Shown here one piece after another: positions 1-64,000 of a stretch of DNA of 64,000 bases. The stretch comes from Balanoglossus misakiensis (Eukaryota > Animalia > Hemichordata). The stretch covers positions 3,675,434-3,739,433 of the forward strand of contig CM082593.2 of NCBI GenBank assembly GCA_040954595.2, given 5' to 3'. Below the pieces are notes generated by a model. It had not been told where the DNA came from. It was given only the letters and a program-made list of their open reading frames with translations, and made no database searches. The position numbers were made by a program, and so were the translations under genes. Positions within the stretch are counted from its first letter, which is position 1. Each line of letters opens with the position of its first letter.

Positions 1-385
1 AATATTCGGTAAAATATACCGGCAAAACGTTCTGTACAAGTACCCTGTGCTAACACCTTATACAATGATGACAGCAGTAACGCAAGCGAGGAATAGCGAG
101 CACCGTAAAACATTATCGCCCTTTCAGAAAAAAATAAAAAAAGTTATCGACGTGGCCATTATGCATTGTAAAGCATCTTTCTAAAGCATTTACCCATTTA
201 GAGGCATTTTAGTGCTTGATTTATTCATCATTGACGCTATTATGTATAAAATCTACTTCACCAGAGTAAAATTTGTTGAGTGGAAAGAATTGAATTTTAT
301 ACATTATTTAAAATTAATATTAAGCTTACAGCTCCAATAAGAAATTTTATCCGAGAGTAAAATGCTTTTAGGTTTTTTGGTATAT

Positions 386-465
386 CATTCATTCGTCCGT
401 CCGTCCAGCCATCCATCCATCCATCCATCCATCCTTCCGTCCCTCCCTCCGCCCCCCCCCCCCCC
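386..465. repeat. Compound microsatellite (CCGT/CCAT/CCCT)n plus poly-C
   Basis: Directly visible: attc attc gtcc gtcc ... (ccat)6 ... C14. Confidence 0.9.
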
Positions 466-3400
466 TCTGATATCCGACTGCAGTCTGCAACTAACGGCTA
501 TGCCCAATGTACGTGCTTTTCAAACAAATTATTCGCCAACATCAACGGACGAGACCGCGCTCAACCCTCGGCTATATTACTGCAGGACTATCTAGTTCGA
601 TCATCTTCGTTTCACTGACCATGCACGACACAGCCACGAGACACGATATACGCATACATGTATCTGGATGTGTTAGCAATCGTGTTACGGCAAAATGATG
701 CCCTCACAATCAACCGATAACTCGTTCAAGTATTATGACATCATCCGAGACAAATGGAAATTCTGTTTGACAGCTGAAGCGGATCATCTTGAAATTAAAT
801 ATACGAGTCAGTGTGAAAGAAAAAGACGGCAGATAACACGAGTGCTAAACAGGATTTCGTTCTGTGGGACTTGGATAAAGGAAAACCCCATCCCAATGGA
901 GATCGTGTCACTTGAAATCCCAATATCGTCCATCGGTCTTCACGCGGCCATGAAACATATAAGCGCTTACCTCGTGTAGTCACAGTCACATGGCCGGAAT
1001 ATACAACTTACACACAGACAATACACTTGGGTTTCGACTAGTTCTATCTAGTTCTGTTACTTTACTTACCGCGTCTTTTACAGCAAAATAAAGTTGTCTG
1101 CGCTCCGCATCAAAATGAAGCCCTTGTGCACTGAGCAGCGTGACCGTCCTTTACGAAAATGCCCGGATGGTAGACGGTTATTACCATGTCCAGGTAGTCC
1201 AGGTGACTCGAACCAATCAGCAACGAGATTGCTTATTTGTTTGAAGCTTTTTGAAAACGATTGCTCTAACCTGTCTCAAGTCAAGTGGCCTGTATCAAAA
1301 GTGATGTTACACAAAGCTGATGAAATTTCTGATTGTGTTTGTTTGTCGTTTTTGTCAGTTTCTTCGACCGTGGATTTGTGGGGGAGAAAGAAACTGACCA
1401 GTCCCTAAACACTCAAATGAATTCTTTCAGAGTAGCCATACTTACACGACGTTCAAAGATACAGTAAATTACTTGTAAACTCAACACGTTCAACAACGTA
1501 ATACACAGAACCGATATTTTACATATTTCCATTTGCCAAATTGCTTTTCTGTGTCCGTACCTTGTCAACAAAACCCTACGATGCTTTTACCAAGCCCTTT
1601 ATTCATACTATCCATTTTATCCGAGTGTGTACATATACATGAATTTTTCTTTTTTTACTAATCATCCGATTTGAAACGAAAGAATCCCTTAGCGGGCTGC
1701 ATCGGCACTTTCGCCTACTCAGTTTACCATCACAATTTCCCTCTAACCATTACCTTAATTTGTTTTGACCCCCATGCCTAGAAACACCGACTCCTCTTGT
1801 CTTCGGCTACATCCCAAATTACCCTTAACCTTCAATGAACCCAGTGTGATTACTAGGGTTCAGTTGGTCTACCTTCCCCTTCAGTATTTTCTATGCTTTT
1901 ATCCGCCGCTGTGACTGTGCCCTCGTTAAGGTAGGAAAGATAGTATGCGCCACGAAAATCACAGTCTTGAACTTTCAGTCATATTTTGCTGAAGCCAATT
2001 AAGATTATTCTCTCTCAACATGCAAAATAAAATTTGGGGTCATCCCTTAATGTCATAATAACATGAACCCTTAAATGTCATTCTGAGGCAAGAATTTTGG
2101 ATGCAATCAGCATCTTTTCACTTTACAGATACGTTTATCACGATTACAGAAAACAAAACAGGTTTAAAACCGCCAGAAAATGTCGTACATCAGAGGAGGT
2201 TTTCAATCGAATGAACGGGGAATGAATGACGTGCAAAATCAGCAAATATTAGAAGAAGCGGTTCCGAGGAACAAGTTTTAATACTGTTTGGCCTTCATTG
2301 CAATTGACTCAAAGTCAACCTTGGTTTTGAATCCAGGATTGCTTTCCCTGTCCAAACACCAAACAGACCTTCAACAAAATTACAAAGTGTGCTTTTGCGC
2401 TGTCATTTCCCGGTTTACCCGCCGCTGAAGCTGTAATGCAATTATGGACCCCTTTCCTGTCCACAATGCAAGCATGAACATCAAGCTTGCATGCACGAAC
2501 TACTAACAGGAAATTTACCTTAGAGTAGAATGCTTTCAGGGAACACTGCGATCTAATTCCCTCTCAGTATCAAGCAAACCTTTTATGATATTTCCTGCAA
2601 GGCATTTTGCTGGTTATAACACCAATCCGCACATCTTCGGGGGGACATTACCCTCTCCTTATCACCTTATCTCTGATAGTAATTTTCAGTATATTTTCAT
2701 AAAAATAAAAACTGCCGGAAACTGCAGAGGCCCTGAAGTAATCGAACAACTCTTCCCACGTGGTTAAACACTTACAAATTACTTTTTCTTGATGTTGGGA
2801 GCGTGAATTTTAAAACACGGATGAGAGGGCTCGACATTGCCGAATCTTCGGTCTACATGCTTATAATCGCGCTAAAGCCCCAACAGCTGCTACCATATTT
2901 TTTAATTCACAAAAAACTTCAATCTTCGTGAGAATTTTAAAACCCATGTACTGTACAATACTTATTCAGCAATCGCCCTTTCAGGAAGAAGTCGTAATAG
3001 CAAAGAGATAGCAAACGGAAATTACAAATTTACTTTCTCATACTTTACCGACTTCATCTGATGAAGGATGGGGGTCATACCCTGTCAAATGTTCGCCTGA
3101 AATGTAAATTCTTGCGCGATATTACAGTTATTATAGCGTGACCGGCTTTTTAATGACATTCTAAAGTTTAAGCACCTGTTGGAGTTTCGTTCAGAGTGGC
3201 AGGAGAGTTTAATTATTATGGCAGGGAATTGCGATGTCGTAAAAACGTGCATCATAAAACTACGATATTGTTATTGGGAACCCATACAGCTGATTCGCGT
3301 GGGAGCATCACCTTCAATATCCATGCTTGTTGCAGTCGCTCGCGCCCTGATTACCTGACCAGACAGTTTGAAGAATCGCATGAAAAAGCCGTAATGTTTC

Positions 3401-5208
3401 TCACCAAACTGTTATCAGGGGGAATATTTTATTTATCACCCTGTTGTTGCTAAGATTATTTTGATGTAACGAGCTTTATGATGTGATAGTTCTCAGCTCC
3501 CCTTCAGAACTGAACCGTCTTCTGGCACCTTTAGGGACTGGTCATTTTCAACTGACAAGGGTTAACGTTGGGTCTATTTTTTTTCGTTTGTCTGTCCTTC
3601 CTCTAACTTTGTCTTACGTTCCCCAAACCAAAATTTTCAGCTCATTGCAAACCCCGTCCATAATTCTGAGTACACTCCTAGTTGTAAAAGTTATACATAT
3701 GCTGTTTCGAAAAAAAAAAATCATCTAGTTAACTTGAAATAAAATATTCAGACGGATATAATATTTTGGTTAAGAATCCGGGAACAGGTTATTCAAGATA
3801 ACACTGGAGAGTTTAGATGCTTATCCTATGTAAGAAGACACAACGCGAAATATCCACACAAATCCAGGTTTTCGTGACATTGTAATCTATTTTAACCATT
3901 TGTGTATAATTCAGTATCGTTCCGTGTGGCGCCTCTTGAAAGTCGACGGTCGCCAGATCATCGTTACGGTGGAGACAAATTTTCAATACTTCAAGGCTTG
4001 CTTCGATGGTCCACGAAAACCAAACAAGTACTACAACTAAACAAGTCTTCTGCACGGACTAAGCTTAATTATTACTTTAGGCGATGGTACACGTACCTCC
4101 CCACGTTATGAATATCACATCACACAAAAAAGTCAACCCGGATTATTTTCTTTTATCTATTATTTAGGTAATAATTATTTTTCATTGGGAAATTGTATTC
4201 AGCCCACTGAAGCATGGACGTGCTCAGCGGTTGAATCGACTGTCGCCAGCGTATCATTAATACACTGTTTGTCGTGTTTGTACGTACAGCATATCAGGGG
4301 AACACACTCGATTAGCAGAAGCATGAATGCACACTCATGTTCAAATCTTATAGGGCAATCGTTCTGGCTCCGTAGTTGTCGTGTTTTTTTTTTCGTGACT
4401 CAAGCGAATATGTACCGTTGATGACTCAGAATAAAATGTCCCCCCCCCCTTTTCCATGGAAAAGACTTTGAACAGCTGAGAAAAACAGCTGACGTCATGC
4501 AGACGATGGGTCATACATCCAATTAGTAAAAATCCTCTATGAACAGATCACCATGCACTAATCGATATCATCAGGAGAACTCGTTATAAACTGCGAGTCT
4601 CACACGGGTTCCCCTCCGCATCGCTGGTATAACAAGCAAGGGAAATCGTCCGCTGACTGGCCACTATAGACTTAAAGTTTGACTGTACACAATGCGGTTA
4701 GACGAAGTTGGAATATAAATCTCTACTCAGTCTTGTTTACCTCGAGAAGTTGATTGACAAGTTGGACTGTACGTCAATCAAAAAGTGTTTATCAATTAAA
4801 CTTTGTAATTCAAGGGAATATCAAAACTTTGGTCAACATAATGATTTCGAGTTGGACAGTTCTACAGGCGATTTATAATTTGTACGTAAATGCTTCCGGC
4901 CAAAGCGCATAATGATACACATACACGATTAATTGGCGCATAACGATATAGTTATTTTTTTCAGGGTCTCCGGACTGTAACAAATAAGTCCCGGTCCATC
5001 TTTAACTCGTTAGTTGAAGGTTGACCCTCTTCAAAATTCGCTCGAGGGAAACCTACCTAAAGTACACTTTAACTTTTAACAGACATCATTAATAAACTTC
5101 GTCAACCAAAGCACATGAATTATCTCAGACTAGAAATTCAAAGTAGGTTTACCGAGCCAACTTCAGCAAGAAAACAACAAACTTTAATATTAAAACCTTG
5201 CTTATTAT

Positions 5209-5600
5209 AAATCAAACATTAGAAATGATGACACGACCTTCACATTTACTATTCGAATTAAATGTACCTACAAATTTTCACGTCACCGTGTCTTATTACT
5301 AATGTGTTCTAATCCTTATATAAAGTCGACAAAGGTAATATGAAAATTACATATTCTCTATTATTTTCTTTAAAAGACCTGATTTAGTGTTGACTTTTCC
5401 TGTCAAAATAAATCAAACATTAGAAATGGTGACACATTCACATTTAATTCCACGTCGCAGTGTCCTAAGAATAATGCGATATAATTCATATATAAAGTCG
5501 ACAAAGAATGTGTAAATAATACCTTTGTTAGTATTTTCTTTAAAAGACATGATTTAGTGCTAACTTTTTCTGCCAAAAATAAATCAAATATTAGACATTA
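5209..5600. repeat. Diverged tandem duplication, unit about 170-200 bp, two copies plus the start of a third
   Basis: aaatcaaacattagaaatg.tgacac recurs at about 5209 and 5410, and partly at 5581. tataaagtcgacaaag and tattttctttaaaagac.tgatttagtg each occur twice. Confidence 0.85.
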
Positions 5601-6200
5601 GGCGACATTTGCAAATTTCGCGACAGACTCTGCCGACAAATCATGTGATAAAGTCACGTGACTTTATCCAGAACATTATCAGCCGAGAGACTCGGTTCTC
5701 ATACACGCTTTCTTATCGTGACCATTTCGCTTGCGGGAGATGATGGCCTCGTAAGTTTATGAGTTTCATGCTATATGACATTACAGATCTGTCTTTTGTA
5801 AAACTTAATTTTCTCGCCCAGTAGGAGAGACTCGCAACACGATAGGCGCTAATGTGACTTAAATTTACTCTAATTATATTTTATGAGAACGGCGCACATA
5901 ACTCGACAAATTAAAGATGGAAATTGAAAAACGGGCAATCTAACAAGAACGATTTACCTAGAATAGCTGTTGGCAGTTTTTTTCCTATCCGACCACCCAG
6001 GCAGAACGATTGGCTTGCTGTGTATGTTGGCCAAAATGATAGGGTTTCTGCAGGCTACGTAATAAATTTGGCAAGCTCTGTCATCTGTTTCCAACGAGCC
6101 GCCAGTCTTTCAGCGGTCTCGTGATCCATCCATGAAATTGTAATAAGTCTTAGCATTCAGCTGTTGAACGAGGAAAGGGTTAAGAGTGAGGGAAGGTGAA

Positions 6201-6252
6201 CATCATCACCATCACCATCGTCGTCGTCACCATCACCATCACCATTAGAGAC

Positions 6253-6307
<55 letters not shown>
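6201..6307. repeat. (CAT/CAC/CGT)n followed by a (GACA)n microsatellite
   Basis: Directly visible. Confidence 0.95.
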
Positions 6308-6935
6308 CAAAGAGGACGTTTTGTGTGACGATCTAATGCGATAATACATGCAATTGATTATCAGAAGTCCCATAGTTCACAACCAATCCATCATCCCAAT
6401 TTGGGATCCACTTCCGTTTCCTCCCTCGCCACTTCCGTCAGTTCTGTTACTGCCCTTGGAAGTTCTGACTGTCAGAATAAACACACGCCTCTGGCAATTT
6501 AGTCGTAGCTCACGACGTTGTCGCGCATAAAACTTTGTTACACTGCTCTATATTCAGCGTAGGTCTCGCACACACAGTCTCACAAATAGGTGTTCTTTCA
6601 TCGTTGTTAGTCTGACTGCACAAGCCTTATTCCCCCCACACTGACGAATGTTGATCAATATAAATACATGGGAGTCCAGACTTCCGGCTGAACAAATGGA
6701 CTTTAAAATTACAGTCGAGCATCGCCCCTCTTTCAAAGCGCGACTTCAAAACAGTCTCCATAAATTGTTTATGAAATCAACCCATGCTATCCTGATCGGA
6801 TCAAATTTGACAGCGTTATATAAACGTCATGTATACCGGGGCGTGTCTAATCCCCTTTTAAAAATGCCCGTTACGACATCCCATCAGGACGCGGCTGTGT
6901 TAAAGCATTCGCGTCATCGCCCTGGCAACGGCACG

Positions 6936-7251
6936 TATAAAATAACCAGCGAGCGGAGGAAAAACTGCACAGTCATAATTTCAACTTCCCGAGGTAGATC
7001 TCTGCGGACGGTGTCTGCAAATCTCGCGGATGACATCCCCATGATCGACGTCTCCTGCGCGTCTGTGTGCGTATGATATTTTCCTGGGAGACGCTTTCAG
7101 ATCTCCTCTGACGGGTATGCGGACCGAATGAGATGTGAGTTTTCCATACCGACCACTTTGAAATAGTCGATACCAAGAGGAAACAACTGTATTATCTACA
7201 CCACGTTAACTGTCAGTCGAGCAAAGCGACAGATTCATTGGAAAACCCAAG
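6936..7251 (+). promoter_or_regulatory. Candidate promoter and non-coding first exon of the GPCR
   Basis: TATAAAA at 6936-6942 in a CpG-rich patch, an Inr-like CAGT about 30 bp downstream, and a strong donor AAG|GTATGT at 7251/7252. The GPCR coding exon begins at a splice acceptor, so an upstream exon is required. Linking this candidate to it is inference. Confidence 0.3.
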
Positions 7252-10200
7252 GTATGTAACTTATAGATGTGCTTAAAACTTCCACTAAGAATTGGAACTA
7301 TTTTGTGAGCATAAGATACACAGAAAGATGGTATATATCAAACTGCATAGTAACCTCAATATATTACGCGATTGTGATTGTTGAAATTGTCTTAAAGGGT
7401 TGGCTTTTAATCTACATTTGACGATGACTCAGATCTCTGGTGGCAACGAGATTTACAAAACGAGTCAATAAGTGAGATTGTCTGGCCGTATGTCGTGCCG
7501 AGTGATAACTACGGTTGAATGAAGTTTCTCAGTTGGAGAAGAAAATTCGACAGAGCACGTATGTTCGGCGTATAATTTGTACAACGTTCGTCTGTTTGAA
7601 GAAAGAAGCCGCGATGTTACATGTTAAGAACTTATCTGATATCCTCTGTGTCGGCTTAGAGAAATACGTCGCCTCTAATTGAACGTCCTTTCACAGTTAA
7701 AGGGGCACATGCCTTATCGTTCAGATGGCACATCTTTTTGTGTCTGGACATCATGTGAGATACCGTGATTTCCCTACCTGGGAATAGATGTATACAGGTT
7801 ACTGTGAGCTTTCTTATGTATAATGTTACACTACGTATCACTTTAGCACTATACGTGATGGAACACAACAAGGAACACAACAAACAGCTCTTCACGTCAA
7901 TCCAGAGTGGCGTCAACGAGTGTCGAACTATCCGTCTTATACTTACAAGACATGTTTCAATATTCACACGAAGCTGAGTTCATGTACAATCGTCACAAAT
8001 CTGGGTGTAAAAGGATGTCCAAGTGTTTTATAATAACACCTACAGTTATAATGATGACCTCATAAATGTGGACATTTGTCGTATACCGAATCACCCTCCC
8101 ACGTCTGCTTAGATGACTATGGCATTAAACAAGAATAACCCAGAAAGTAGATGGGCTCAACATCATATCTTGATCTGTTTTTGATTAGAAAAAAAGTATT
8201 GTCTACTGTAAGCTGTATGGCAAGAGGACGATTTCAATCTTGAAATCTTAATCTCGAAGAATATTCCATTAGGTCCAGCTTATGACGTGCACATTTTACA
8301 AGCCCTTGCAGGGATGCTGCAGAGCTTACGACACATATGAAGAAATTCTAGTAAGACAGAGCTGATTAGACTCAAAGCTAGAGAGACATGAATTCTCCAA
8401 CAGTAGATTAGTTAGACACTTTAAGATAGTCTATGGTACATTTAAAGCTGCTGTATTCAAATATGACGTATTCATTACTCAAAATGATGAGTGACAGCAT
8501 ATGGCGTTGACACACAACAGCTACTAAATTACCCTTAACTGCACGGTACATGTAGGTTATACGCTTATGAGTTCGGGACACCTGGTATCACCACGTAGCA
8601 GTGATTCAACATGACCGATTGTAATTTTCACTTTTCTTTTGACGTTAAAATAACTTTGAAGCACCCAGAAGAAATTGAGTTGACAAGATTTTTCGCCGGA
8701 TGACTGACGCAGCATGCGTACCCACGGGGTCAATGAAAACAAATGTGATGTGGTCAACGTTGCACTTAAGACAGACCGGACACGCTGTCGCATTTTAAAC
8801 AACCTGTTGTTGACAAAGCTCGTCTCTAGCAATTGCACACAGGAGGCCAGTGCAGAAATTCAGCCGAAAGGTCGCCAGGTAGTTTCTCCGATAGTCCAGC
8901 ACTTTGCCTGTCCTCCAAAGGACTATAAAGACATGAGAAAATAACCTGGCTGTCTCATTCGATCAGACGTGGTGCCATCGCTGTCCAGATTTAACACCAA
9001 TAGCATGAGGAGAATAATATTTTCGCACCTTGTCACTCTCCTACCGACCACTTCTAGGCCTTCGAGCCCTTCAATCCAATCTACAAATTGCCTATATCCG
9101 AGAAAACAACGCCAATCCGCTTGTGGTTTACTTCAACAGGGGTTCCGGTGAATAACAATTGCGATTCGGGAAGTATGCAGAAAACAGGATCATTTTAGAG
9201 CGCCATGATTCATACCTGTTCACTTTCATCCGATCAAGTCTGGATAAATAATCGTTCAGGCTATGGCTGTGTGGTGAAGGTTGTTAAAAATCTATTATTA
9301 GATAAGCATCTACTTCTATCTGTCAAAATTTCATAACAGTTTAGATTGCAGCCAATGCGTAATAACTTACTTTCACTTCGAAATTTCTTTGCTGTGTGTA
9401 CTTCTTAGATTAGCCTACACGTTTCAAAACAAAACTTCGCCTGACTGTCTCGCTCGAGGGGCAATGCAACAGCAGTTAATTTAGCAAATACGGTATCACG
9501 ACGATTCTTTTTCAATACTTTTTGTGTCGGCTGTTTTGCTTTACACTAAAATGAGCAATACTCTAAGTACTGGCTGTCCGTGTCTCAGAAATGGCAAATC
9601 TAACAATCAGTGAGGCATTAGTAACATCTACGACGCTGTTGTGAAAAATCTGCGTGCGCAGATTAGCAAAGAGTGATCCCTTTTATACCCGTCCGTTCTC
9701 TCGCTTCGAGTTGGTCTGCAAAATTTCTATGGCGAGCTTGTAAGTCTGCCGAAGTCTGTCAAATTTTGCAGGCGATCAATCTTCACGGGGAATGGTCTTT
9801 AAAATTGAGATGGCAATATTTCCTCATATATGAACTACTGTGATTTATACGTGGAGGCAAGGTTAATGTAAAATGCTGTAAAAGTTTAATGCAGGGAACA
9901 TTCTATAACTTCTGTTGTGAACGATCGAGGCACGCTTTCTGTAATCGTTAACCGAAGTTTGTTGAAATGTCAACTGCTCGCGTGGAGATTGGGCTAAGTA
10001 ATTGCAGATCCCCGTGTCATGAACCAACTGAGGCAATTTATTCATGTTACGCAAATTATTATAACGCACTCCAGTGACAGACAGACCTTGATAATATTTA
10101 ATTGCTAAATCTGAGCTTGATATGTTGGAGGAACGTGGCTCAAATCCTCAAACACCACAATCCAAATAAACTAATTTCTTTAAAATTGGGCTGAAGTTAC

Positions 10201-12589
10201 TTAGCTTTTACGATTGCCACACGTGACACGTCAGTGTGTTAACATGCTATCTTTTACGACATATGACGACTGAAGCTATGCCCCGTTTCACACTTTGACA
10301 ATCACCATTTACAAACTGCCATTAACGAAGTTTTCTTGCTGGAGTAATATTAAGGCTAGCTTTCGAAAGCAATATATTTTACTTTGCGTTATTATGAATA
10401 GCAGAACTTAAGGTGTCATATTGCTTTTGGTTACTTTCAACAGGAAACATATAGGTGATTGCAAAAACAGTGTCTGATATCGACCGTTATATTAAGGGTT
10501 GTATTTCTATCATTAGTACACATTCATTGAAATTAGCTAATACTTTTTCATTCGCTAACCGATTGACATTACACAAAACAGTATTACTGAGTGGGCTATA
10601 CTTAGATACCCGTTATTCAGAACAATAAAGAATTTAAATAGGTGCAGCTCACGCCTGACTATCAAGTTTCACAAATTTTTACCGAGATTGTGGATTTGAT
10701 AGTTTATTTTGTAATAGAAGTTAGGCTACTTGTAGGACCCTTGTGTAAAATCATACCACAATTTATGCACGTACACGGTAATTGTGTTATAAAATAGGTA
10801 ATCATAATAACTGGGCGAATATTTGCAGTAGTTCCATACAACATAGGTTTTAAACCGGACCTTAGCGGAGGCTCGCTGGTAAGCATAATATAGTTTTGTC
10901 TCCATGAGCGTCTCTCTAATTGGATTTTTTTTCAGCCCATCGCACAAATTTCATATTTTAAAAACGCGACGAGCTTCTGTGGTTTCCATGGAGTTACGAA
11001 ATTACCTAGCACGTTTTGTCAGATTTTTGATCAATCATCGACAGCAAATGTGTTGTTTCTTTCCGTCGTCTACATCATTATTGTATTCATTCTCTTCTGC
11101 TCCGTTTCTCTAGTTCAGGCTTCACTGTGATGAATAAAACTGTCTGTCTGAATTTGCAGTCTGAGCAATTAACTGGCACGTCGCATGAATTTTTATCAGC
11201 TACGGACTAATCCCGATCTACCCCTTCAAAACGTTGTTTTGCCGTTGCAGGTGTGTTACGTTAAAGGTAGTTTGTTTTCTAAGGCGTATACTAGGCCACA
11301 CTGTCCTTCTGTACCTGCTCTTGATGGTTTAACGCTCTGTAATGGTATGTATACGGAAAGTGTAAAGTATCGATTTAACAGTATGCCTTTGCGATTCGCA
11401 CGTCTGCTCGCTGCGACAGACACGTTATTTTGCAGTGGCATATGCATCATTGTGGTTTTGGTTTAATAGGCAGATCGATCACGGAACTCCGATCTCGTAA
11501 AGTCGACTCAAAGTACATCGAGTTGTATTAGTGCCAACATGCACACAAAACATTATTAAAAGCCATAGCATTCTCGCCTTGATTACAACTTGTGCGGAAA
11601 CCGCCACAGGATGCCACACGTTTTACAAATTGTTAGTTTTAATATCTAACCAAATACGATTTTTCTAAAGGTGCCAAAATATATCTTTTCACGTCACAAG
11701 GTAATGATAAAACTTTTTTTCTACATGTCTTTATATCCCCGCCCTTCCGCTATTCAATACCGGTCCGCCAGTATATGTTTACCGCGGCCATAAATATAAA
11801 TATCGCCGCACGTGAGGGGACGATATTAATGTAGAACCAAATAGCTATAGCTTTTTATGGTAGGTCACGTGGTTGAATTTCGCCAAAGGACGACACCATA
11901 GGCGCGGTGTAATAAAGCCCGCCAGCGACCTTCTTTTTTATATAAAGCTGTGAAATCCCGGTGTTAAATCTTGTTTTACTCGAAACACGTTAAGGAATGT
12001 TAAGGCGGTGTGTATTAATGATTTCAGATGGATCTGCGAGAATGATAGTTAAAGTTTCATTTTAATGCTTTAGCGCATTACACGCTGTAGGTATGAGACA
12101 CCCTACTGAGGTTCGGTCTTATTTAGGGCGCGATGTCGGGGCAGTAAACTCAAAAGTGTTTTGCAGTCTCGCCACAGTACGTCTGTGGGACTTGAATATT
12201 AAAGCTGTGAGGGCGTTATATAGCCAAGGGTATTGTTGTCACCGGGGGGTCTGTCCCAATGCACCCGTCGCGTGATTTCAATGGCATAACTGTTGTTCGA
12301 TACACGCACCGAATCACAGTCCCCCTGTGACCGAATCCTGCATGCGCATGTATAGGCCTACGCAATTCCAAACGTCTAACGCAATGTAATTAATAACACA
12401 CGAATCGGCCCAGCCACCCCCGGGGCTTGTGTTCACGTCTGTAATATCGATGACTGCCCAGCCGCAACCTGGTATTGCCCTCGTGGTCGCGTGTTATTAT
12501 CAAAACAGCCAACGCATTTCTGGGTGTGCAATTAAAGAAATTTTTTCTGTGGAATATTTACTTCCAGGCATACGCTCAACCTCGATAGA

Positions 12590-13155
12590 CTGAGAGTGGC
12601 GGAAAAAAAATTGCCCGAGACAGGATGACGGCGTGAGAGTCAACATAGTGGAAATTGAAATCTCATCTTGTGTTTCAATTTCGCCATCCCATTCACTTGC
12701 AGCGTTTCGAGCACACAGTGTCTGCATAGCACTATTTGACGAGTGGGGAAATTTGCCAAATTTGCGGCGAATAATAAGGAAAAATCGAGATTACGCATTC
12801 TGCTTCAATTTCACCGCCTTTTCACAAGCCTCGTCGTCAACAAAGAGGGAGGCTGCACACTTATATTAGTCCAAGGGAGACATTGCCGGTTTTCACGACA
12901 AATAATATGAAGGAAATAGAAAATTACACTTTTTGGTTCAATCTCGCTGTTCATTGATTTGTCTAATTTAAACACTGTGCCCGTATGGCTGGATTGGATG
13001 CAACGACGAATTACCATACTTACGACAAATAATACTGTCACAAATGGACGTTATACTGTTTGCTTCAATTTCGCCTTCCTTTGATTCGTCTAATCTCAAC
13101 GGACGGGAGTATCTTAGTTACATTAAACTTTGGGCGATATTACCATTGCGACAAA
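12590..13155. repeat. Highly diverged tandem array, unit about 130 bp, about 4.5 copies
   Basis: TTCAATTTCGCC-like boxes at about 12675, 12805, 12937 and 13064. CGACAAATAATA-like and GG...ATT(G/A)CC boxes recur with the same period. Confidence 0.7.
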
Positions 13156-14041
13156 AGCACACTGCGAAATAGGTTTCGCGTCGCTCCTTTTAATTCCAGT
13201 GTAGTGTGATAAATCTGTCGTGAAGTGCCTGTGTGATTTACACTCGATGAGAGACTCGCCTTGTCTTGTCATGATTCCGACAAACCATGTTATACACGCT
13301 GACTTTCTTCCCTCGATTTGGGAGCCAGAGACACGACTGTACAATCAATATCACGGGATCGAAGCTCTTTCGTCTTAACTAAGTTAATACCTCGGGTGTC
13401 GTACGAGGGCTATTGAGAATGCAAAATGACGTAATCTGGTTATGCGTTCGGGTAATGGAAAAGTAGTGGTCTTTCAAGAGCCTCCAGCGAGAGCGACGTG
13501 TTCTTCAGTTAGAATTCCATTCATCCGTCCTTTTACCGAATATTGCTCAGATAGAGACTTTTTATAGTTGAACGATCCACGTTAGTTTTCAGTGTATTTC
13601 GCACAAAATATGGGACTTGAAGTATGAGCGAAATCTAGGCATGTTCGTAGGGTATGGGTACTGCCTATGTGATATGAATATTACTTTTATTCCGACTGAC
13701 TTTTATCCTGCCCACGTTGTACGTTTTTTTTTTCTGGTATCATGCAAAAGTAAATAAGATAATTAACTGGTATTTGAGTAAAGGCATTGGATTTCGTTAA
13801 GCTAAATGTCATATTCCCTTGATCCCTTGCATAAGAGTCAGATCCGGATAAGGAAAACTGGTTTGTCACTTCAGGGTTTTTAAATATATAATTCATCATT
13901 TAGATGGCGCGCTTCCCTAGCTGTGGTTCATAATATTAATAATTAATAAAATGTCCTCTTACCACAATCAGTCTCTTTCAATTGGACAGAATTCTTGCAA
14001 ACTTAACGTTCTTCGTTTTCTTTCAGTTTGCTGCACGAGGC

Positions 14042-15175
14042 ATGGATAACGTAACGGCAGCTATGGTGGGGAATGGTACGGAGGGGGTTGGACTGAGCAC
14101 GGACCAAGGACTGACCGACTTGGAGATGTACATGAGATGGCGGGCCTGGTTCATCTCCGCCATCGCCAAAATGCACACGCCGCCGCTAGCGACGACGACT
14201 ATCAGCGTAGCGTTCATGTTCCTGATCATCGCCGGCAACGTGTGGGTCATCGCTGCCGTCGTTCGCCAGCCCAAGCTCCGGAACTCGGCCACGAACGTGT
14301 TCATCGTGTCCATGTCCATCTCGGACCTCATCATCGGCGTGGCGTTCATCCCGATCCACGTGGCCGACTTCGCGTACGGCCGCAAGATGAGCGACCCGGC
14401 GCTCTGCTTCGTGACGTCTTTCCTGCACAGCTGCGCCATGTGCGGCACCACGGCGTCGCTGATATGCATCGGCGTCGACCGCTACCGAGCCATCGTCCAC
14501 CCGCTGACGCCCAAGTGGACGGCCGGACAGGCGGTCAGGCGGAGCGCCGCTGCCTGGTTCGCCTGCGCCGTGTACTCAGTCCAGGTGTACGCGAACTCCG
14601 GTATCAAGACTACCAAGGCTATATTTGGCAACGAGACGGTGATTATCTCCGAAGAATGCAGCGTAATTCGGAAGGACATTGACAAGTGGATGCGAGTTGA
14701 ATACTTCTGCATGTTATACGCCATACCGTTAATCATACTGTTCGTCCTGTACGGCATCATGATAAAAACGCTGTGGTTCGGACGATTTCCTTCCAACAAC
14801 CACAACCGCAACAAGAAGAAGTCGGTGAAAATGTTAAGCTTCGTGGTTCTCCAGTTCGCGCTAACGTGGGGACCCCTGTACTCCTTGCAACTGTATTACA
14901 CACACGAAACCAACCCCCCGTACGATGCCTTGCTATTTTCCAACACCCCGGCCAACATCACAATAATGATATCCTTCTGCAACAGCTGCATCAACCCCGT
15001 CCTCTATGCTTACTACAACAAGAATTTCCGCAAGGAATTCACCAGGATGTTCCCTTGCCTCTACAAACAGTCTCTGGCCGTGACAGGCTCCACCAGGACG
15101 AGTTCGATGGGAATTCAAGGAACACACGTGTCTACCGTGAGCACTTCAACGTTACTCGACGTCGGACGGGTTTGA
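14042..15175 (+). CDS. Class A (rhodopsin-type) GPCR, neuropeptide-receptor-like (RFamide/QRFP/NPY-type group), 377 aa, single coding exon
   Basis: Seven hydrophobic segments with TM1 GN, TM2 SISD, TM3 C...DRY, TM4 W, an ECL2 Cys, TM5 YAIP, TM6 FALTWGP, TM7 NSCINPVLY and helix 8 NFRKEF. N-glycosylation sequons NVT and NGT at the N-terminus. Splice acceptor ttttctttcag ends at 14026, so the real start is the ATG at 14042, not the TTG at 13982 given by the ORF track. The ligand subfamily cannot be determined by eye. Confidence 0.95.
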   Translation: MDNVTAAMVGNGTEGVGLSTDQGLTDLEMYMRWRAWFISAIAKMHTPPLATTTISVAFMFLIIAGNVWVIAAVVRQPKLRNSATNVFIVSMSISDLIIGVAFIPIHVADFAYGRKMSDPALCFVTSFLHSCAMCGTTASLICIGVDRYRAIVHPLTPKWTAGQAVRRSAAAWFACAVYSVQVYANSGIKTTKAIFGNETVIISEECSVIRKDIDKWMRVEYFCMLYAIPLIILFVLYGIMIKTLWFGRFPSNNHNRNKKKSVKMLSFVVLQFALTWGPLYSLQLYYTHETNPPYDALLFSNTPANITIMISFCNSCINPVLYAYYNKNFRKEFTRMFPCLYKQSLAVTGSTRTSSMGIQGTHVSTVSTSTLLDVGRV

Positions 15176-17253
15176 CAGAAGTACGGGGTGTGTTTAGAAA
15201 GACCCACCCCCCCGGGGGGGGGGGTAAAGGTTTGAAGGGGAAAAATCCAATCCTAAGTTATCTCATCATTCTTGTTGTCTCTGTCTGTTTATAGGATGGA
15301 AGGCCTTTGAATCTTTATCAAGTTAATCCAATTGCTTGTATTACTCCATTTGCTTTGAGATAGATTTGATAGAGAAGATGCGACTTTAAATAGGAAGGTG
15401 GAACTTTTCATATTTTCTTCATATTACTTCAATCTCTACTTCATTACTTTTTAAACATAAGAGTTCTTTGTTCCTGCACGTCGAAAGACTACCAAACAGT
15501 AGCTACGAAGTGATAGAATCCTAGTTAAATGTAGATACAACATTATATTCTTCTTAACAGTCTTTTGAAACCAGATTTTTCACCTTTTGGCTACAACCTT
15601 TAGTATCATACCTGTGAGACTGCCGTCCGGGTGGCATATCTGCTTGATGCTCGTTTGTTATGACATATTTTCCCGCCAACGTGACATTTGGGACAGGGAT
15701 GGCCACCGCGGCGTGTTTGAAACCTGTCTGTTTGGCGGAGCTTTTATTCGCGCTGAGGCGGAAATGTCAAAGGAAATAACTAAAGAGCCGATGGCAATCA
15801 GTGATGACAACATGACTCCGAGAAAAAAAGGTCAAGTGGCTAAGTTTTTTGCCAACGACAACCCTTTTAACGGGCACTTCAATACATAATTGTAAAGTGG
15901 GACTGTAATGTTGAGGGGGTTAAAAGGTATGAGATTTTTATGTAGACGTAATTGAAAGAGATATTTCGCCTTAATGTCTTGCAAAATGCTTCTAATTAGA
16001 TGGAGTATCGGCGAGCCATCAATCGGGTTTGATTTTTATGATTTGACTTCAACAGAAGACACGTTTTCTGTCTTGGTCTGAAATTAAGTGGAAGGAAGCA
16101 TGCTTTTGAAGCCGCTATGAATCTTTTATCACCGCAATGCTGTATCACACCGTTAGAGCAACATTGTCAATGGCACTATTTTTCGTGTTTATGGAAACAA
16201 ATATACGAGATGTTTCGAAGTAAGTGACATTCTTGTTGAATGTATTTGATGACAGCTTTACCACGTGAAATGTAAATGTTTAAATGTATTTTCATTAAAA
16301 TATATCTGATATATTGCACACCAATTATTTAACTTCTTACTAATTTGCATATTTAGATTATTCTACTGTTGTATTGAAGAATAAATGCGAGTATTTAACA
16401 ACATCAGTTTACACACATCAAATATACCTGATATACAGAACAGACAGAAGTTTGACGTTAGGAAATAAATGTGCTCTTGCCAAAACACCAATGATGTATT
16501 TGTCCCTTTAACTATTAAAAAGTGCGTACAAACATGTAAATACTTTCTATTGCCGTGAATAACGTGACATTTGCCTTTTGGTACTTCTATTTGACATGTC
16601 CCTATCAATCAGACTTCCAACCGATCCGAAGATCCCGTGAGGAGTACGGTGCCCAGGGTTGTGAAGAATGACAACAATGCCTCTAATGAACTGTAACAGA
16701 CTGATTTTTTCGTTCATTCAAAAGCATAACTCCATTGGACATAAAGATGCCTCTAAACACTTTATTCCTTATAAGACACTTCATATAAACATTGGATAGA
16801 AAAATAAATCTACAGTATTCAGTTTAGAAAAAAATATATGTCACCAATCTAGTAAATCATTGTCCATGTATACTGTATGATTATAATTGGCAGGAATAAA
16901 AAAGTCATGTTTCTCCCCTCCCTGTAAAATGAAAGAATCTGGTTCTTTTGTAAAACAAAATGAAGACAATCCATTGTAGTTAGACACAGGGCAGTCACTC
17001 TTTCTCACCAACTGAATTTTCCTCGTGACAATTTGCCTCTTTCACCAATTAGAAAAAAACAAATATTGCATGGCTCATGTGGTGACTGCCCAAGATAACA
17101 AAAATATGGCATGGTTCTTGAAACTAACGGCATATCAGATGTTTTGTGTGGTGTTCAATGGAGATGGCCAGGTCAGCGTAGACCTTTGCAGATTTGCAGG
17201 GAGGGGGTGTCAATGCTATATATAAATATAAACCGTGCCCTAAGCTTCATTAA

Positions 17254-17823
17254 AGCCCAAATAGTTGCTACTTTTGTTTTTTTTATGATTTTACTGAAAA
17301 ACTAAAATGGTACATTTAAATGAACTTACTGATGGTCAGCGTAGCAATGATTGACGTGTTTGAGCGTCTCTGCACCAGCCCTGGTCAGGCTGGCAATTCC
17401 CAACTGATCTGTTGCGCAGTAGTTTCGACAAGAATATCCGTCCGTGAACCAAAACTCGTAGACCGATCACCGTTACCGAGCACACCTCATCCATACGGGA
17501 CGACGAAGTGCCCGGAAGCGCCTCACAACTTGTACAACGGCCCTCTTTTGATCTTTGTGCGAGGGAAAACATTCAGCCGCGGCCATCTTGAATTTCGCTC
17601 GCGATCGCGCCCACGAAATTACGCGCATGTGCATGTACCTTTAAATGTGAACAAGCCGAGTAATAAACAGGTGTCACACCCATTTATTCAGACTCCCATA
17701 AGCTGTGTGTGTACTGTTATAATGTAAACAAAATCAGATGGAGTCACCCGTCATCCAAGGATAGTGAGAAGACTGGAGTATTTTATCAATAGAAATATGC
17801 CATAAATGGCAGCTATTGGTGCT
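17254..17823. mobile_element. Putative non-autonomous DNA transposon (Kolobok-type MITE), 570 bp
   Basis: TTAA flanks at 17250-17253 and 17824-17827. Imperfect terminal inverted repeats: AGCCCAAATAGTTGC versus AGCACCAATAGCTGC (reverse complement of the right end). AG...CT ends with a TTAA target duplication are typical of Kolobok. No transposase ORF. Confidence 0.55.
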
Positions 17824-18400
17824 TTAACTGTAAATATACCAAATATTCTTGATTCATCATGCCATTGCTGTTCACAAATGGTATGCTAAATTTAGCAGAC
17901 ATGCTGCAAAATCCGAACATATTCTACAAAACAAATTTAAAATGCTTTTTTTTCTTATACATGGTAATATACTTCAATGGTCAAAAACTCAACCTTGAAT
18001 TAGCGTTTATGAATATGATTACGGGACAGTTTCAGTTTAGTTTTCTACAGAAAAAGACAACTTCTCGTAAATGATATTGAGATGCTGTCCTCTTTGGGGA
18101 AAACTGAACTGAAATGTTACCTAGACTGTTAAAGAAACAGTTTCTTTTACGTCGTGAATACCGATTAGATTAAATTGAAAGAGTACTATGAATATGGACA
18201 GAAGCTGCCAATCAGATGAAATGTTAAAAAATGATGAGGTTGCTCAAAATGGCACTACAGCAAGCAATGATAAGTTTCTAGTCTTCAGTGTTTTCTTCTG
18301 AAATCAAAACTACTGAAAACTTCTCAGTAGTTACACATCATGATGCATATTCCAGGTCAGAGTTGAAAGGTCATGGGTCTATATACTGTAGGACTTCGTC

Positions 18401-21234
18401 TTACATTTGCTGAATCTGTAACAAAACAGAAAATTGCGGACAAATTAGGTGAAGTGAAAATATGATGGAAAACAAAGCCTGTCTCAGTGTAGGCAATCAA
18501 TTTGCAAGATCAAAAAAAGACAAGATCGATTTGCAGAGAAATTTCCTAAACATTTCTACGATTTTCTGGAGATTCCTTTCACCTCTCCATCAAATTTGAC
18601 ACCACCGGGTGTTGTGACATCCACACTGACATTTGCGCGGTGCGGTGGAGTCGGCTGTCTTTGCGGAGTGGATGACGTCGATGGCTGCTGCTCGTCGGCT
18701 TGGTACGAATAGTTGTAGTGGTAGTTGTCATTGTCCGGTGTCGGGTCAGCGGGTCCAGTCTTCTTCTCCGGGATGAGATCGCCGTACGCGGCATTGTCGA
18801 ACGTCACTCCCGATTTGTAGTCGGGTGGCGGCTCGGACGGGTAACCAGGGGCTCTTTGCTTCTTCAAATATCTGAGGTCAAAAATGAGAAAATATCGTTT
18901 TGAGAGTATTCAAAATTGAAGTCTTCTCCTACAAAACAAATCTTCATGAGTTTGGTAAAAACAAAAACGTTGCCTCATAATCACATGGTTGCGCTCCAAT
19001 CACGCCTATCAATCCATGAAGTCATTCACGTAATGCGAAGCCATCTCGTCTGTTGAAACCACGTACCTGAGACTGAGCATGTAGATTATAGTGATAAGTA
19101 CAATCACTGCACCCAGAACGCCACCAACAATGGCTGCAATATCTCTCTTCTGTGAAGTACTGAGTCCATCTGCAAGAAATGTAACAGATAATAACCCAGT
19201 TATGTGGATGTTTCAGAAATAAATTTAGCGGCGAAAGCATACAACTTTGTATTGGAGACATTATTTAGCTTGAAATGCGACAAAGATGTCACTTACTGTA
19301 GGCATATTTGTGTGTCTGGCATCGCTGGCCAATGTAATACCCAATGCAAGTACAATTGCGGTTTCCAAACTGATCCATCATACAGATTCCATCATTGTAA
19401 CAGTAATTATCACATGCTCCTGAAAATACAACATTTTTCACACGTTATGTATAAGGAATGATTTTTTGTAATACAAAGATATGTTTGGCTGAGCTTTGTC
19501 CAAACTGGACATATTAGGGTGACGTTCTCCATGTCATTTTGAATGCTGGGTTCAGGGGACTTACAGTATACATTCACAGAAAGTGGGAGGGTTTACTTAC
19601 TCTCTGAAATCTGGCACATATCACCAGAGTATCCCTCGCTACATTCACAAACTGGGTAGCCCTTATTGTTGAGGGTACACACGCCCTCATTCTTGCAATA
19701 GTCAATGCACAGGTCTGCCAAAAGAAAAATATTACTAATATTAGCAACACATCAACGATAATGTGTTATTGAACAGTTTTTTTTTCAATAGAATACACAA
19801 TTTGTTTGGTCTTGCACTGACCTACATGTACATGATTATAAAATCTGCAGTACAAACTTACCTGAATTGCATGAAGGTGAATCAGCTTCGCATCCTGTAG
19901 AGATAAAAAATGATGCAAATTAGCAGCCATATTGGGAGAAAACACTGTGAGTTTTCATTCTGTTACAAAAGAAACTGTAACAGCAGACTTAAGTTATTTT
20001 TAAGAAGAAATATGAACTATGTGTTTGCATACTATGAGCACAAGTATAATTATAGGTTCCCACGCAAAAAAAGAACAGAAAAAGATAGTTACCAATGCAC
20101 TGAGAAGATGCAACTGATCCCTCTGTCAGTGTGGTTGTCATGGCAGGACATCTCTTGCAGTACGTCTGACCAATCACAGACTGGTATTCACCCAGTGGAC
20201 ATGGCTCACACGTACCGCTGGCCACATCTTTGTAACTGCCGATGTTACACTCGACTGTCATCAAAACACAGAAGGCAAAAATTAGGAGGAAACAGATTTA
20301 AGATGCAAGAGAAACGAAATCTGCATAAATCAAACATGGCTGACTGACCGATCGTGGGATTTGACACCCTGCACTAAGGCAAACTGCAATCATACATCTT
20401 CTGACAAAAACTAAGGGCGACCTGCAGTCGTTAAACTTACCAACATTGCAATCTGACTCGGAAACAGCTCCTGTGATGGAAGTAGTGAAACCAAACGGAC
20501 AGTTTCTGCACGATGTCTCCTCAGCGAGACCGTAGGTACCGACTGGACAGGGTGTGCAGTCTCCGCTAATGCCAAGCTGTTTGCCGGCATCCATACATAC
20601 AACTGCAACAATGACAAAAAGCGGATTAGACCATATAAAAGCGTTTGAAAGTGATTAGCACATTGAGGCTTGGTGTTCTGCACTGCACTGGTCATAATAA
20701 ATTACTACAACTACAACCTCATCTTGTTATACGAGTCCATGAACTTACAATTGCAATCAGTGACTGATGTAGAGGCTGTGTTTGCGGTGGACATGAAAGA
20801 TGGACACGCCTTGCATGAGAATTTTCCGCCTTCGTCTTGATAAAAGCCGAGAGCACATGGCTCGCATCGACCATCTTGGTTGTAATATCCCAACTCACAG
20901 CTCACTATTGTAAAATAGAAAAAAAAGGCATTTTAAGTTTGATTATTGTAGGTTGTAGGAAATGGAATGGGAAGCAACCAAAACAAAAATAAAACAAGTT
21001 TGTCAACTTACTAAGTGAGAATACTTTCCAGACAAAAGAAGTAGTGAAATTTCTAACCATTGAAGGACTCACCTACACACATACTGTAAGAGGTGGAACC
21101 AACACCTTCTGTCGTCTTTTGAGAACCACATGACTGACATGTGACCTGGGCTTCCTTATCCTGGTACTCTCCTTTGGGACACTTCTTGCATTTGTCTTCT
21201 GTTGTGTTGTGGTACTCTCCCAGTGGGCAGTTGA
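18401..21234 (-). CDS. Paralog A GCC repeats x4, 33-nt microexon, EGF x2, transmembrane helix and cytoplasmic tail
   Basis: [26 protein letters not shown] followed by RYLKKQR (exon 19067-19169). Tail exon 18583-18871. Last exon IQQM* after acceptor tttgttacag. Read-through to a stop at 18556 is an alternative ending. Confidence 0.88.
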
Positions 21235-24200
21235 CTATTTGGAGGCAAAGAATAAAGAATCACATTATATGAACAAGACAAGATGGCCGCAAGGGTATAT
21301 TCTAACATTGCACACCCTGTAGTAATCACCCTGCACAAACTGACTTTCTGTTAAAGAATATGCCCAACACTTACTGCAAGTGACATCATTGAGAATTTTG
21401 CCGTCCGGGCACGAAATGGTGGTGAAGCTCTCAATGGATTGTGGGTCAGCTGTAAAGCCGTCCGTATTGAACTCGCCGTCAAAGGCCGCATCCTCTAAGA
21501 CCTCGTCAACTGACCGTCCGTCCTCAGTTGGATTCGGGCTGTTGATAATAAACGAATAAAGAAAATATCTGACTGAGCCATGCCACATAAAAATTGGTAA
21601 TGTTAGGATTACCCACAATGCTGTGCAACCCAAGTCCACCAAAGTCTACCAACGACGACCGATGAGGAAACATAGATACTTACTTGGTGCCAAAAGAAAA
21701 GTCAAGAGCGGCCGTGGTGGCAGTGTCGTCTTGGCGTTTGCGTCTTAACGTCCCGTCTGGTAGACTCTCGTCGCAGACAACCTGAGTACTGGAGAAGTCG
21801 CAAGCGTCAGAGCCGCAGATTCCAAACAGCGAATTCAGGTATTCCAATTTCTCGATAAATGCCGCCTTCAACAAACTGTTGGGTTCCCTCTCACCGTTGG
21901 GGTCGTCGGGGTCGCACTCTGCGACCGAGAACTCCATGCTACCTTCCGTGTGGCAGTCGGCTGGATCACTGCCTAATCATCACAGAGAAAAAACAGAAAG
22001 AGAAATTAGTGAAGCTTGATAAAAAGTATCATAATGCCTTGATGGGAAAGGATTAAAGACTGAAAGAAGTTTAATATACAATATACGCACTCATCATCTG
22101 GTGTGATTTTTATCCCATACCTGCACATCCGGGGAAAACGAAGGGTTCATCCGGAGCCTCCGGATCCCACACTCCCTCGCTTCCGCATGCGTAGTAAGGA
22201 GCTGGCAGCACAGTGAACACTTTGCCGACGTTGCATCCGATGGTACAATAGAGACCGTACTCCCATGTGTCGCACGTCTTGCTGCCCTCTATAGGTGGAG
22301 ATGGATCGGGGCAATCGATGGCTGAGGAAACAAAACAGAAGACAGAATGTGAATAGCGGCCTCTACATGTATGCTAATATTCAAAACAACACTTTCTTCC
22401 TGATTGAATACTTGATACAAAGGGTGTCATAATGCTGAGGGTGTCGGTATACTCACGAGTGATGTAAAGCCTAAAGCTGCAAGCAGCCGTATTGTTGTTG
22501 GCATCGTACGCCACACAAGTCACAGAGTAGACTCCCCAGGCCACTGTTGCGCCATTTTCGATGGTACACGAAACGTCGACGACGCCCACATTGTCCTCGT
22601 AATCTAATTCACCGTAGTCAACCACTGTCAGCCGACTGTCGGGGTTCACGATGCGCACATCAGCAGGACATGTGATGGTTGGTGGCTCCTTGTCTGTGAA
22701 AATCGGGCGGAAAAATATTGAAGTTCATGTTTGGTTGCCATATTGGATATTGCATTATGGGTAAATCATAAACCTACGTGTGATGTCAGAAGTCAGGAAA
22801 TACCAAAAATAACCACATCAGATTGATCACAAAATTTATGAATTAGAATTCACATACCCCCACATGGACAACCTTTGTAGAAACTCTCATCTGGGCACTG
22901 GTGTCCGCCACAGATGGACGGTCTGATGACATGTGTGCAGCCGACGCGGTAATACTGACAGTATATCCATTCCACAATGTCTCCTTGCTCGTCACGGACG
23001 CGACAACCCCGCGAGTAAATATCGCTGATTTCGCTGGCATCGAACACCCTGCTGTGCATGTTGAATTGGCTGATTTCGCCGTGGAACGCCAGGCTGTCGT
23101 CGCTCGACTCGTAGGGGCGTCCGAGCATAATCTTCAACCTGTTTGAGACCAAAAGTGCCCATTATTTTGACAACAGTCAGAGCGACACTGTACATTAACA
23201 ACTTCAGTGATGATTATAAACAAATAAACTTGTTTGTATCTGCCTTGATCTCTCAGCGGTGTTTTATTGAGCCCATAGGGCAGAAATTTACTGCCAATCC
23301 TGAAATGTCCACAGCTCGAAGCTTACCAATCTGATGTTGTTTCTCCAGTCCTGACATTGTCCCTGCTGATTGCGGCCTCTCCATCGATGTACCAGGTCAA
23401 CGATCCTGACTCTGAGTCCCAGGTCAGAGCCAAGTGGTGCCACATCCTGTCCTGAATGTCGTCAAATGGTTCGCCGGATGGTAACTCATGGGCCACTGTG
23501 AAATCAGTGCTGGGGAAGGGAAAAATTCACAAAATGTACCGTCAATGTACAAATGTGTGAAATGTATATGAATTTGATGAATCAGTCTCCACATTTAGTT
23601 CGTGCTACGAGACATCTTTACACTTTCACTGATCTGTTATGACTTGTTCACCAATCAAATTTAATTTCTGACTTATAACAACAGAACTGTATTACTTTCA
23701 CGATGCAACATGCGTGGTGATTGGTTATAAAGCAAGACTTACAACTCTTGGGTGTCCGACTCGATGACCTGGAATGGAGTACCGCCGCTGTCTTCACAGG
23801 CGTATCGGATCCAAAACATGAAAGTGTATGCGGAGGCACTGAAAGTCTGGGCTGGTGATTGGGCGTAGGACGAGTCTTCAGCACAGAAGTACAAGTCGAA
23901 GTTCGGACGCTTCTCTGAAATGATACACAAAAGGGCAACAGAAGACCAATCAGAACTGGGGCAATAGTATGCACCTGCCAGCCCTGGTGTACTAATTGGG
24001 CTCTTTTACGAATACACTCTCTCAAGCTAGTAGAACATTTGGCTATGTACACAAAGTGTAGATTGGGTGTTTTTTCTCTAGATAACCAATAGCAATCATC
24101 ACCTCTAAAATTTGCGTTGTACAAATTTTACGAAGATGAAGTTGCATTTTTAGTTTCTGACAGGGATTTCACAGTTGGTGATACTCTCTGAAAAAAACGA

Positions 24201-27200
24201 GACGAGTACGACTTACTCTTGCTGCATGTCGGACCCGAGTACACGGGCGTGCATCTACATCGGAAGCCATCAACCTTGTCAATGCACGTGCCGCCATTCT
24301 CGCACGGGTCACTCTCGCACTCATTAATGTCTTCCTCGCAGTGTTCGCCGTCATAACCGTCCGCGCACTCGCATTCGTAACTGCCGTACGTATTGTGACA
24401 CGTGGCTGCATTTTCACATGGGTAGTCATTGCACTCATTGACATCTTCATCGCATGTCGGTCCAGTGAAACCTGTGAACAAAGTATTTCACCGAAATCAG
24501 CATATAATTTGACCCTAAATTTCCCCTCTAAATCGACCCTTAAGTATTTCCATCTGTGGGTGGTTCATTTAGATCACTGCCTACATTTTATCAAATTGTG
24601 ATATTTCTTCCAATATTGCCATTATGTTGGATCATTTTAATGTGTTGAAAGTAGATATAAATAAATTAGATTTTACTTACCGAGTGCACATTCACATATA
24701 AATGAGTTGTGTCCATCAGTACAGGTTGCGCCATTCTTGCAGGGATCATTTTCACAATCATCAATGTCCTCCTCACAGTATGGACCAGTCCAACCTGGGG
24801 CGCAACTGCCAACAAAAACATATCAGGAGTTAAGTTAAGAGGGAAAAGAGATTTGGATTTGATTTGAATCAACTATGGGTCTCAGCAAAGGAGGTGTGTT
24901 CCAGTTGATAAAGTATAATTACGAAAATTGTCATATACTTGTAAATCGGGACTTACTTGCATTCGTATCCATCAACAATAGTACTGCAGGTGCCGTCATT
25001 TTGGCATGGGTCCGATGAACAATAATCTTCTAAGTTTTCGCAGTCAGTTCCACTGAATCCCTCCTGACAATCACACTCGTAGCCATTGACCAAGTCAATG
25101 CAGGTGCCATTGTTCTGACATGGCTCAGACACACAGTCATCCATGTCAATCTGAATAAAAAACCCTCAGTAATTTAATTAAATCTGAATGTAATAATTCC
25201 AACATAAATGTACTTGAAAGTAGCCGAAATGTTGTCCAGTTTGAATTCAATTGACAATTTTGTACTTGTCAATCCAGAATAAACCGAAAAATGTGAGAAA
25301 ATTACAAATAATATAATATTTGAGATGAAACTTCGGTTCAGAAGTGGTCGGTTACTGACCTCACAGAAGTATCCGGTGTAGCCGTCTGGACAGGTGCACA
25401 TGAATTTCTTGCAGGAACATGGACCTGGGGGAGCTGGCAGTGCTGTGCATACACCACCATTCTTGCATTCATTGGGATCACATGGGTCATCGTCTTCTAG
25501 TTCACAATGGTCACCTAGAAACAAAACAGAAAGTTATGTTAGTACTAGCATAGATTGAAAGTGTCATGTGAATACAATGTAGATGAGTGTTGTCACATAT
25601 ACATGTACACACTGAAGATGCCAGTGGGTTGTGTGTGTGTGTAATGTGGTCTGTGTGTCTTTTGTGTTACATCATACCTGTATATCCATCTTCACAGATG
25701 CACTCATAACTGTTGTCGCCATCTCTGCAAGTGCCACCATTTTGGCACACCACGTCCTTGCAGTCGTCATCGTCAATCTGGCAGTGTCGGCCGCTGTAGC
25801 CCGTCGGACAGCCGCAGGTGTACCTATTGTTGCCGTCGATGCATGTGCCACCATTCTCACATGGATCTGGGTCACAGTCATCTGTAGAGGAATATTCAAC
25901 AAGTGGGGTGAACAAATATGAATGATCATCAAAAAATATTTTGGCCGCCGTAGTATAGAATAATGATGTCATAGTTCTTGCGTGATTCTCGTCTAAAATC
26001 CTGGTAAAGTGACAACTTCATGACCTTACCTATGGGAGTTTCACAGTATTTTCCAGTGTAATCTGGTTGACAATAGCAATCCACATCGTTGATCCCGTCC
26101 ACGCAAACTCCGCCATTCTCACACGGGTCACTCTCGCAGTCGTCGATCTTCTCCTCGCAGCGGTCGCCACGGTAATCAGGCGGGCACTCGCAAATGTAGC
26201 CATCTTCATGGTCGTCCGCCACCACGCATGTGCCGTTGTTCAGGCAGGGGTCCCTGTTGCAGGGGTCGTGGACTATCTCACACTGGTCGCCGCAGTAGTC
26301 GGGCGGGCAGATACAATAGTAGGACTCGTCCGTGTCAACGCAGGTGCCCCCGTGCAGACAAGGATCACTGGAGCAGCTGTAGCTCTTCTCACACCGCACA
26401 CTGTTACAGGCATTAAAAATATAGCGTCAGCGACACTGTAGCTCCCATAAAACATTCACATAGCACAAATGTCTCACTTAAACCACCGAAACCAATGTAT
26501 GGCTGAAGAATCCGAATACTTACCCATAGTACTGTGGTGGACATTCACAGATGAATGTGTGAGGACAGGATCCAGAATGACAGGTGCCTCCATTCAAACA
26601 AGGCTCAAAATAGCAGGCATCTGAAACGTCAAAAGTTCAGTATTTGTGATTATGTAATTTTTACAGTGACTTAACATTTTTAACGCAGCCACTAGCATCA
26701 ACATGAACTACAGTTGAGAAGGAATCGACCAAACATTTGAACACTGACCGACGCAATCATCTGCACTAGTGGATCCTTTTCCAAGTGTCGTCTTATTGTC
26801 TTCACATGGCTTGCATCGTCGCTTGCCCTGTTCGTCTTGATAGAAGCCATGCTCACACGGACGGCATGGCTGCAGTCCGGTCCTGGAGTGGTAGCCCGGT
26901 GGACAGTAAGCTGTAGAAGTGACCAATTCGCATTGACACATCAGTCATGTGATGTAACGGTCATGTGGCCAATATGAGACAGATTTCAGTGACCACGTCA
27001 TAGAATAACAAGGAAAACTTACCACTACAGTCATTGGAACCTGGATGACTGAACAGCCCATCCTCACAGGGCTGACAAGCCATGTTTCCATATCCTGCCG
27101 CGAAATAATTGGCCGAGCAGATGTCACATGGTAGCATTCCATCCAGAGAGTAGTATCCATGGCGACAAAGAGCTGAGCAGAGAATACAAAAAAAATCTCA

Positions 27201-30200
27201 GATAAACTTGTTCAGAAACTGTCTTAATCTGAACAAACTTTCTTTATAATAAATTGTATCCAAACTGCATCGTGATGGTGATGGAACTTACGAATGCATC
27301 TGTCGTGGTGTTTAGTTCCCTCATGCCTTGTGGAGTGGTGTTCCGGACATGACTTGCACGACCTCTTGCCAGCTTCATCTTGATAGTAACCAACGGGACA
27401 GCTGACACACTCGCCGTCCTTTTCATACGTTCCACGAGTACACTTCACTAAAATAACGTCAAAACAAACAAATCAGTTTTTAACATATTACCCAATGTAG
27501 GCACCACCAAAAATTGTATTAAAGTGGAGCTTAATTAAAGGAAAATACAGTATTCTCCAATGGGTAAATACCAATGGAGAGTGACTGAAAACAACACTCA
27601 CAGCAAGCGCAGTCCTTCATGGTGTATCCCCGTGGACAGTGACAGCCACTCTCTATCAGCTTGAATTCCGTCTCCTGGGTGACGTCGGGACAGTACTCCC
27701 ACAGATTGGATTCCTCGGCAACGACGAGATCCTTGTTCTGCCAGTCTCCTACTTTCTCGGCTACACTGTCTCTGCACTCCCTCAGCTCGGTGCAGTCCAG
27801 CTGAGTTCTGTCACCAGTGACCACCAACGTGAAACGGATGTTGACGGTATACTATAAAGAAAAACATAAGGTACATGCATACCAATTTTCAAATCTATCT
27901 GACCTTTAGTTGTTGAGTTTCTTAATGTTGACCAATTTCACAAGTGTTCGATGTCGACGGACATACAGACCTGCTCTTTGTTAGTTTTTAACTTGGTTTA
28001 TACTGAAGTACTGTACATGTAAATGTAACACAATTTTTCATTGGGTGGTAACTCTTTCTGATACTGACTCAAAAGCAACACACATTTTCATTGGCTACTC
28101 ACTCTATCTTTGAGGTCAGGGCAAATACACGCTGGTTCATCACATTCTTCAGAGTTGCGCGAGCCCCGGCCCCTCCTTTTGGAGTTTCCACTGCATTCAT
28201 TGCTCTTCGTAGACTTCTTTTTCTCTCCACTCTCAACATCACAGTAACATTCGCATTCCTCACTGCTTGCTCTGGAGTTCCTGCTCGCTCTGGAATTTCT
28301 CCCGCGGCTGGTCGCGTAAAACCCGCATACCCGTCCGCTGTTGTTCTCTTGGCTTGAACGGCGGCTTGACTTACGGTCAGCTGATGCTGAAGATCGGGAA
28401 CCACTTTCCCGCTCCCGGCATTTGGGGCGTTCATCTTCTCCTGAACAACTTCTTCCTCTGCCGTTATTCCCGGACGCCCTGCTGTTACGGTTTGAATTGC
28501 CATTGCCGTTGTTGGAACATTCATTTGAACGGCTGTTAGTGTTACTACTACGGCTGCCAGTGCGGCTTCCAGTGTCATCTTCGTTACTGCTACTTCTTGT
28601 GTCGCTGTCATCGTCTTCTGAACACCTGCTTCCTCTGCCGTTATTCCCGGACGCCCTGCTGTTACGGTTTGAATTGCCTCTGCCACTGTTGGAGCATTCA
28701 TTTGAACGGCTGTTACTACTACGGCTGCCAGTGCGGCTTCCGGTGTCACTGCTACTTCTTGTGTCGCTGTCGTCTTCCTCTGAACAACTTCTTCCCCTGC
28801 CGTTATTCCCGGACGCCCTGCTGTTACGGTTTGAATTACCTCTGCCATTATTTCCAGAAGCCCTGCTGTTTCGATGTGAATTGCTACCTCTGCTGTTGGA
28901 ACAGCCACTTCTGCTACCGCTGCTGCTACTGCGCCCTCCGCAATCGCACCGTCTTCCGGATTCCCGACTGCTGCTTCCTCCGCTGCTACTTTCCGTATCC
29001 CGACTCTCGGTGCTGCTCCTGGTTCCTGAACAGTCGCAGTCATTGCTTCCAGTTCTTGTGTTCCTTCCACTTCTTTCCTCCCCACTTTCTGAACAGTCGC
29101 AGTCGTCTCTGGATGCCGTGTTTTCCCGACTACCAGTGCTTTCCCGACTTTTTCCTCTTTCCTGGCTTGCCCGACTATTTCTGCTATTTCTGCTATTGCG
29201 ACTATTCCTGCTATTGCGACTATTCCTGCTATTCCGACTATTTCTGCTATTCCGACTATTCCTGCTATCCCGACTCCCCGTGCTTTCCCGACTTCCCGTG
29301 CTTTCCCGACTTCCTGAACTCTCCCGGCTCTCTGTACTCCCACTTTCTGGCACCGTTGGCTAAATATAACAAGAAAACACAGAAATTCACAGAATTCAAA
29401 TCATGCACCATTTACAATTTCATTTCTCACACTGTACATTGTATGAGGCGTACTTGGTGTACACATCTCACCATGCCCATATAAGTTGATATTTTGAACA
29501 TTAAAATCTATATTTATACCTCTTCTATTTTGACAACTTCCACAACAACACGAAGGTCGACATTCTCTTTAATGTCATCACTACAGTCTTCTAGCAAATC
29601 TGCCTCGTCGATGACCCTCTGTATCAGTTCGTTGTACACTGCCATGCAGTCCTCTCCAATTTCACAATCGGCAGAGTAGTTGGCAGACACTACGACTCCA
29701 CAGTCTGGGACCTCATACGCTGAAGCGAAGGGTAACAGAACAAGTTTCATCAGGTTGAAAGGATAATTGAAAGACAGAACTCTCAATATATTGAAAACAA
29801 AGGATGATAAAGTCTTTGGTAAAGTTTAATACAATTAAGCATATTTCGATCGACAAAATTATTTATGTGAACGTACGTGCACATCCAGGCACTCGGTTGT
29901 TAGGCAGCCATCCATTGACATCAGAGCAGACATAACTGTTTGATCCTGGGATCAGCTCCGGCAATGGCTGCACAAAACCATAGCCTTCCTGGCAGCCCAC
30001 ATTGCAGGAGAAGCCACCTCCAATTGGAGCGGCACAGGTGATGTCTCCATGTGGGGGCAGCATCAATGACCATTCTGGGCAGCCCTTCACTGAAATTACA
30101 GAAGTAATAACTTCAACTCATCTGTATTAGACTTTCTGATTGGTTATTGAGCCGTGTCATGTCAGCAAGGTGGAGTTTAAATCTAATTGGCCGAGTGACA

Positions 30201-33200
30201 TTCAACTGATAATAAAAGCAAAATTTATGATAAGAGAGGTACATTTTTTCAATTACAAGTTTGCGTTTAGATTAATAGTGAAGGCTGAGAGTATTCAATG
30301 CAGCTTCTGAAGCCATCAAATTGTCAGGTGCCTGTTCAAGGCGTGGCCTGGTCAAATACAAGACAGTAGCTGAGTTTTGACTTACGAACAACGATGAGAC
30401 CGAACCAGCATTCACCGACGTTTCCTGCTTCATCATAGGCGGCCACCCGGACTGAAATATACTGGAAAGTCCAGAGGACCAGTGTCTCTTGTATGTACTC
30501 AACACGGACCACTCCGACGTTATCAGTAGCCGTCACTGAATCCAAATAAGTCTGCAAAGTGACATTGACTGATTGCTCTTCTGTCTCTATGACGACCACC
30601 GCTGGACATTCGATCTCTGGAGGTTCAACATCTGTTGGAGAAGTAGCTTTCTGTGATTATCATGTATTATCCTTCTGTCTGCTGTCTGTCTCCGTTTACA
30701 AGCCAATTCAGGTTTCCATCACTTAACGAATGTTTAACTTGAAATCCAAATCTATTTCTAACAGAAGTGAATGAAAAAGAAACAAAACATCTATTCAGAA
30801 AGACAAATTCTTACCAACACATGTAGGGACCTCTCCACTCCAGTACGGTTGCGGAACGACCACATCTTCAATCGTGATGTCTTTCAGGCAGTCAAAGGAT
30901 GCCAGTGTGATGCCCAGAGATACGTAAATGGTACTGCTAGGATCAATTACTATAGTGATTTCTGTCGGGATGGTGCCATTCGCAATGGAGGTGACAAGGG
31001 CAGTATAGCTGTGGCCTGCTGCCAGGTAGAAGGACAGCCAGCTGGGAACGTCTGCATCGAAACATGCTGTGACCTCTTCCCATGCATCAGGCGTCACGCC
31101 CATGGGGATGTCGACGCGCACGCCTTGCCTGATGGAGTAGTCGTACTGGATGTAATGCACCTGGATGGAGTTCAGGCGATCTTGTACCTCGCCGGTCATC
31201 TCCAGGCCGAGCATGTACAGAATCCGGCAAATGCAGAAGTCCACGTCTCGAATCTGCACCTCCAGATGCTTGAGGTCAGCAGGACCGCTGACCAATGCGA
31301 GGAACTCGGTCATCAGGGCACCGTCCAGGGCGTCGACGATGTCAGCGTACAGGGCTGGAAAGTCGATGGCGTCGATGAAAGTCACCCTGATCTCCCGCAC
31401 GCAGTCGTTGACGACGAGGCCGTAGGATTCTACGACCTGAACGAGACCTTGGCTGCCGTATTTGAGGGTGTACGCAAACCGGTGCAGGTCTTCGGGTCCC
31501 GAGTAGAAAGCTGAGATTCCGGCTAAGATCGCGTCATCAAAGCAGGTCCTGATGTTCATGTCCAGAGCTACAAAGTCGATGTGCCACTCAGGTTTGAATG
31601 GAAGGTAAAGGATGCCGTCTCCAATGTCGGGGCCACTGCCTTCATCCCCACCATCGTTGTCGCCATTGTCGTATTTGACGTACGTCACTTCGATTAAAGT
31701 CAGGCAATCCAGTACGTCAGTCGGCACAGTTACAGTTACGCCCAGCAAGGATGGAATTTGGCAGACGCAGAAGTCTTCTGTCCTAATGTACGATTCATAC
31801 GGCTTGAGATCGGCAGGACTGGTGACATAACCATCGAACGCTACCAGAAGTGTGGTATCTAGGCAACCTCTGACGCCGTCATACAAAGCTGTGTAGTCGA
31901 TCTCGTCAATGTACGTCACGGTGATCTCCCGGACACAGTCATTGACGCCTAGGCCGAACGACTGCAAGATCTGAATCACAGCCTGGCTTCCTTGTCGGAG
32001 AGTGTCGGCGAAACGGTGGAGGTCGTCGGGTCCGGAGTAGAGGAAACTAATACCAGCCAACTGCCATCCATCATAGCAGTACCTTATGTCCATGTCCAGG
32101 GCTACGAAGTCAATACGCCACTCAATCTCTGTACCGCCGTCACCAGTGCCGGGATCACCATCTCCGGGGTCCGGATCACCACCACCTTCTCCGGGGTCCG
32201 GATCTCCACCACCGCCATTGTCACCACCGCCATTGTCACCACCGTGATGTTCCTCGTATGTGGTGTACGTGACTTGGACACCATCCAGACAGGTATTCAC
32301 GTCACCTGGCAGTGCTACGTTATAACCGAGCAGGGTCGGAAGCTGGCAGATGCAGAAGTCTTCCTGTCTGAAGTTACTTTCATACTGCACCAGATCAGCA
32401 GGGCCCGAGATGGCACTATTAAACAAGGTCGACAATGTGCTATCCAGGCATCCTTTGATGTCGTCGTACAACACCACGTAGTTGACCTCATCGACATATG
32501 TGATTGTGATCTGTTGCACGCACTCATTGGTACTTAAGCCAAACGCTTGCAGTAACTGAATAATGGTCTGGCTCCCGCTTTTGAGCGCGTCGCCGAAAGG
32601 TTGCAGGTCTTCAGGTCCAGAGTATACAGCTGAAATGGTCCCCAAGGTGAGACTATCATAGCAGTTCCTGATTGCCAAATCCAGAGATACAAAATCAATG
32701 CGCCACTCGATTTCAATACCACCATCACCACCACCATCACCTCCGCCACCTCCAGTTGAATATTCAATACCATCCAGACAAGCTTCAATTTCTGTGCTGA
32801 ACTGATCTGCGGAATCGGCGATCAAAACTGCCAAGAATCCCTCTGCGTCCATTGTGCCCTCTGTGAATTGGTTCAAAGAGTCTGCATATACAGAAGGAAT
32901 TGTGAAAGTACTCCCCTCAGGGTAGCCCTGACACACGTTGATAGCATTCAGTAGAGCCACTTTTTCAGGTGGAAGAGTGATCGCTTCGTCCGCCATTATA
33001 CCTTCGACGTCTATCGCGCCAACGCAAGCCTGCTCCTCCTCGGTCAAGGCGTCAAGAGCATCATTCGCTAAAGCATCGACAAACGCCCTTACTTCGTTGA
33101 CGTCACCATTTGGGTTACTTATAATGACGTTGTATTCAGCGTCGTACCCGAATGGAAATGAAGACGGAAATGTTACAGTGCCATCTGTTATATCTCCTCC

Positions 33201-36200
33201 CCAACATACCGACACTTCAGCAAGTACCTCAAAGACTTTTGGTGGTACTGTGTGAGCCTGCCTTCTCAATCGCTTGAGACCACCGGTGGAATGGATGCTG
33301 GTCACAGATCGTCTATTCCGAGCTGGATATTCTGTGTTGTGAAAATGACCAAAAAAAAAAAAAGATCATGACCATCGCAATCAACAAAAAGTAAGCATAT
33401 CCACAGAAATCGGTTATCCAGCGACAGACAAACTATAGTGACCAACTGTCAGGCACTCACCGCGTTCGACAGGCATCACATGATAGCCATCCACAGTGCA
33501 CATGATAGACTGGTGGGGTTTGGGGCCGTAGCCTTCTTGGTCACACAAGAAGTGCAGTTGGTTGCCGACATAGTACTTCCCAAACATGCTGTACTGCTGG
33601 CCGTCATCTGGGCTGCCTGGATCTTCACATGTTAACACTGCATGGGGAGCATGAAAAAAATAGTTGATGATTGATTTCTATTGGAAGCGCCATTTTTCTA
33701 CTTACGTTTCCCTTTTTCATAAAACTGGCGTTAGTTTTGATAATCTTATGTATGTAGTATAAGTTGGAAAAATGTTGACTGCGGAGGTTATTTAGAAGAG
33801 GTCAACTTACATTTACAGTAAGGCACTGAGTCACTCCATGAACCATCTTGTTGACAAACTCTCTCTGACAAGCCAATCAGCTCATAGCCAGGATTGCACT
33901 TACAGATGACGCGGTCACCCACACGCATGTCTTCGTAGTAACATTTGGCATGCTCAGGGAGTGATGGGTGGCCACAGGGAATTCCTGAAAATAATATCAA
34001 TGATTATGATTTATGAATCGACGTCGGAAACACACATACATGTACCCCCTCCGGTACACACAAACCAAAATTAAGTGTCGAAGAAAGAGAGTAAGTAGTC
34101 TATGTTCTTACGTTTGCATTCTGGTACAGGACCAGTCCAGCCGTAGCTATGGTAGTCGAGTCTTTGACACACAGACACTGCAGGGCCGTACAAAAGATAC
34201 CCATCGTCGCAGCTGTAACTCACACTACTGAGGTAGCCATAGTTACCGGTACCAGGGTCCGTAGCCACCCAACTTCCATGTTCAATATTCGGTGGGTCGG
34301 TGCATGTTGCCACTGAAGAAAAAATCACAAAAGTTGAAACACATTAATTTACGACCTAGACAGTTTTTTTATTTTATTATTCAATCTCAAAGCATACACT
34401 CAGTTTTTACTTAGACACTGTCTTGACAGGAGCATAGACACTTTCACTGTTACCTTCTATGCTTGGAATTTCAAAGTCAAAAGTTCCGTTGGCTGTGCAT
34501 GTCAGTTTGTATTCGCCAGAGACACTGTAGCTGGTCTGAGTGACGATCTCGAAGAAGAAGTTGTACGGAATGCGCACTGACGATTCTCTGTACTGGCACC
34601 CACAGCCCGGGGCGTAAACGGCAATGCCGAAATTGAAGGTTACGTCCAGGCTGCACATCACAGCTGTAGACAGGGAAGAAAAACACTGACATGAGACCAA
34701 TTGTGCCATAATATATATGGTGCTGCATTAGCTACAATATTTGAAGAACTTTACAGGCAAATTTTTGGAACGCAATTTTTGATGGCCATATGGTGAATTT
34801 CCTCATTTGACGTTACTTACGAACACAGGTTCTGTGCAAAACATAGAGACTGCGGGCATCAGAGCCATCCTCCCCATCAGGCAGAAGGAATCCATTGACG
34901 CCATCCGCATCAAAGAGAGTGTATCCATCATAACAACTGCACACGTAGGAACCATCTCTGTTTTCGCATTCCTGGTTGCACAGGTTCAAGCTGTCGTCGG
35001 AACACTCATCAATATCTATCAGGATGGAAAATATGAATATTTAAAATAATTGTTGATGACAGGTACATTTATTAAATTAATAAATTCATTTTCAGCACGG
35101 TCTTGAGCGGACACTCACCAATGCAAGTGACGGGATCTCCCTCGGGGTGGTGATAACCATCAGGGCAGCTGCAGTCAAAAGTTCCTGGTAGATTGGTGCA
35201 TACTTGCGTTGAATCACAAGGTGCGTTTTCAGTGCACTCGTCAATATCTGGAAAGTGTCAACAAAAAGCCAATACTCATGAGACTTCATATCATATGCAT
35301 AGGCTTTATCACTTAAACATTCTATAGATATCTATAGAATTGTGCAGTCTATTCTATTCATGAGACTTCATATGCATAGGCTTTATCCCTTAAAACATTC
35401 TATAGATATCTTCATCTGCAATCATATGATAGATATTACTGGTACATAATCCACCTCAAGCTTGTGAAATACATGTATATCCTTACCAACACAAGATGTC
35501 AATTCGTTATCCCAGCTGATAGGGCCTGAACAGGTTGACGTGGTAACAGAATCGGATGGCAGTCTGAATCCATCCTTGCAATGAAGGGTCACTGTATCAC
35601 CAACTTGGTAGTCATCTTCGGGGTCCAGATAAGAACTCACTGAATCAAAGAGAGGCTCGATACAGTACGGGCCTGTACAGAGAAATAATAATAAAAATAA
35701 TAATAAAGAATAATTGTAAAGAGCCTAATCATACATGTATGTTAACTGTAAGGCATGGAATAATAAACTTCAGATAAAAACAAAACTATTTCCTTGTGAT
35801 TTTATCTCATTTTTCTAAAAAAATGATAATATCTGAACACTCACTTGAACACCTTGGCGGATCATTGGACCAAGTTCCATCACGTCGACAGAGCGCGATA
35901 CTCCAACCGAGAACAGATTTACCATCATTGCAGCCGTACACAACAACACTGCCAAAAACTGTTGAACCAACTTCTACAATGAAGCCTCCCTCTGGAGCAA
36001 CCGGCTGAGGGCATCCGACAGCTGTAAGAAGAAAACACAGTCAGTGAAACTGACACTTTTGAAGCACGGACTGAAACCGATGGAATGACACACTTTTGTC
36101 CCTCACGTACCTGAGCATTCCTGAATTGGGCCCCATGTGCCGTCGGCTTGACAGGAGATGGTAACTTGTCCAAGATCTGCTCCGTATCCATCAACACATT

Positions 36201-39200
36201 CATACACGGCTAGATCTTCAAACAGGTGAGTGCTTATGCTGACAATATAGCCATGGAGAATGGGTGCAGGTCGACCGCAAGAAATTCCTGTCAGGAAGAG
36301 GCATAGAAATTCTGCATTTGGCCCTTTGAATACCTTATTTTTTGCTATCAAAATGTGCTGCAACATTTTTTTTCATTTTCAGAAAATTTTCCTCATTTTC
36401 CCATTAATTCTTGACCAAGCGGAAAATTTGCTGTTGTCTGCAGGTCTTGATAAAAAAAAAATGTAAAGCTTTGATATCAATTTGGTGAGAAATGACAAGT
36501 TGATGTTCTGTATAAGAATATGAGATGGTCCAAGGCATTTTAGAATCAAGGCATTCCAAACATGACATTACAGTGAACTAGACTAAAAGTATGCAAAATA
36601 CTGGCACATACTGCGGCATCTTGGTGGTCGGGTGTTGCCATGGAAATCCCAATGTCCGCAGAAGTCACAGGTGACACTGTCGTAATCTGGATCGTCTAGT
36701 ACAAAGCCTGGTGCACAACTGAATTGGACTGTGACTCCATAGGCTGTATTGGTTGTGTCAATGACAGTGCCCTCTTCCAAGTCAAGAGCTGGGCAATCTG
36801 TTGATAATGACAGGAGAAAATACACAGAGGATGATATAGAACACTTGGGCAGATCGATCAATTAATCAATTAACAAGCATTGAGAAATATTCCTCACCTC
36901 GTGAGTATCTAGCTTTGAAACCGTCTCCTTGCTTGTTGTTATTGCTGTAAAACTTGACGAAAAGATGACCCTCTGCGGACCTGACAGTCGCTGGTTTAAT
37001 GTCACCGTCTGCACCTCCAGTGTGTTGATCGATCAGAACCTCATCATCTTCTTCAACGTTATTGTAAACCTGAAATATTTGGATAAAGTCAAAAATGGAC
37101 ACTGAAGCAGCAGAGGAAATTGGTAATTATTGTTCTTTACTTGCCGGACACACGAATACCGGTACACCAAGTTTGTAACTTACACTAATGTAGTCATTCT
37201 CCTTCCTCTCCTCCAGCTGGAAGTCGTCGAAGGACAGCGTCATTCCGGACTCATCCGGATCTGTGATGATCCAGGTGCACAACAGCCGGTTTCTGTATTG
37301 GTTGATGGGATAACCAGGTGAGGTGATGAAGCCGCATTTCTGCTCCAGCTCGATACCCCTGCAGCCTGCGGAACATGACGAAAAATGTGGAATTTGCAAT
37401 CAGAAATGAAGATGATTTGTGGTGAGAAAGATTCTTAAAGCCCCATGAGCTGCCACTTTTTGCATTTCTGTATTCATCATCCATTACTGTCTGAAATTAA
37501 CCCAAATTGTCATGTCAGTCACATTTTTTTCAGAAATAAGGAGAGAATGTGTAAAAGAACACTTTTCCTTAAAATTTAACTTTTACCTGATTTGAAGGAG
37601 AACAAAAACCCTTCGTCGTTCTCGGTAGCATCCGAATGGAATCGTACGGCCATGTGCCTCTTGGAAGAAATGAATGGCCCTGGTAAGTAGTCGTTCCATC
37701 GGTTTCCAGACAGTTCAGCGATGATGTTCACGTGGGTGGAGGCTGAATTTCCATCATGGAGATTCACGTAGTCGTTGATGGGTTCGGTCGCAAAGACATC
37801 ATGGAACTGTGATCAGAATGGATAGGTATTGTAAAATTTCACATAAGTTGATATTAGAGCAATAGTCATGTGTGGGATTTCTACTGCTGGGATTTGATAA
37901 TGGGAGTTTTTATGTTGTCATTGTTGTTACAAAAGCTACAAGTTATATGGCAGGTGGGATTTGAAAACATGGTGACTAGAATCTGTATCATATTATAATT
38001 ATGATAATGAAATTCCAAAGTAAAAAGTCTTCATGCAAATAATGCGATGGATTTTAACAATTTGTACAAAAAAGCAAAACACACACAAAGGTGCCAAAAC
38101 TGGGGCTTTAAATCGCATGGAGGTGTAGCTACTGGGGCTTTAAATTGTCACTGACCTGCAGAGTGACCACGGTGTCATCAAAGCACACATCAGGGTCACC
38201 GTTACGGGGGCTGTCGTCATCGCAGTGCGAAGGTCGGTCAAACTTCAAATGCCAGACGCAGTCCTCCTCGTGGGGGTAGTGTTCGTAATCCATGAATCCT
38301 TGGCTGTAGAATTCCTGGGGCTCCAAGGAAGTCAGGAAGGTTCCACCACACTGGGCTTGAACTGCAACAAAAATGATCAGAATAGATGAAGCCAAAGTAA
38401 GTTAATTCTTGTCTTGAAGTGACACCAAGTGTTTGCTATTCCTTTATCAAACATGTTCCACAGCATTCTATTGATTTTGTCATTGATATATAATTCAATA
38501 GACTTAGGGTTCAAAACTATACATCTATGTACATAGAAATCCATAGAAGTTCTACAAACTTCCATAGAAATTTTGTAGACTATGGAATTTTCATCAAATA
38601 TCTACTCCAATTACATAATTAGGGAAGGCATGATGTGATGTCATTAAAATTGCTTGATAACAGAACCCTATTGACTTACGTGTGTGCCATTCAATTTTGA
38701 ATCCGTTGTACAGTCCGTCAGTGCTACCATCCGTTTCAAACGTCACAATGACCAGGTGATTGAAAGAAGTGAATACATGTTCTTCATCGCTCCAACCTGA
38801 CGCCTCTGTAAGCACCATGTCGTCCAGAGTTCCACCATTGTATATTGTCACCCAGTCATAATTCAACTCCAAATCCAAGTCCGTTAGCTGGAAAAAAAAA
38901 TCATTGTCAGAACTAGGAAAAAACAGTTGGATCGTAAGTTTGTAGTCTGTGTTTCAAATAAACTGACAGACAACTGCATTGGTTATCTTGGTGTTGCATA
39001 ACGTAGTGACTCATGTTTGTGAAACTCATACATTGTGTATTTTCAATCAAAATTGGCTAAAATTGACCGATGAACCAGAGTCATTGAGTCAGGGTTGGTT
39101 AAGTCTGTATAACAAAATTGTCACAAATATCGTCTTGAAACTTTTGGGAGCGAAGACAATATTCCGTCACTTACCTCCAACACAACTCTGGATCCCACTG

Positions 39201-42200
39201 GTGCCTTGATGTACCACTCACAGAACGCATTATCCGGATAACCTCCTTCAAATCCAGGACTTGTGATAACTCCAGACGTGCCCTCTTGAATTCCACCACA
39301 TGCTTCTGCAAATTTTGAGATTTTAACAGAACAAGTTCAAAGTGGGATGTTTGTTTTTTCTAAAACTATAGAAATTACCATCATGACAATTATACTGTTA
39401 CGAAAATTAATGATATTACTATGTATACCAATGGGTTTGGACTGAACCATGGTGGAGAAAGGTTTGAGAAGCAATGACTTTTTGGGGGACTGTTCTCACC
39501 TGAGCATCCTAACTCATCGGATCCATCGGAACAATCTCTGTCTCCATCACAGATGAAAGACGATGGAACACACTCGGCACCATTACCGCAACGGTAATAG
39601 CCTGAAAGAAAACCAATGACATGTTATACTTTGTTTCTGTTGATCGAAACTATATATTGCACAAGTCTGCACGACCGACAAAACTGCATGGGTTATATGT
39701 TTGTAACCACCGACCTGAGAGACATGATGGTATCTCGCAGATGAAGGACCTGGGGTCATCGCAGTTCCCAAAGTACCAGTCGGGGTTGATGGACAACGAG
39801 AGGTAGGCACAGTCTCCCAAGATGTCGTTGAATGCAGACGACGCCCACTGCCCTTCCATAATGTTGGCCTCCATGCCGTTTGCGTACACGAAACTGCCAT
39901 CATTCCCTTTGAAACCTGGGAGAAAAAGATATAAAATGGAATTGTCAATGGGATATGTAATATTGAAAAAAAGCTACATGTTCCCTTTTTTGAGTTCAAC
40001 CTTCTAAATTCAACCCTACCATTCAATTCATGCACCCATACTCATCCAAGAACAAAGTGAAAAGTTGAACATTATGTCTATTGATGTAAACAGTGAACAA
40101 TCTGCACAAACCAACAAAAATACCAGGATTTGAGGTCTGTGAGGGTCATAAGAGTGGCCCAATAATTTTTTTTTTAAATTGTTGAAACACAGAACTACAG
40201 ATAAAATAATATGCTACTCACCAATCCAAAGTGAGGAGTCTCCCAGAGTCACAACAGTGGCAGCGTACACAGCTATTTCAAGATTTGCAGCAAAACTGTC
40301 TATATTTGCCAAGTATCCTCCATAGCTGTCATTTAATGCAAGAAAAAAAGAAAAATATAAAGTTTATTCAATAAATTGTGATAGCTACTCAAAAAAAATT
40401 GTGAAAATTTTACCAAACGTTACATATATGTAGCTCTAACCAATTACCTTGCACACGTCACGTTGGCTGCATGCCAAGATGAAGTAAAGGAAAAATATTT
40501 CACACACTTGCTGCCTACAAGAACCCAACCTGCAGAAACAGAACATATCAACAGTTATGTCTGATATACTAGGTCTAATATGACAATTCAAAACAAAACA
40601 AACCAGAGTATGGAATATGAATATGTTAAAACAGGTATAAATAATGTGCCACAAAAAGTTCATACGTGTACTTTTCAATGTCTGTGGGTCCAAGCCATTT
40701 CTGAACATTTTTTAATTTATCATGACTTACCATCAGGGCAAGTAAGGGTTATTGTTGTTGACACGGTGAGCTCAGAGTAACCAAACGACACAGAGAACTG
40801 TAGATACAAAAGCAAACAAGAAGAGAGACATAAGTCAGATAAAATGTATGTAACTTCATAATACAGGCAGTAAAACGGCGCAGCCAAGCTCTGCCACGTG
40901 TAGTTAGCTCCCTGGCTGGGTACCCCCCCCCCCCCCCCCGACCACGCCCCCTTTCTCTATGCGTGTCCTCTCAGGCCGGGGCTGTGGATCTGGAGCAACT
41001 CTTGACGACTTAGAGAGACCACAGACCCCAGGGCAATATTTCGGTAAGTCTCACCAACCTGGTTAACCAAGCATCCGTAGCATTTTCAACCGAGACCTTC
41101 ATGGGTTTAATAAACCACGGTTACGCTGGGCGCCGCCATTTTGAAATTCCCGCAGTGAAATGAATTATGGGAGGTAAATAACCACTGTCGCTTAGATACG
41201 CCGGAGCCATGACAACCATATCCTCGTGCCAGAACTGGGTTTCGTTTTAAAATACAGCAAAACAAATCGGTGCCGTTTGGCTATTTTTATTACAACATCA
41301 TTCTTCTCAACCACAATATCGCTCACACACACAAACCGTAACCGTGAGAGCATAGTAGTGACGGATTAGTGAACGAAAAAGGGCGTTGTTGCATTAAGGC
41401 CCAGAACTGGATTAATCCGCAGAAACATCGCCTGTGACCAGGTGAATGATTCAGTTTGCAAAAGACCTTGGCAAAAGACTAATTTCGACCATGAAAACAC
41501 GACAGCATCAACTCTGTTGATTTTGACCTTTGTAAATTTGCACGTATTTACAACTCAAGTTCAGGATTGGAGCGGCCACACCCTGTCAAGGTTATGGGTG
41601 GTCCTTTTGAATTTTTCCCAGGGATCTGAACGATTGAGACAAAGCGGATTTTCATCCAGCTTCCCCGCCAATTATTTTATACCTAGTGAAAATTGATGTA
41701 TTTTGTTGGCGCCGCTTTTTTCTTGTAATAACGAGTAAAATTTGTTTGAATGAATAAAACAAAACTTTTTACCATCATGATGTATGCAAGATCATGAACA
41801 AGAAATCAGTCGAGACGATAATTTATATTTTAAGTGTGTCTGAGTGGCCCCCTCCTCCGCCTTCGGTCGCTGAACCCATACGGCGTTTCGCAGCAAAGTT
41901 AACCCTTAGCAACACGTACGCATACGTATATTCCCTATGGGCTCTCGAACCAGTTCATAAACATGGGCGTATCCGACTTGCACGACAAAAAAGTGCCCAT
42001 TGTTGATTTATCCGTTGTTTGTCCTTCAAGTCGCATACGACCTAGACTGTGTTCAAGTGGTCAAGCTTTTGTATTCAAGTTTTCTTTGGCCATGAGCTAG
42101 TGCGGGACTTGACATTGGAACGCTTTCAGTCTTAAAAGAGGTGAACTTTTGTCAATGTTTCGAAGAAAACGTGAACCGGTGTTGTGATCAAACATTAAGT

Positions 42201-45156
42201 GTCAATTTTCCATTTGAAGTGATTTTTAAGACTTTTTTTTCATCGCGAATATTACCTTAATCATGAAATGACGACGGTTGATCTGAAAAACTTTAAGCTT
42301 ATATCATCGGGCTCTCAGACAGTTACTCCATGGGCATTTCCCATCGGATATTTACCCTAACCCCAATCCCAACAGTACGAAATGATGGACCAGAAGTCTT
42401 CAAAATGGTTAAGAAAAAGTTGCAATTGAATGCCATAATGACAGAGAAGGAAAATCACATGCAAGTGTTGCCCAACAAACCCATTTACATGGGTTTACAC
42501 GGTTTATACAGCTGTGCCAGTGTTAGTTTAGGAATGTAAACGGGCCGTTGTGATGTGAACCAGAGAACGGGGTTGGCATATTTGATTTGCCTCCTAGCAA
42601 TGAAAATACTCCTTATGAAACGCCTTTGACTGCAACGACACATTTCGACACCATAGCAAGGTTACATTACAGTAAGTAGAGCGTGACAAAATGAAGTCGG
42701 CGACTAAAGCATGAACACAGTTGGAAAAGACAGCAACTTCCACCGGAAAGCAAAGCACGTCTATATCTCCCACTAGTCGGTTGCAGAATCTCTCTGCTTG
42801 ACAGCCGTGGCCCTAGAACACACAAATCAATTTAAGAAACTGGCCACGATCACGAATGTTCAAACAGCCGGGGAAGCTAACAACCTTTTTTCCCGACCAA
42901 AACTCGTAAACCTCATTTTAACTCAGTCTATGCCTTCATTTCACGAAGTGTTTTTCTCTCTACTTGACTGAGCTCAAATAAAAAGACGTTTATGATCCAC
43001 CTCTCAAAAGAGATTACTTATACAACAGGAGGGAGTTTCCCATCTATAAATCAATATTACACCCGAAAACTTTATTGGGCACTATAACAAACAATTCACA
43101 ACTTTGGATACGCGACGCCGTCACAAATTTCCCGTCTGCACCTTAAAAAAAATCCACGATCCATCATAGTCATTTTCATGCGGCGTGACTATTTTCTGCA
43201 TGTGTCCGTTGACCCCTTTGATTTCTACACGCGTGTTTTGTACATAGCAACAAGGCTGACATCCTATTATAATGTATTACATCGCAACAGCTTACTCTAG
43301 GTGTCGCCCAATCCAATACAATGCTCGGACATAATAAAAGCAAGCTTTGTGTGCATGTGGGCACTATTATTCCCTTGTCTTTGTGACCTCAGATGACATC
43401 AGCAGCAGCTATGTCTGCAATATTAACGAGAAGCCCGCTCAACCTTGAAGAAAAAGGTCGTTTGCCCTGGGCTTTCACAATCGCGGGAAGTCCCGCTTTT
43501 ATGGCTTAGCCCATAGATACCAGGGGAAAACGGGACTGGGTATCTATGCCTAGCCACGAATATGAAACTTTAAATCACAATCCTTCCTACACTACCTTTT
43601 TAAGTCAACCTGCACACTGAGAAATCACAGGTATCACATATTCCTGCTTTCTGGAAGATCTGTACACGTCAAGAAAGTCGTTAGACAAAAGTGTCATTGC
43701 CATGGCCGACGTCAATGAATGTATATTGAATACCCTCTTCTTATCTGTTTCTAACTGAAATGTATTGCATGTCGGGACATGGTTTCCGACAGTATTCTGA
43801 AAAACCAATTCAACAAAAATTCTTATACGTAATTCTGGCAAAACAGTTGTAAAAGTTGAAGGATCGTTGGAAGCGATAAAGTTGTCTTATTCGCTGAAGT
43901 CGATATGACAATTATCGTTGTTTAGGGTCCGCCGAATATATTTCCACGTTGGGGCGCGTTGAGAGTAAAGTTAATGCTAGTGGGCACAAGTACGTCCAGA
44001 ACGGATCGATGGTGTCGAGATGGATAGGGTATTTTTCGATTAAGGTGCAATGAACCATGGCGAAAACAGCTGTTCACCTTGGTTTATTACCTTCGCCCGA
44101 CTGGGGCTCAACTTCTAGACAAAGTAGAACACGGTCCACACAGTTAAAACGAAGGAGAAGACATTCTGTTCTGCATGTTTCAAAATGCAGTTTGCAGTTT
44201 CCGCGAAGGAAATGGGATGAAAGACGAATCTAACACTCGGCACTTTCGCCTTATATAAGCGAGTGATATTCCCCATATAAGATTTAACTCATGTATTCTA
44301 TTTTAAAGTCGCCTAAATAAGAAGCAACTGTTGTAACATTGCTTTATATGGACGTGTGACCACGGCATACGAATTTGTAGTGCAAGACTGACGCAAGATG
44401 AGCTTCGCTGAAACGTTGAGGGCAAACGTTCAACCAGAAGATGATGGTTGGAGTAGCTGACGTGAGTAGGAATGTGAGAGAGCCTAGCCTACCAGTAAAG
44501 TAAACTTTTATTAGGTAATAACGCAGAGTTAGAAGACGCCCACACTGAGTTTCCGCTTTCATCTGTGATCAAAACTTGAAAAGTGGTCTTTTTATGTTCA
44601 GGCGTAGCCCAGGACTCGTGAATGAATGATAAGTGGCCTGTAAGGTCGACGAGATCTGATTTGTCACCATGAAGTGCGTTTAGACCACAGTCTACTCGAG
44701 AAAAAAACAAGTTTTGCTCGAGTATCTCTTTGCAAACAGCTCAGATGTAACATACGAGATTATAGGTCTGTGTCAACAGAAGTTGGGCTACTTTCATTTA
44801 ATTTCGAGTCAAAACACAGCTAATGGATGGATACAGGACAAAGGAACTTTTCCATTGCGTTTGGTGTGTTTTGATATGAAATTAAACGAATGTGGAGCGA
44901 CTTCTGTTTGCACAGACCAAAGAAAAAGGTGTCTTAGTCATGAATCAACAGGTGGGCATATCTACAGAACACGCTTGCATTAAGATAATGAACTTTGCAA
45001 ACTAATGCATATCTAAGGCAAAAAATTGTTGTACCAAGTAACACACACAATATACGTAAAAACTGTGTTACTTTAAATTCTTACCGAGTCAGCTGCTTGG
45101 ACCCCGATGAACAGCACCAGGCAGGCTGCAACCACTGCGCAGCCCAGCCGCTGCAT
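18401..45156 (-). CDS. uif: Uninflatable-like giant type I transmembrane protein, paralog A (about 4,318 aa, 55 coding exons)
   Basis: Exons traced with GT-AG boundaries and consistent phases (total 12,957 nt, divisible by 3): 45085-45156, 40731-40797, 40448-40529, 40222-40325, 39715-39915, 39500-39601, 39175-39305, 38680-38887, 38156-38361, 37587-37806, 37184-37365, 36898-37069, 36612-36797, 36111-36287, 35845-36021, 35487-35672, 35119-35247, 34821-35015, 34454-34663, 34112-34312, 33811-33984, 33461-33637, 30815-33331, 30386-30631, 29877-30089, 29520-29719, 28103-29359, 27602-27851, 27292-27447, 27023-27172, 26749-26910, 26524-26620, 26030-26400, 25678-25881, 25360-25514, 24957-25150, 24681-24805, 24217-24471, 23743-23914, 23327-23509, 22858-23138, 22457-22693, 22121-22321, 21684-21972, 21375-21538, 21073-21234, 20749-20904, 20441-20602, 20093-20254, 19862-19894, 19601-19714, 19297-19419, 19067-19169, 18583-18871, 18401-18415. 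The order CTL-LDLa-CUBx3-sushi/EGF-HYR-GCC-EGFn-LamG-HYR-GCC-EGF-TM matches Drosophila Uif. The symbol means family-level similarity; orthology is untested. Confidence 0.9.
21375..23914 (-). CDS. Paralog A pentraxin/laminin-G-like domain, HYR, sushi-like domain and furin-site module
   Basis: DLYF...YTFMFWIRY...[13 protein letters not shown]...YIDG...[14 protein letters not shown]; [12 protein letters not shown]...[11 protein letters not shown]; GTLRRKRQ. Confidence 0.9.
24217..27447 (-). CDS. Paralog A three GCC2/ephrin-receptor-like Cys repeats and an array of about 12 Notch-type EGF repeats
   Basis: [19 protein letters not shown]-type units, then (D/N)(D/E)C-x-S-x-PC-x-NGGTC-x-D...Y-x-C-x-C-x-x-GY-x-G-x-x-C units. 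Confidence 0.95.
28103..29359 (-). CDS. Paralog A 1,257-nt Ser/Arg/Gly/Asn-rich low-complexity exon with CxC motifs
   Basis: Acceptor ttcttgttatatttag at 29360 and donor AGA|GTGAGT at 28103, phase 0-0, 419 open codons ([13 protein letters not shown]...[10 protein letters not shown]), in frame with both neighbouring exons. Confidence 0.85.
29171..29320 (-). repeat. Coding minisatellite: 9-nt (Ser-Arg-Asn)n and 18-nt (SRESTG)n
   Basis: AG(T/C) (C/A)G(N) AAT units repeated about 9 times, with only synonymous differences. Confidence 0.9.
30815..33331 (-). CDS. Paralog A 2,517-nt exon: twin furin-type sites, unrecognised acidic repeat domains, and the C-terminal strand of sushi 8
   Basis: Acceptor acaacacag at 33332 and donor G|GTAAGA at 30815, phase 1-1, 839 open codons. 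Starts [25 protein letters not shown] and ends [13 protein letters not shown]. Confidence 0.9.
33461..36797 (-). CDS. Paralog A sushi/CCP x4, Ca-binding EGF x2, sushi x4 (10 phase 1-1 exons)
   Basis: C-x-x-P...Y-x-C-x-x-G-Y...C...W...P-x-C patterns; DIDEC at the start of exons 35119-35247 and 34821-35015. Confidence 0.93.
35275..35411. repeat. Intronic direct duplication, about 60 bp x2
   Basis: tcatgagacttcata...tgcataggctttatc.cttaaa.cattctatagatatct occurs twice. Confidence 0.85.
36898..39305 (-). CDS. Paralog A three CUB domains (6 exons)
   Basis: CGG...ITSPGF...[11 protein letters not shown]...FETDGS...GFKIEW; CGGTFL...CVWHL...[12 protein letters not shown]; CRG...ITSPGYP...CTWII...[17 protein letters not shown]. 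Confidence 0.93.
39500..40797 (-). CDS. Paralog A C-type lectin domain and LDL-receptor class A repeat (5 exons)
   Basis: [40 protein letters not shown]...LWIG...GDCAYL...[15 protein letters not shown], then [36 protein letters not shown]. Confidence 0.93.
45085..45156 (-). CDS. Paralog A first coding exon: signal peptide
   Basis: Encodes [24 protein letters not shown], followed by donor TCG|GTAAGA. Phase 0 matches the acceptor at 40797. It is separated from that exon by a 4.3-kb intron. Confidence 0.75.
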
Positions 45157-46057
45157 TTTCGAAGTTTAAATTTGCTGAACGACCTTTCCAATTTGGCGAA
45201 AGTGAAAACTTTCTTCTCAGATAAGGTCAAGCACGGTCAAGCGTCAGATTTCGGGATGTGTGACTCCCAGAACGGAGGCAACGATCGGTAATGGAATCCC
45301 AGCGACTTTTTTCTCTGATGCTGGTGTGCGTCGCGTTTAAACCCGAAGTGCCGTGGATAAGGTGACCTCATTCAGGTATAAGTTTGAAAGTTGAGCATGG
45401 AAACAGTCTTGGACCTAGTCGATTCCACCAAGGGGGAGTGGGTTATCACAGAGGAGCCAATTTGGTAGTTTAGAAAGTCCCCTTTGTTATAACTGTGCGA
45501 TACAAATACAATTTACACTTAATCTTTAATTAAATGCAGTAATCTATGGTAACTATCTCATTATCTTAACGTATAAAATAATAAGATGCTCATCAGACAC
45601 CTGTAAGTAATGGTGTGATCCAAATCCCAATGCACACAACTCTGAATTGCCAGGCCATAGAAAGTTTTCTAAAGAATTGGGTGTAGGCCCCTAAACACGC
45701 TGAAAGCAAAGATACCACTCTACGTCACTGATGGGTGGGATTGACAAAGTCCTTGAGACTGAAGGTGAAAATTGGCAGGCGATGGTATCTGAACAAAATG
45801 TCATTGAAATTGTTCAGCGTGCATAGAACCTGTTTTGTTTTATTCTAAACATCAACACTACGCCCAGCTTATTGTAAACAGCGCCGCCTATTCTTGCGTG
45901 AATTGATTTTGCATGTGAACATGAAAAGAAGTGTCTTTTACTGGGATCCAGGTACACGAACATACTACTAGGCAAAATAAAAAGCGAATTTTTGATTCTG
46001 TTGGCACATATTGCAACAGCCCAACAATTTTCAAGTATGGCTAGGTGGAAAGTGTTT

Positions 46058-46139
46058 GTACGTACGTACGTACGTACGTACGTTCATGCATACGTACGTA
46101 CATACATACATTCATACATACATACATACATACATACAT
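46058..46139. repeat. (TACG)n/(TACA)n microsatellite
   Basis: Directly visible. Confidence 0.95.
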
Positions 46140-47319
46140 GATAAATGTACTTATACATCAGATTTAAGTTTGAATACTCATTTATTTGCCGTTTTATCTA
46201 GCTTAACTTTATATACAATAAATAAGCTGCCTTTTACACAAGAATATGATAATAAAAATAGAGCTCTGTAAATTACATGCACTACAAAGAAAATTTGTAC
46301 CGTGGTACGAAACATGATATTAGTTTCTTTGTAATGGTGAGTTAAAATCCGATATTTTGTGGTTTCTGGAATGGAAACAATATAATTATCTTACAGAGCT
46401 CAACAGAACAGATGATCAAGTTTCCACTTTTCACTGCCTTAAATCAATTTTACTTCGGACTAGGGGGTCAAATCACATTGTAATAATTGAATTGAAGAAA
46501 TGTGATGGAAATTGTCACACACTTGACTATAGTTTGGCGCATACACTTATCGGAAGTGGAACAGTGAAGAACAAATTTATCTGATTAAGCTCATAAAATG
46601 ATTAAATACCCTCATAATGATTTGAAATGTCGATCAACTCAAACAATCATAATGCAAATGCTTTGATATAATGAATGATTCTATTGGTTATGCGCATTTT
46701 CAATATTTATGATATGGTAATTATGCAAATTAAAAAACACCTATAGAATTTCTGGTCTGGACAAGTAAATTTTCTTAAATTTTATGACAATCAGCTGCAG
46801 ATATCACATATTTCAGTGATTTTTATTTTGATTTGGCTCGAAATTATTATGAAAAAATTCTTTTGTAAATACCAAAAGATGGCGATTTTCGATCCCAGAA
46901 ATGTATTAAATGTATGACTTTGTCATGAATCTCTGAATGTTATCTGAAAACTTTGTCAAAAATGCAAATAATACTGGCATTTGACAATTCTTACACTTTC
47001 ATGATTAATTGCAAGACTAAACTAAACATATTCACAAATGATTTTAACATAAAGGGTTAGTTCACACACGTGTAATGTATCAATAAGCGGTGTGGGCCGC
47101 TCAACCATTGGTATATATAAAGCCAATTGTACCTAAATTTCAAGCAGAGCTGACAGACAAGCAGACATACAAAAATTGACTGACATAAATTTTTAGTTGC
47201 GAAAAAAGTACAATTTTCAAAATGGACTCCCTTCTGATCTATTCAAAAAATACTGTATACCATCTGCCTCTGAGTGACTTGCTACACAGACAGATCTAAA
47301 CTCCAATATTTAGCCTGGT

Positions 47320-47588
47320 AAACACACAGAAACTTGAACCAAAAAAGGTGTGAAATGTTAGGTTTTATCCGTTTTATAAGACTTTATCCGGTTTATGGTA
47401 ATGTTCAAAGTATTAGCTTTGGTTATCGGATCATGTCCAGAAGCCATCTTGATTGTCATAAATACACAAAGAAAATTGAACCAATAGAGGTGAAATGTTG
47501 GGTTTTATCCGTTTTTATAAGACTTTATCCGGTTTTTGTGATGTTGGAAGTATTAGCCTTGGTTATCGGATCCTGTCCAGAAGCCATC
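47320..47588. repeat. Tandem duplication, unit about 140 bp x2
   Basis: gtgaaatgtt.ggttttatccgtttt.ataagactttatccggttt...agtattagc.ttggttatcggatc.tgtccagaagccatc occurs twice. Confidence 0.9.
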
Positions 47589-49393
47589 GTTATAAATGTC
47601 ACCTAAGTGTCTACCACAGCCGGAAGGAAATATCCCTGTGCCTGCGAAAAGACATCATCGGGAATTCACGTTGGGGCCTGTAGTACGTCCCAGGCTTTAT
47701 GTGGCATGGTCCAACAGACCGTGAAGATGAATTATGTGCACGGGACTTTTAAGGGCAATATCAAACGTGACATTCGTGCACTGAGTGTATTTTTGGAAAC
47801 ACACTGTGTGTGCCCGTGCTTGCATGATATTAGCATTGGCTAAGGGAAAGCAGTAACTGTCAAACTTATATTTTACTCTTGCAGAATAAACCCTCTTCAC
47901 TGTTCCACCACCTTTCAAATATGTGCGTCTTAAAGATAGTAGGCTCTGTGTTTGTAATTTGATGTTTTCTTACATGCATTTATACACACAGAAAAACTAT
48001 CAGCAATGTTGAAATTAAAACACTGCAAACACAAGTTGGTTAAAGTCACCAGGTTACCAATCTATAGAGATTCAAAAAATTACGTTTAAGTGGTTGGCCA
48101 TGTATTAGACATGGATGTGATAATACTATTACAGGTGTACATCTTATGCTATTACAGTGCATTTATAAACACACCAAAATACAAGTAAACGATAAAGAGA
48201 AAACAGGAATAAAAATTCGAGTCAGCTGCATGTCGTGACCTTAAAACCACACTGCAAATATTGTTTATAGTTCGTAATTATCATTGTCTGTGCCATCTAA
48301 AAGTATAGACTGCATACTGCAGATGGGCTAATTTGGAGTGTCTTTGATAAGATTTGCATTATTACCCAGGAACTATTTATAAACAAAATCAACTAAAAAT
48401 ATTCACATTTCTCTTAAATTGAAATAATATTAACCACCAGAAATTTTCAGGATTTGCAAACAGTAATTTAATTCAAATACAATATGATTATAAAATGTAA
48501 CAAAATCTATATTTACTCTATTTATAAATAATAAATTATCATACTGTTTATAGTACTGAATCAGCTGTAAATGTCCGATAACATTGTAATTAAAATGATA
48601 CAGTTGATACATGTAGGTACTGAATCTAATATACTTTCATATCACAGAAAGTTGTCGAAAATATCTTTATCTAAAATTTCACTTGCTTTTATAATCACAT
48701 CCCTGAAAAGCCAGCTTTTTACATGGCTTTGGATCTGACACAAGGGTGTGTTGCGAAGATGAAAGTGCAAGTGGCAGCATTTGCTTGCTTTGATATTTGG
48801 AGATTTGCATAAGTGTGGCACCATTAGTTCGATTTAGTTTTAATACACCACAGAACTAAAATGTGTTATAGAAGAGCATATTAGAGTAATTTGCGATAAA
48901 GTCAGAGCTGCTTCTATTCTTTTTCCAGCACTTAAATCAAACCTGAGTCTTGAAAAATAAAAACTGAGTACACCTTGCAGCAAATGACATAATTGTAATT
49001 CTCTAAATAAAAAATGATTGTCAATGGCATTTGTCAAACTAATGTGTTTCAGATGTTCTGCATATAGCTTGTCTTCAATCACCAAACATAGCTTCAAAGT
49101 GACAAGTAAATATATACACACAGCAGAGAAAATAAATTATTTCATAAGAAATATTTACAAAAGAACAGCTTTAAAGAAAGGAGTAAATATAAAAATATCC
49201 GCATAGAAATTTTTCACATACTATTGCAGAGAAGGCAACATCTTTCAGGACAGATCAGGCATGCCAATAGCCATTATAATATTTCGATATATATTATATA
49301 AATTGGATAACAATATACAAATAAGATACAATCTCTTATGCTTGATTGATATTACACTTTTTGTGCTAAAATAATATGTTTTCTATCTTATTA

Positions 49394-52300
49394 TCAATAG
49401 TAATAGACTCTTTCACCATTTGCTATAATGACTTCATCTGATGGTATAAGTCTGTGATCTCGAACCCACGTGGTTTCAGGATTTGGACATGCAGTTGACT
49501 CAAAGTCAAAACTGTTTTCTGACGAGAACTCAGAAGCAAAGTCAAAGTCTGGAACAGTGTCCTCTTGGTAAGCGTAATTATAGCGGTATTTGTGGTCCCC
49601 CGGCAGGGGGAAGGGGGGTTGGGAATGGCCGGTCATTGTAAATTCACTAACTTGGTGATTGTTGTCAGGGATGGTAGAAAGTCTTCTTGCGAAGATGAAC
49701 GATTCCGTCATTGGCACCTCTGGGCGCATCGCTTTCAGTGACGTCCTCTGGACACACCTAGAAGACGAATAATGTGATCTCATTTCAATCATACATCATT
49801 CTGTTGTATAATACATTGCTGTATTTTAGTTTAGTCAATCTACCTCAAATTGCAACAGAAGTTTTTTCTTCAGAATGCTAGAATTGACTTACTTTCTGAA
49901 TACTACAACTATAAGCATGATGACCAGGACACTGCCCAAGGCCCCGAAAACAATCCCAGCAATGAGACCAGCTTCCTCCACGGCTGAAATCACAAGTAAA
50001 CATTTCCATGATGAGAACATGATGGCATATCCATCAGTGTTTCATTAAGATTACTACATTGTAATGGTTATAAAATTCAGCAAGCGTCATTCTACATAAT
50101 TAGAGATAATGTAGGTTTACTCTTCCCTGCTCTTCAACAGAGTTGGATGTGTCAATGCTGGTGTAAATACTCACATGTATCAGAAATGGGACGTTTTTCA
50201 CACTGAGTTCCAGATGTACCACTTTCGCAGACACAGACTGGAGCTCCAGATTCATCCACATTGCATACACCATCATTCTGGCAGAATGCCTCACATGGAT
50301 CTAGAGTGAAAAGTATAAAAACTCAATTTGCAGGCAGGGCTTCTGAGTGGTGAACCAAATGACTTGGTACCGGTAATTTTGGTTTATACATACATACATA
50401 CATACATACATACATACATACATACATACATACGATATCTATCTATCTATCTATCTATCTACGGTATCTACAAACCTTCTTTGCAGTCAGTAACTGACTG
50501 TGTTCCTTGTTTGCTGGTGGTGGTTCCATAAGGACACTGTGTGCAGATACTCTCACCATCAATTCCATAAGTCCCCCTGGGACACAACTCGCACACACCA
50601 CTCAGTCCAAGATAAGTGCCAGCCTCCAGACATACTTCTGCAGAATCAAGGGAATATATACAAAGGATGTGAAAAACTTGTCAAAGAAGACTATGATCTG
50701 TTGTAAAAAATACTTATATTGTTTGCCACACTTTTTATCTTTGCTTGTTGAAAAATGGAATATTGTTTGATACAACTGCATTCTAAGAACATATTGTAAT
50801 CATCTGGTAGACTCAAAAGAATATGAACAGCATTGTATATTTTGGGAATCATGGTCAACAAAACAAAGTTTTCTACCTCTGAAAAACCATGTTCAATCAA
50901 AACTTAAAGATTTTGAAAACTTCACTTGAAGAAATCCTCTTTTACATAAAGGCATTTGCGTCACAAACACCTCCAGTTTAACAAAGACTTAGGTGTGGTG
51001 ACACATCTTGACTGAACAGCCATTCATGTATCAAAGCTTGCCGTTTCTGAAGAATTTAACTCAATCTCTGGGTACAAAGTACCAACTAATATATCACAAA
51101 CAGAAGTAACACTTGGGGGTTCTTCAATGTGACCCCCTGGCCCATTGGACAACACCCACACATGCGTGCCCCATCCTTTCCAGATGTTTCTATAGCAACA
51201 CATCCAGTGTGTTTAATCATAAATCTCACCAACCAATTTGAAATTAACGGTAGTACAGCCTGGCCAATCAGAATGTTACTTCTCCTTATAACTGAAATGG
51301 CCACTTCCCTCCCTGAAAACAGTAATATCACGTGTCAAACAATGGCAATTTTGCTGAGTCAAGCTCAGTAGAAAAGACAGGGCCCTTACATGTTCTGCAT
51401 GGTCAAACCTCCAGAGAGCAATATATTCTCTCCGTTAGGCCCACACATAGTTAATGAAATTCTAAAGGAATTTTTGCCGCCCACAAAAGTGAGCCACAAG
51501 TGGGTTGACCTGACTTGGGTGTGGTTGCGCCTGTTATCTGGGTCAATCCTTTGATGGGAGTTCTACATGAGAGGGCTCATTGTGTGGTGTACATGTGTAT
51601 TTAAGGCGTTACATCGTGGCAGTTTCTATCAAATGAAACAAATGAACTGCGCAAGGTATTGATACAAATACATGAATTAGTACTGGATGAAGTGGCACTA
51701 AGCTAGTGCTGATTTAAGTCTGTCTAACTTAACATTTTAGACAGAGACACAGGCAGGCAGACAGGAGACAGAAATGAGGGGAAGGGAACAGACAAAAAGA
51801 CTGACTGATAGCGCAGCACTGAGACTTTCGTTGACTACTCGAGTGTATATAGAAAAACCCACACCAGTACTAGTGATGTCAATGACATCATCAAAACTAT
51901 CACACATGACAACACATGCACACTGTGACAACTAGCAGTGCTGAGTGGGCTATTACAGCTTTCACTGGTGCTGTATGAGTTCAAGAAAGGTCCATCCCAT
52001 AAAGACTACTCTCTTACAGCTTCTTTTACAGCCACTGTAATGAGCTCAACAGGAGCAACTGCCCACCATTGTACAATATTTGGTTTATAGGTGTGTCAGT
52101 CTTGCAGTCTGCAAGACGTTTTGTGTTGTCCTTTCAACGAGAGATTCTTAAACGAAGTCTCTCCACACAATGGACACGTTCGTCGGTACCTGTGTGTACC
52201 ACGGGTCTGTGTGACCTTACAGACAGTGAAACGCGGGTACATTGACATAGTTCCATGGACATGTACTGTCAATACTTTATTGTCAGCGAGATAGAAACCT

Positions 52301-55300
52301 ACCATGGCAACCTATCTCGAAACACTCTGACAAGTCACTGACCCAAATGTAGCAACCAAAAAGGTCGATAGATTACTTTTAAGACATACTAATTCATTTA
52401 TGAACACTGATTAATCATCTGAGCTGTCTAATTGTTTTCTAGTCTCATCAGATAACTGGTTAACAAATAAATAAGTAAATTAACAAGGACTTAAAAAGAA
52501 GACAAGTTATACTGGGAATGTTCAAACAATACCTTGGCAATCATCTACTGATGTGCTTCCATCACCATCAGTGGACATGCCGGTCGGGCAGGCATTGCAT
52601 ACAAATTTGCCAGTCTGGTCTTGGTACATACCGACTGGACACGGTGTACATACATTGTCCTTGTTGTAGTGACCAGCACCACACATTTCTGCAGACAACA
52701 GAATATCACATACACAATTCAGAGTTTTCAAAAGTATCACAATAATCATCTACATTATATATCAAACCAAAACTTTTTCCCTTCATCCTCTGCAGTACTC
52801 TCAGTACAACATGTATATCATTTTTCAACTCAATATTTGAATACATGTACATGGACACACTTAATTGGCTGCAAAATAGAACAATTATCAAAACATTTCC
52901 CTTTTTTTATTGTATTTGTTCAGTTTGGTACTTCAAAATGACGAAGAGGTTTAGGAAGCCGGAAAATAATGACACTAGAGGGCGCTATATACCCATTAGC
53001 TTCACCTACCTAAGCATAGTGTGCTTGAGGTTGTCCGTCTACCCTGTGTTGTTGTGCCGTCGGGGCAAATGTGACACTCAGTTTGTCCCTTTGTGTCTTG
53101 GTATTCGCCAATGGGACACTGCTGGCATTTGTCACTCTGTGTGTCATGATACTCTCCGGGTGGGCAGTACACTGAAAAACGGAAATAAGAGATTGATTTA
53201 CACTTAATTAGTTGAAACTGTGCTTCAAGGAATCAGATTCGGACCAGGGATTCAGATTTGAAAAAAAAAATGTCAATAAAAGACAAATCTATTAATTTAT
53301 GTATCTGCTAACTATTAAGGGCCAGATGGATTCTTCAACTTTGTGGGGTTATAAGATTATTCTTACCACATAAGTCATTGTTTCTAACTGTTCCAACAGG
53401 GCACTCTACATTGACATTATATTGAAAGCTGTTGTAATCAGCTTGGCTTTCATCAATGTCAAGGCCACCACTGTACACTGCTTCGTCCAAGACTTCACCC
53501 ACATCTTGCTCATCGACTTGTGTAGAGCTGAAAAGGGCGAGAAAGTAGCAGTTAGGGCATGAATGAGAACATTGGTGAAATTTGAGGGGTAGGAAATGTA
53601 AACATACAGGTTCTGAATGGAGAAATGTGATGACCAACGAAAGTTGTCATTCTTACTCAGCATTGAACGTGAAATCAATGGTTGCCACAACGCTTCGCTT
53701 GCGCCTCCTAGTGGTAGCACCACAGGTCACCTGGATGTTGGAGAAGTCACACAAGATGGCACCACAGACCGTATAGTTGAGGGCACCATTCAGGGTGTTC
53801 ATTTTGCTCTTGAAGGCATCCACCAGTTCCTCGTTGGATCCGTCATCAGAACAGGTTGCAACGGTGTAACTGATGGTACCGGTGACGGAAACACCCGGTG
53901 TCTCTGCATCTGTAGTGATTAAGTACGTAGCAATGTCTCAGTGTATTCACAAATTGGAAGGGTGGTTTTCTGGCTTGTCCAGAATAATACACCAGATGGG
54001 ATTATATATAAAGTGATCAGCATTAGAGTGAAGTAAACTGATTTCAACCCCAGTTCCCTCTTTCGAGATTCAAGTTTACCATAGTCAATGATGTGGTTGG
54101 ACTGTACCATGGTGGTGAGAGGGTTAAAGAGTAGTGATTTTGAGGTCACTGACCTGCGCATCCTGGGAAGGAGAATGTCTCGTCCGGATACTGCGGGTCC
54201 CACACGCCCTCACTGCCGCACACGTAATGCGGTGCTGGCTGCGATGTGAAGTAGTAGCCTTCATTACAGGCAATATTACAGAATTGACCATACTGCCATA
54301 CGCCACATGCTTTGCTGCCTTGTACAGGGGCGGCCGGGTTGGGACAGTCGTGGGCTTTTGATGAAAAAAAAATTAATGTGAGTGACCTTTTTATTTTCCC
54401 ATTACAGATGGATCAAGTGGATCTACGTGTTAAAACTTTCCTCCGTTTCCCTAACCATGAGTTAGATCATGGCAGGCTATTGAAATCATATAAAACTTGG
54501 CAATTATACTTACGAAGAACATACACCATAAAATTACACTCAGCATGGTTTCCATCCGCATCATAGGCAATACAGGAGGCTTCATAGAGTCCATAGGCCA
54601 GTACAGTACCATTCGGTATTGTGCAAATCAGATTTGATACTTCGACGTTATCTGTGAACACTGGTTCCGTGTACACCACCTGGACCAGGTGGTTTTCAGA
54701 GTCTATGACTCGGACCACACCAGGGCAGGTGTCAGCAACGAGTTGCGGTGGTTCGGTGTCTGGACAAGGCAAAACATTGAGAATTTTAAATGAAATGATT
54801 CTGACAGAAAGTGCCATGAAACCTGTCGAAACTGAACCCCGTCAAACCAATATTTAATGGATAAAAAATATTTAATGGATATGAAAAGTGAATGAAGTAA
54901 TTTTACCAATTGAATTCTCCGGGCATGCGCTGCCAGTGTAGAACACACCAGGTGGACATTTCTCGTCGTTTCCACAGAGTGACACTTCCACCTCATGAAC
55001 GCAGCCAGTTGAAAATGCCAGGAAATCCAGCCATCTCACCACCTGGCCCGTTCCAAAGTCGCACGAAGTTGACGCTTGGGTGATTGTGGCTGCATCCATG
55101 CCAGTATCAAAGACGGAGAAGTGACTGATTTCACCGTGGAAGGCATCAGTGTCATCTGTTGATTGGTAGGGGCGACCGAGTACGACTTTTAATCTGGGAA
55201 TAAACAATGGAAAATGACGGTATTTTATATGTGTTTTTGATACATTTTATGGTATCCTCATACTGAAACTGACTTTCCTAGTCAATCAAGCCTATAGTGA

Positions 55301-58300
55301 CAGATACAAAATACAGATACATTAATCTCTATGTTTACTTGCATGTGCATACTTACAATGAAGATGTGGTATCTCCGAAGATGACATTCAGGTTTGAATC
55401 CAACACCCAGACTCCATCAATGTACCACTTGGCAACACCAGACTGTGTCTCCCAAGACATGGCAACATGGTGCCACTGCAAATCCTGCACTACTGTAAAC
55501 TCTGGTGATGATGGTAAACTTAAAAAGACCTCAAAGTTTGACCTGACGGAATCAAATATACCAAAATTTCTCATGATACAGATATCTTACAATAACCAAG
55601 CGTGTAATTTGGTTATATGAAGAATGACTGACAACATGCAAAATGCTACTAAACATGTGTTGCAGTCTTACCCATCTTCTGATGTCAGCAACTGGAACGG
55701 CTCCCCGCCACTATTTGTGAAAGCATACCGAATCCAAAACATGACAGAGAATTCCGTCTTTGCAAAACCTGTAACCGGCGTCTCTGACATGGCTCCATCA
55801 CTCACGCAGAAATACAGATCAAACTGCTCTGATTTCTCTGCAAAATAAATATTACACATTTCATATTGATGCTGTAATCCCTATGCCACTATCCTTATTC
55901 TGAGTGCTGTAGCTGATACTTGGACGATTTCAAGACGTCAAAGTAGGTTTTCTTTTCAGTGTACCCTGCCAAGTTTAAACTTTGCTGGTTGTGCACACAT
56001 ACCCTTTTCACAGTCAATTCCCTCGTAGAAGGCCGTACACTCACAGGTGTTTTCGTTCACCCCATCTACACACGTCGCACCATTCTGACATGGACTGTTT
56101 TCACACTCGTTGATGTTGGTCTCGCAGTTGTTGCCTTCGAAGCCTGGCACACAGTGACACTGATAACCGCCTACTGTGTTGATGCACACACCTTCATTTT
56201 GACAAGTTGCCAGTGAGGGCACACACTCATTGGTATCATCTCCACAGGTTGGGCCTTCATAGCCTGAAATGTAAGAGGGCATATATTATTTGCATTTATT
56301 TAAAATAACACATTAAGTATTCAAATGGCATCAACAAGATTGGAACTTTGTCCTTTTAAAACAACTGTCCAATAAGTGCAACTATTTTATTGCATTAACA
56401 GGCACCTTACCAGTGACACAGTCACACACGAAGTCATTGTGTCCATCCACACAAGTTGCACCATTCTCACAAGGACTTCCAACACAGTCATCGATGCTAA
56501 TGCTACAGTCCGCGCCGGTCCAACCATAAACACAACTACAGAAGTAAAAAGATTCAGAACTTTTGCATAAAAGTTGTAATATGTCAACCGTGACAATGAG
56601 TAAACATGTACTGTATGGGAAATATGTATTCCTCATCAAAAAGCATTGGTGAAAACCTGAAAAGACACTTGATTACACAAACCTGCAATGTAGTCCACCT
56701 ATAACATTAGTACACATTGCGCCATTTTTACATGGTTCTGCTTCATCGCCGCAGTAATCGTAGAGATCACTGCAGATGGTGCCTACAAATCCATCTGGGC
56801 AGGAGCATGTGAAGGCATTAACTTGATCCTGACACTCACCACCATTCAGACATGGGTTGGTGGAACACTCATCGACTTCCAGCTACAAAGTCAATACAAT
56901 CTAATGTTACTCTTGATTGAAATTGTGAACAACTAGGTCTACATTCTGAGCGATGGATTGTGACTGTTCTGCACTATAATTCATCTTTGTCGCACGATAT
57001 TGCAACGGTCATGCGTATACAGTCTGAACTTTTCTGGAAAGGTTACATTATTACAAGTTTGAAATGGCTACCTCACACATATCTCCCATGAATCCAGGAT
57101 AGCACTGACACCCGAAACCAGGACATAGACAAACCGATGGATTATCCACTGCAACACAATCTCCGTTAACACATAAGTTAGGGTCACACGGGTCTGTGTC
57201 GGCTTCATCACACACATCACCTGAAATGGATTGGAAGTGATGATATATAAATAAACTGATATTGGAATACATGTCTGTCTAGTGGTGATTCATTCAACAA
57301 ACCAGTATTAAGTCTTATATACCGGTACTCACCAGTCCAGCCTAAAGTGCACTCACAGGTGAAGGCGTTGACATCATCATGACAGGTACCACCATTTTGG
57401 CAAGGGGTGTACATACAGTCATCTTCATTAATCTGACAAGCAGACCCTGTGAAGCCTGCTTGGCACTGACAGTTAGATGGTCCGACACAGGTACCGCCGT
57501 TCAAGCAAGGGTTTGGGTCACAGTTGTCTGTTACAAAGAACAATAAGTCGACAAACAACACGCTGAAAAAATGATATGAACTACTATCTTTAACAATTTC
57601 TTCCTAACTATGATTCTGTCTGGGAAATAAATTGTAAACCCTGCATTTGATAATGAATTGCCACAAACTAGGAGGAATGGTCTTGGTATACTCACTCAAA
57701 TTAATGTCACAGAATTCTCCAGTCCATCCGAAGAAACAGAAGCACAGCACACTCTGATAACCCATGTCTATACACAAACCACTGTTACAAGGAAAACTGG
57801 CACAGTCATCGATCTTCGACTCGCAGAATTCCCCTGTGTAATCTGGCTGGCAGATGCACACGAAACTCTCCGAATCGGCGCCTGAGAGGAAGCACTGTCC
57901 GCCATTGACGCATGGATTACTGGAGCACGGCGTCAGCTGAATTTCGCAGGTGTCTCCCTTGTATCCAGTCAAGCACTCGCAATAGTAAGAATCTTCGGTT
58001 TGGACACACACACCAGAGTTCAAACAGGGGTTGCGGTCCTCACAGCTGTAAGCATTCTCACAGTTTACCCTGCAGTGAAGGAAGAGGCCAGAAATCTTAA
58101 TTTTTCTTATGCTAAATTTATAGACGGAAGAGGTTATAGCTGCACTGTTGGAAGCAAATTTGTAGGATAGAAACTTACCCAAAATAGTTATCTGGACACT
58201 GGCAATGCCATGTATGAGAAAATGACTGACAAGTCCCACCATTCAGACAAGGTGAATTGTTGCAAGCGTCTGTTCGGATGAAAATATTACTTGTTATTAT

Positions 58301-61300
58301 TATGGGCAAGAACTTTATAATGGACAACAACTAGTACTTTATTTTACTTCTTAACTACAAAAACTGACCAACACTGAACTATGAATTTACATTAGTCAAT
58401 TGCGAAGATCACAATCCTAAGCTAGATAAAATATAAATAGTGTAGAAAGGTCTAATGACCTTTTCCTCTGCATGCAATCAGTTTAATACACAGGAATAAT
58501 TTACGAGAATCGTAAATTCATCCTTACCAATACAGTCGGTAATGTTCTGAGAACCTTCTTGCTCAGTGATTTCATTGTCAGCACACTCTAGGCAACTGGT
58601 GGAACCTATAGAGTTCTGGTAGGAGTCAAGATTACATGGAGTGCAAGGCTGTAGACCTGTAGCTGAATAACTTCCAGCAGGGCAGGATTCTGTCAATAAA
58701 ATTAAGTTTGCATGGGAGACCTGCATGCCCTGTTGTGCCATCTGCATAAACTTTCATGATATTTCTACCTGACACAATATAGGCCTAAACAAACAAAACT
58801 GAAAGGCTTAAACTCGATGGTGTAGTTTCATTCTTATTCATGGAGCAGCTGTGACCATACCTATGCATTGCGATGATCCGGGACTACTGTGAAAACCATC
58901 TGGACAGGACTGACACGCCCTTCTACCATATCTGACAGATTTTGTGTCTTCTGGGCAGACATTACACGGCATCAGGCCAGTTGCAGAATAACTTCCTGGT
59001 GGACACAGCTCTAAGGAAATAGATGATAATGGTGTTTAAGAAATGATCAACAGTAACATTCACTGACGGTGGAACTAAAAGAATCAGAGACACTTGTAAC
59101 TCCAATCTTGCTCTGTAAACCATTAAAGTCTCTCTGAGTATTGATGAAAAACATCAGATATCTCACAAATGAGGGCAATATATACCTAGGCATTTATCAA
59201 CACTTGTGCTTCTTTCCTCCAGAGTGGAGTAATGGTCAGGACACAGTTTACACGAACTCTGACCAGCTTCATCTTGGTAAGTTCCAACAGCACAGTCGAC
59301 ACATGCATCGTTGCGTTCACTCGTTCCCGCGGGACATTTTACTGTTAAAATATAAATTAGCCGAAGAAATACATCATAGATTTTTCAAATTTCCATTACT
59401 GTCATATATTATGTGCTCCTTTACAAACAGTGATTAAATGACATGTATAATTCAAACAGAATTCAAAAACTACTTTTACTATTTTCCTGAGATTGCAGGA
59501 ATACACACTAAATCTGAACTTACGACAGTGGTCATTACGCATGCCGTAGCCACTGAGACATCGACAGGAGGTCTCGCTTTGATTTGGAGTCTCCTGGAAT
59601 CCGTCATTATTGAGGACGAGATTAGGGCAGGTGGTGTTGGCGATTTCCACTGTTAAACCGGTGACCTGGTCACTGATATGATCTGACAGCGAATCCAGAC
59701 AAGATTCGATGTCGTCAAGGTCCACGTCTCCAGTCACCTCAAGAGACACTTCAACAGTCACTGTGATCTACACGAGAAAGACAAAGTATTAGTTGTGTAC
59801 TATATGGTAATTACAGCTTTTCCCATCTAGTGGTCTTTCAGTGGGGTTCTTGGACTTTTCAAGAAGTGAATGAATTTATAACTCACCTTAGACTTGTCCG
59901 CTGCTATCTGGAGATTCAAACTTATTGATATAGTAACTGCATTCCAGATGGCCAGACTACACAGTGGAGGAAATTCATTCTGGGCTTTGGTTTGAAAAGT
60001 ATTTTTCAGGGCATTGCTGTACATGCTATAACAGGATGACTGTGTTGCCGGGGTAACAGCATCAAAGATACCCTCCAACTCTCGTTGACAAGTAGACTTC
60101 TCCATTGCTGACAATAAAACGGATAAAACATCCAGTCATTCACGGACACCAAGGAATTTCATTGAGAGTAAATAGTTACAGAAATGTCTTATCCACATGG
60201 AGTTAAAGCTCGTTGTTTTCAGTGTTCAACTCGTAACGAATTGAAATGTACACTTACCGACACACTGTGGCACTCGGTTATGGGGAATCCACCCGACTCC
60301 AAATCTGCAGATGTAGTAGCCACCTGGCTCGGGCAACGGCTGCACAAAGTCTGTGTTTGGCGGGCAGGTCACGCTGCACGAATAGCCAACTTCGGTTGAT
60401 GTCTCTATCAAGGGTGAACAGCTGAGCTGGTCATTGGGTACACCAAGACTCCATTCTGGACAATCCTTGGCTGTAAAATAATTTGAGCCCATTTTAAGCA
60501 TTTATCTCCATCTACCGGTACATGGTGTCTACATAAACCAATTGAAAGATTCCAGCTGTGAGTTAATACCTTGGACATCGATGTAAAAACTGCAACTGGC
60601 GCTGTTGCCTGCTGCATCAGTGGCTGTCGCGGTAACGGTCACAAAGGTCAGAGTCTGCACAGCCGTCAGATCTTCCACCGGTGGGTCGTAAGAGACAGAC
60701 TCGACTCCCACGTTATCTGTTACATTCACTGAGTCATACTCATAGGTCACTGTTTCTTCAGTATTTTCGGTGAGTATGGTTCGGGTCGGTGGACAGGATA
60801 ACCTAGGGGGCTCAACATCTGAAAGAAAATATCACAAATAACCTTGTTTTACCATCAAGTGACCAGGTGGTGTTCATGTTGGTTTAACCTTTTGACCACC
60901 ATGGTTCAGCCCAAACTGATTGTTATCTATGGTAAGGCTAGACCTCTGAAGAGGGAACTAGGGGCGAAAGGGTTAAGGTATATATTATGTTATGACATTA
61001 TTTGATAACTGACCGACACACTCTGGTACAGGCCCACTCCAGTACGGTCCACCACTCTCTCTTCTCCTTCTATTCTGAACATCAAGGCTTGGATTTCTTG
61101 AGGAGTCCCTCCGGCGGCGAACTGAGAAAAAATGATAAGTAACATTGCTTTGAAGCTTGGAATTCCATTGAAATTCCCATGAAAATATACCAGAATTGCT
61201 TTTACATGTGTTTCAAGCAACTGTACTGAAAGATACTAGAGGACAATGTATTGTCTTACCTTGTCCAGAAGATGCATCTGCAGAGATGAGAAATAGAAAA

Positions 61301-64000
61301 ATAAGTGAGAAATGACCACACTATTAATTGTAATCTGAGAACTTCTACAGTTTATCCGAGATTTTCACCTGGGGTATTTGAGGATTACCAGATGGCGAAA
61401 TCAATATCTTTCTGAGAGAAAAAAAACTTTATACAGGACTTCTATATACTTTCAGAGGTATACACAAGTTAAATGGTCACCTGCTGTGAAACCATCCATC
61501 ATACACTCTATGTGGTTGTGTGGAGAAGGCATGAACCCAGCGTCGTTGCACGTGAAGTGCACCACACTTCCAAGGAAGTAGCTGATATTCGATGCGTGCT
61601 GTTGACCGTTATCCGGGGCGCCGGGATTGTCGCATGATCTCACTGTTGAGAGGAAAACCAAAGATTGGTATTAAAGGATGTACAGGTCGCAAGAATATCT
61701 GTGCTTTGGCTCATCAACAAGGCAGAGGTCAACTAGACGTGAGTTTGTAAAATACGGTGGCCACTTACATTGACAATGTGGAATATCTCCACTCCACGTT
61801 CCATTCAACTGGCAGACTCTCTCCGCTGACCCAAACAACTGATAACCAACATTGCACGTATACACGGCTTCATTCCCCTCAGTGGTTTGGTTAAACTGGA
61901 CATGTCCGTGGGCTGGGCTTGTGAGAACTCCACAATCCACAGCTAGGAGGGAAATTCACAAACAACTTAAAGTGTGGCATGTTGTTAATGCAAATGAAAA
62001 AAAAACTTACTTGGTACATGTTCATAACGATACACAGTGCAAATACAAAAGAGCAAGTGCAAAAGAAACTTACTGCACACTGGTAAAGGTCCACTCCAGT
62101 CATAAAAACTGTCAGTGACTTGCTGGCAAATTCGCAGTCCTGGACCAATCAGGAAGTAGTTTTCATCGCAGCTGTAGAGAACAGTGCTCTGGTAACCATA
62201 GCTGCCTGTCTCACTCGATACCCAACTCCCGTTGTCTATATCTTCTGGAGTGCTACACGTGGCAGCTAAGTGAAAGAACCATCTAATTAGTCGATCGTGC
62301 GCACGAACTTGTCATTGGTCAGAAGTTTATCACATGATCTCATTTGAATAAAGTCTACCTATTGGTCAAATGAACAATGACGCCTCATTGGTCAGAAGTT
62401 TATCACTTGATTGAAATGCAACCTGTTATTGGCTGAAATGAAGCCCATGGTTCTAGTTCCGAGAGAAGCGTGAAATGGAGGACTTACCAATACACACTGG
62501 AGGAGAGGCATCAAAGAATCCTTGGGCAAGACATGTCAGGGTATTTTCACCTAACACAAGGTATCCTGGAGTTGGTATGATAGTGATAGATGTACTGTAT
62601 GGAATGACAATACCATTTTCTCTCTGGACAGCTTCTGGAGGATAATCTATGATGCATGGACTTGGTTCTTCTGGTAGTTCACACATCACAGCTGCAGATA
62701 ATGTTCAAAATTTTAAAGAGAAAATACATATAAACATTTATTTTACTTTGGTTGGATTATTATAATGCAAGTGGCGCCAAAACTACAATTTTTCAAGTAT
62801 ATACTTACACACGCATGTTCTTCCAATAATGTATGTGTCAAGGGCATTGAATCCAGTCTCTCCGACTGGTAAGTAATATCCATTTGTGCCGTTTTCCATA
62901 TATAGAGTGTATCCAGTATCACATGAACAGGTGTAGTCACCTTCAGTGTTTACGCAGTTCTGGTTGCACAGGTTCAGAGATGGGTCTGAACACTCGTCAA
63001 TATCTGTTAAAGGGAATGTGAAATGCAATGAGGGGTGTACAAAACAGAGACTTGTCATTGCAGCGTTTGGAAGTTCGATACTGGTATAGCAGTCAAGTAT
63101 ATGTAGGGAGCCCTTTCGTTGGGTGCTTACCTTGACAAACAATTGGTACAAGTGGGTTGATTTCATAGCCTGTGTTGCAGAGACATTCAAACGAGCCAAT
63201 CAGATTGTGGCAAACTTGAGTGACATCGTCACAGTTGTCAGTACCTTCGATACATTCATCTTCGTCTGCAATATAGACATATATATATATTGTTGAGTCT
63301 TTTAACATTTAAAAAACAATATTGTTATCATTTATTTTGATTTGTGCTCTTGATTTCACTCACCCACGCATGACGTCACCACTTCTGGGTCCCACAGTGA
63401 CGCTCCTTCACACTTCGCCGTGGTAACCGCACCGCTGGATGGGAATGTGTAGCCATCTTTGCAGACTAGTGTCACAGTGTCATTGACCCTGTGTGGTCCC
63501 TCGGGTTGAAGCATTGTTGTTGTGCTGATCACAAACAACGGCACACACAACGCCCCTGCAGGACACAAGTAACACAAATACATGTACAACTTCAGTAATA
63601 TCATAAACAGGAAACATTTTACTATGAGAACCACTCCAGTTTGTCCTACATATCATTACCACCATGAGTATTACACGTAACACTTACTCTCACAGACGGG
63701 AGGCTCACTGGACCACTGCCGGTTGACTTCACACGTTGCTATGGTTGTGCCTACAGGTTGGAATCCCTCGTGGCAGCCATATTGGATAACACTTTGGTAC
63801 AGGAAGCCCGTCTCACTTCTAACATCCCAATTGGCGATAAAACCATTCAGTGGAGGGATGGGGTCATCACAAATGATCTCTGGTACAGAAATTGTGAAAT
63901 CAAAACATTAGATATGTATTGGTCAAATAGTCCAGATTGAGTTCAAAGACGAAAAACTCTAAAAAACTGACAATCTTTCAGATACTTACGTTGACAGTGA
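49394..64000 (-). CDS. uif: Uninflatable-like transmembrane protein, tandem paralog B (5' end lies beyond the window; 38 exons seen)
   Basis: Exons: 63990->64000, 63688-63879, 63364-63555, 63131-63265, 62809-63003, 62488-62691, 62074-62265, 61769-61942, 61481-61642, 61260-61277, 61014-61121, 60570-60818, 60258-60470, 59887-60107, 59524-59767, 59186-59341, 58861-59010, 58528-58689, 58179-58269, 57696-58069, 57333-57527, 57072-57220, 56683-56882, 56411-56535, 56003-56263, 55672-55837, 55357-55542, 54907-55193, 54514-54759, 54154-54354, 53657-53909, 53367-53527, 53010-53171, 52533-52688, 50476-50637, 50175-50300, 49893-49983 (TM LIAGIVFGALGSVLVIMLIVVVF), 49394-49757 (tail ending ERVYYY*). Exon order and phases match paralog A, and many exon lengths are identical (195, 174, 213, 156, 150, 162, 125, 201 nt). 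No stops or frameshifts seen. Confidence 0.9.
50387..50461. repeat. (TACA)n(TATC)n microsatellite in a paralog B intron
   Basis: Directly visible. Confidence 0.95.

Follow-up and report, generated by a model that had tools for sequence, protein, structure and literature searches.

Does a Ser/Arg-rich stretch of 419 codons in an acorn-worm gene encode protein, is it always spliced in, and how does the protein around it accommodate it? The question arises in a 64,000-nucleotide stretch of Balanoglossus misakiensis DNA (here, the window), where a first-pass annotation had proposed a paralog-specific, skippable cassette exon set into the middle of a folded module. The answer that we favour, and hold to be moderately likely as a whole, is that a probably constitutive exon supplies a disulfide-tethered, disordered loop to the hairpin of a SEA-like domain in an Uninflatable-like protein. 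The features concerned are collected in Table 1.

Table 1. Features of gene A and of its paralog B, in positions of the window
Feature	Positions	Strand	Description
Gene A, Uninflatable-like type I membrane protein	18556..40797	-	53 exons; 4298 codons, stop-free; start-codon exon outside the model
Second SEA-like module of gene A (predicted)	21375..21972	-	two exons; RRKR (furin-type) in the loop aligned to the insertion point (alignment)
Host domain, C-half	27602..27851	-	predicted beta3-alpha2-beta4 plus Cys-rich end; ferredoxin-like/SEA-like; 7 Cys
Ser/Arg-rich exon	28103..29359	-	1257 nt = 419 codons, stop-free; 419 aa; S 27%, R 17%, N 12%, G 11%; 21 Cys; pI 9.7
Conserved tail of the exon	28103..28426	-	aa 312-419 (108 aa); 9 Cys; match to P. 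flava insert
Repeat-expanded head of the exon	28427..29359	-	aa 1-311; 12 Cys; SRES(T/S)G units, SRN x10, three CDC, four [15 protein letters not shown], 54/59-aa blocks
Host domain, N-half	29520..29719	-	predicted beta1-alpha1-beta2; ferredoxin-like/SEA-like; 4 Cys; donor GAG/GTATAA, weakest of gene A's 52
Second large A-lineage insertion	30815..33331	-	2517-nt exon (839 aa) in the eighth sushi domain; two furin-type motifs at its start
Paralog B, matching two exons	59524..60107	-	119-nt phase-0 intron between them; 8 Cys; no insert (exon match to gene A)

The insert is a coding exon

The exon lies on the minus strand between exons 29719-29520 upstream and 27851-27602 downstream, as first annotated, and is indeed phase 0-0; it is bounded by an acceptor ending in ...TTTAG and a donor GTGAGT. 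Its GC content is 53%, against 31% and 34% in the flanking introns. Were it intronic, the intron would measure 1668 nt, where the longest of the 52 introns of gene A has 349.

The nested repeats reported earlier were largely recovered. SRESTG occurs three times, [15 protein letters not shown] four times, and the duplicated blocks, given as about 55 aa, measure 54 and 59 aa; only the SRN run, counted as nine units, has in fact 10. The repeats respect the Ser/Arg reading frame: all 10 distinct repeat offsets are divisible by 3, and the repeats stop short of the introns, no 10-mer being common to the exon and either flanking intron. The two long blocks differ by indels of 9 and 6 nt and by 12 substitutions, 10 of them at codon position 3, and the first two short repeat units differ at the third position in 8 of 9 cases. 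Pooled, this gives 18 of 21 (p ~1e-6), with one block common to both comparisons. The corresponding pN/pS values are 0.046/0.183 and 0.029/0.762, and pN was well below pS in three of four pairwise repeat comparisons in this frame, the remaining one having 4 non-synonymous and 0 synonymous differences (Nd and Sd). The Ser/Arg reading frame is therefore under selection.

A second open frame of 433 aa (28099-29400, minus strand) overlaps the exon. We rejected it as a gene: it stays open in 1364 of 2000 synonymous-codon shuffles, and the differences between repeats are non-synonymous in that frame. It is a by-product of codon content.

The low T content of the stretch eases open frames, two of which are open here, and to that extent the stretch could be read as an untranslated intronic repeat. 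Against that reading, which is extremely improbable, stand the third-position bias, the indels that keep the frame, the canonical splice sites on either side, the GC contrast with the neighbouring introns and the homologous insert translated in an ortholog (below); 29359-28103 is almost certainly a real coding exon.

The insert is confined to the A lineage and older than the species

An ortholog was located by using another A-specific exon as the query, which reduced 1.84 billion representatives to 2 proteins. The strong match, Ptychodera flava XP_070544274.1 (P0003), is colinear with gene A, with 69% identity over the last 1825 residues, and exon by exon is far nearer to gene A than to B. It is an automatic gene model without the N-terminal ~770 aa, and the sole ortholog found. 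A search with the host region likewise returned P0003 as the only match among 4708 candidates of 1854-5900 aa; in a search with the second SEA-like module, 10 of 1604 candidates matched, two of them over the whole region: P0003 and a second P. flava paralog, P0009.

At the same site as the exon, the P. flava ortholog carries an insert of 155 aa that is rich in Ser, Gly and Asn. The exon tail aligns to it with 50 identities in 103 residues and all 9 Cys kept (Z 23.8, 1000 shuffles). The head (311 aa, about 50 aa in P. flava) shows no match beyond composition (Z -0.4), and appears from its motifs to be a later expansion that reuses those of the tail (RNSRAS, SNECS, CxC).

The matching exons of paralog B, 60107-59887 and 59767-59524, are joined by a 119-nt GT-AG intron with no insert, as had been noted, and P0009 has no insert at the host-domain site. 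Since the P. flava ortholog has an insert and the paralogs have none, the exon belongs to the A lineage alone yet predates this species. The description of the exon as paralog-specific thus stands in that only the A lineage has it, and needs amending in that a shorter form is present in P. flava. Exons of A and B match at about 30-60%, which implies that the duplication is old. Paralog B (49394-64000, minus strand) lies in tandem upstream of gene A on the same strand, its 5' part extending beyond the window.

Gene A encodes a large Uninflatable-like membrane protein

All 52 introns of gene A are GT-AG. The predicted protein begins with CLECT, LDLa, three CUB, eight sushi domains with two EGF, HYR, sushi and the host domain of the insert; it continues with ephrin-receptor-like repeats, an EGF array, LamG/pentraxin, HYR, sushi, a second host-like domain, further repeats, EGF, a transmembrane segment and a tail. 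The Lectin_C match (E 0.005) is below the curated cut-off; LDLa and CUB follow as matches on single exons, and each of the three CUBs in the gene model spans two exons. HYR domains number two each in gene A, P0003 and P0009, and FA58C gave no match in the 29 window stretches scanned or in P0003 and P0009. The cytoplasmic tail (18556-18871, minus strand) has PPxY and NxxY-like motifs and is conserved in P0003 (73% over the exon).

LDLa, LamG and ephrin-receptor-like repeats, all present in gene A, are also features of Drosophila Uninflatable (Uif). Uif is a large single-pass protein that carries CLECT, three CUB, some eight CCP, HYR and an array of EGF (PMC3340373, PMC12867482); gene A has the corresponding CCP and EGF arrays, a single transmembrane segment and a short tail. 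Unlike Uif, for which PMC3340373 gives two FA58C and three HYR, gene A shows no FA58C match and two HYR, and it carries two large lineage-specific insertions. No Uif sequence was among the matches of the host-region (4708 candidates) and second-module (1604) searches. By domain content, gene A would thus be called Uif-like and no more.

SVEP1/Polydom shares the sushi-HYR-ephrin-receptor-like core, EGF and pentraxin domains (PMC12549020). In human SVEP1 a SEA module is labelled in a figure legend and a furin site is mentioned (PMC13722417). SVEP1 differs in being secreted, in its vWA domain and in the length of its sushi tail, and the text consulted describes no comparable loop insertion.

The insertion point is predicted to be a hairpin loop of a SEA-like domain

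No Pfam family matched the exon or either flanking exon, and a PDB sequence search was dominated by EGF and sushi matches, uninformative on the host domain. An AlphaFold2 model of the P0003 region, built from a single sequence (mean pLDDT 42), has the order strand-helix-strand, low-confidence insert, strand-helix (b-a-b-[insert]-b-a), and its structural matches to ferredoxin-like chains span residues 74-336, that is, both flanks. The uninterrupted domain of P0009 was modelled from 6 sequences (pLDDT 61). Its best matches, at Z 9.5-10.5, are all ferredoxin-like (for example 2mq8, Z 10.5, rmsd 2.2, 96 aligned), and the exon junction falls at the turn between strands 59-71 and 75-86. The flanking exons are accordingly predicted, with low to moderate confidence, to form one beta-alpha-beta-beta-alpha-beta domain, and the insert likely sits at its beta2-beta3 hairpin in these models.

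An extracellular ferredoxin fold suggests a SEA-like domain, SEA being an extracellular domain of that fold (PMC6586460). The SEA structure 2e7v ranks 50th against the model of the P0003 region (Z 5.6, rmsd 4.9, 91 aligned); no SEA structure was among the best 50 matches in searches with the P0009 domain, a result that does not by itself exclude the family. The Pfam SEA profile at E 0.1 matched none of the 29 window stretches scanned, nor P0003 or P0009, and an Atlas search with the host domain gave matches all below 0.9. GSVVV, the mucin-type autoproteolysis motif that mucin SEA domains carry and the host domain does not, is absent from the module alignment. Judged on these sequence comparisons, the host domain is not a canonical SEA. 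Pei and Grishin reportedly described divergent SEA domains in 2017 (cited in PMC6586460 and PMC10556640), and the host-domain family may be among those that their supplements list.

When the nine modules of A, B, P0003 and P0009 were aligned, the insertion point fell in register with an R-x-K/R-R motif that all four proteins have in their second module. Two alignments misplaced half-domain rows and were left out of the folding, and a third misplaces the end of one half. The SEA-like heterodimerization domain of Notch has an unstructured S1 furin loop that lies outside the core, varies in length and sequence and can be removed without change of fold (PMC2726630). The furin motif in the aligned sister loop, together with the removable Notch loop, indicates that the exon most likely occupies a loop tolerant of length. 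The earlier description of an exon dropped into the middle of a folded module therefore holds as far as the extracellular module goes, but a predicted hairpin loop is structurally less odd a place than it implied.

Inclusion is probably constitutive

The first-pass annotation had taken the 0-0 phase to mean a cassette that could be skipped. An exon gained in a phase-0 intron, however, must be 0-0, and the phase therefore proves nothing on skipping; here it is dictated by the phase-0 intron common to A and B. We weighed a regulated cassette, in which tissues would alternate between two proteins, one of 4298 aa bearing the loop and one of 3879 aa whose domain is plain like that of B. Skipping would leave the frame intact, with 3879 codons and no stop, and the exon is the sole 0-0 exon among the 51 internal exons of gene A. 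The splice sites are also in keeping with it: besides the weak upstream donor (Table 1), the exon's own donor is the 9th weakest of 52 and its acceptor ranks 20th of 53, below the median, with a strong downstream acceptor (44th of 53).

The Cys count, by contrast, speaks against skipping. Both orthologs have 11 Cys in the host domain and bear inserts of 21 and 9 Cys, and the three insert-free modules of the first type have 8, 10 and 8, neighbouring domains having 6 each. With 11 Cys in the host and odd numbers in the inserts, skipping would leave one Cys unpaired, probably the last, whose partner position in the alignment, a Cys in P0009, is occupied by His in A and P0003. This parity argument is soft, because an odd number (7) also occurs in the second SEA-like module of 3 of 4 proteins, where nothing is inserted. 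Skipping would also leave a hairpin that falls 2-3 residues short of those in B and P0009. The sole model of the P. flava ortholog keeps the insert; its cluster has 1 member, while that of P0009 has 3 isoforms, which is weak evidence. From these comparisons inclusion is probably constitutive, and the regulated cassette is unlikely.

The insert is a Cys-rich, very probably disordered chain

Large hydrophobic residues (W/F/Y/I/L/V/M) make up only 1.9% of the exon product, so that disorder, proposed earlier, is very likely; the net charge is +23. The enrichments that had been pointed out were reproduced against 2000 residue shuffles: S-x-E occurs 21 times against 9.2 expected (no shuffle as high; 16 of 83 contexts after collapsing repeats, p 0.001), Ser-Gly 19 times against 12.8 (p 0.025), and CxC 6 times (three CDC, CECYC, CIC) against 1.0. 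Glycosaminoglycan attachment calls for Ser-Gly near acidic residues; here Ser-Gly with an acid upstream is enriched (17 versus 6.8 pattern starts), and with an acid downstream it is at expectation (6 versus 5.8). N-glycosylation sequons are depleted, with 1 found and 15.8 expected (1 of 28 distinct contexts, p 3e-4), and RGD is absent from the exon. In a similarity search the exon protein matched none of 7981 candidates, all 735-2095 aa long, a length range outside which full-length relatives fall, and an Atlas search with the tail gave no usable match.

The P. flava insert shows Ser-Gly (9 versus 3.7) and CxC (3 versus 0.5) enriched in the same way, but S-x-E (2 versus 3.1) and sequons (3 versus 4.1) as by chance. 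As the orthologs differ in S-x-E and agree in the Cys tail and Ser-Gly, the conserved core is the Cys pattern together with a Ser-Gly-rich disordered chain. The idea of a phospho- or glyco-domain is thus borne out by S-x-E enrichment in the B. misakiensis exon and not by the P. flava ortholog; phospho character, on these counts, would belong to the lineage of this species. S-x-E/pS is phosphorylated by Fam20C in the secretory pathway, which has been proposed also for invertebrate adhesives (PMC12621633).

In all four proteins the insertion point aligns with the R-x-K/R-R loop of the second module, and the Notch S1 loop is a precedent (PMC2726630); both raise the alternative of an oversized cleavage loop, which convertases would cut to give a non-covalent two-chain domain with basic Ser/Arg peptides released or exposed. 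Minimal R-x-x-R sites are in excess in the exon (23 versus 12.1), and dibasic sites lie near the C-end of the insert in both orthologs. The canonical R-x-K/R-R, however, is found 0 times against 2.3 expected, a deficit that alone is not significant, and dibasic pairs are depleted (7 versus 15.5) despite a K+R content of 19%; the P. flava insert, although enriched in dibasic pairs (10 versus 3.0), has neither R-x-x-R nor a canonical furin motif. We regard cleavage as distinctly unlikely. The Notch loops that were deleted, of 47 and 22 residues, are furin-cut, whereas the acorn-worm loop has 155-419 residues, is Cys-rich and has no canonical furin motif.

A second alternative concerns the head alone, which could be a tolerated, nearly neutral repeat expansion, function being confined to the 108-aa Cys tail. 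The heads of the two orthologs, alike in composition only and of such different lengths, would fit this. The repeat copies, however, retain their amino acids while third positions drift, and sequons are avoided, which argues that the head sequence is under some selection. A neutral head, which we consider possible though doubtful, is compatible with the favoured explanation, and the two differ only on whether the head does anything.

Under the favoured explanation of a tethered loop, the exon would have been gained in a phase-0 intron by the common ancestor of B. misakiensis and P. flava. The tail Cys may form four disulfides, plus one bond to the spare Cys of the host or to another chain, and the head would have grown in this lineage by in-frame duplication of tail-type motifs. 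Golgi Fam20C could then phosphorylate S-x-E, which would take the net charge from +23 to about -19 if all 21 sites carried two negative charges. The loop would thus stand on the cell surface as a tethered, charged brush, likely modified by phosphorylation or glycosylation, which might bind ions, glycans or matrix, and might add bulk or cross-links to an apical coat.

Relation to known systems and a second insertion site

SIBLINGs such as DSPP are phosphorylated by Fam20C, are net acidic and contain RGD. The exon is unlike them in its pI of 9.7 and positive net charge, its lack of RGD, its richness in Cys and its place as an internal loop of a membrane protein. Tubeworm cement proteins, proposed to be phosphorylated by Fam20C in the secretory pathway, share with the exon their Ser-rich S-x-E repeats (PMC12621633). 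Compared with such Fam20C-substrate proteins, the S-x-E excess of the exon is missing in the P. flava ortholog. A literature search, with subscription journals outside its coverage, found nothing linking Uninflatable with hemichordates, nor anything uniting SEA domain, insertion, intrinsic disorder, exon, serine-rich and disulfide. The parts are known and the combination is a variant; no new class of system is opened. What the locus shows is an apical scaffold diversifying through new exons in tolerant loops, followed by in-frame repeat growth around a conserved cysteine core. Should the loop cross-link or be phosphorylated at many sites, it would qualify as a candidate constituent of the acorn-worm surface coat and would naturally test the insertion limit of a SEA-like hairpin, with 419 aa against about 20-50 in Notch.

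The second large insertion (Table 1) contains three ~190-aa repeats, each opening with EW(R/H)IDF. It has no Pfam match, P0003 (46%) was the one strong relative to emerge from 1.84 billion representatives, and it is possibly a new repeat domain, arguably of greater interest than the Ser/Arg exon. At the sushi site of paralog B (61014-61277, minus strand) there is only an 18-nt micro-exon, with about 30 extra residues and two RRRR motifs. In P0009 the site (residues about 1170-2675) holds ~1500 residues with mucin-like Thr/Ser tracts, an extra SEA-like module and RRRR, and a weak DPBB_1 match (E 0.004) lies in this segment. The sushi site looks like a slot for variable payloads.

A broader and rather improbable extension is that the Uninflatable-like scaffold of acorn worms has two such slots, the sushi loop and the SEA-like hairpin, filled differently in each paralog. 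In gene A, what is elsewhere a furin loop would have become an uncleaved phospho-polyampholyte stapled by disulfides. Its multiplied CxC motifs might covalently link the apical coat or mucus, and differences in loop length would then adjust material properties from one species to another.

Convergent with gene A lies a rhodopsin-family GPCR, apparently intronless (13943-15175, plus strand; 7tm_1, E 1e-40).

Follow-up and report, generated by a model that had tools for sequence, protein, structure and literature searches.

Uninflatable (Uif) is known from the literature as a protein conserved among insects (PMC13178913), and the fly protein localizes apically and binds Notch (PMC12867482). Its published domain list includes, in this order, CTL, LDLa, three CUB, four sushi, two EGF, four sushi, HYR, sushi, SEA-like, Cys-rich (Ephrin_rec_like) repeats, an EGF array, LamG, and a transmembrane segment (PMC3340373). 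A related multidomain protein, SVEP1/polydom, has HYR, sushi, Ephrin_rec_like, EGF, and pentraxin modules in common with the protein studied here and is stated to carry a furin site (PMC13722417); unlike the protein studied here, it is secreted and has a vWA domain. Whether horseshoe-crab factor C offers an earlier case of a sushi domain made of two chains was also considered; the passages of a review dealing with it describe two chains and do not place the cut within a sushi domain (PMC10672452). Canonical sushi (CCP) domains, such as those of CD55, CR2, and C4BP, have four cysteines, a Trp preceding Cys4, and 11 to 16 residues between Cys3 and Cys4. Their disulfide bonds pair Cys1 with Cys3 and Cys2 with Cys4.

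The window, i.e., the whole stretch of 64,000 nucleotides of Balanoglossus misakiensis DNA analyzed here, contains two tandem Uif-like paralogs, A and B. In paralog A, sushi domain number 8, located downstream of the CTL, LDLa, and three CUB domains, is split. A preliminary description of this DNA had placed its Cys1 to Cys3 in one exon and the closing strand with Trp and Cys4 at the end of the next, 839-codon exon, with about 800 amino acids between Cys3 and Cys4. Both predicted exons were confirmed in reading frame and phase, and the spacing was measured as 849 residues, in contrast to 11 to 16 in ten other sushi exons of the window; sushi 8 thus exceeds the ordinary sushi size by about 835 residues. 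The canonical signature (four Cys and the Trp preceding Cys4) is nevertheless present. The upstream exon matched positions 1 to 47 of the 56 positions of Pfam Sushi (E value of 0.0019, under the curated cutoff) and showed 71% identity with the matching stretch of a Ptychodera flava protein. The comparison proteins, mostly SVEP1-, CSMD-, or CR1-like, gave 3,001 sushi matches, and no interrupted sushi domain was found there; five of these matches were open-ended, and none had a recognized long insert with a distant closing strand. The tolerance of 850 to 960 extra residues at a fixed loop of a 60-residue module represents an extreme domain-in-domain insertion. The coordinates of the features are listed in the table.

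Features of the split sushi domain in paralogs A and B (positions in the window)
Feature	Positions	Strand	Remarks
A, exon with sushi 8 Cys1-Cys3	33461..33637	-	177 nt, phase 1/1
A, exon of 839 codons (pair of furin-type motifs, unit array, sushi 8 closing strand)	30815..33331	-	2517 nt, AG/GT borders, phase 1/1, no stop
A, furin-type motif 1, RNRR	33309..33320	-	
A, furin-type motif 2, RLRR	33261..33272	-	12 residues past motif 1
A, unit a, divergent	32991..33239	-	iterative HMM; groups with first P. flava unit, support 97/99
A, unit b, divergent	32754..32966	-	iterative HMM
A, unit pair e1-f1	32256..32708	-	
A, Gly/Asp/Pro-rich linker separating pairs	32124..32255	-	short DNA tandem repeats at 32156-32244
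A, unit pair e2-f2	31671..32123	-	modeled on its own, with mean pLDDT 78.7; short strands enclose helices
A, unit pair e3-f3	31143..31589	-	outer Cys pair of f3 lost
A, terminal unit g, degenerate ninth	30852..31124	-	weak profile match, 5.5 bits; holds internal acceptor 31018
A, sushi 8 closing strand	30816..30848	-	with Trp and Cys4
A, HYR domain after sushi 8	30386..30631	-	Pfam HYR, E 7e-7
B, exon with sushi 8 Cys1-Cys3	61481..61642	-	
B, candidate micro-exon	61260..61277	-	18 nt, phase 1/1; acceptor 14.2, donor 9.8
B, 36-codon exon	61014..61121	-	108 nt; encodes two RRRR motifs (spacer of 12 residues), then four residues and the closing strand

The window proteins follow the domain order of Uif from CTL through the transmembrane segment. 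The N-terminal CTL, LDLa, and three CUB domains, followed by sushi and EGF domains in Uif order, were present when exons were scanned singly (Pfam CUB matched five of six CUB half-exons), and sushi 5 of A is degenerate and has no Pfam match. The EGF array, LamG/pentraxin, Cys-rich repeats, and one transmembrane segment were found in both A, where the transmembrane segment was read from the sequence, and the P. flava protein; each of the two has two detected HYR domains, compared with three in Uif. When 127 comparison proteins were ranked by collinear similarity to the flanks of the split, the top four for the upstream flank (119 to 115 bits versus 111 for the next) and the top six for the downstream flank (84 to 73 bits versus 40) were Uif-like, and the best single-stretch matches to both flanks were Uif-like open reading frames (ORFs). 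A protein search for Uif relatives was less telling, as the best 120 of 396 matches were crowded by multi-sushi and fibrillin proteins, and another search returned the query alone. Uif has two FA58C (discoidin) domains; Pfam F5_F8_type_C, present twice in a Uif-like ORF (L014), was missing from the large exon, from the 26 window exons scanned, and from the P. flava protein. Because both FA58C domains are missing, the protein is classed as Uif-like rather than as Uif, and Uif-like proteins are thereby extended to hemichordates.

One of the two discoidin domains occupies the very loop that is expanded in A. The preliminary description had suggested such a domain at about this position in Uif, and this is borne out by seven Uif-like ORFs from metagenome contigs, in which 169 to 175 residues separate Cys3 from Cys4 of sushi 8, at the position of the split in A. 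Pfam identified discoidin (F5/8 type C) there in six of the seven, and all seven have an identical eight-Cys spacing. The other discoidin, the first in Uif-like proteins, is itself nested in the first EGF stretch, where it follows the fifth Cys and precedes the last (five of five long ORFs). A discoidin nested in a sushi domain may already appear in the first description of Uif (Zhang and Ward 2009) or in domain databases. The cargo of A is of a different kind; an FA58C identity was rejected, since the large exon has no F5_F8_type_C match and its cargo is predicted to be mostly helical and not a beta-barrel.

Instead, the cargo is an array of eight clear units and one degenerate unit of about 78 residues each, in the order a, b, (e, f)x3, g. 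The units are acidic (131 Asp/Glu versus 30 Lys/Arg over the array) and bear two to four Cys each, which argues against a saposin-like identity. A saposin-like domain has a six-Cys pattern in about 80 residues. The dN/dS ratio across the three e-f pairs was 0.23 to 0.27, indicating purifying selection; on account of this value and the P. flava orthologue, chance or an intronic ORF was ruled out as the source of the array.

We found no Pfam family for the array at E values up to 1, only linker matches among PDB sequences, and no usable match in the ESM Atlas with one unit pair as the query. Only the P. flava protein was recovered by the insert search among 7,991 scored candidates, and a search of 1.84 billion representatives gave two matches, one a real relative (again P. 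flava) and the other chiefly covering the Gly/Asp/Pro linker (E value of 1e-5). A unit profile matched A and the P. flava protein alone among 3,412 collected targets. Judging from these comparisons of sequence, the array is a new extracellular repeat family. A transposon or a horizontally acquired gene was also rejected, as prokaryotic or viral relatives were not found, which is weak evidence, and the searches gave no hint of a ligand or function.

Each unit is predicted to form a small helical bundle flanked by two short strands, with a disulfide stapling the first helix to the last; the e2-f2 model was built from a four-row alignment (pTM of 0.56). Foldseek searches of the PDB and of viral models with this model gave no match at E values up to 0.001, and in a fold comparison none of 48,161 chains reached a Z score of 5 (best, 4.0), an absence that is no proof of a new fold. 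The saposin fold was absent among the best 50 matches listed, and we did not accept weak matches such as Plasmodium P113 and HAD cap domains as relatives. The unit is probably a new fold variant.

The P. flava protein (XP_070544274.1; uncharacterized, 3,371 amino acids, a gene model lacking the N-terminal CTL/CUB part), of which we found no description in the literature searched, is likely the orthologue of paralog A, as judged by shared features. The two have in common the split sushi, with 961 residues between Cys3 and Cys4 in P. flava, both furin-type motifs, the unit family, and a second insertion in a SEA-like domain, and they show 40% identity over 709 columns. Their arrays differ in that P. 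flava has ten units and a terminal one in the order a, b, (c, d, e, f)x2, g. At the level of unit sequences, tandem amplification is shown to have happened separately in the two acorn worm species: in the unit tree the first units of A and P. flava pair across species, whereas the P. flava duplicates pair mutually in four of four cases (supports 91/61, 98/98, 94/97, and 98/97).

Structure prediction, suggested in the preliminary description as a check of sushi 8, was carried out with AlphaFold on P. flava residues 335 to 1427. The sushi half had pLDDT values of 84 to 89 and the closing strand about 90; the overall pTM was 0.31, and pLDDT fell below 50 in 460 of 1,093 residues, including unit g beside the closing strand. 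Model residues 1 to 1012 could be superposed on complete CCP modules such as CD55 (Z score of 9.0, rmsd of 1.8, 65 aligned), whose canonical fold is that of the model. The closing strand is thus predicted to complete the sushi beta-sandwich across the insert in a model that was guided, since the alignment placed the tails of eight ordinary sushi domains on this strand, and that is not an independent test.

In paralog B, the matching exon does have 36 codons, as previously described, but the slot is not empty as had been claimed. The Cys3-Cys4 loop of B comprises 47 residues with a candidate micro-exon that had been missed, or 41 without it, and carries two furin-type motifs; no folded domain is present in it. 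The candidate micro-exon has strong splice sites, its acceptor (14.2) and donor (9.8) both scoring above the leave-one-out medians of 8.2 and 8.0 for sites assumed to be true. The double motif with its 12-residue spacer is common to A, B, and the P. flava protein, preceding the cargo in A and P. flava. The furin consensus is R-x-K/R-R, and within the exon translations examined (2,712 residues for A, 871 for B) it occurs solely as the two copies of each sushi 8 loop, against a background of 0.54 per 1,000 residues in the 127 comparison proteins. The motifs lie within an exposed segment predicted to be disordered (pLDDT of 25 to 28 in the P. flava model), as befits sites of furin or another proprotein convertase. 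In contrast, R-x-K/R-R is absent from the discoidin-filled loops of all seven Uif-like ORFs examined.

Since the double cassette is shared by A, B, and P. flava and missing from discoidin-filled loops, the sushi 8 loop is likely cut open by furin at two sites, and the cargo would be an arm rather than a closed loop. We therefore regard as probable a reading in which the 849-residue loop that splits sushi 8 consists of two furin-type motifs followed by eight or nine novel units, the cut domain persists as two chains, and the array becomes a free arm; canonical sushi domains differ in spacing and in the predicted two-chain processing. The furin site of the related SVEP1 is in keeping with this reading. 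A proprotein convertase would cut both sites in the secretory pathway, so that the short spacer drops out, while the Cys2-Cys4 disulfide, together with the closing strand, would keep the lectin-LDLa-CUB-sushi head attached. Projecting sideways off the stalk into the apical matrix or mucus coat, the acidic array might then act as an arm for multivalent binding or for spacing. Paralog B would have an equivalent two-chain sushi without an arm.

The same loop might instead stay uncut; the array would then form a closed loop, as the discoidin of Uif does, and the basic motifs would serve another role or be cut only by an external protease. A closed insert without a furin motif is indeed tolerated by this sushi, as the discoidin-filled loops demonstrate, and the short strands at both ends of the unit are a layout suited to insertion; we nevertheless consider this unlikely, because three proteins, among them B, whose loop holds nothing else, retain two canonical motifs with the same 12-residue spacer, and these motifs sit in a predicted disordered segment. 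It also seems quite improbable that the array belongs to a minor or optional isoform, most transcripts joining 33461 to 31018 or excising an internal intron to leave a short, B-like loop. Splice-site scores lend this some appeal: the acceptor at 33331 is weak (score of -0.6, lower than all 39 training sites; its poly-T tract sits just beyond the 20-nt scoring window, and an in-frame alternative lies at 33322), the in-frame acceptor at 31018 within unit g scores 10.1, and 21 in-frame internal donor-acceptor pairs in the large exon exceed the 10th percentile of true sites. However, with 67 in-frame AG sites to choose from, a single high scorer carries little weight, and the 31018 site falls in a pyrimidine-rich stretch whose protein sequence P. 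flava keeps. The short form would moreover halve unit g, strand one Cys unpaired, and lose both furin-type motifs, whereas the repeats are under purifying selection and the entire array is present in the P. flava gene model.

The preliminary description saw in this loop an exchangeable site holding a discoidin, nothing, or a large novel module. The variety of contents stands, with discoidin in Uif-like proteins, the array in A and P. flava, and no folded domain in B, so that a single loop can be traced through three states. Active exchange, in which tandem paralogs swap modules via exon shuffling or conversion, is another matter; one homologous position with three contents, exons of phase 1/1, and the insertion in the first SEA-like domain of A yet not B would agree with it, but the array shares its exon with the motifs and the closing strand. 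Lying inside one exon otherwise equivalent to the 36-codon exon of B, it is not a shuffled cassette exon. A and its orthologue hold the same cargo, varied by internal duplication alone, no fourth cargo was found among the few relatives sampled, and two or three events in the past would suffice to account for the three states. Hence active exchange is highly improbable, and we see no indication of it.

As for the origin of the opened loop, we tentatively propose, with somewhat less than even confidence, that acorn worms swapped the closed discoidin insert of the eighth sushi of Uif for a protease-opened loop, giving a disulfide-linked two-chain sushi with an expandable arm of an undescribed helical repeat fold, and that the tandem paralogs differ by what hangs there. 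Once the loop is opened, the ends of the cargo would no longer have to lie together, and the array would be free to grow. If cleavage holds true, this would be one evolutionary route by which an insertion site is freed from closing back on itself, and it would place a new repeat family in the apical coat of a deuterostome that secretes mucus.

Besides its cargo, the closing strand distinguishes A, which retains the canonical Trp, from the Uif-like proteins, where it is missing at that position in five of five closing strands compared. A second insertion of A, absent from B, lies in the first SEA-like domain.

The window contains two tandem multi-exon genes of one family, A and B, both resembling Uninflatable (Uif) and both on the minus strand, of which 28 and 15 exons, respectively, were checked singly from their coordinates. 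The only close relative found is one Ptychodera flava protein, which suggests an acorn worm as the likely source of the window. Pfam scans of single exons gave the domain order CTL, LDLa, three CUB, four sushi, two EGF, sushi 5 to 8, and HYR; sushi 5 is degenerate and had no Pfam match in these scans. No first coding exon or signal peptide was recognized for A at 40800-41400 (minus strand). The introns of B are mostly 100 to 400 nt long, but one (50600-52500, minus strand) measures about 1.9 kb. A tandem repeat (47322-47588; 140 nt, 1.9 copies) lies between B and A, and a single-exon rhodopsin-family GPCR gene (13943-15172, plus strand; Pfam 7tm_1, E 1e-40) lies downstream of A on the opposite strand.

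Coordinates of genes A and B and of the exons discussed here
Feature	Position	Strand	Remark
Gene A	about 41000 to 18500	-	multi-exon
Gene B	beyond 64000 to about 49400	-	multi-exon
Sushi 8 exon of A, Cys1-3	33461-33637	-	exon checked
Large exon of A, Trp and Cys4 at its end	30815-33331	-	2,517 nt, 839 codons, in phase, open
Candidate micro-exon of B	61260-61277	-	18 nt, strong splice scores
Second insertion exon, A only	28103-29359	-	419 codons, phase 0/0, inside first SEA-like domain

As the preliminary description had proposed, sushi 8 of A is split, with Cys1 to Cys3 in one exon and Cys4 at the end of the next, and both exons match. The Cys3-Cys4 interval spans 849 residues in A, against 11 to 16 in ten further sushi exons from the window. 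The same slot in B had been called empty; it indeed has no folded cargo, but because Cys3 and Cys4 are 47 residues apart (41 without the candidate micro-exon), the loop is not empty. Since the large exon of A and the 36-codon exon of B both start with a pair of furin-type motifs (the cassette) and end with the closing strand, the repeat array of A sits inside one exon, at a position corresponding to four residues in B.

The split is real, conserved in two species, and unusual. Support for a protein-coding large exon comes from the three e-f repeat pairs of A, which share 46-56% identity with dN/dS of 0.23-0.27, and from the P. flava RefSeq model XP_070544274.1, where the split recurs with a width of 961 residues (40% identity over 709 columns). 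Splice-site scores count against it: under a matrix built from 39 window sites, the acceptor at 33331 is weak, and of 67 internal in-frame AG sites the one at 31018 scores highest. A short isoform of A may also exist. The discontinuous sushi is very probably the main form. The strong cryptic acceptor at 31018 (minus strand) falls on ten residues of repeat unit g identical in P. flava; this identity would be expected equally from constraint on the protein and from conservation of an alternative splice site.

Prediction of sushi 8 with its insert, proposed earlier as a check, was done by AlphaFold2 for residues 335-1427 of the P. flava protein, from an alignment of 15 rows. The pLDDT was 84-89 in the sushi half and about 90 in the closing strand and HYR but fell to 25-28 midway along the basic loop, with an overall pTM of 0.31. 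In structural alignment, model residues 1-2 to 1012-1013 matched complete CCP modules (59-66 residues aligned, rmsd 1.6-2.1), among them CR2 (Z 9.2) and CD55 (Z 9.0). The predicted position of the distant closing strand is compatible with completion of the sushi fold rather than independent proof of it, because in the alignment behind the model MAFFT had already matched this strand with tails from eight ordinary sushi domains.

The array is a new repeat family. In A, an iterated profile gave 8 units, 71-83 residues long, against 10 units in P. flava, with a degenerate terminal unit in each array (5.5 and 6.4 bits, respectively); the unit orders are a,b,(e,f)x3,g and a,b,(c,d,e,f)x2,g. A tree of the 18 units, which leaves 7 of 15 inner branches unresolved, groups the P. 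flava duplicates with one another and joins the first units of the two species. Both arrays are acidic, and searches of Pfam and sequence databases found no known family and no homologue beyond P. flava. The e2-f2 pair is predicted to fold (mean pLDDT 78.7) into two helix sets, each of four or five helices, with short strands where they join, for which structure searches found no match above Z 4.0. In most units the first and the last predicted helix each bear one Cys, suggesting that these two might form a staple.

The cassette was absent from the preliminary description. A, B, and P. flava each have two R-x-K/R-R motifs, 12 residues apart, beginning 14-17 residues past Cys3. No further motif of this kind occurs in the stretches examined, 2,712 residues in A and 871 in B, which lie upstream of the SEA-like motifs; the background is 0.54 per 1,000 residues. 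None occurred in seven discoidin-filled loops of Uif-like ORFs. The second SEA-like domain (about 21740 and 53700, minus strand) also has a furin-type motif, RRKR in A, RRRKR in B, and RRRR in P. flava, which makes additional cleavage close to the membrane likely. For fly Uif, a passage of PMC12867482 mentions a presumed cleavage site and gives no position for it.

A degenerate motif for the sushi 8 start retrieved 19 metagenome loci, several of them near-duplicates. All 19 matched the slot region of one Uif-like ORF, L014; 18 reach into a discoidin-like stretch and one ends too early. In seven long ORFs (51-89% identity over the slot), Cys3 and Cys4 are 169-175 residues apart with four extra Cys between them and HYR next, and Pfam F5_F8_type_C passed in the loop of six. 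These ORFs may be of arthropod origin. L014 has the domain set that PMC3340373 gives for Uif. P. flava residues 74-391 align collinearly with L014 977-1294 (E 1e-28), and thus the slot position is homologous. The discoidin that the preliminary description placed at about this loop of Uif was borne out on metagenome Uif-like sequences, not on the fly protein itself. In all five long ORFs compared (L008, L009, L013, L014, and L018), the first discoidin sits inside the first EGF, whose Cys series then counts 10 Cys over 192-209 residues; each of the two Uif discoidins thus resembles an insert in a loop. Unlike these ORFs, A, B, and P. flava lack both discoidins; A is a derived Uif-like receptor, not classed as Uif because these and one HYR are missing.

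Sushi 8 of A likely carries a protease-opened loop that also holds the new repeat family. Judging from the motifs, cleavage of the loop is probable, and a convertase would most likely cut at both cassette motifs. The Cys2-Cys4 disulfide, together with the closing strand, would keep the head attached, and the array would become a free N-terminal arm of the second chain. We suggest tentatively that at the apical surface this arm could serve as a spacer or for multivalent binding. Literature searches, judged by titles and abstract openings, turned up no paper dealing with interruption or cleavage of a Uif sushi, with Uif-like genes of hemichordates, or with this repeat. The nested discoidin of Uif may already be visible in earlier Uif literature or domain databases.

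Besides, the second insertion exon, which B lacks, is rich in Ser (114), Arg (72), and Asn (50) and is basic in contrast to the acidic array. It contains 21 Cys and also 21 S-x-E motifs. Its P. flava counterpart is shorter and keeps the Cys-rich end (48% over 103 columns, E 4e-18).

Follow-up and report, generated by a model that had tools for sequence, protein, structure and literature searches.

Animal extracellular mosaic proteins are usually interpreted as modules that exon shuffling has placed end to end in a linear row. Drosophila Uninflatable (Uif) is a transmembrane protein whose published domain list contains a C-type lectin, three CUB, eight CCP, HYR and EGF domains (PMC3340373); it is used as an apical-membrane marker in the fly (PMC6331135), and a presumed cleavage site has been mentioned for it (PMC12867482). 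SVEP1/Polydom, as outlined in PMC12549020, combines a sushi-HYR-ephrin-receptor-like core with EGFs and a pentraxin. Where one domain is inserted into another, the insert is reported to be smaller than its host in 77% of events (PMC13114784).

Here we describe a gene from the hemichordate Balanoglossus misakiensis, contained in a window of 64,000 nucleotides (the whole stretch of DNA analysed; contig CM082593.2, positions 3,675,434 to 3,739,433), which encodes a domain that is undescribed and restricted to its lineage, nested within another domain in an unusual way. Its predicted product resembles Uif in having a C-type lectin, three CUB domains, eight sushi exons, an EGF array and a transmembrane helix, and the label Uninflatable-like rests on this domain content as set against the published Uif list. 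A literature search found, among the titles listed, none on such a helical repeat or on a split sushi domain, and no paper joining hemichordates and Uninflatable.

Results

Host gene and array exon

The predicted protein comprises a signal peptide, C-type lectin, LDLa, three CUB and eight sushi domains (the eighth split), EGFs, two HYR domains, SEA-like modules, ephrin-receptor-like repeats, a pentraxin/LamG domain, a transmembrane helix and a cytoplasmic tail. The LDLa and SEA-like labels are presumptive, being assigned from sequence patterns and not from library matches, and the lectin and CUB exon fragments, taken singly, score under the Pfam cut-offs.

18556..45156, minus strand: host gene, predicted model (profile searches and reading of exons)
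45085..45156, minus strand: predicted signal-peptide exon (read from the sequence)
30815..33331, minus strand: array exon, 2,517 bp, phase 1-1, with furin-site linker, nine helical units and sushi closing strand (open frame, AG/GT ends)
30386..30631, minus strand: HYR domain exon after the split sushi (Pfam HYR, E 7.4e-7)

The frame of the array exon is open for 856 codons, with AG/GT phase-1 boundaries at 33331 and 30815. Judging by this open frame, the array is encoded in a single exon without introns, as a sequence-only reading of this DNA had claimed for the repeat region. A split of the long exon at 32881-32912, proposed by a heuristic exon finder, was rejected, as the frame is open there and the alignment to Ptychodera flava is free of gaps.

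Units of the array

The array is made of six clearly homologous units of about 75 aa, forming three a+b doublets, and of three diverged units.

32982..33254, minus strand: diverged unit u1 (pairwise and profile scores)
32760..32981, minus strand: diverged unit u2 (profile-profile E 7.8e-5 to core units)
32256..32714, minus strand: doublet 1 (a1 32493-32714, b1 32256-32492), preceded by a Gly-rich linker (pairwise alignment)
31668..32129, minus strand: doublet 2 (a2 31908-32129, the modelled unit; b2 31668-31907), preceded by a Gly/Asp/Pro linker (pairwise alignment)
31140..31595, minus strand: doublet 3 (a3 31374-31595, b3 31140-31373); both outer Cys lost in b3 (pairwise alignment)
30840..31124, minus strand: diverged unit u9 (64% identity to its P. 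flava counterpart; weak core match)

The three EW(R/H)IDFV(S/A)LD starts recorded in the sequence-only reading are present, with their Glu codons at 32708, 32123 and 31589; the positions given there (32705, 32120 and 31586) are those of the following Trp codons. The two similar halves that it saw in each repeat of about 150 aa are equally real: all 15 pairs among the six core half-units scored above every one of 2,000 shuffles, with z 28-56 for same-type pairs and z 7.3-13.0 for a versus b, so that the half-units align with each other over the full range of z 7.3-56. Identity of the other doublets to doublet 1 is 46-56%. From window data alone, the outer units u1, u2 and u9 gave no match to the core units (best outer-versus-core z 3.2), and u1 aligned to u2 at z 8.2. 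In a leave-out profile that included the P. flava units, u1, u2 and u9 scored 7.7, 8.6 and 6.7 bits, values reached by 1, 0 and 2 of 1,000 shuffles, respectively; leaving out u1 and u2 jointly raised the shuffles reaching the score to 23 of 1,000 for the window's u1 and 6 of 1,000 for u2. By these profile scores the earlier count of about nine units holds, weakly for the outer three. Altogether, the array is supported as a genuine helical repeat.

Two further descriptions stood in part. Most units do have the outer pair implied by the term two-cysteine units, but b1 and b2 carry four Cys owing to an extra CxC, and b3 has the CxC only. Among 20 units from the window and P. flava, both outer Cys were kept in 19 and both lost in one, single retention occurring in none; with 2-4 Cys per unit, the pattern is unlike that of saposins. 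The region is indeed very acidic and Lys-poor (D+E 16%, K 1.2%), but acidity is not peculiar to the insert, as that of P. flava has 14.1% D+E versus 14.2 and 15.9% in the rest of the protein. Conservation falls mostly on the hydrophobic core, on Cys and Gly, and on a single Asp and a single Arg, with no obvious binding site among them.

Predicted fold and search for relatives

An AlphaFold2 model of one unit (a2, from a 9-row alignment) has five helices with short N- and C-terminal strands (pLDDT 85.5, pTM 0.75; four of the five models above 81), and a single-sequence model of the whole exon reached pLDDT 33.8. The unit is thus predicted to be a small five-helix module, likely stapled by a disulfide. 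Comparing this model by Foldseek, as had been proposed, gave no match to PDB or viral structures at E up to 0.001. A wide fold search with VIA found none of 48,161 chains at Z of at least 5 (best Z 4.3, rmsd 3.4, 70 aligned), and a second look gave one of 24 at Z 2.2. The ESM Atlas held no usable match to the doublet, and for u1u2 only bacterial hypothetical clusters at 0.76-0.77, which is chance level. By sequence, the whole ORF matched no Pfam family at E up to 1; the nine units taken singly yielded nothing above the curated cut-offs of Pfam (best E 0.046, in one of nine) or NCBIfam (best E 0.022, in one of nine). PDB sequence searches gave best E values of 0.55, 0.21 and 0.71, all rejected, among them CadC (E 0.55), which has only the look of the CxC in common. 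The earlier statement that the repeat belongs to no named family is therefore borne out by Pfam, NCBIfam, PDB sequence, Foldseek, VIA and ESM Atlas, the first five giving no significant match to a described family; absent structural matches do not by themselves prove a new fold.

Among 1.84 billion representatives searched, the sole true relative was one P. flava protein, with 11 units in a different arrangement. A homolog search with limits of 883-2,520 aa found no relative, and a candidate at E 9.8e-5 was dismissed as a chance match, since that protein is repetitive but unrelated, lacks Cys and has bacterial Ig/Y_Y_Y-type matches. Scans for sequence patterns in metagenome, viral and prokaryote contigs produced 85, 42 and 29 pattern matches, none of them confirmed, and unit profiles found nothing outside the inserts in the window's six frames, in P. 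flava XP_070544274.1 or in Saccoglossus kowalevskii LOC100378937 (best stray E 0.025). For a stand-alone donor or a retrocopy, no support came from the window, the two relatives' proteins, the representatives or these contigs. Horizontal origin was rejected: GC3 in the insert (0.43-0.75) is near that of the other exons (0.35-0.71), and no prokaryotic relative was found.

A split sushi domain with furin-type sites

In sushi domains, disulfides join Cys1 to Cys3 and Cys2 to Cys4. In the eighth sushi domain of the host gene, the array separates Cys3 from the closing strand, Trp…Cys4, and lies behind two furin-type sites, a context that the sequence-only reading had overlooked.

33461..33637, minus strand: N-terminal part of the host sushi, Cys1-Cys3 (positions 1-47 of the 57-position sushi profile, E 8.7e-8; 72.5% identity to P. 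flava)
33309..33320, minus strand: furin-type site 1, RNRR (motif; RDRR at the equivalent place in P. flava)
33261..33272, minus strand: furin-type site 2, RLRR, just before u1 (motif; RSRR in P. flava)
30819..30842, minus strand: closing strand of the host sushi, Trp ... Pro-x-Cys4 (sushi profile positions 49-56; sole sushi match in the 856-aa ORF)

The four Cys and the conserved Trp of a sushi domain are present in order, but not as a contiguous module of about 60 aa with a short Cys3-Trp loop. The Cys3-to-Trp distance is 843 aa here and 41 in a tandem paralog (hand counts), 955 in P. flava and 1,820 in Saccoglossus, compared with 6-10 in four intact domains. In all four genes the domain is split at the same point, the N-half covering profile positions 1-47 (2-44 in Saccoglossus) and the C-strand 48/49-56, and furin-type sites occur in the loop of each. 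The array ORF has only two R-x-[RK]-R sites, both ahead of u1 and none between units. We have little doubt about the nested architecture, that is, an array placed inside a sushi domain.

The same loop in related genes

The tandem paralog within the window has a split sushi without cargo, on which the repeat profile found no match; DNA contigs over this split sushi are short pieces, with no joint listed and none spanning it.

61014..61642, minus strand: split sushi of the tandem paralog, without cargo but with two RRRR sites; exons predicted at 61481-61642, 61260-61277 and 61014-61121 (sushi profile)

The likely ortholog in P. flava, XP_070544274.1 (uncharacterized, 3,371 aa; its public model begins inside sushi domain four), has in common with the window gene the split sushi, two furin-type sites and the units u1, u2, a, b and u9. 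Identity is 40% over the array exon and 55-86% in most other exons; a-units are 55-61% identical. Its core is arranged as (c-d-a-b)x2, recently duplicated (65-87% identity), whereas that of the window is (a-b)x3, and the unit types c and d have one extra Cys each. LOC100378937, a paralog from Saccoglossus (4,825 aa), shares the overall domain order and the split point of the pre-HYR sushi, with RKRR in the loop, but its loop lacks helical units and is occupied by some 1,800 aa of Thr-rich (mucin-like), expansin-like and SEA-like modules; furthermore, its furin-type site comes after the cargo, not ahead of it. The Saccoglossus cargo contains 20.8% Thr, and its expansin-like match is to EXLX1 (E 1.3e-12, one of three tested). 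Since the contents of one loop differ across related genes, the Cys3-Trp loop appears to behave as an exchangeable cargo slot, as judged from four genes, of which LOC100378937 is an automated model.

Selection

The array is under purifying selection. Between doublets, dN is 0.34-0.46 versus a dS of 1.33-1.73, and 10 of the 22 listed allelic exon SNPs are synonymous versus 23% expected (p 0.019), these 22 being the exonic rows among 40 listed of 139 differences in one sample. Exonic indels listed in the DNA contigs are in-frame only.

Discussion

We moderately favour the explanation that a tandem five-helix array within the sushi loop of an Uninflatable-like membrane protein likely forms, after predicted furin cleavage, a multivalent binding arm on a cell-surface stalk. 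Within each unit, the first Cys would pair with the last, and the sushi halves would re-close around the insert via the usual Cys1-Cys3 and Cys2-Cys4 bonds. A proprotein convertase would then cut the R-x-R-R sites, a cleavage that we consider probable, leaving the lectin/CUB half attached solely through Cys2-Cys4 and giving the array a free N-terminus. Within the apical glycocalyx, the array may finally offer a series of surfaces that bind proteins or particles, an analogy drawn from the mucin-like/expansin-like cargo of the Saccoglossus paralog; this putative binding-arm role we put forward tentatively. Against the explanation counts that a sushi host of about 60 aa with an 800-aa insert is contrary to the usual small-insert rule.

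The array could instead act as an inert spacer or steric brush, adding only reach or thickness to the glycocalyx and having no specific ligand, which we regard as unlikely. Unit number and order vary by species (9 in the window versus 11 in P. flava), Gly-rich linkers differ in length between alleles (12-bp gap) and mucin-like sequence fills the same loop in the Saccoglossus paralog, but a spacer would have no need of conserved unit types, and the folded types a, b and u9 are kept at 39-64% identity between both species, near the 58-73% of neighbouring domains. Somewhat less probable still, the CxC motifs of the b units may link separate chains through disulfides and so tie the protein into a network of mucus or apical matrix: CxC occurs in all five b units, including b3, which lost its structural Cys pair, and a second, Arg/Ser-rich insert in the same gene has six CxC motifs, but a CxC may simply close on itself.

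Saposin-like proteins have six Cys and three disulfides, and nematode polyprotein allergens consist of tandem helical units separated by convertase sites. That the array units are small carriers of lipid or hydrophobic ligands, or membrane-binding bundles, of either kind seems improbable to us. Their presumed likeness lies in about 75 aa and five amphipathic helices, of which the first and last are likely stapled; yet the units, with one likely disulfide instead of three, do not show the six-Cys pattern, the array has no convertase sites between units, and Pfam gave no match to saposin or nematode allergen families. The Foldseek and VIA matches listed do not include a saposin fold. Very improbable is a calcium-carbonate-binding matrix module for ossicles, which are described as widespread in enteropneusts (PMC9490348): the net charge is about -101 over 808 aa of array, but in P. 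flava the remainder of the ectodomain is at least as acidic as the insert, and the units are folded rather than Asp-rich low-complexity sequence. That the insertion is dead, or a product of faulty assembly or annotation, is extremely improbable, as a DNA contig of 1,427 bases runs across the HYR exon, the intron, u9 and doublet 3, the nesting is identical in the P. flava ortholog and dN is far below dS.

Returning to the nested binding arm, a broader joint reading, of which we are less than convinced, is that the unit may represent an extracellular helical fold that has not been described before and arose within a single acorn-worm lineage, and the Cys3-Trp loop of the pre-HYR sushi a furin-processed, disulfide-locked socket by which Uninflatable-like proteins exchange whole side arms, yielding mosaic proteins that are branched and not linear. 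The side arms of such a socket would be helical repeats, mucin and expansin-like modules, or nothing. A sushi domain of about 60 residues hosts inserts 14 to 30 times its own size at one fixed loop, with cargo differing between paralogs, and loop insertion is thus a second route to architectural change next to exon shuffling; Pfam-type annotation overlooks this nested route because it does not detect the split domain. The repeat is a small fold, predicted with confidence and without structural match, whose duplication history is young enough to follow in two species; it offers a concrete case of the birth of a new domain, and the sushi loop a natural, tolerant insertion site. The finding does not yet open a long-standing question to testing.

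With regard to known folds, the unit is reminiscent of the HAD C1 cap, a helical bundle on a two-strand stalk, as a weak fold echo only: many HAD chains, whose matched ranges we take to be the C1 cap, align in the wide VIA search at Z 2.7-3.8, rmsd about 3 and 3-9% identity, at or below background, and no homology is claimed. The C8 domain of VWD assemblies has eight conserved Cys, a pattern not seen in the units, which gave no C8 Pfam match either, and MUC2 D1 residues 212-292 align at background level (Z 2.9, rmsd 4.0, 65 aligned). At the level of the whole protein, the Uif domain list in PMC3340373 names no helical repeat, and Uif has two FA58C and three HYR domains, whereas the window gene has two HYR exons; XP_070544274.1 and LOC100378937 each have two HYR and no FA58C at E up to 0.1. 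The SVEP1/Polydom core, EGFs and pentraxin are also found in the window gene. In the window gene and its relatives there is no vWA match, and the C-terminal EGFs are followed by a transmembrane segment. SVEP1 is secreted, starting with vWA and ending in a long sushi tail, whereas the window protein starts with a lectin and is membrane-anchored.

Coding status of the array exon

The repeat domain is real, undescribed and lineage-restricted, and lies within a single exon of an Uninflatable-like membrane protein gene (hereafter the host gene), which has a tandem paralog upstream.

Features of the host gene and its paralog in the window
30795-33365, minus strand: open frame of 856 codons
30815-33331, minus strand: array exon of 2,517 bp (acceptor 33331, donor 30815, both phase 1)
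18556-45156, minus strand: host gene, from the predicted signal-peptide exon (45085-45156) to the stop at 18556, placed by tBLASTn and exon mapping
About 49394 to beyond 64000 (runs off the window end), minus strand: tandem paralog with sushi, HYR, EGF, pentraxin and ephrin-receptor-like domains

The array DNA is genuine and shows coding constraint. A single DNA contig of 1,427 bases connects the HYR exon with the array's 3' part; among the indels shown, those in exons measure 3 and 12 bp, and lengths of 1 and 2 bp occur among those in introns. Doublets differ from one another with a dN of 0.34-0.46 against a dS of 1.33-1.73, and 10 of the 22 exonic SNPs listed (from 40 of 139 differences, in one sample) are synonymous (p 0.019). 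In a heuristic list, the candidate exon pieces of the host gene (n=45) have a median of 177 bp, the longest being 255 bp with the array exon and a second insert exon set aside.

Repeat units and their relationships

The sequence-only reading had proposed about nine two-cysteine units, six of them forming three a+b doublets. Its doublet starts are correct to within one codon, and the half-units do align with each other, as all 15 pairs among the six exceeded 2,000 shuffles, with a-versus-b comparisons reaching z 7.3-13.0. The three diverged outer units (u1, u2 and u9) are undetectable with window data alone and weakly detectable once units of the hemichordate Ptychodera flava are added: against a profile including the latter, their leave-out scores were equalled by 1, 0 and 2 of 1,000 shuffles, respectively. 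Profile-profile comparison gave E 7.8e-5 for u2 and E 1.1e-3 for u9, and for u1 a direct value of only E 0.043, with a link via u2 at E 1.1e-7. In the unit tree, in which several forks are unresolved and the join of P. flava types c and d is flagged as possible long-branch attraction, a units are set apart from b units (support 96/99), and P. flava copies cluster together, which points to separate block duplications in the two lineages. An extra CxC is found in all five b units, and the P. flava c and d units have one extra Cys each.

Predicted fold and search for relatives

AlphaFold2, given an alignment of the nine window units, models unit a2 (mean pLDDT 85.5, pTM 0.75) as a strand (5-7), helices (9-18, 22-31, 35-45, 50-58 and 65-68) and a closing strand (74-76). 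The outer Cys pair is kept in 19 of 20 units and both residues are lost in the remaining one; this joint keeping and loss supports a predicted disulfide that would link the first helix to the last. The terminal strands of the model suggest that the termini lie close together, which would fit insertion in a loop, and because the final strand of a leads straight into the first of b, a doublet may have a small common sheet.

The sequence-only reading did not recognise the unit as any named family, and none of the libraries searched names it: searches of Pfam, NCBIfam, PDB sequences, the ESM Atlas, Foldseek and VIA-align returned no significant match, the best VIA Z of 4.3 being below the 7-8 given by the tool as typical of unmatched models. 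A unit profile run exhaustively against 1.84 billion representatives, in a library where sequences within 50% identity of their representative stay hidden and eukaryote coverage may be incomplete, recovered the likely P. flava ortholog XP_070544274.1 (P0001; E 5e-144) and one chance match. Missing matches are not proof of a new fold. Saposin, C8 and nematode polyprotein families were tried as candidates, and the unit did not fit them in cysteine pattern.

A search of listings and main texts in the openly accessible literature found no account of the repeat, nor of the split domain set out below. Domain insertion in general is common, but the insert is the smaller partner in 77% of the events counted in a survey whose main text contains neither "sushi" nor "CCP" (PMC13114784); the main text of the hemichordate genome paper likewise has neither "sushi" nor "expansin" (PMC11175523).

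A split sushi domain

One sushi domain is divided between two exons: Cys1-Cys3 lie in the exon preceding the array, and the Trp…Pro-x-Cys4 strand comes from the final eight codons of the array exon; the two halves occupy positions 1-47 and 49-56 of a profile from 15 intact sushi domains. The same split recurs in P. flava, the window paralog and Saccoglossus kowalevskii LOC100378937 (P0003). Cys3-Trp spacing, 6-10 aa in four intact domains, reaches 955 aa in P. flava and 1,820 aa in Saccoglossus; by hand count, it is 843 in the host and 41 in the paralog. All four loops contain furin-type sites: two in the host and P. flava, both ahead of the array; two RRRR sites in the paralog, which carries no cargo; and one in Saccoglossus, located behind the cargo. 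That cargo consists of Thr-rich sequence plus three modules that resemble each other; one module was tested and matched bacterial expansins (E 1.3e-12). On the simplest history, drawn from an unrooted comparison of four genes, the furin-site loop would have come first, and cargo would have been added later and independently.

The expansin-like modules of P0003, itself a hemichordate membrane protein, span residues ~1270-1470, ~2110-2365 and ~2540-2740; it is the first that matches, to EXLX1, and a horizontal origin is possible. In the paralog, an 18-bp micro-exon (61260-61277) is predicted within the split loop, and an intron (~60866-61013) holds a short high-copy interspersed repeat found in hundreds of contigs at very high summed depth. 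A ~150-bp direct duplication was seen by eye between the paralogs (47300-47600, minus strand).

Host protein and neighbourhood

The closest protein to the host is from P. flava, which points to an acorn worm as the source of the window. The host comprises a predicted signal peptide, C-type lectin, LDLa-like, three CUB, sushi, EGF, HYR and SEA-like domains, followed by ephrin-receptor-like repeats, an EGF array, pentraxin/LamG, a second HYR block, a transmembrane helix and a tail. The second large insert exon (28091-29359, minus strand) sits within the SEA-like module that comes after the HYR block; it is net basic (27% Ser, 17% Arg, 12% Asn) with RNS tandem repeats, 21 Cys and 6 CxC motifs. 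Its counterpart is far shorter in P. flava and absent in the paralog and P0003, and the exon might mark another cargo slot. A further furin-type site occurs in both public proteins, in their second SEA-like module (P0001 2859, P0003 4334), the part corresponding to window ~21700-21800 (minus strand), so that both are probably cut at more than one place. Downstream of the host gene, on the opposite strand, lies a single-exon rhodopsin-family GPCR gene (13943-15175, plus strand; Pfam 7tm_1, E 1.1e-40).

Proposed role and comparison with known systems

The host architecture is unusual and nested and probably branched. Sushi disulfides join Cys1-Cys3 and Cys2-Cys4; thus, a cut in the Cys3-Trp loop would leave two chains held together by Cys2-Cys4. 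The array would then gain a free N-terminus while keeping its C-terminal tie to the closing strand, as a ~87-kDa side arm on a membrane-anchored stalk. By analogy, the likeliest role for such an arm would be multivalent binding in the glycocalyx, because the alternative loop cargo is mucin-like and expansin-like and hence likely environment-facing and glycan-binding. Alternatively, the array might act as a spacer, a disulfide cross-linker, a lipid carrier or a mineral matrix; its acidity lends no support to the last of these, as the insert in P. flava does not exceed its surroundings in acidity.

Fly Uninflatable serves as a marker of the apical side (PMC6331135), and a cleavage site is presumed to exist in it (PMC12867482). 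The host would work like Uninflatable and Polydom proteins, but strictly it belongs to neither group. Drosophila Uninflatable has a lectin, three CUB, eight CCP, two FA58C and three HYR domains, a list similar to that of the host, which however lacks FA58C (PMC3340373); relative to Polydom, the host lacks vWA and is anchored in the membrane (PMC12549020).

What the first reader, a model, noticed from the sequence alone, without database searches (positions are those of the whole stretch)
33261..33320. Twin furin-type sites with an identical 12-residue spacer conserved in both paralogs
Seen: A has [21 protein letters not shown] (33320-33261). B has RRRR-DSSRNPSLDVQN-RRRR|E (61119-61060). Both spans are exactly 60 nt, and the spacer sequences are unrelated. 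The ORF track misses both: the A ORF starts after the first site, and the B exon is shown in the wrong frame. Established: R-x-(K/R)-R is the furin consensus. Inference: cleavage excises a short peptide and cuts the protein inside sushi 8. The N-terminal CTL-CUB-sushi head would then be held only by the C2-C4 disulfide, making it redox-releasable, and the insert in A would get a free N-terminus (Gln, a possible pyroglutamate).
Basis: partly seen in the sequence, partly recalled or inferred. Interest (0 to 1): 0.8.

Follow-up and report, generated by a model that had tools for sequence, protein, structure and literature searches.

The report
Furin-cut branch point inside sushi domain
Two neighbouring, likely acorn-worm, cell-surface receptor genes each carry a pair of furin-type cut motifs in a loop in the middle of a sushi domain; a similar pair sits in the same loop in other acorn worms, oysters and mussels, and cutting there would likely leave the receptor in two linked chains, in one copy with a free 800-residue side arm that matches no known family.

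Summary
Both R-x-K/R-R pairs are in frame, 60 nt each, between Cys-III and the Trp/Cys-IV strand of sushi 8 in two tandem uninflatable-like receptors, most likely of an acorn worm. The pair is conserved in 5 of 6 acorn-worm genes whose loop I could see (3 of 4 outside the window) and in 5 bivalve species; Saccoglossus B has lost it. The 12-residue spacing is not a rule (12, 12, 12, 12, 15; bivalves 8, 8, 26, 26, 27), and the spacer sequence drifts. The same loop is a family insertion site: 8-10 residues in Hydra and many molluscs, a discoidin (FA58C) domain in arthropods, 700-2,250 residues in bivalves, and 800 residues of unmatched helical repeats in A. Best reading: convertase maturation into two chains that likely stay joined by the split sushi strand plus Cys-II-Cys-IV, like the insulin-receptor insert. 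Any insert becomes a free side arm. Cleavage is untested. 'Held only by a disulfide, redox-released' has no support. New variant of a known kind.

The parts
18560..40859 (-). Gene A: uninflatable-like type I membrane protein (signal-like start, CTL, LDLa, 3 CUB, 8 sushi with 2 EGF, HYR, sushi, unnamed domain, GCC2/GCC3 repeats, EGF array, pentraxin/LamG, HYR, sushi, unnamed domain, GCC repeats, EGF, TM); ends approximate
   Evidence: Pfam on orthologues
49397..64000 (-). Gene B: tandem paralogue, 5' part runs off the window
   Evidence: tree
33461..33637 (-). A sushi 8 first exon: Cys-I (33629), Cys-II (33545), Cys-III (33500)
33309..33320 (-). A site 1, RNRR, P1' Ser
33273..33308 (-). A 12-residue spacer (6 of 12 identical to Ptychodera A)
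33261..33272 (-). A site 2, RLRR preceded by Lys, P1' Gln
30850..33260 (-). A insert of about 800 residues in one exon; six ~71-residue, mostly two-Cys repeats (31140-32717) with Gly-rich linkers; 40% identical to the Ptychodera A insert (eight repeats); a two-unit block is predicted helical with short strands
30815..30849 (-). A sushi 8 last strand: Trp (30842) and Cys-IV (30821)
30386..30631 (-). A first HYR exon
61481..61642 (-). B sushi 8 first exon: Cys-I (61634), Cys-II (61550), Cys-III (61505)
61260..61277 (-). Candidate 18-nt in-frame microexon in the B loop (unconfirmed)
61108..61119 (-). B site 1, RRRR, P1' Asp
61072..61107 (-). B 12-residue spacer (5 of 12 identical to the 15-residue Ptychodera B spacer, 2 of 12 to Glandiceps B)
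61060..61071 (-). B site 2, RRRR, P1' Glu
61014..61059 (-). B sushi 8 last strand: Trp (61041) and Cys-IV (61020); no insert
60570..60818 (-). B first HYR exon
21734..21745 (-). A third furin-type motif (RRKR, P1' Gln) in the unnamed membrane-proximal domain
53695..53706 (-). B third furin-type motif (RRKR, P1' Ser) at the same place

Best explanation
The two motifs sit in the Cys-III to Trp loop of sushi 8 and are likely proprotein-convertase (furin-type) sites that would cut the precursor in the secretory route, dropping a short linker and leaving the head (CTL-LDLa-CUB-sushi) likely still joined to the rest by the module's own last strand and the predicted Cys-II-Cys-IV disulfide. Shown: motifs, position, frame, conservation pattern, family-wide use of this loop for insertions. 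Inferred: cleavage itself, the disulfide pattern, continued association. The likely effect is constitutive maturation that opens the loop. In B it leaves two short tails. In A it turns an 800-residue loop insert into a free arm with a new Gln N-terminus, so the ectodomain would be Y-shaped. In bivalves the insert lies before the sites and would hang from the head chain instead. The second site most likely makes the cut robust and trims the linker; the spacer is most likely disposable.
For: The pair is at the same alignment position in Ptychodera A and B and Glandiceps B, and in 5 bivalve species. Single motifs lie upstream of the same Trp in Bulinus and Lingula. Only 3 motif places exist per whole protein in the window genes and in P0002-P0004; shuffles gave a close pair in 0-6 of 2,000. 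P4 and P1 Arg are invariant while spacers drift: 0-6 of 12 identical, against 33 of 46 (A) and 38 of 45 (B) for the flanking half-module between window and Ptychodera orthologues. Cys-III and Cys-IV are kept in all 19 aligned rows, with Trp in 16 and Phe/Tyr in the 3 arthropods. All 7 short-loop members (8-10 residues) and all 3 FA58C members lack the motif; every member with an insert over 600 residues has it. The CCP I-III/II-IV pattern with buried Trp comes from passages of PMC5655542. Precedent for a furin site in an insert loop of an interrupted domain with chains staying linked: insulin receptor, passages of PMC10573852.
Against: No cleavage, expression or splicing data were obtained. 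Saccoglossus B keeps a homologous 32-residue loop with both motifs gone, in two gene models of one gene, so the cut is dispensable in at least one lineage. B-type proteins keep twin sites with no insert to free, so branching cannot be the whole reason. Whether bivalve and acorn-worm sites share one origin is unresolved. In Bulinus and Lingula the first half of sushi 8 was not found in the models, so their placement rests on the Trp/Cys-IV/HYR tail. All homologues are predicted gene models.
Confidence: 0.65

Rival explanations
1. One reading: after the cut the head hangs on one disulfide and is released by extracellular reduction.
For: Cys-I to III lie before the sites and Cys-IV after, so on the canonical pattern one disulfide spans the cut.
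Against: The downstream chain also supplies the buried Trp strand. The Cys and Trp positions look the same in uncut family members. A third conserved motif near the membrane offers a simpler release route for the whole ectodomain. In the insulin receptor such chains stay linked.
Confidence: 0.08
2. The excised 12-mer is functional: an inhibitory latch, as in alpha-ENaC, or a small signal peptide, so two cuts are needed.
For: Two sites are kept rather than one in 5 acorn-worm genes and 5 bivalve species. The length is 12 in 4 of 5 acorn-worm pairs. The A spacer keeps 6 of 12 residues between species. Twin convertase cuts that free an inhibitory tract are known (passages of PMC9163703).
Against: Spacer sequence is unrelated between paralogues (0-2 of 12) and weak within B (2-5 of 12). 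Length ranges from 8 to 27. There is no shared motif. Bulinus and Lingula show a single site.
Confidence: 0.1
3. The sites are cut but this is near-neutral: a relic of an ancestral insert-bearing loop, kept by weak selection.
For: Loss in Saccoglossus B. B has no insert. Many family members work without any site.
Against: Both motifs persist across two paralogues that split before Saccoglossus and Ptychodera did, while the residues between them were replaced.
Confidence: 0.13
4. The basic clusters are not cut; they bind polyanions or are targets of another protease (for example matriptase type) at the cell surface.
For: No cleavage data. Matriptase can use the same motif (passage of PMC6784293).
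Against: Exact P4-Arg/P2-basic/P1-Arg spacing in all 20 twin-site motifs listed (4 in the window, 16), in proteins otherwise nearly free of the motif.
Confidence: 0.04

Closest known systems
Drosophila Uninflatable (Uif) and arthropod relatives
   Same: CTL, 3 CUB, 8 CCP, HYR, EGF array and single TM (passages of PMC3340373). Same domain order as mite and crab proteins. Sushi 8 is interrupted at the same loop.
   Different: Arthropods carry an FA58C domain there (mite residues 1273-1391) and no motif. A and B have no FA58C and 2 HYR rather than 3. They fall outside the arthropod-mollusc clade (94/99). A 'presumed cleavage site' in fly Uif is mentioned in PMC12867482 (section 7), but its figure was not visible and I could not place it.
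Insulin receptor insert domain
   Same: Furin site in a loop insert within an interrupted extracellular module; chains stay disulfide-linked (passages of PMC10573852).
   Different: FnIII rather than sushi; one site; short disordered insert rather than an 800-residue repeat arm; no homology.
Twin-site convertase substrates: RSV F, alpha-ENaC
   Same: Two convertase sites bracket a short segment (passages of PMC6784293, and PMC9163703).
   Different: There the double cut activates fusion or a channel. Here the spacer shows no conserved sequence or length, and no activity is known.
SVEP1/polydom
   Same: Shares the HYR-sushi-unnamed domain-GCC block; a furin site is mentioned (one passage of PMC13722417).
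   Different: Secreted and VWA-headed. In the SVEP1-like rows the motifs lie after the HYR-sushi block, resembling the third site here rather than the sushi-8 pair.

Membership tests
Furin/proprotein convertase substrate | Arg at P4 and P1, basic P2 | tested here: met
   P4/P1 motif from passage of PMC6784293; basic P2 preference recalled
Furin/proprotein convertase substrate | Lumenal position in a secretory-route protein | tested here: met
   hydrophobic N-terminus after ATG 40859 and one TM segment, by inspection; no signal predictor run
Furin/proprotein convertase substrate | Site in an exposed flexible loop | tested here: inconclusive
   loop varies from 8 to 2,259 residues across the family; no model of the interrupted module was obtained
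Furin/proprotein convertase substrate | Demonstrated cleavage or ProP/PiTou score | not testable with these tools
   no predictor or proteomics on hand
CCP/sushi module (PF00084) | [quoted passage not shown] | tested here: met
CCP/sushi module (PF00084) | Disulfides I-III and II-IV | not testable with these tools
   taken from passages of PMC5655542
Uninflatable (Uif) | CTL, LDLa, 3 CUB, 8 CCP, EGF array, LamG/pentraxin, single TM | tested here: met
   CTL seen by inspection and alignment to P0003, not hit by Pfam
Uninflatable (Uif) | Two FA58C domains | tested here: not met
   no FA58C in P0002-P0004 or in the A insert exon; present in mite
Uninflatable (Uif) | Three HYR domains | tested here: not met
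   two HYR in P0002-P0004 and in window A and B
Uninflatable (Uif) | Orthology with arthropod Uif | tested here: inconclusive
   same broad family (100/100), but base unresolved and outside the arthropod-mollusc clade
Uninflatable (Uif) | Apical localisation and Notch interaction | not testable with these tools
   known for fly only
Known folds, for the A insert repeat | Sequence or structure match to a described family | tested here: inconclusive
   Pfam none; PDB profile best E 0.57; Foldseek no E<=0.001; VIA-align best Z 4.1, rmsd 3.4, 59 aligned; Atlas no usable hit

The most novel reading that the evidence does not exclude
Sushi 8 of Uif-like receptors is an ancient 'branch socket': lineages plug different cargo into one loop (FA58C, bivalve mucin-like arrays, an undescribed helical repeat in acorn worms), and twin convertase cuts turn a linear receptor into a Y-shaped one whose split sushi is the branch point. 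The cut sites may go back to the protostome-deuterostome ancestor, and the A arm would be an undescribed extracellular repeat family.
Probability: 0.35. Interest if true: 0.65.

Novelty: new variant of a known kind. Interest (0 to 1): 0.45.

Why it matters
Furin cuts inside insert loops are known (insulin receptor), but my searches of the held library found no report of one inside a sushi module or in Uif-like proteins. If true, it shows a way to build a branched ectodomain from one gene, and how very large domains can be inserted into a 60-residue module without breaking it. It also predicts two or three chains for an unstudied receptor family in acorn worms and farmed bivalves, and points to an uncharacterised, confidently folding extracellular repeat. 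It does not bear on a major open question, and all processing is inferred.

Tried and rejected
No whole genome is held. No RNA holder was listed, so splicing is unchecked by reads; this is no evidence either way. A single-sequence AlphaFold model of the whole A exon was useless (pLDDT 33.8). No model of the two cut halves together was obtained, so strand complementation stays an inference. The insert repeat had no match in Pfam, PDB sequences, Foldseek PDB/BFVD, VIA-align or ESM Atlas; that does not show a new fold. I had recalled the two unnamed domains as SEA-like, but Pfam gave no SEA hit on the three window exons tested, so they are left unnamed. One clade for site-bearing proteins was neither found nor rejected (p-AU 0.47). 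Six of 29 rows were dropped for the careful tree (SVEP1like_49, Saccoglossus B, Mizuhopecten, M. galloprovincialis, C. virginica, Argonauta); the 29-row quick tree is. Saccoglossus A (P0005), P0006 and Mizuhopecten (P0028) are fragments without the loop, and no Glandiceps A was found, so they are not counted. The SVEP1-like and other HYR-rich rows (P0036/P0077, P0041, P0043, P0045, P0049, P0054, P0059) and the GCC-repeat-only hits were left out of loop counts as different architectures. I could not place the fly 'presumed cleavage site' (figure supplement not visible). Zhang and Ward 2009 is not held and may bear on Uif processing. PMC13178913 and PMC7444548 have 0 hits for 'cleav' or 'furin'. 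Earlier scan notes: nothing found. Rejected: chance or intronic motif; a fixed 12-residue ruler.

Full report
1. Observation. Exon models built from coordinates give symmetrical phase-1 exons. In A the acceptors at 33331 and 33322 both keep RNRR in frame, and the one at 33312 runs into stops. In B the sites are kept with or without an 18-nt candidate microexon. No reads were available. The motif is rare in these proteins. The covered coding of A and of B holds three each: the pair and one near the membrane. Shuffled homologues gave a close pair in 0-6 of 2,000 trials.

2. What the genes are. The window holds two tandem type I membrane proteins with the order CTL, LDLa, three CUB, eight sushi, HYR, sushi, unnamed domain, GCC repeats, EGF array, pentraxin, HYR, sushi, unnamed domain, GCC, EGF, TM; B's head is off the window. 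This resembles Drosophila Uninflatable (passages of PMC3340373) but lacks FA58C and one HYR. The nearest proteins are an adjacent pair in Ptychodera flava (74-75% identity over the tree columns), with Glandiceps and Saccoglossus next. The organism is therefore most likely an acorn worm. A and B form one clade (100/100) that duplicated before Saccoglossus split off.

3. Where the sites lie. The exon before the sites matches CD46 CCP2 through Cys-III. Trp and Cys-IV come after them: 6 residues after site 2 in B, about 800 in A. On the canonical I-III/II-IV pattern with a buried Trp (passages of PMC5655542), a cut leaves three Cys on the head chain and the Trp strand plus Cys-IV on the membrane-side chain.

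4. Conservation in acorn worms. Of 6 genes with a visible loop, 5 have the pair: window A (12), window B (12), Ptychodera A (12), Glandiceps B (12, counted from the end of a run of five Arg) and Ptychodera B (15). Saccoglossus B keeps a 32-residue loop with neither motif, in two models of one gene. Spacer identity is 6 of 12 between the A orthologues, 2-5 among B, and 0-2 between paralogues. The flanking half-module keeps 33 of 46 (A) and 38 of 45 (B) against Ptychodera. P1' of site 2 is Gln in 4 of 5 and Glu in one, including B-types with no insert. So the motifs are under selection and the spacer mostly is not; equal length is what shared descent with few indels gives.

5. The wider family. 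In a 19-row alignment the Cys-III to Trp loop is 8-10 residues with no motif in 7 rows (Hydra, Lottia, Babylonia, Ylistrum, Argonauta, Octopus and one unnamed). It is 162-163 residues with no motif in 3 arthropod rows, where Pfam places an FA58C domain in the mite protein tested. It is 690-2,259 residues ending in twin motifs in 4 bivalve rows. With M. californianus, five bivalve species have the pair, with spacers of 26, 26, 27, 8 and 8. Bulinus and Lingula have one motif before the same Trp, though the first half of the module was not found in their models. In bivalves the insert precedes the sites; in A it follows them. Whether bivalve and acorn-worm sites share one origin is open: the base of the tree is unresolved, and a single clade is not rejected (p-AU 0.47).

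6. The A insert. It holds six ~71-residue repeats, mostly with two Cys (eight repeats in Ptychodera). A two-unit block folds confidently as helices with short strands (pLDDT 83.8, three window rows). No family or fold match was found (best Z 4.1). Among the 7,992 longer candidates scored, only the Ptychodera protein matched; proteins of similar or shorter length were not searched with this query.

7. Mechanism. Most likely (0.65), convertases cut the loop during secretion, the linker is lost, and the two chains stay together through the split module's last strand and Cys-II-Cys-IV. The precedent is the insulin receptor, whose furin site lies in an insert loop of FnIII-2 (passages of PMC10573852). 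Any large insert then becomes a free arm, so A would be Y-shaped with a Gln-started arm. The motifs, their place and their conservation are shown; cleavage, bonds and shape are inferred. The facts against are the loss in Saccoglossus B and the pair's persistence in insert-less B. A redox switch (0.08) has no positive sign, and the conserved third motif near the membrane is a simpler release point. A functional peptide as in alpha-ENaC (passages of PMC9163703; 0.10) fits poorly with a spacer that varies from 8 to 27 residues. A near-neutral relic (0.13) and other proteases or no cut (0.04) remain.

8. What is known. Twin convertase sites (RSV F, passages of PMC6784293) and cuts inside interrupted domains are known kinds. 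Four searches of the held library (listings only, then term searches inside four Uif papers) found no furin cut inside a sushi module or in Uif-like proteins. A 'presumed cleavage site' in fly Uif is named in PMC12867482 (section 7 read; figure supplement not visible). The original Uif paper was not held.

9. Verdict. This is a real, conserved feature and a new variant of a known kind. The exact 12 spacing and the redox release are overstated. The more interesting part is the loop as a family-wide insertion site that is likely opened by cleavage. Interest 0.45.

Noticed in passing
window 30850-33260 (-): About 800-residue single-exon insert of ~71-residue two-Cys repeats; folds confidently in AlphaFold but matches no family or fold searched; shared only with Ptychodera A among the longer proteins scored.
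   Followed up: partly
window 28091-29359 (-): Second large insertion in A, Ser/Arg/Asn/Gly low-complexity with 9-, 18- and 162-nt tandem repeats; 23 R-x-x-R but no R-x-K/R-R; much shorter in Ptychodera A.
   Followed up: partly
window 21734-21745 and 53695-53706 (-): Third furin-type motif in an unnamed membrane-proximal domain; motifs at a like place occur in oysters, mussels, Lottia, Bulinus and Hydra but not in the mite, crab or cephalopod rows.
   Followed up: partly
window 61260-61277 (-): Candidate 18-nt in-frame microexon with strong splice signals just before B site 1; no counterpart in the Ptychodera or Glandiceps B models.
   Followed up: partly
P0011-P0016, P0079, P0081-P0086: Bivalve relatives carry 700 to over 2,000 residues in the same sushi loop, with Thr/Ser-rich stretches that differ between isoforms.
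   Followed up: partly
P0003 residues 1207-1221: The Ptychodera B spacer is 15 residues with two Cys and an internal dibasic, unlike the other spacers.
   Followed up: no
window 13943-15175 (+): Single-ORF rhodopsin-family GPCR (PF00001, E 1e-40) downstream of gene A.
   Followed up: no
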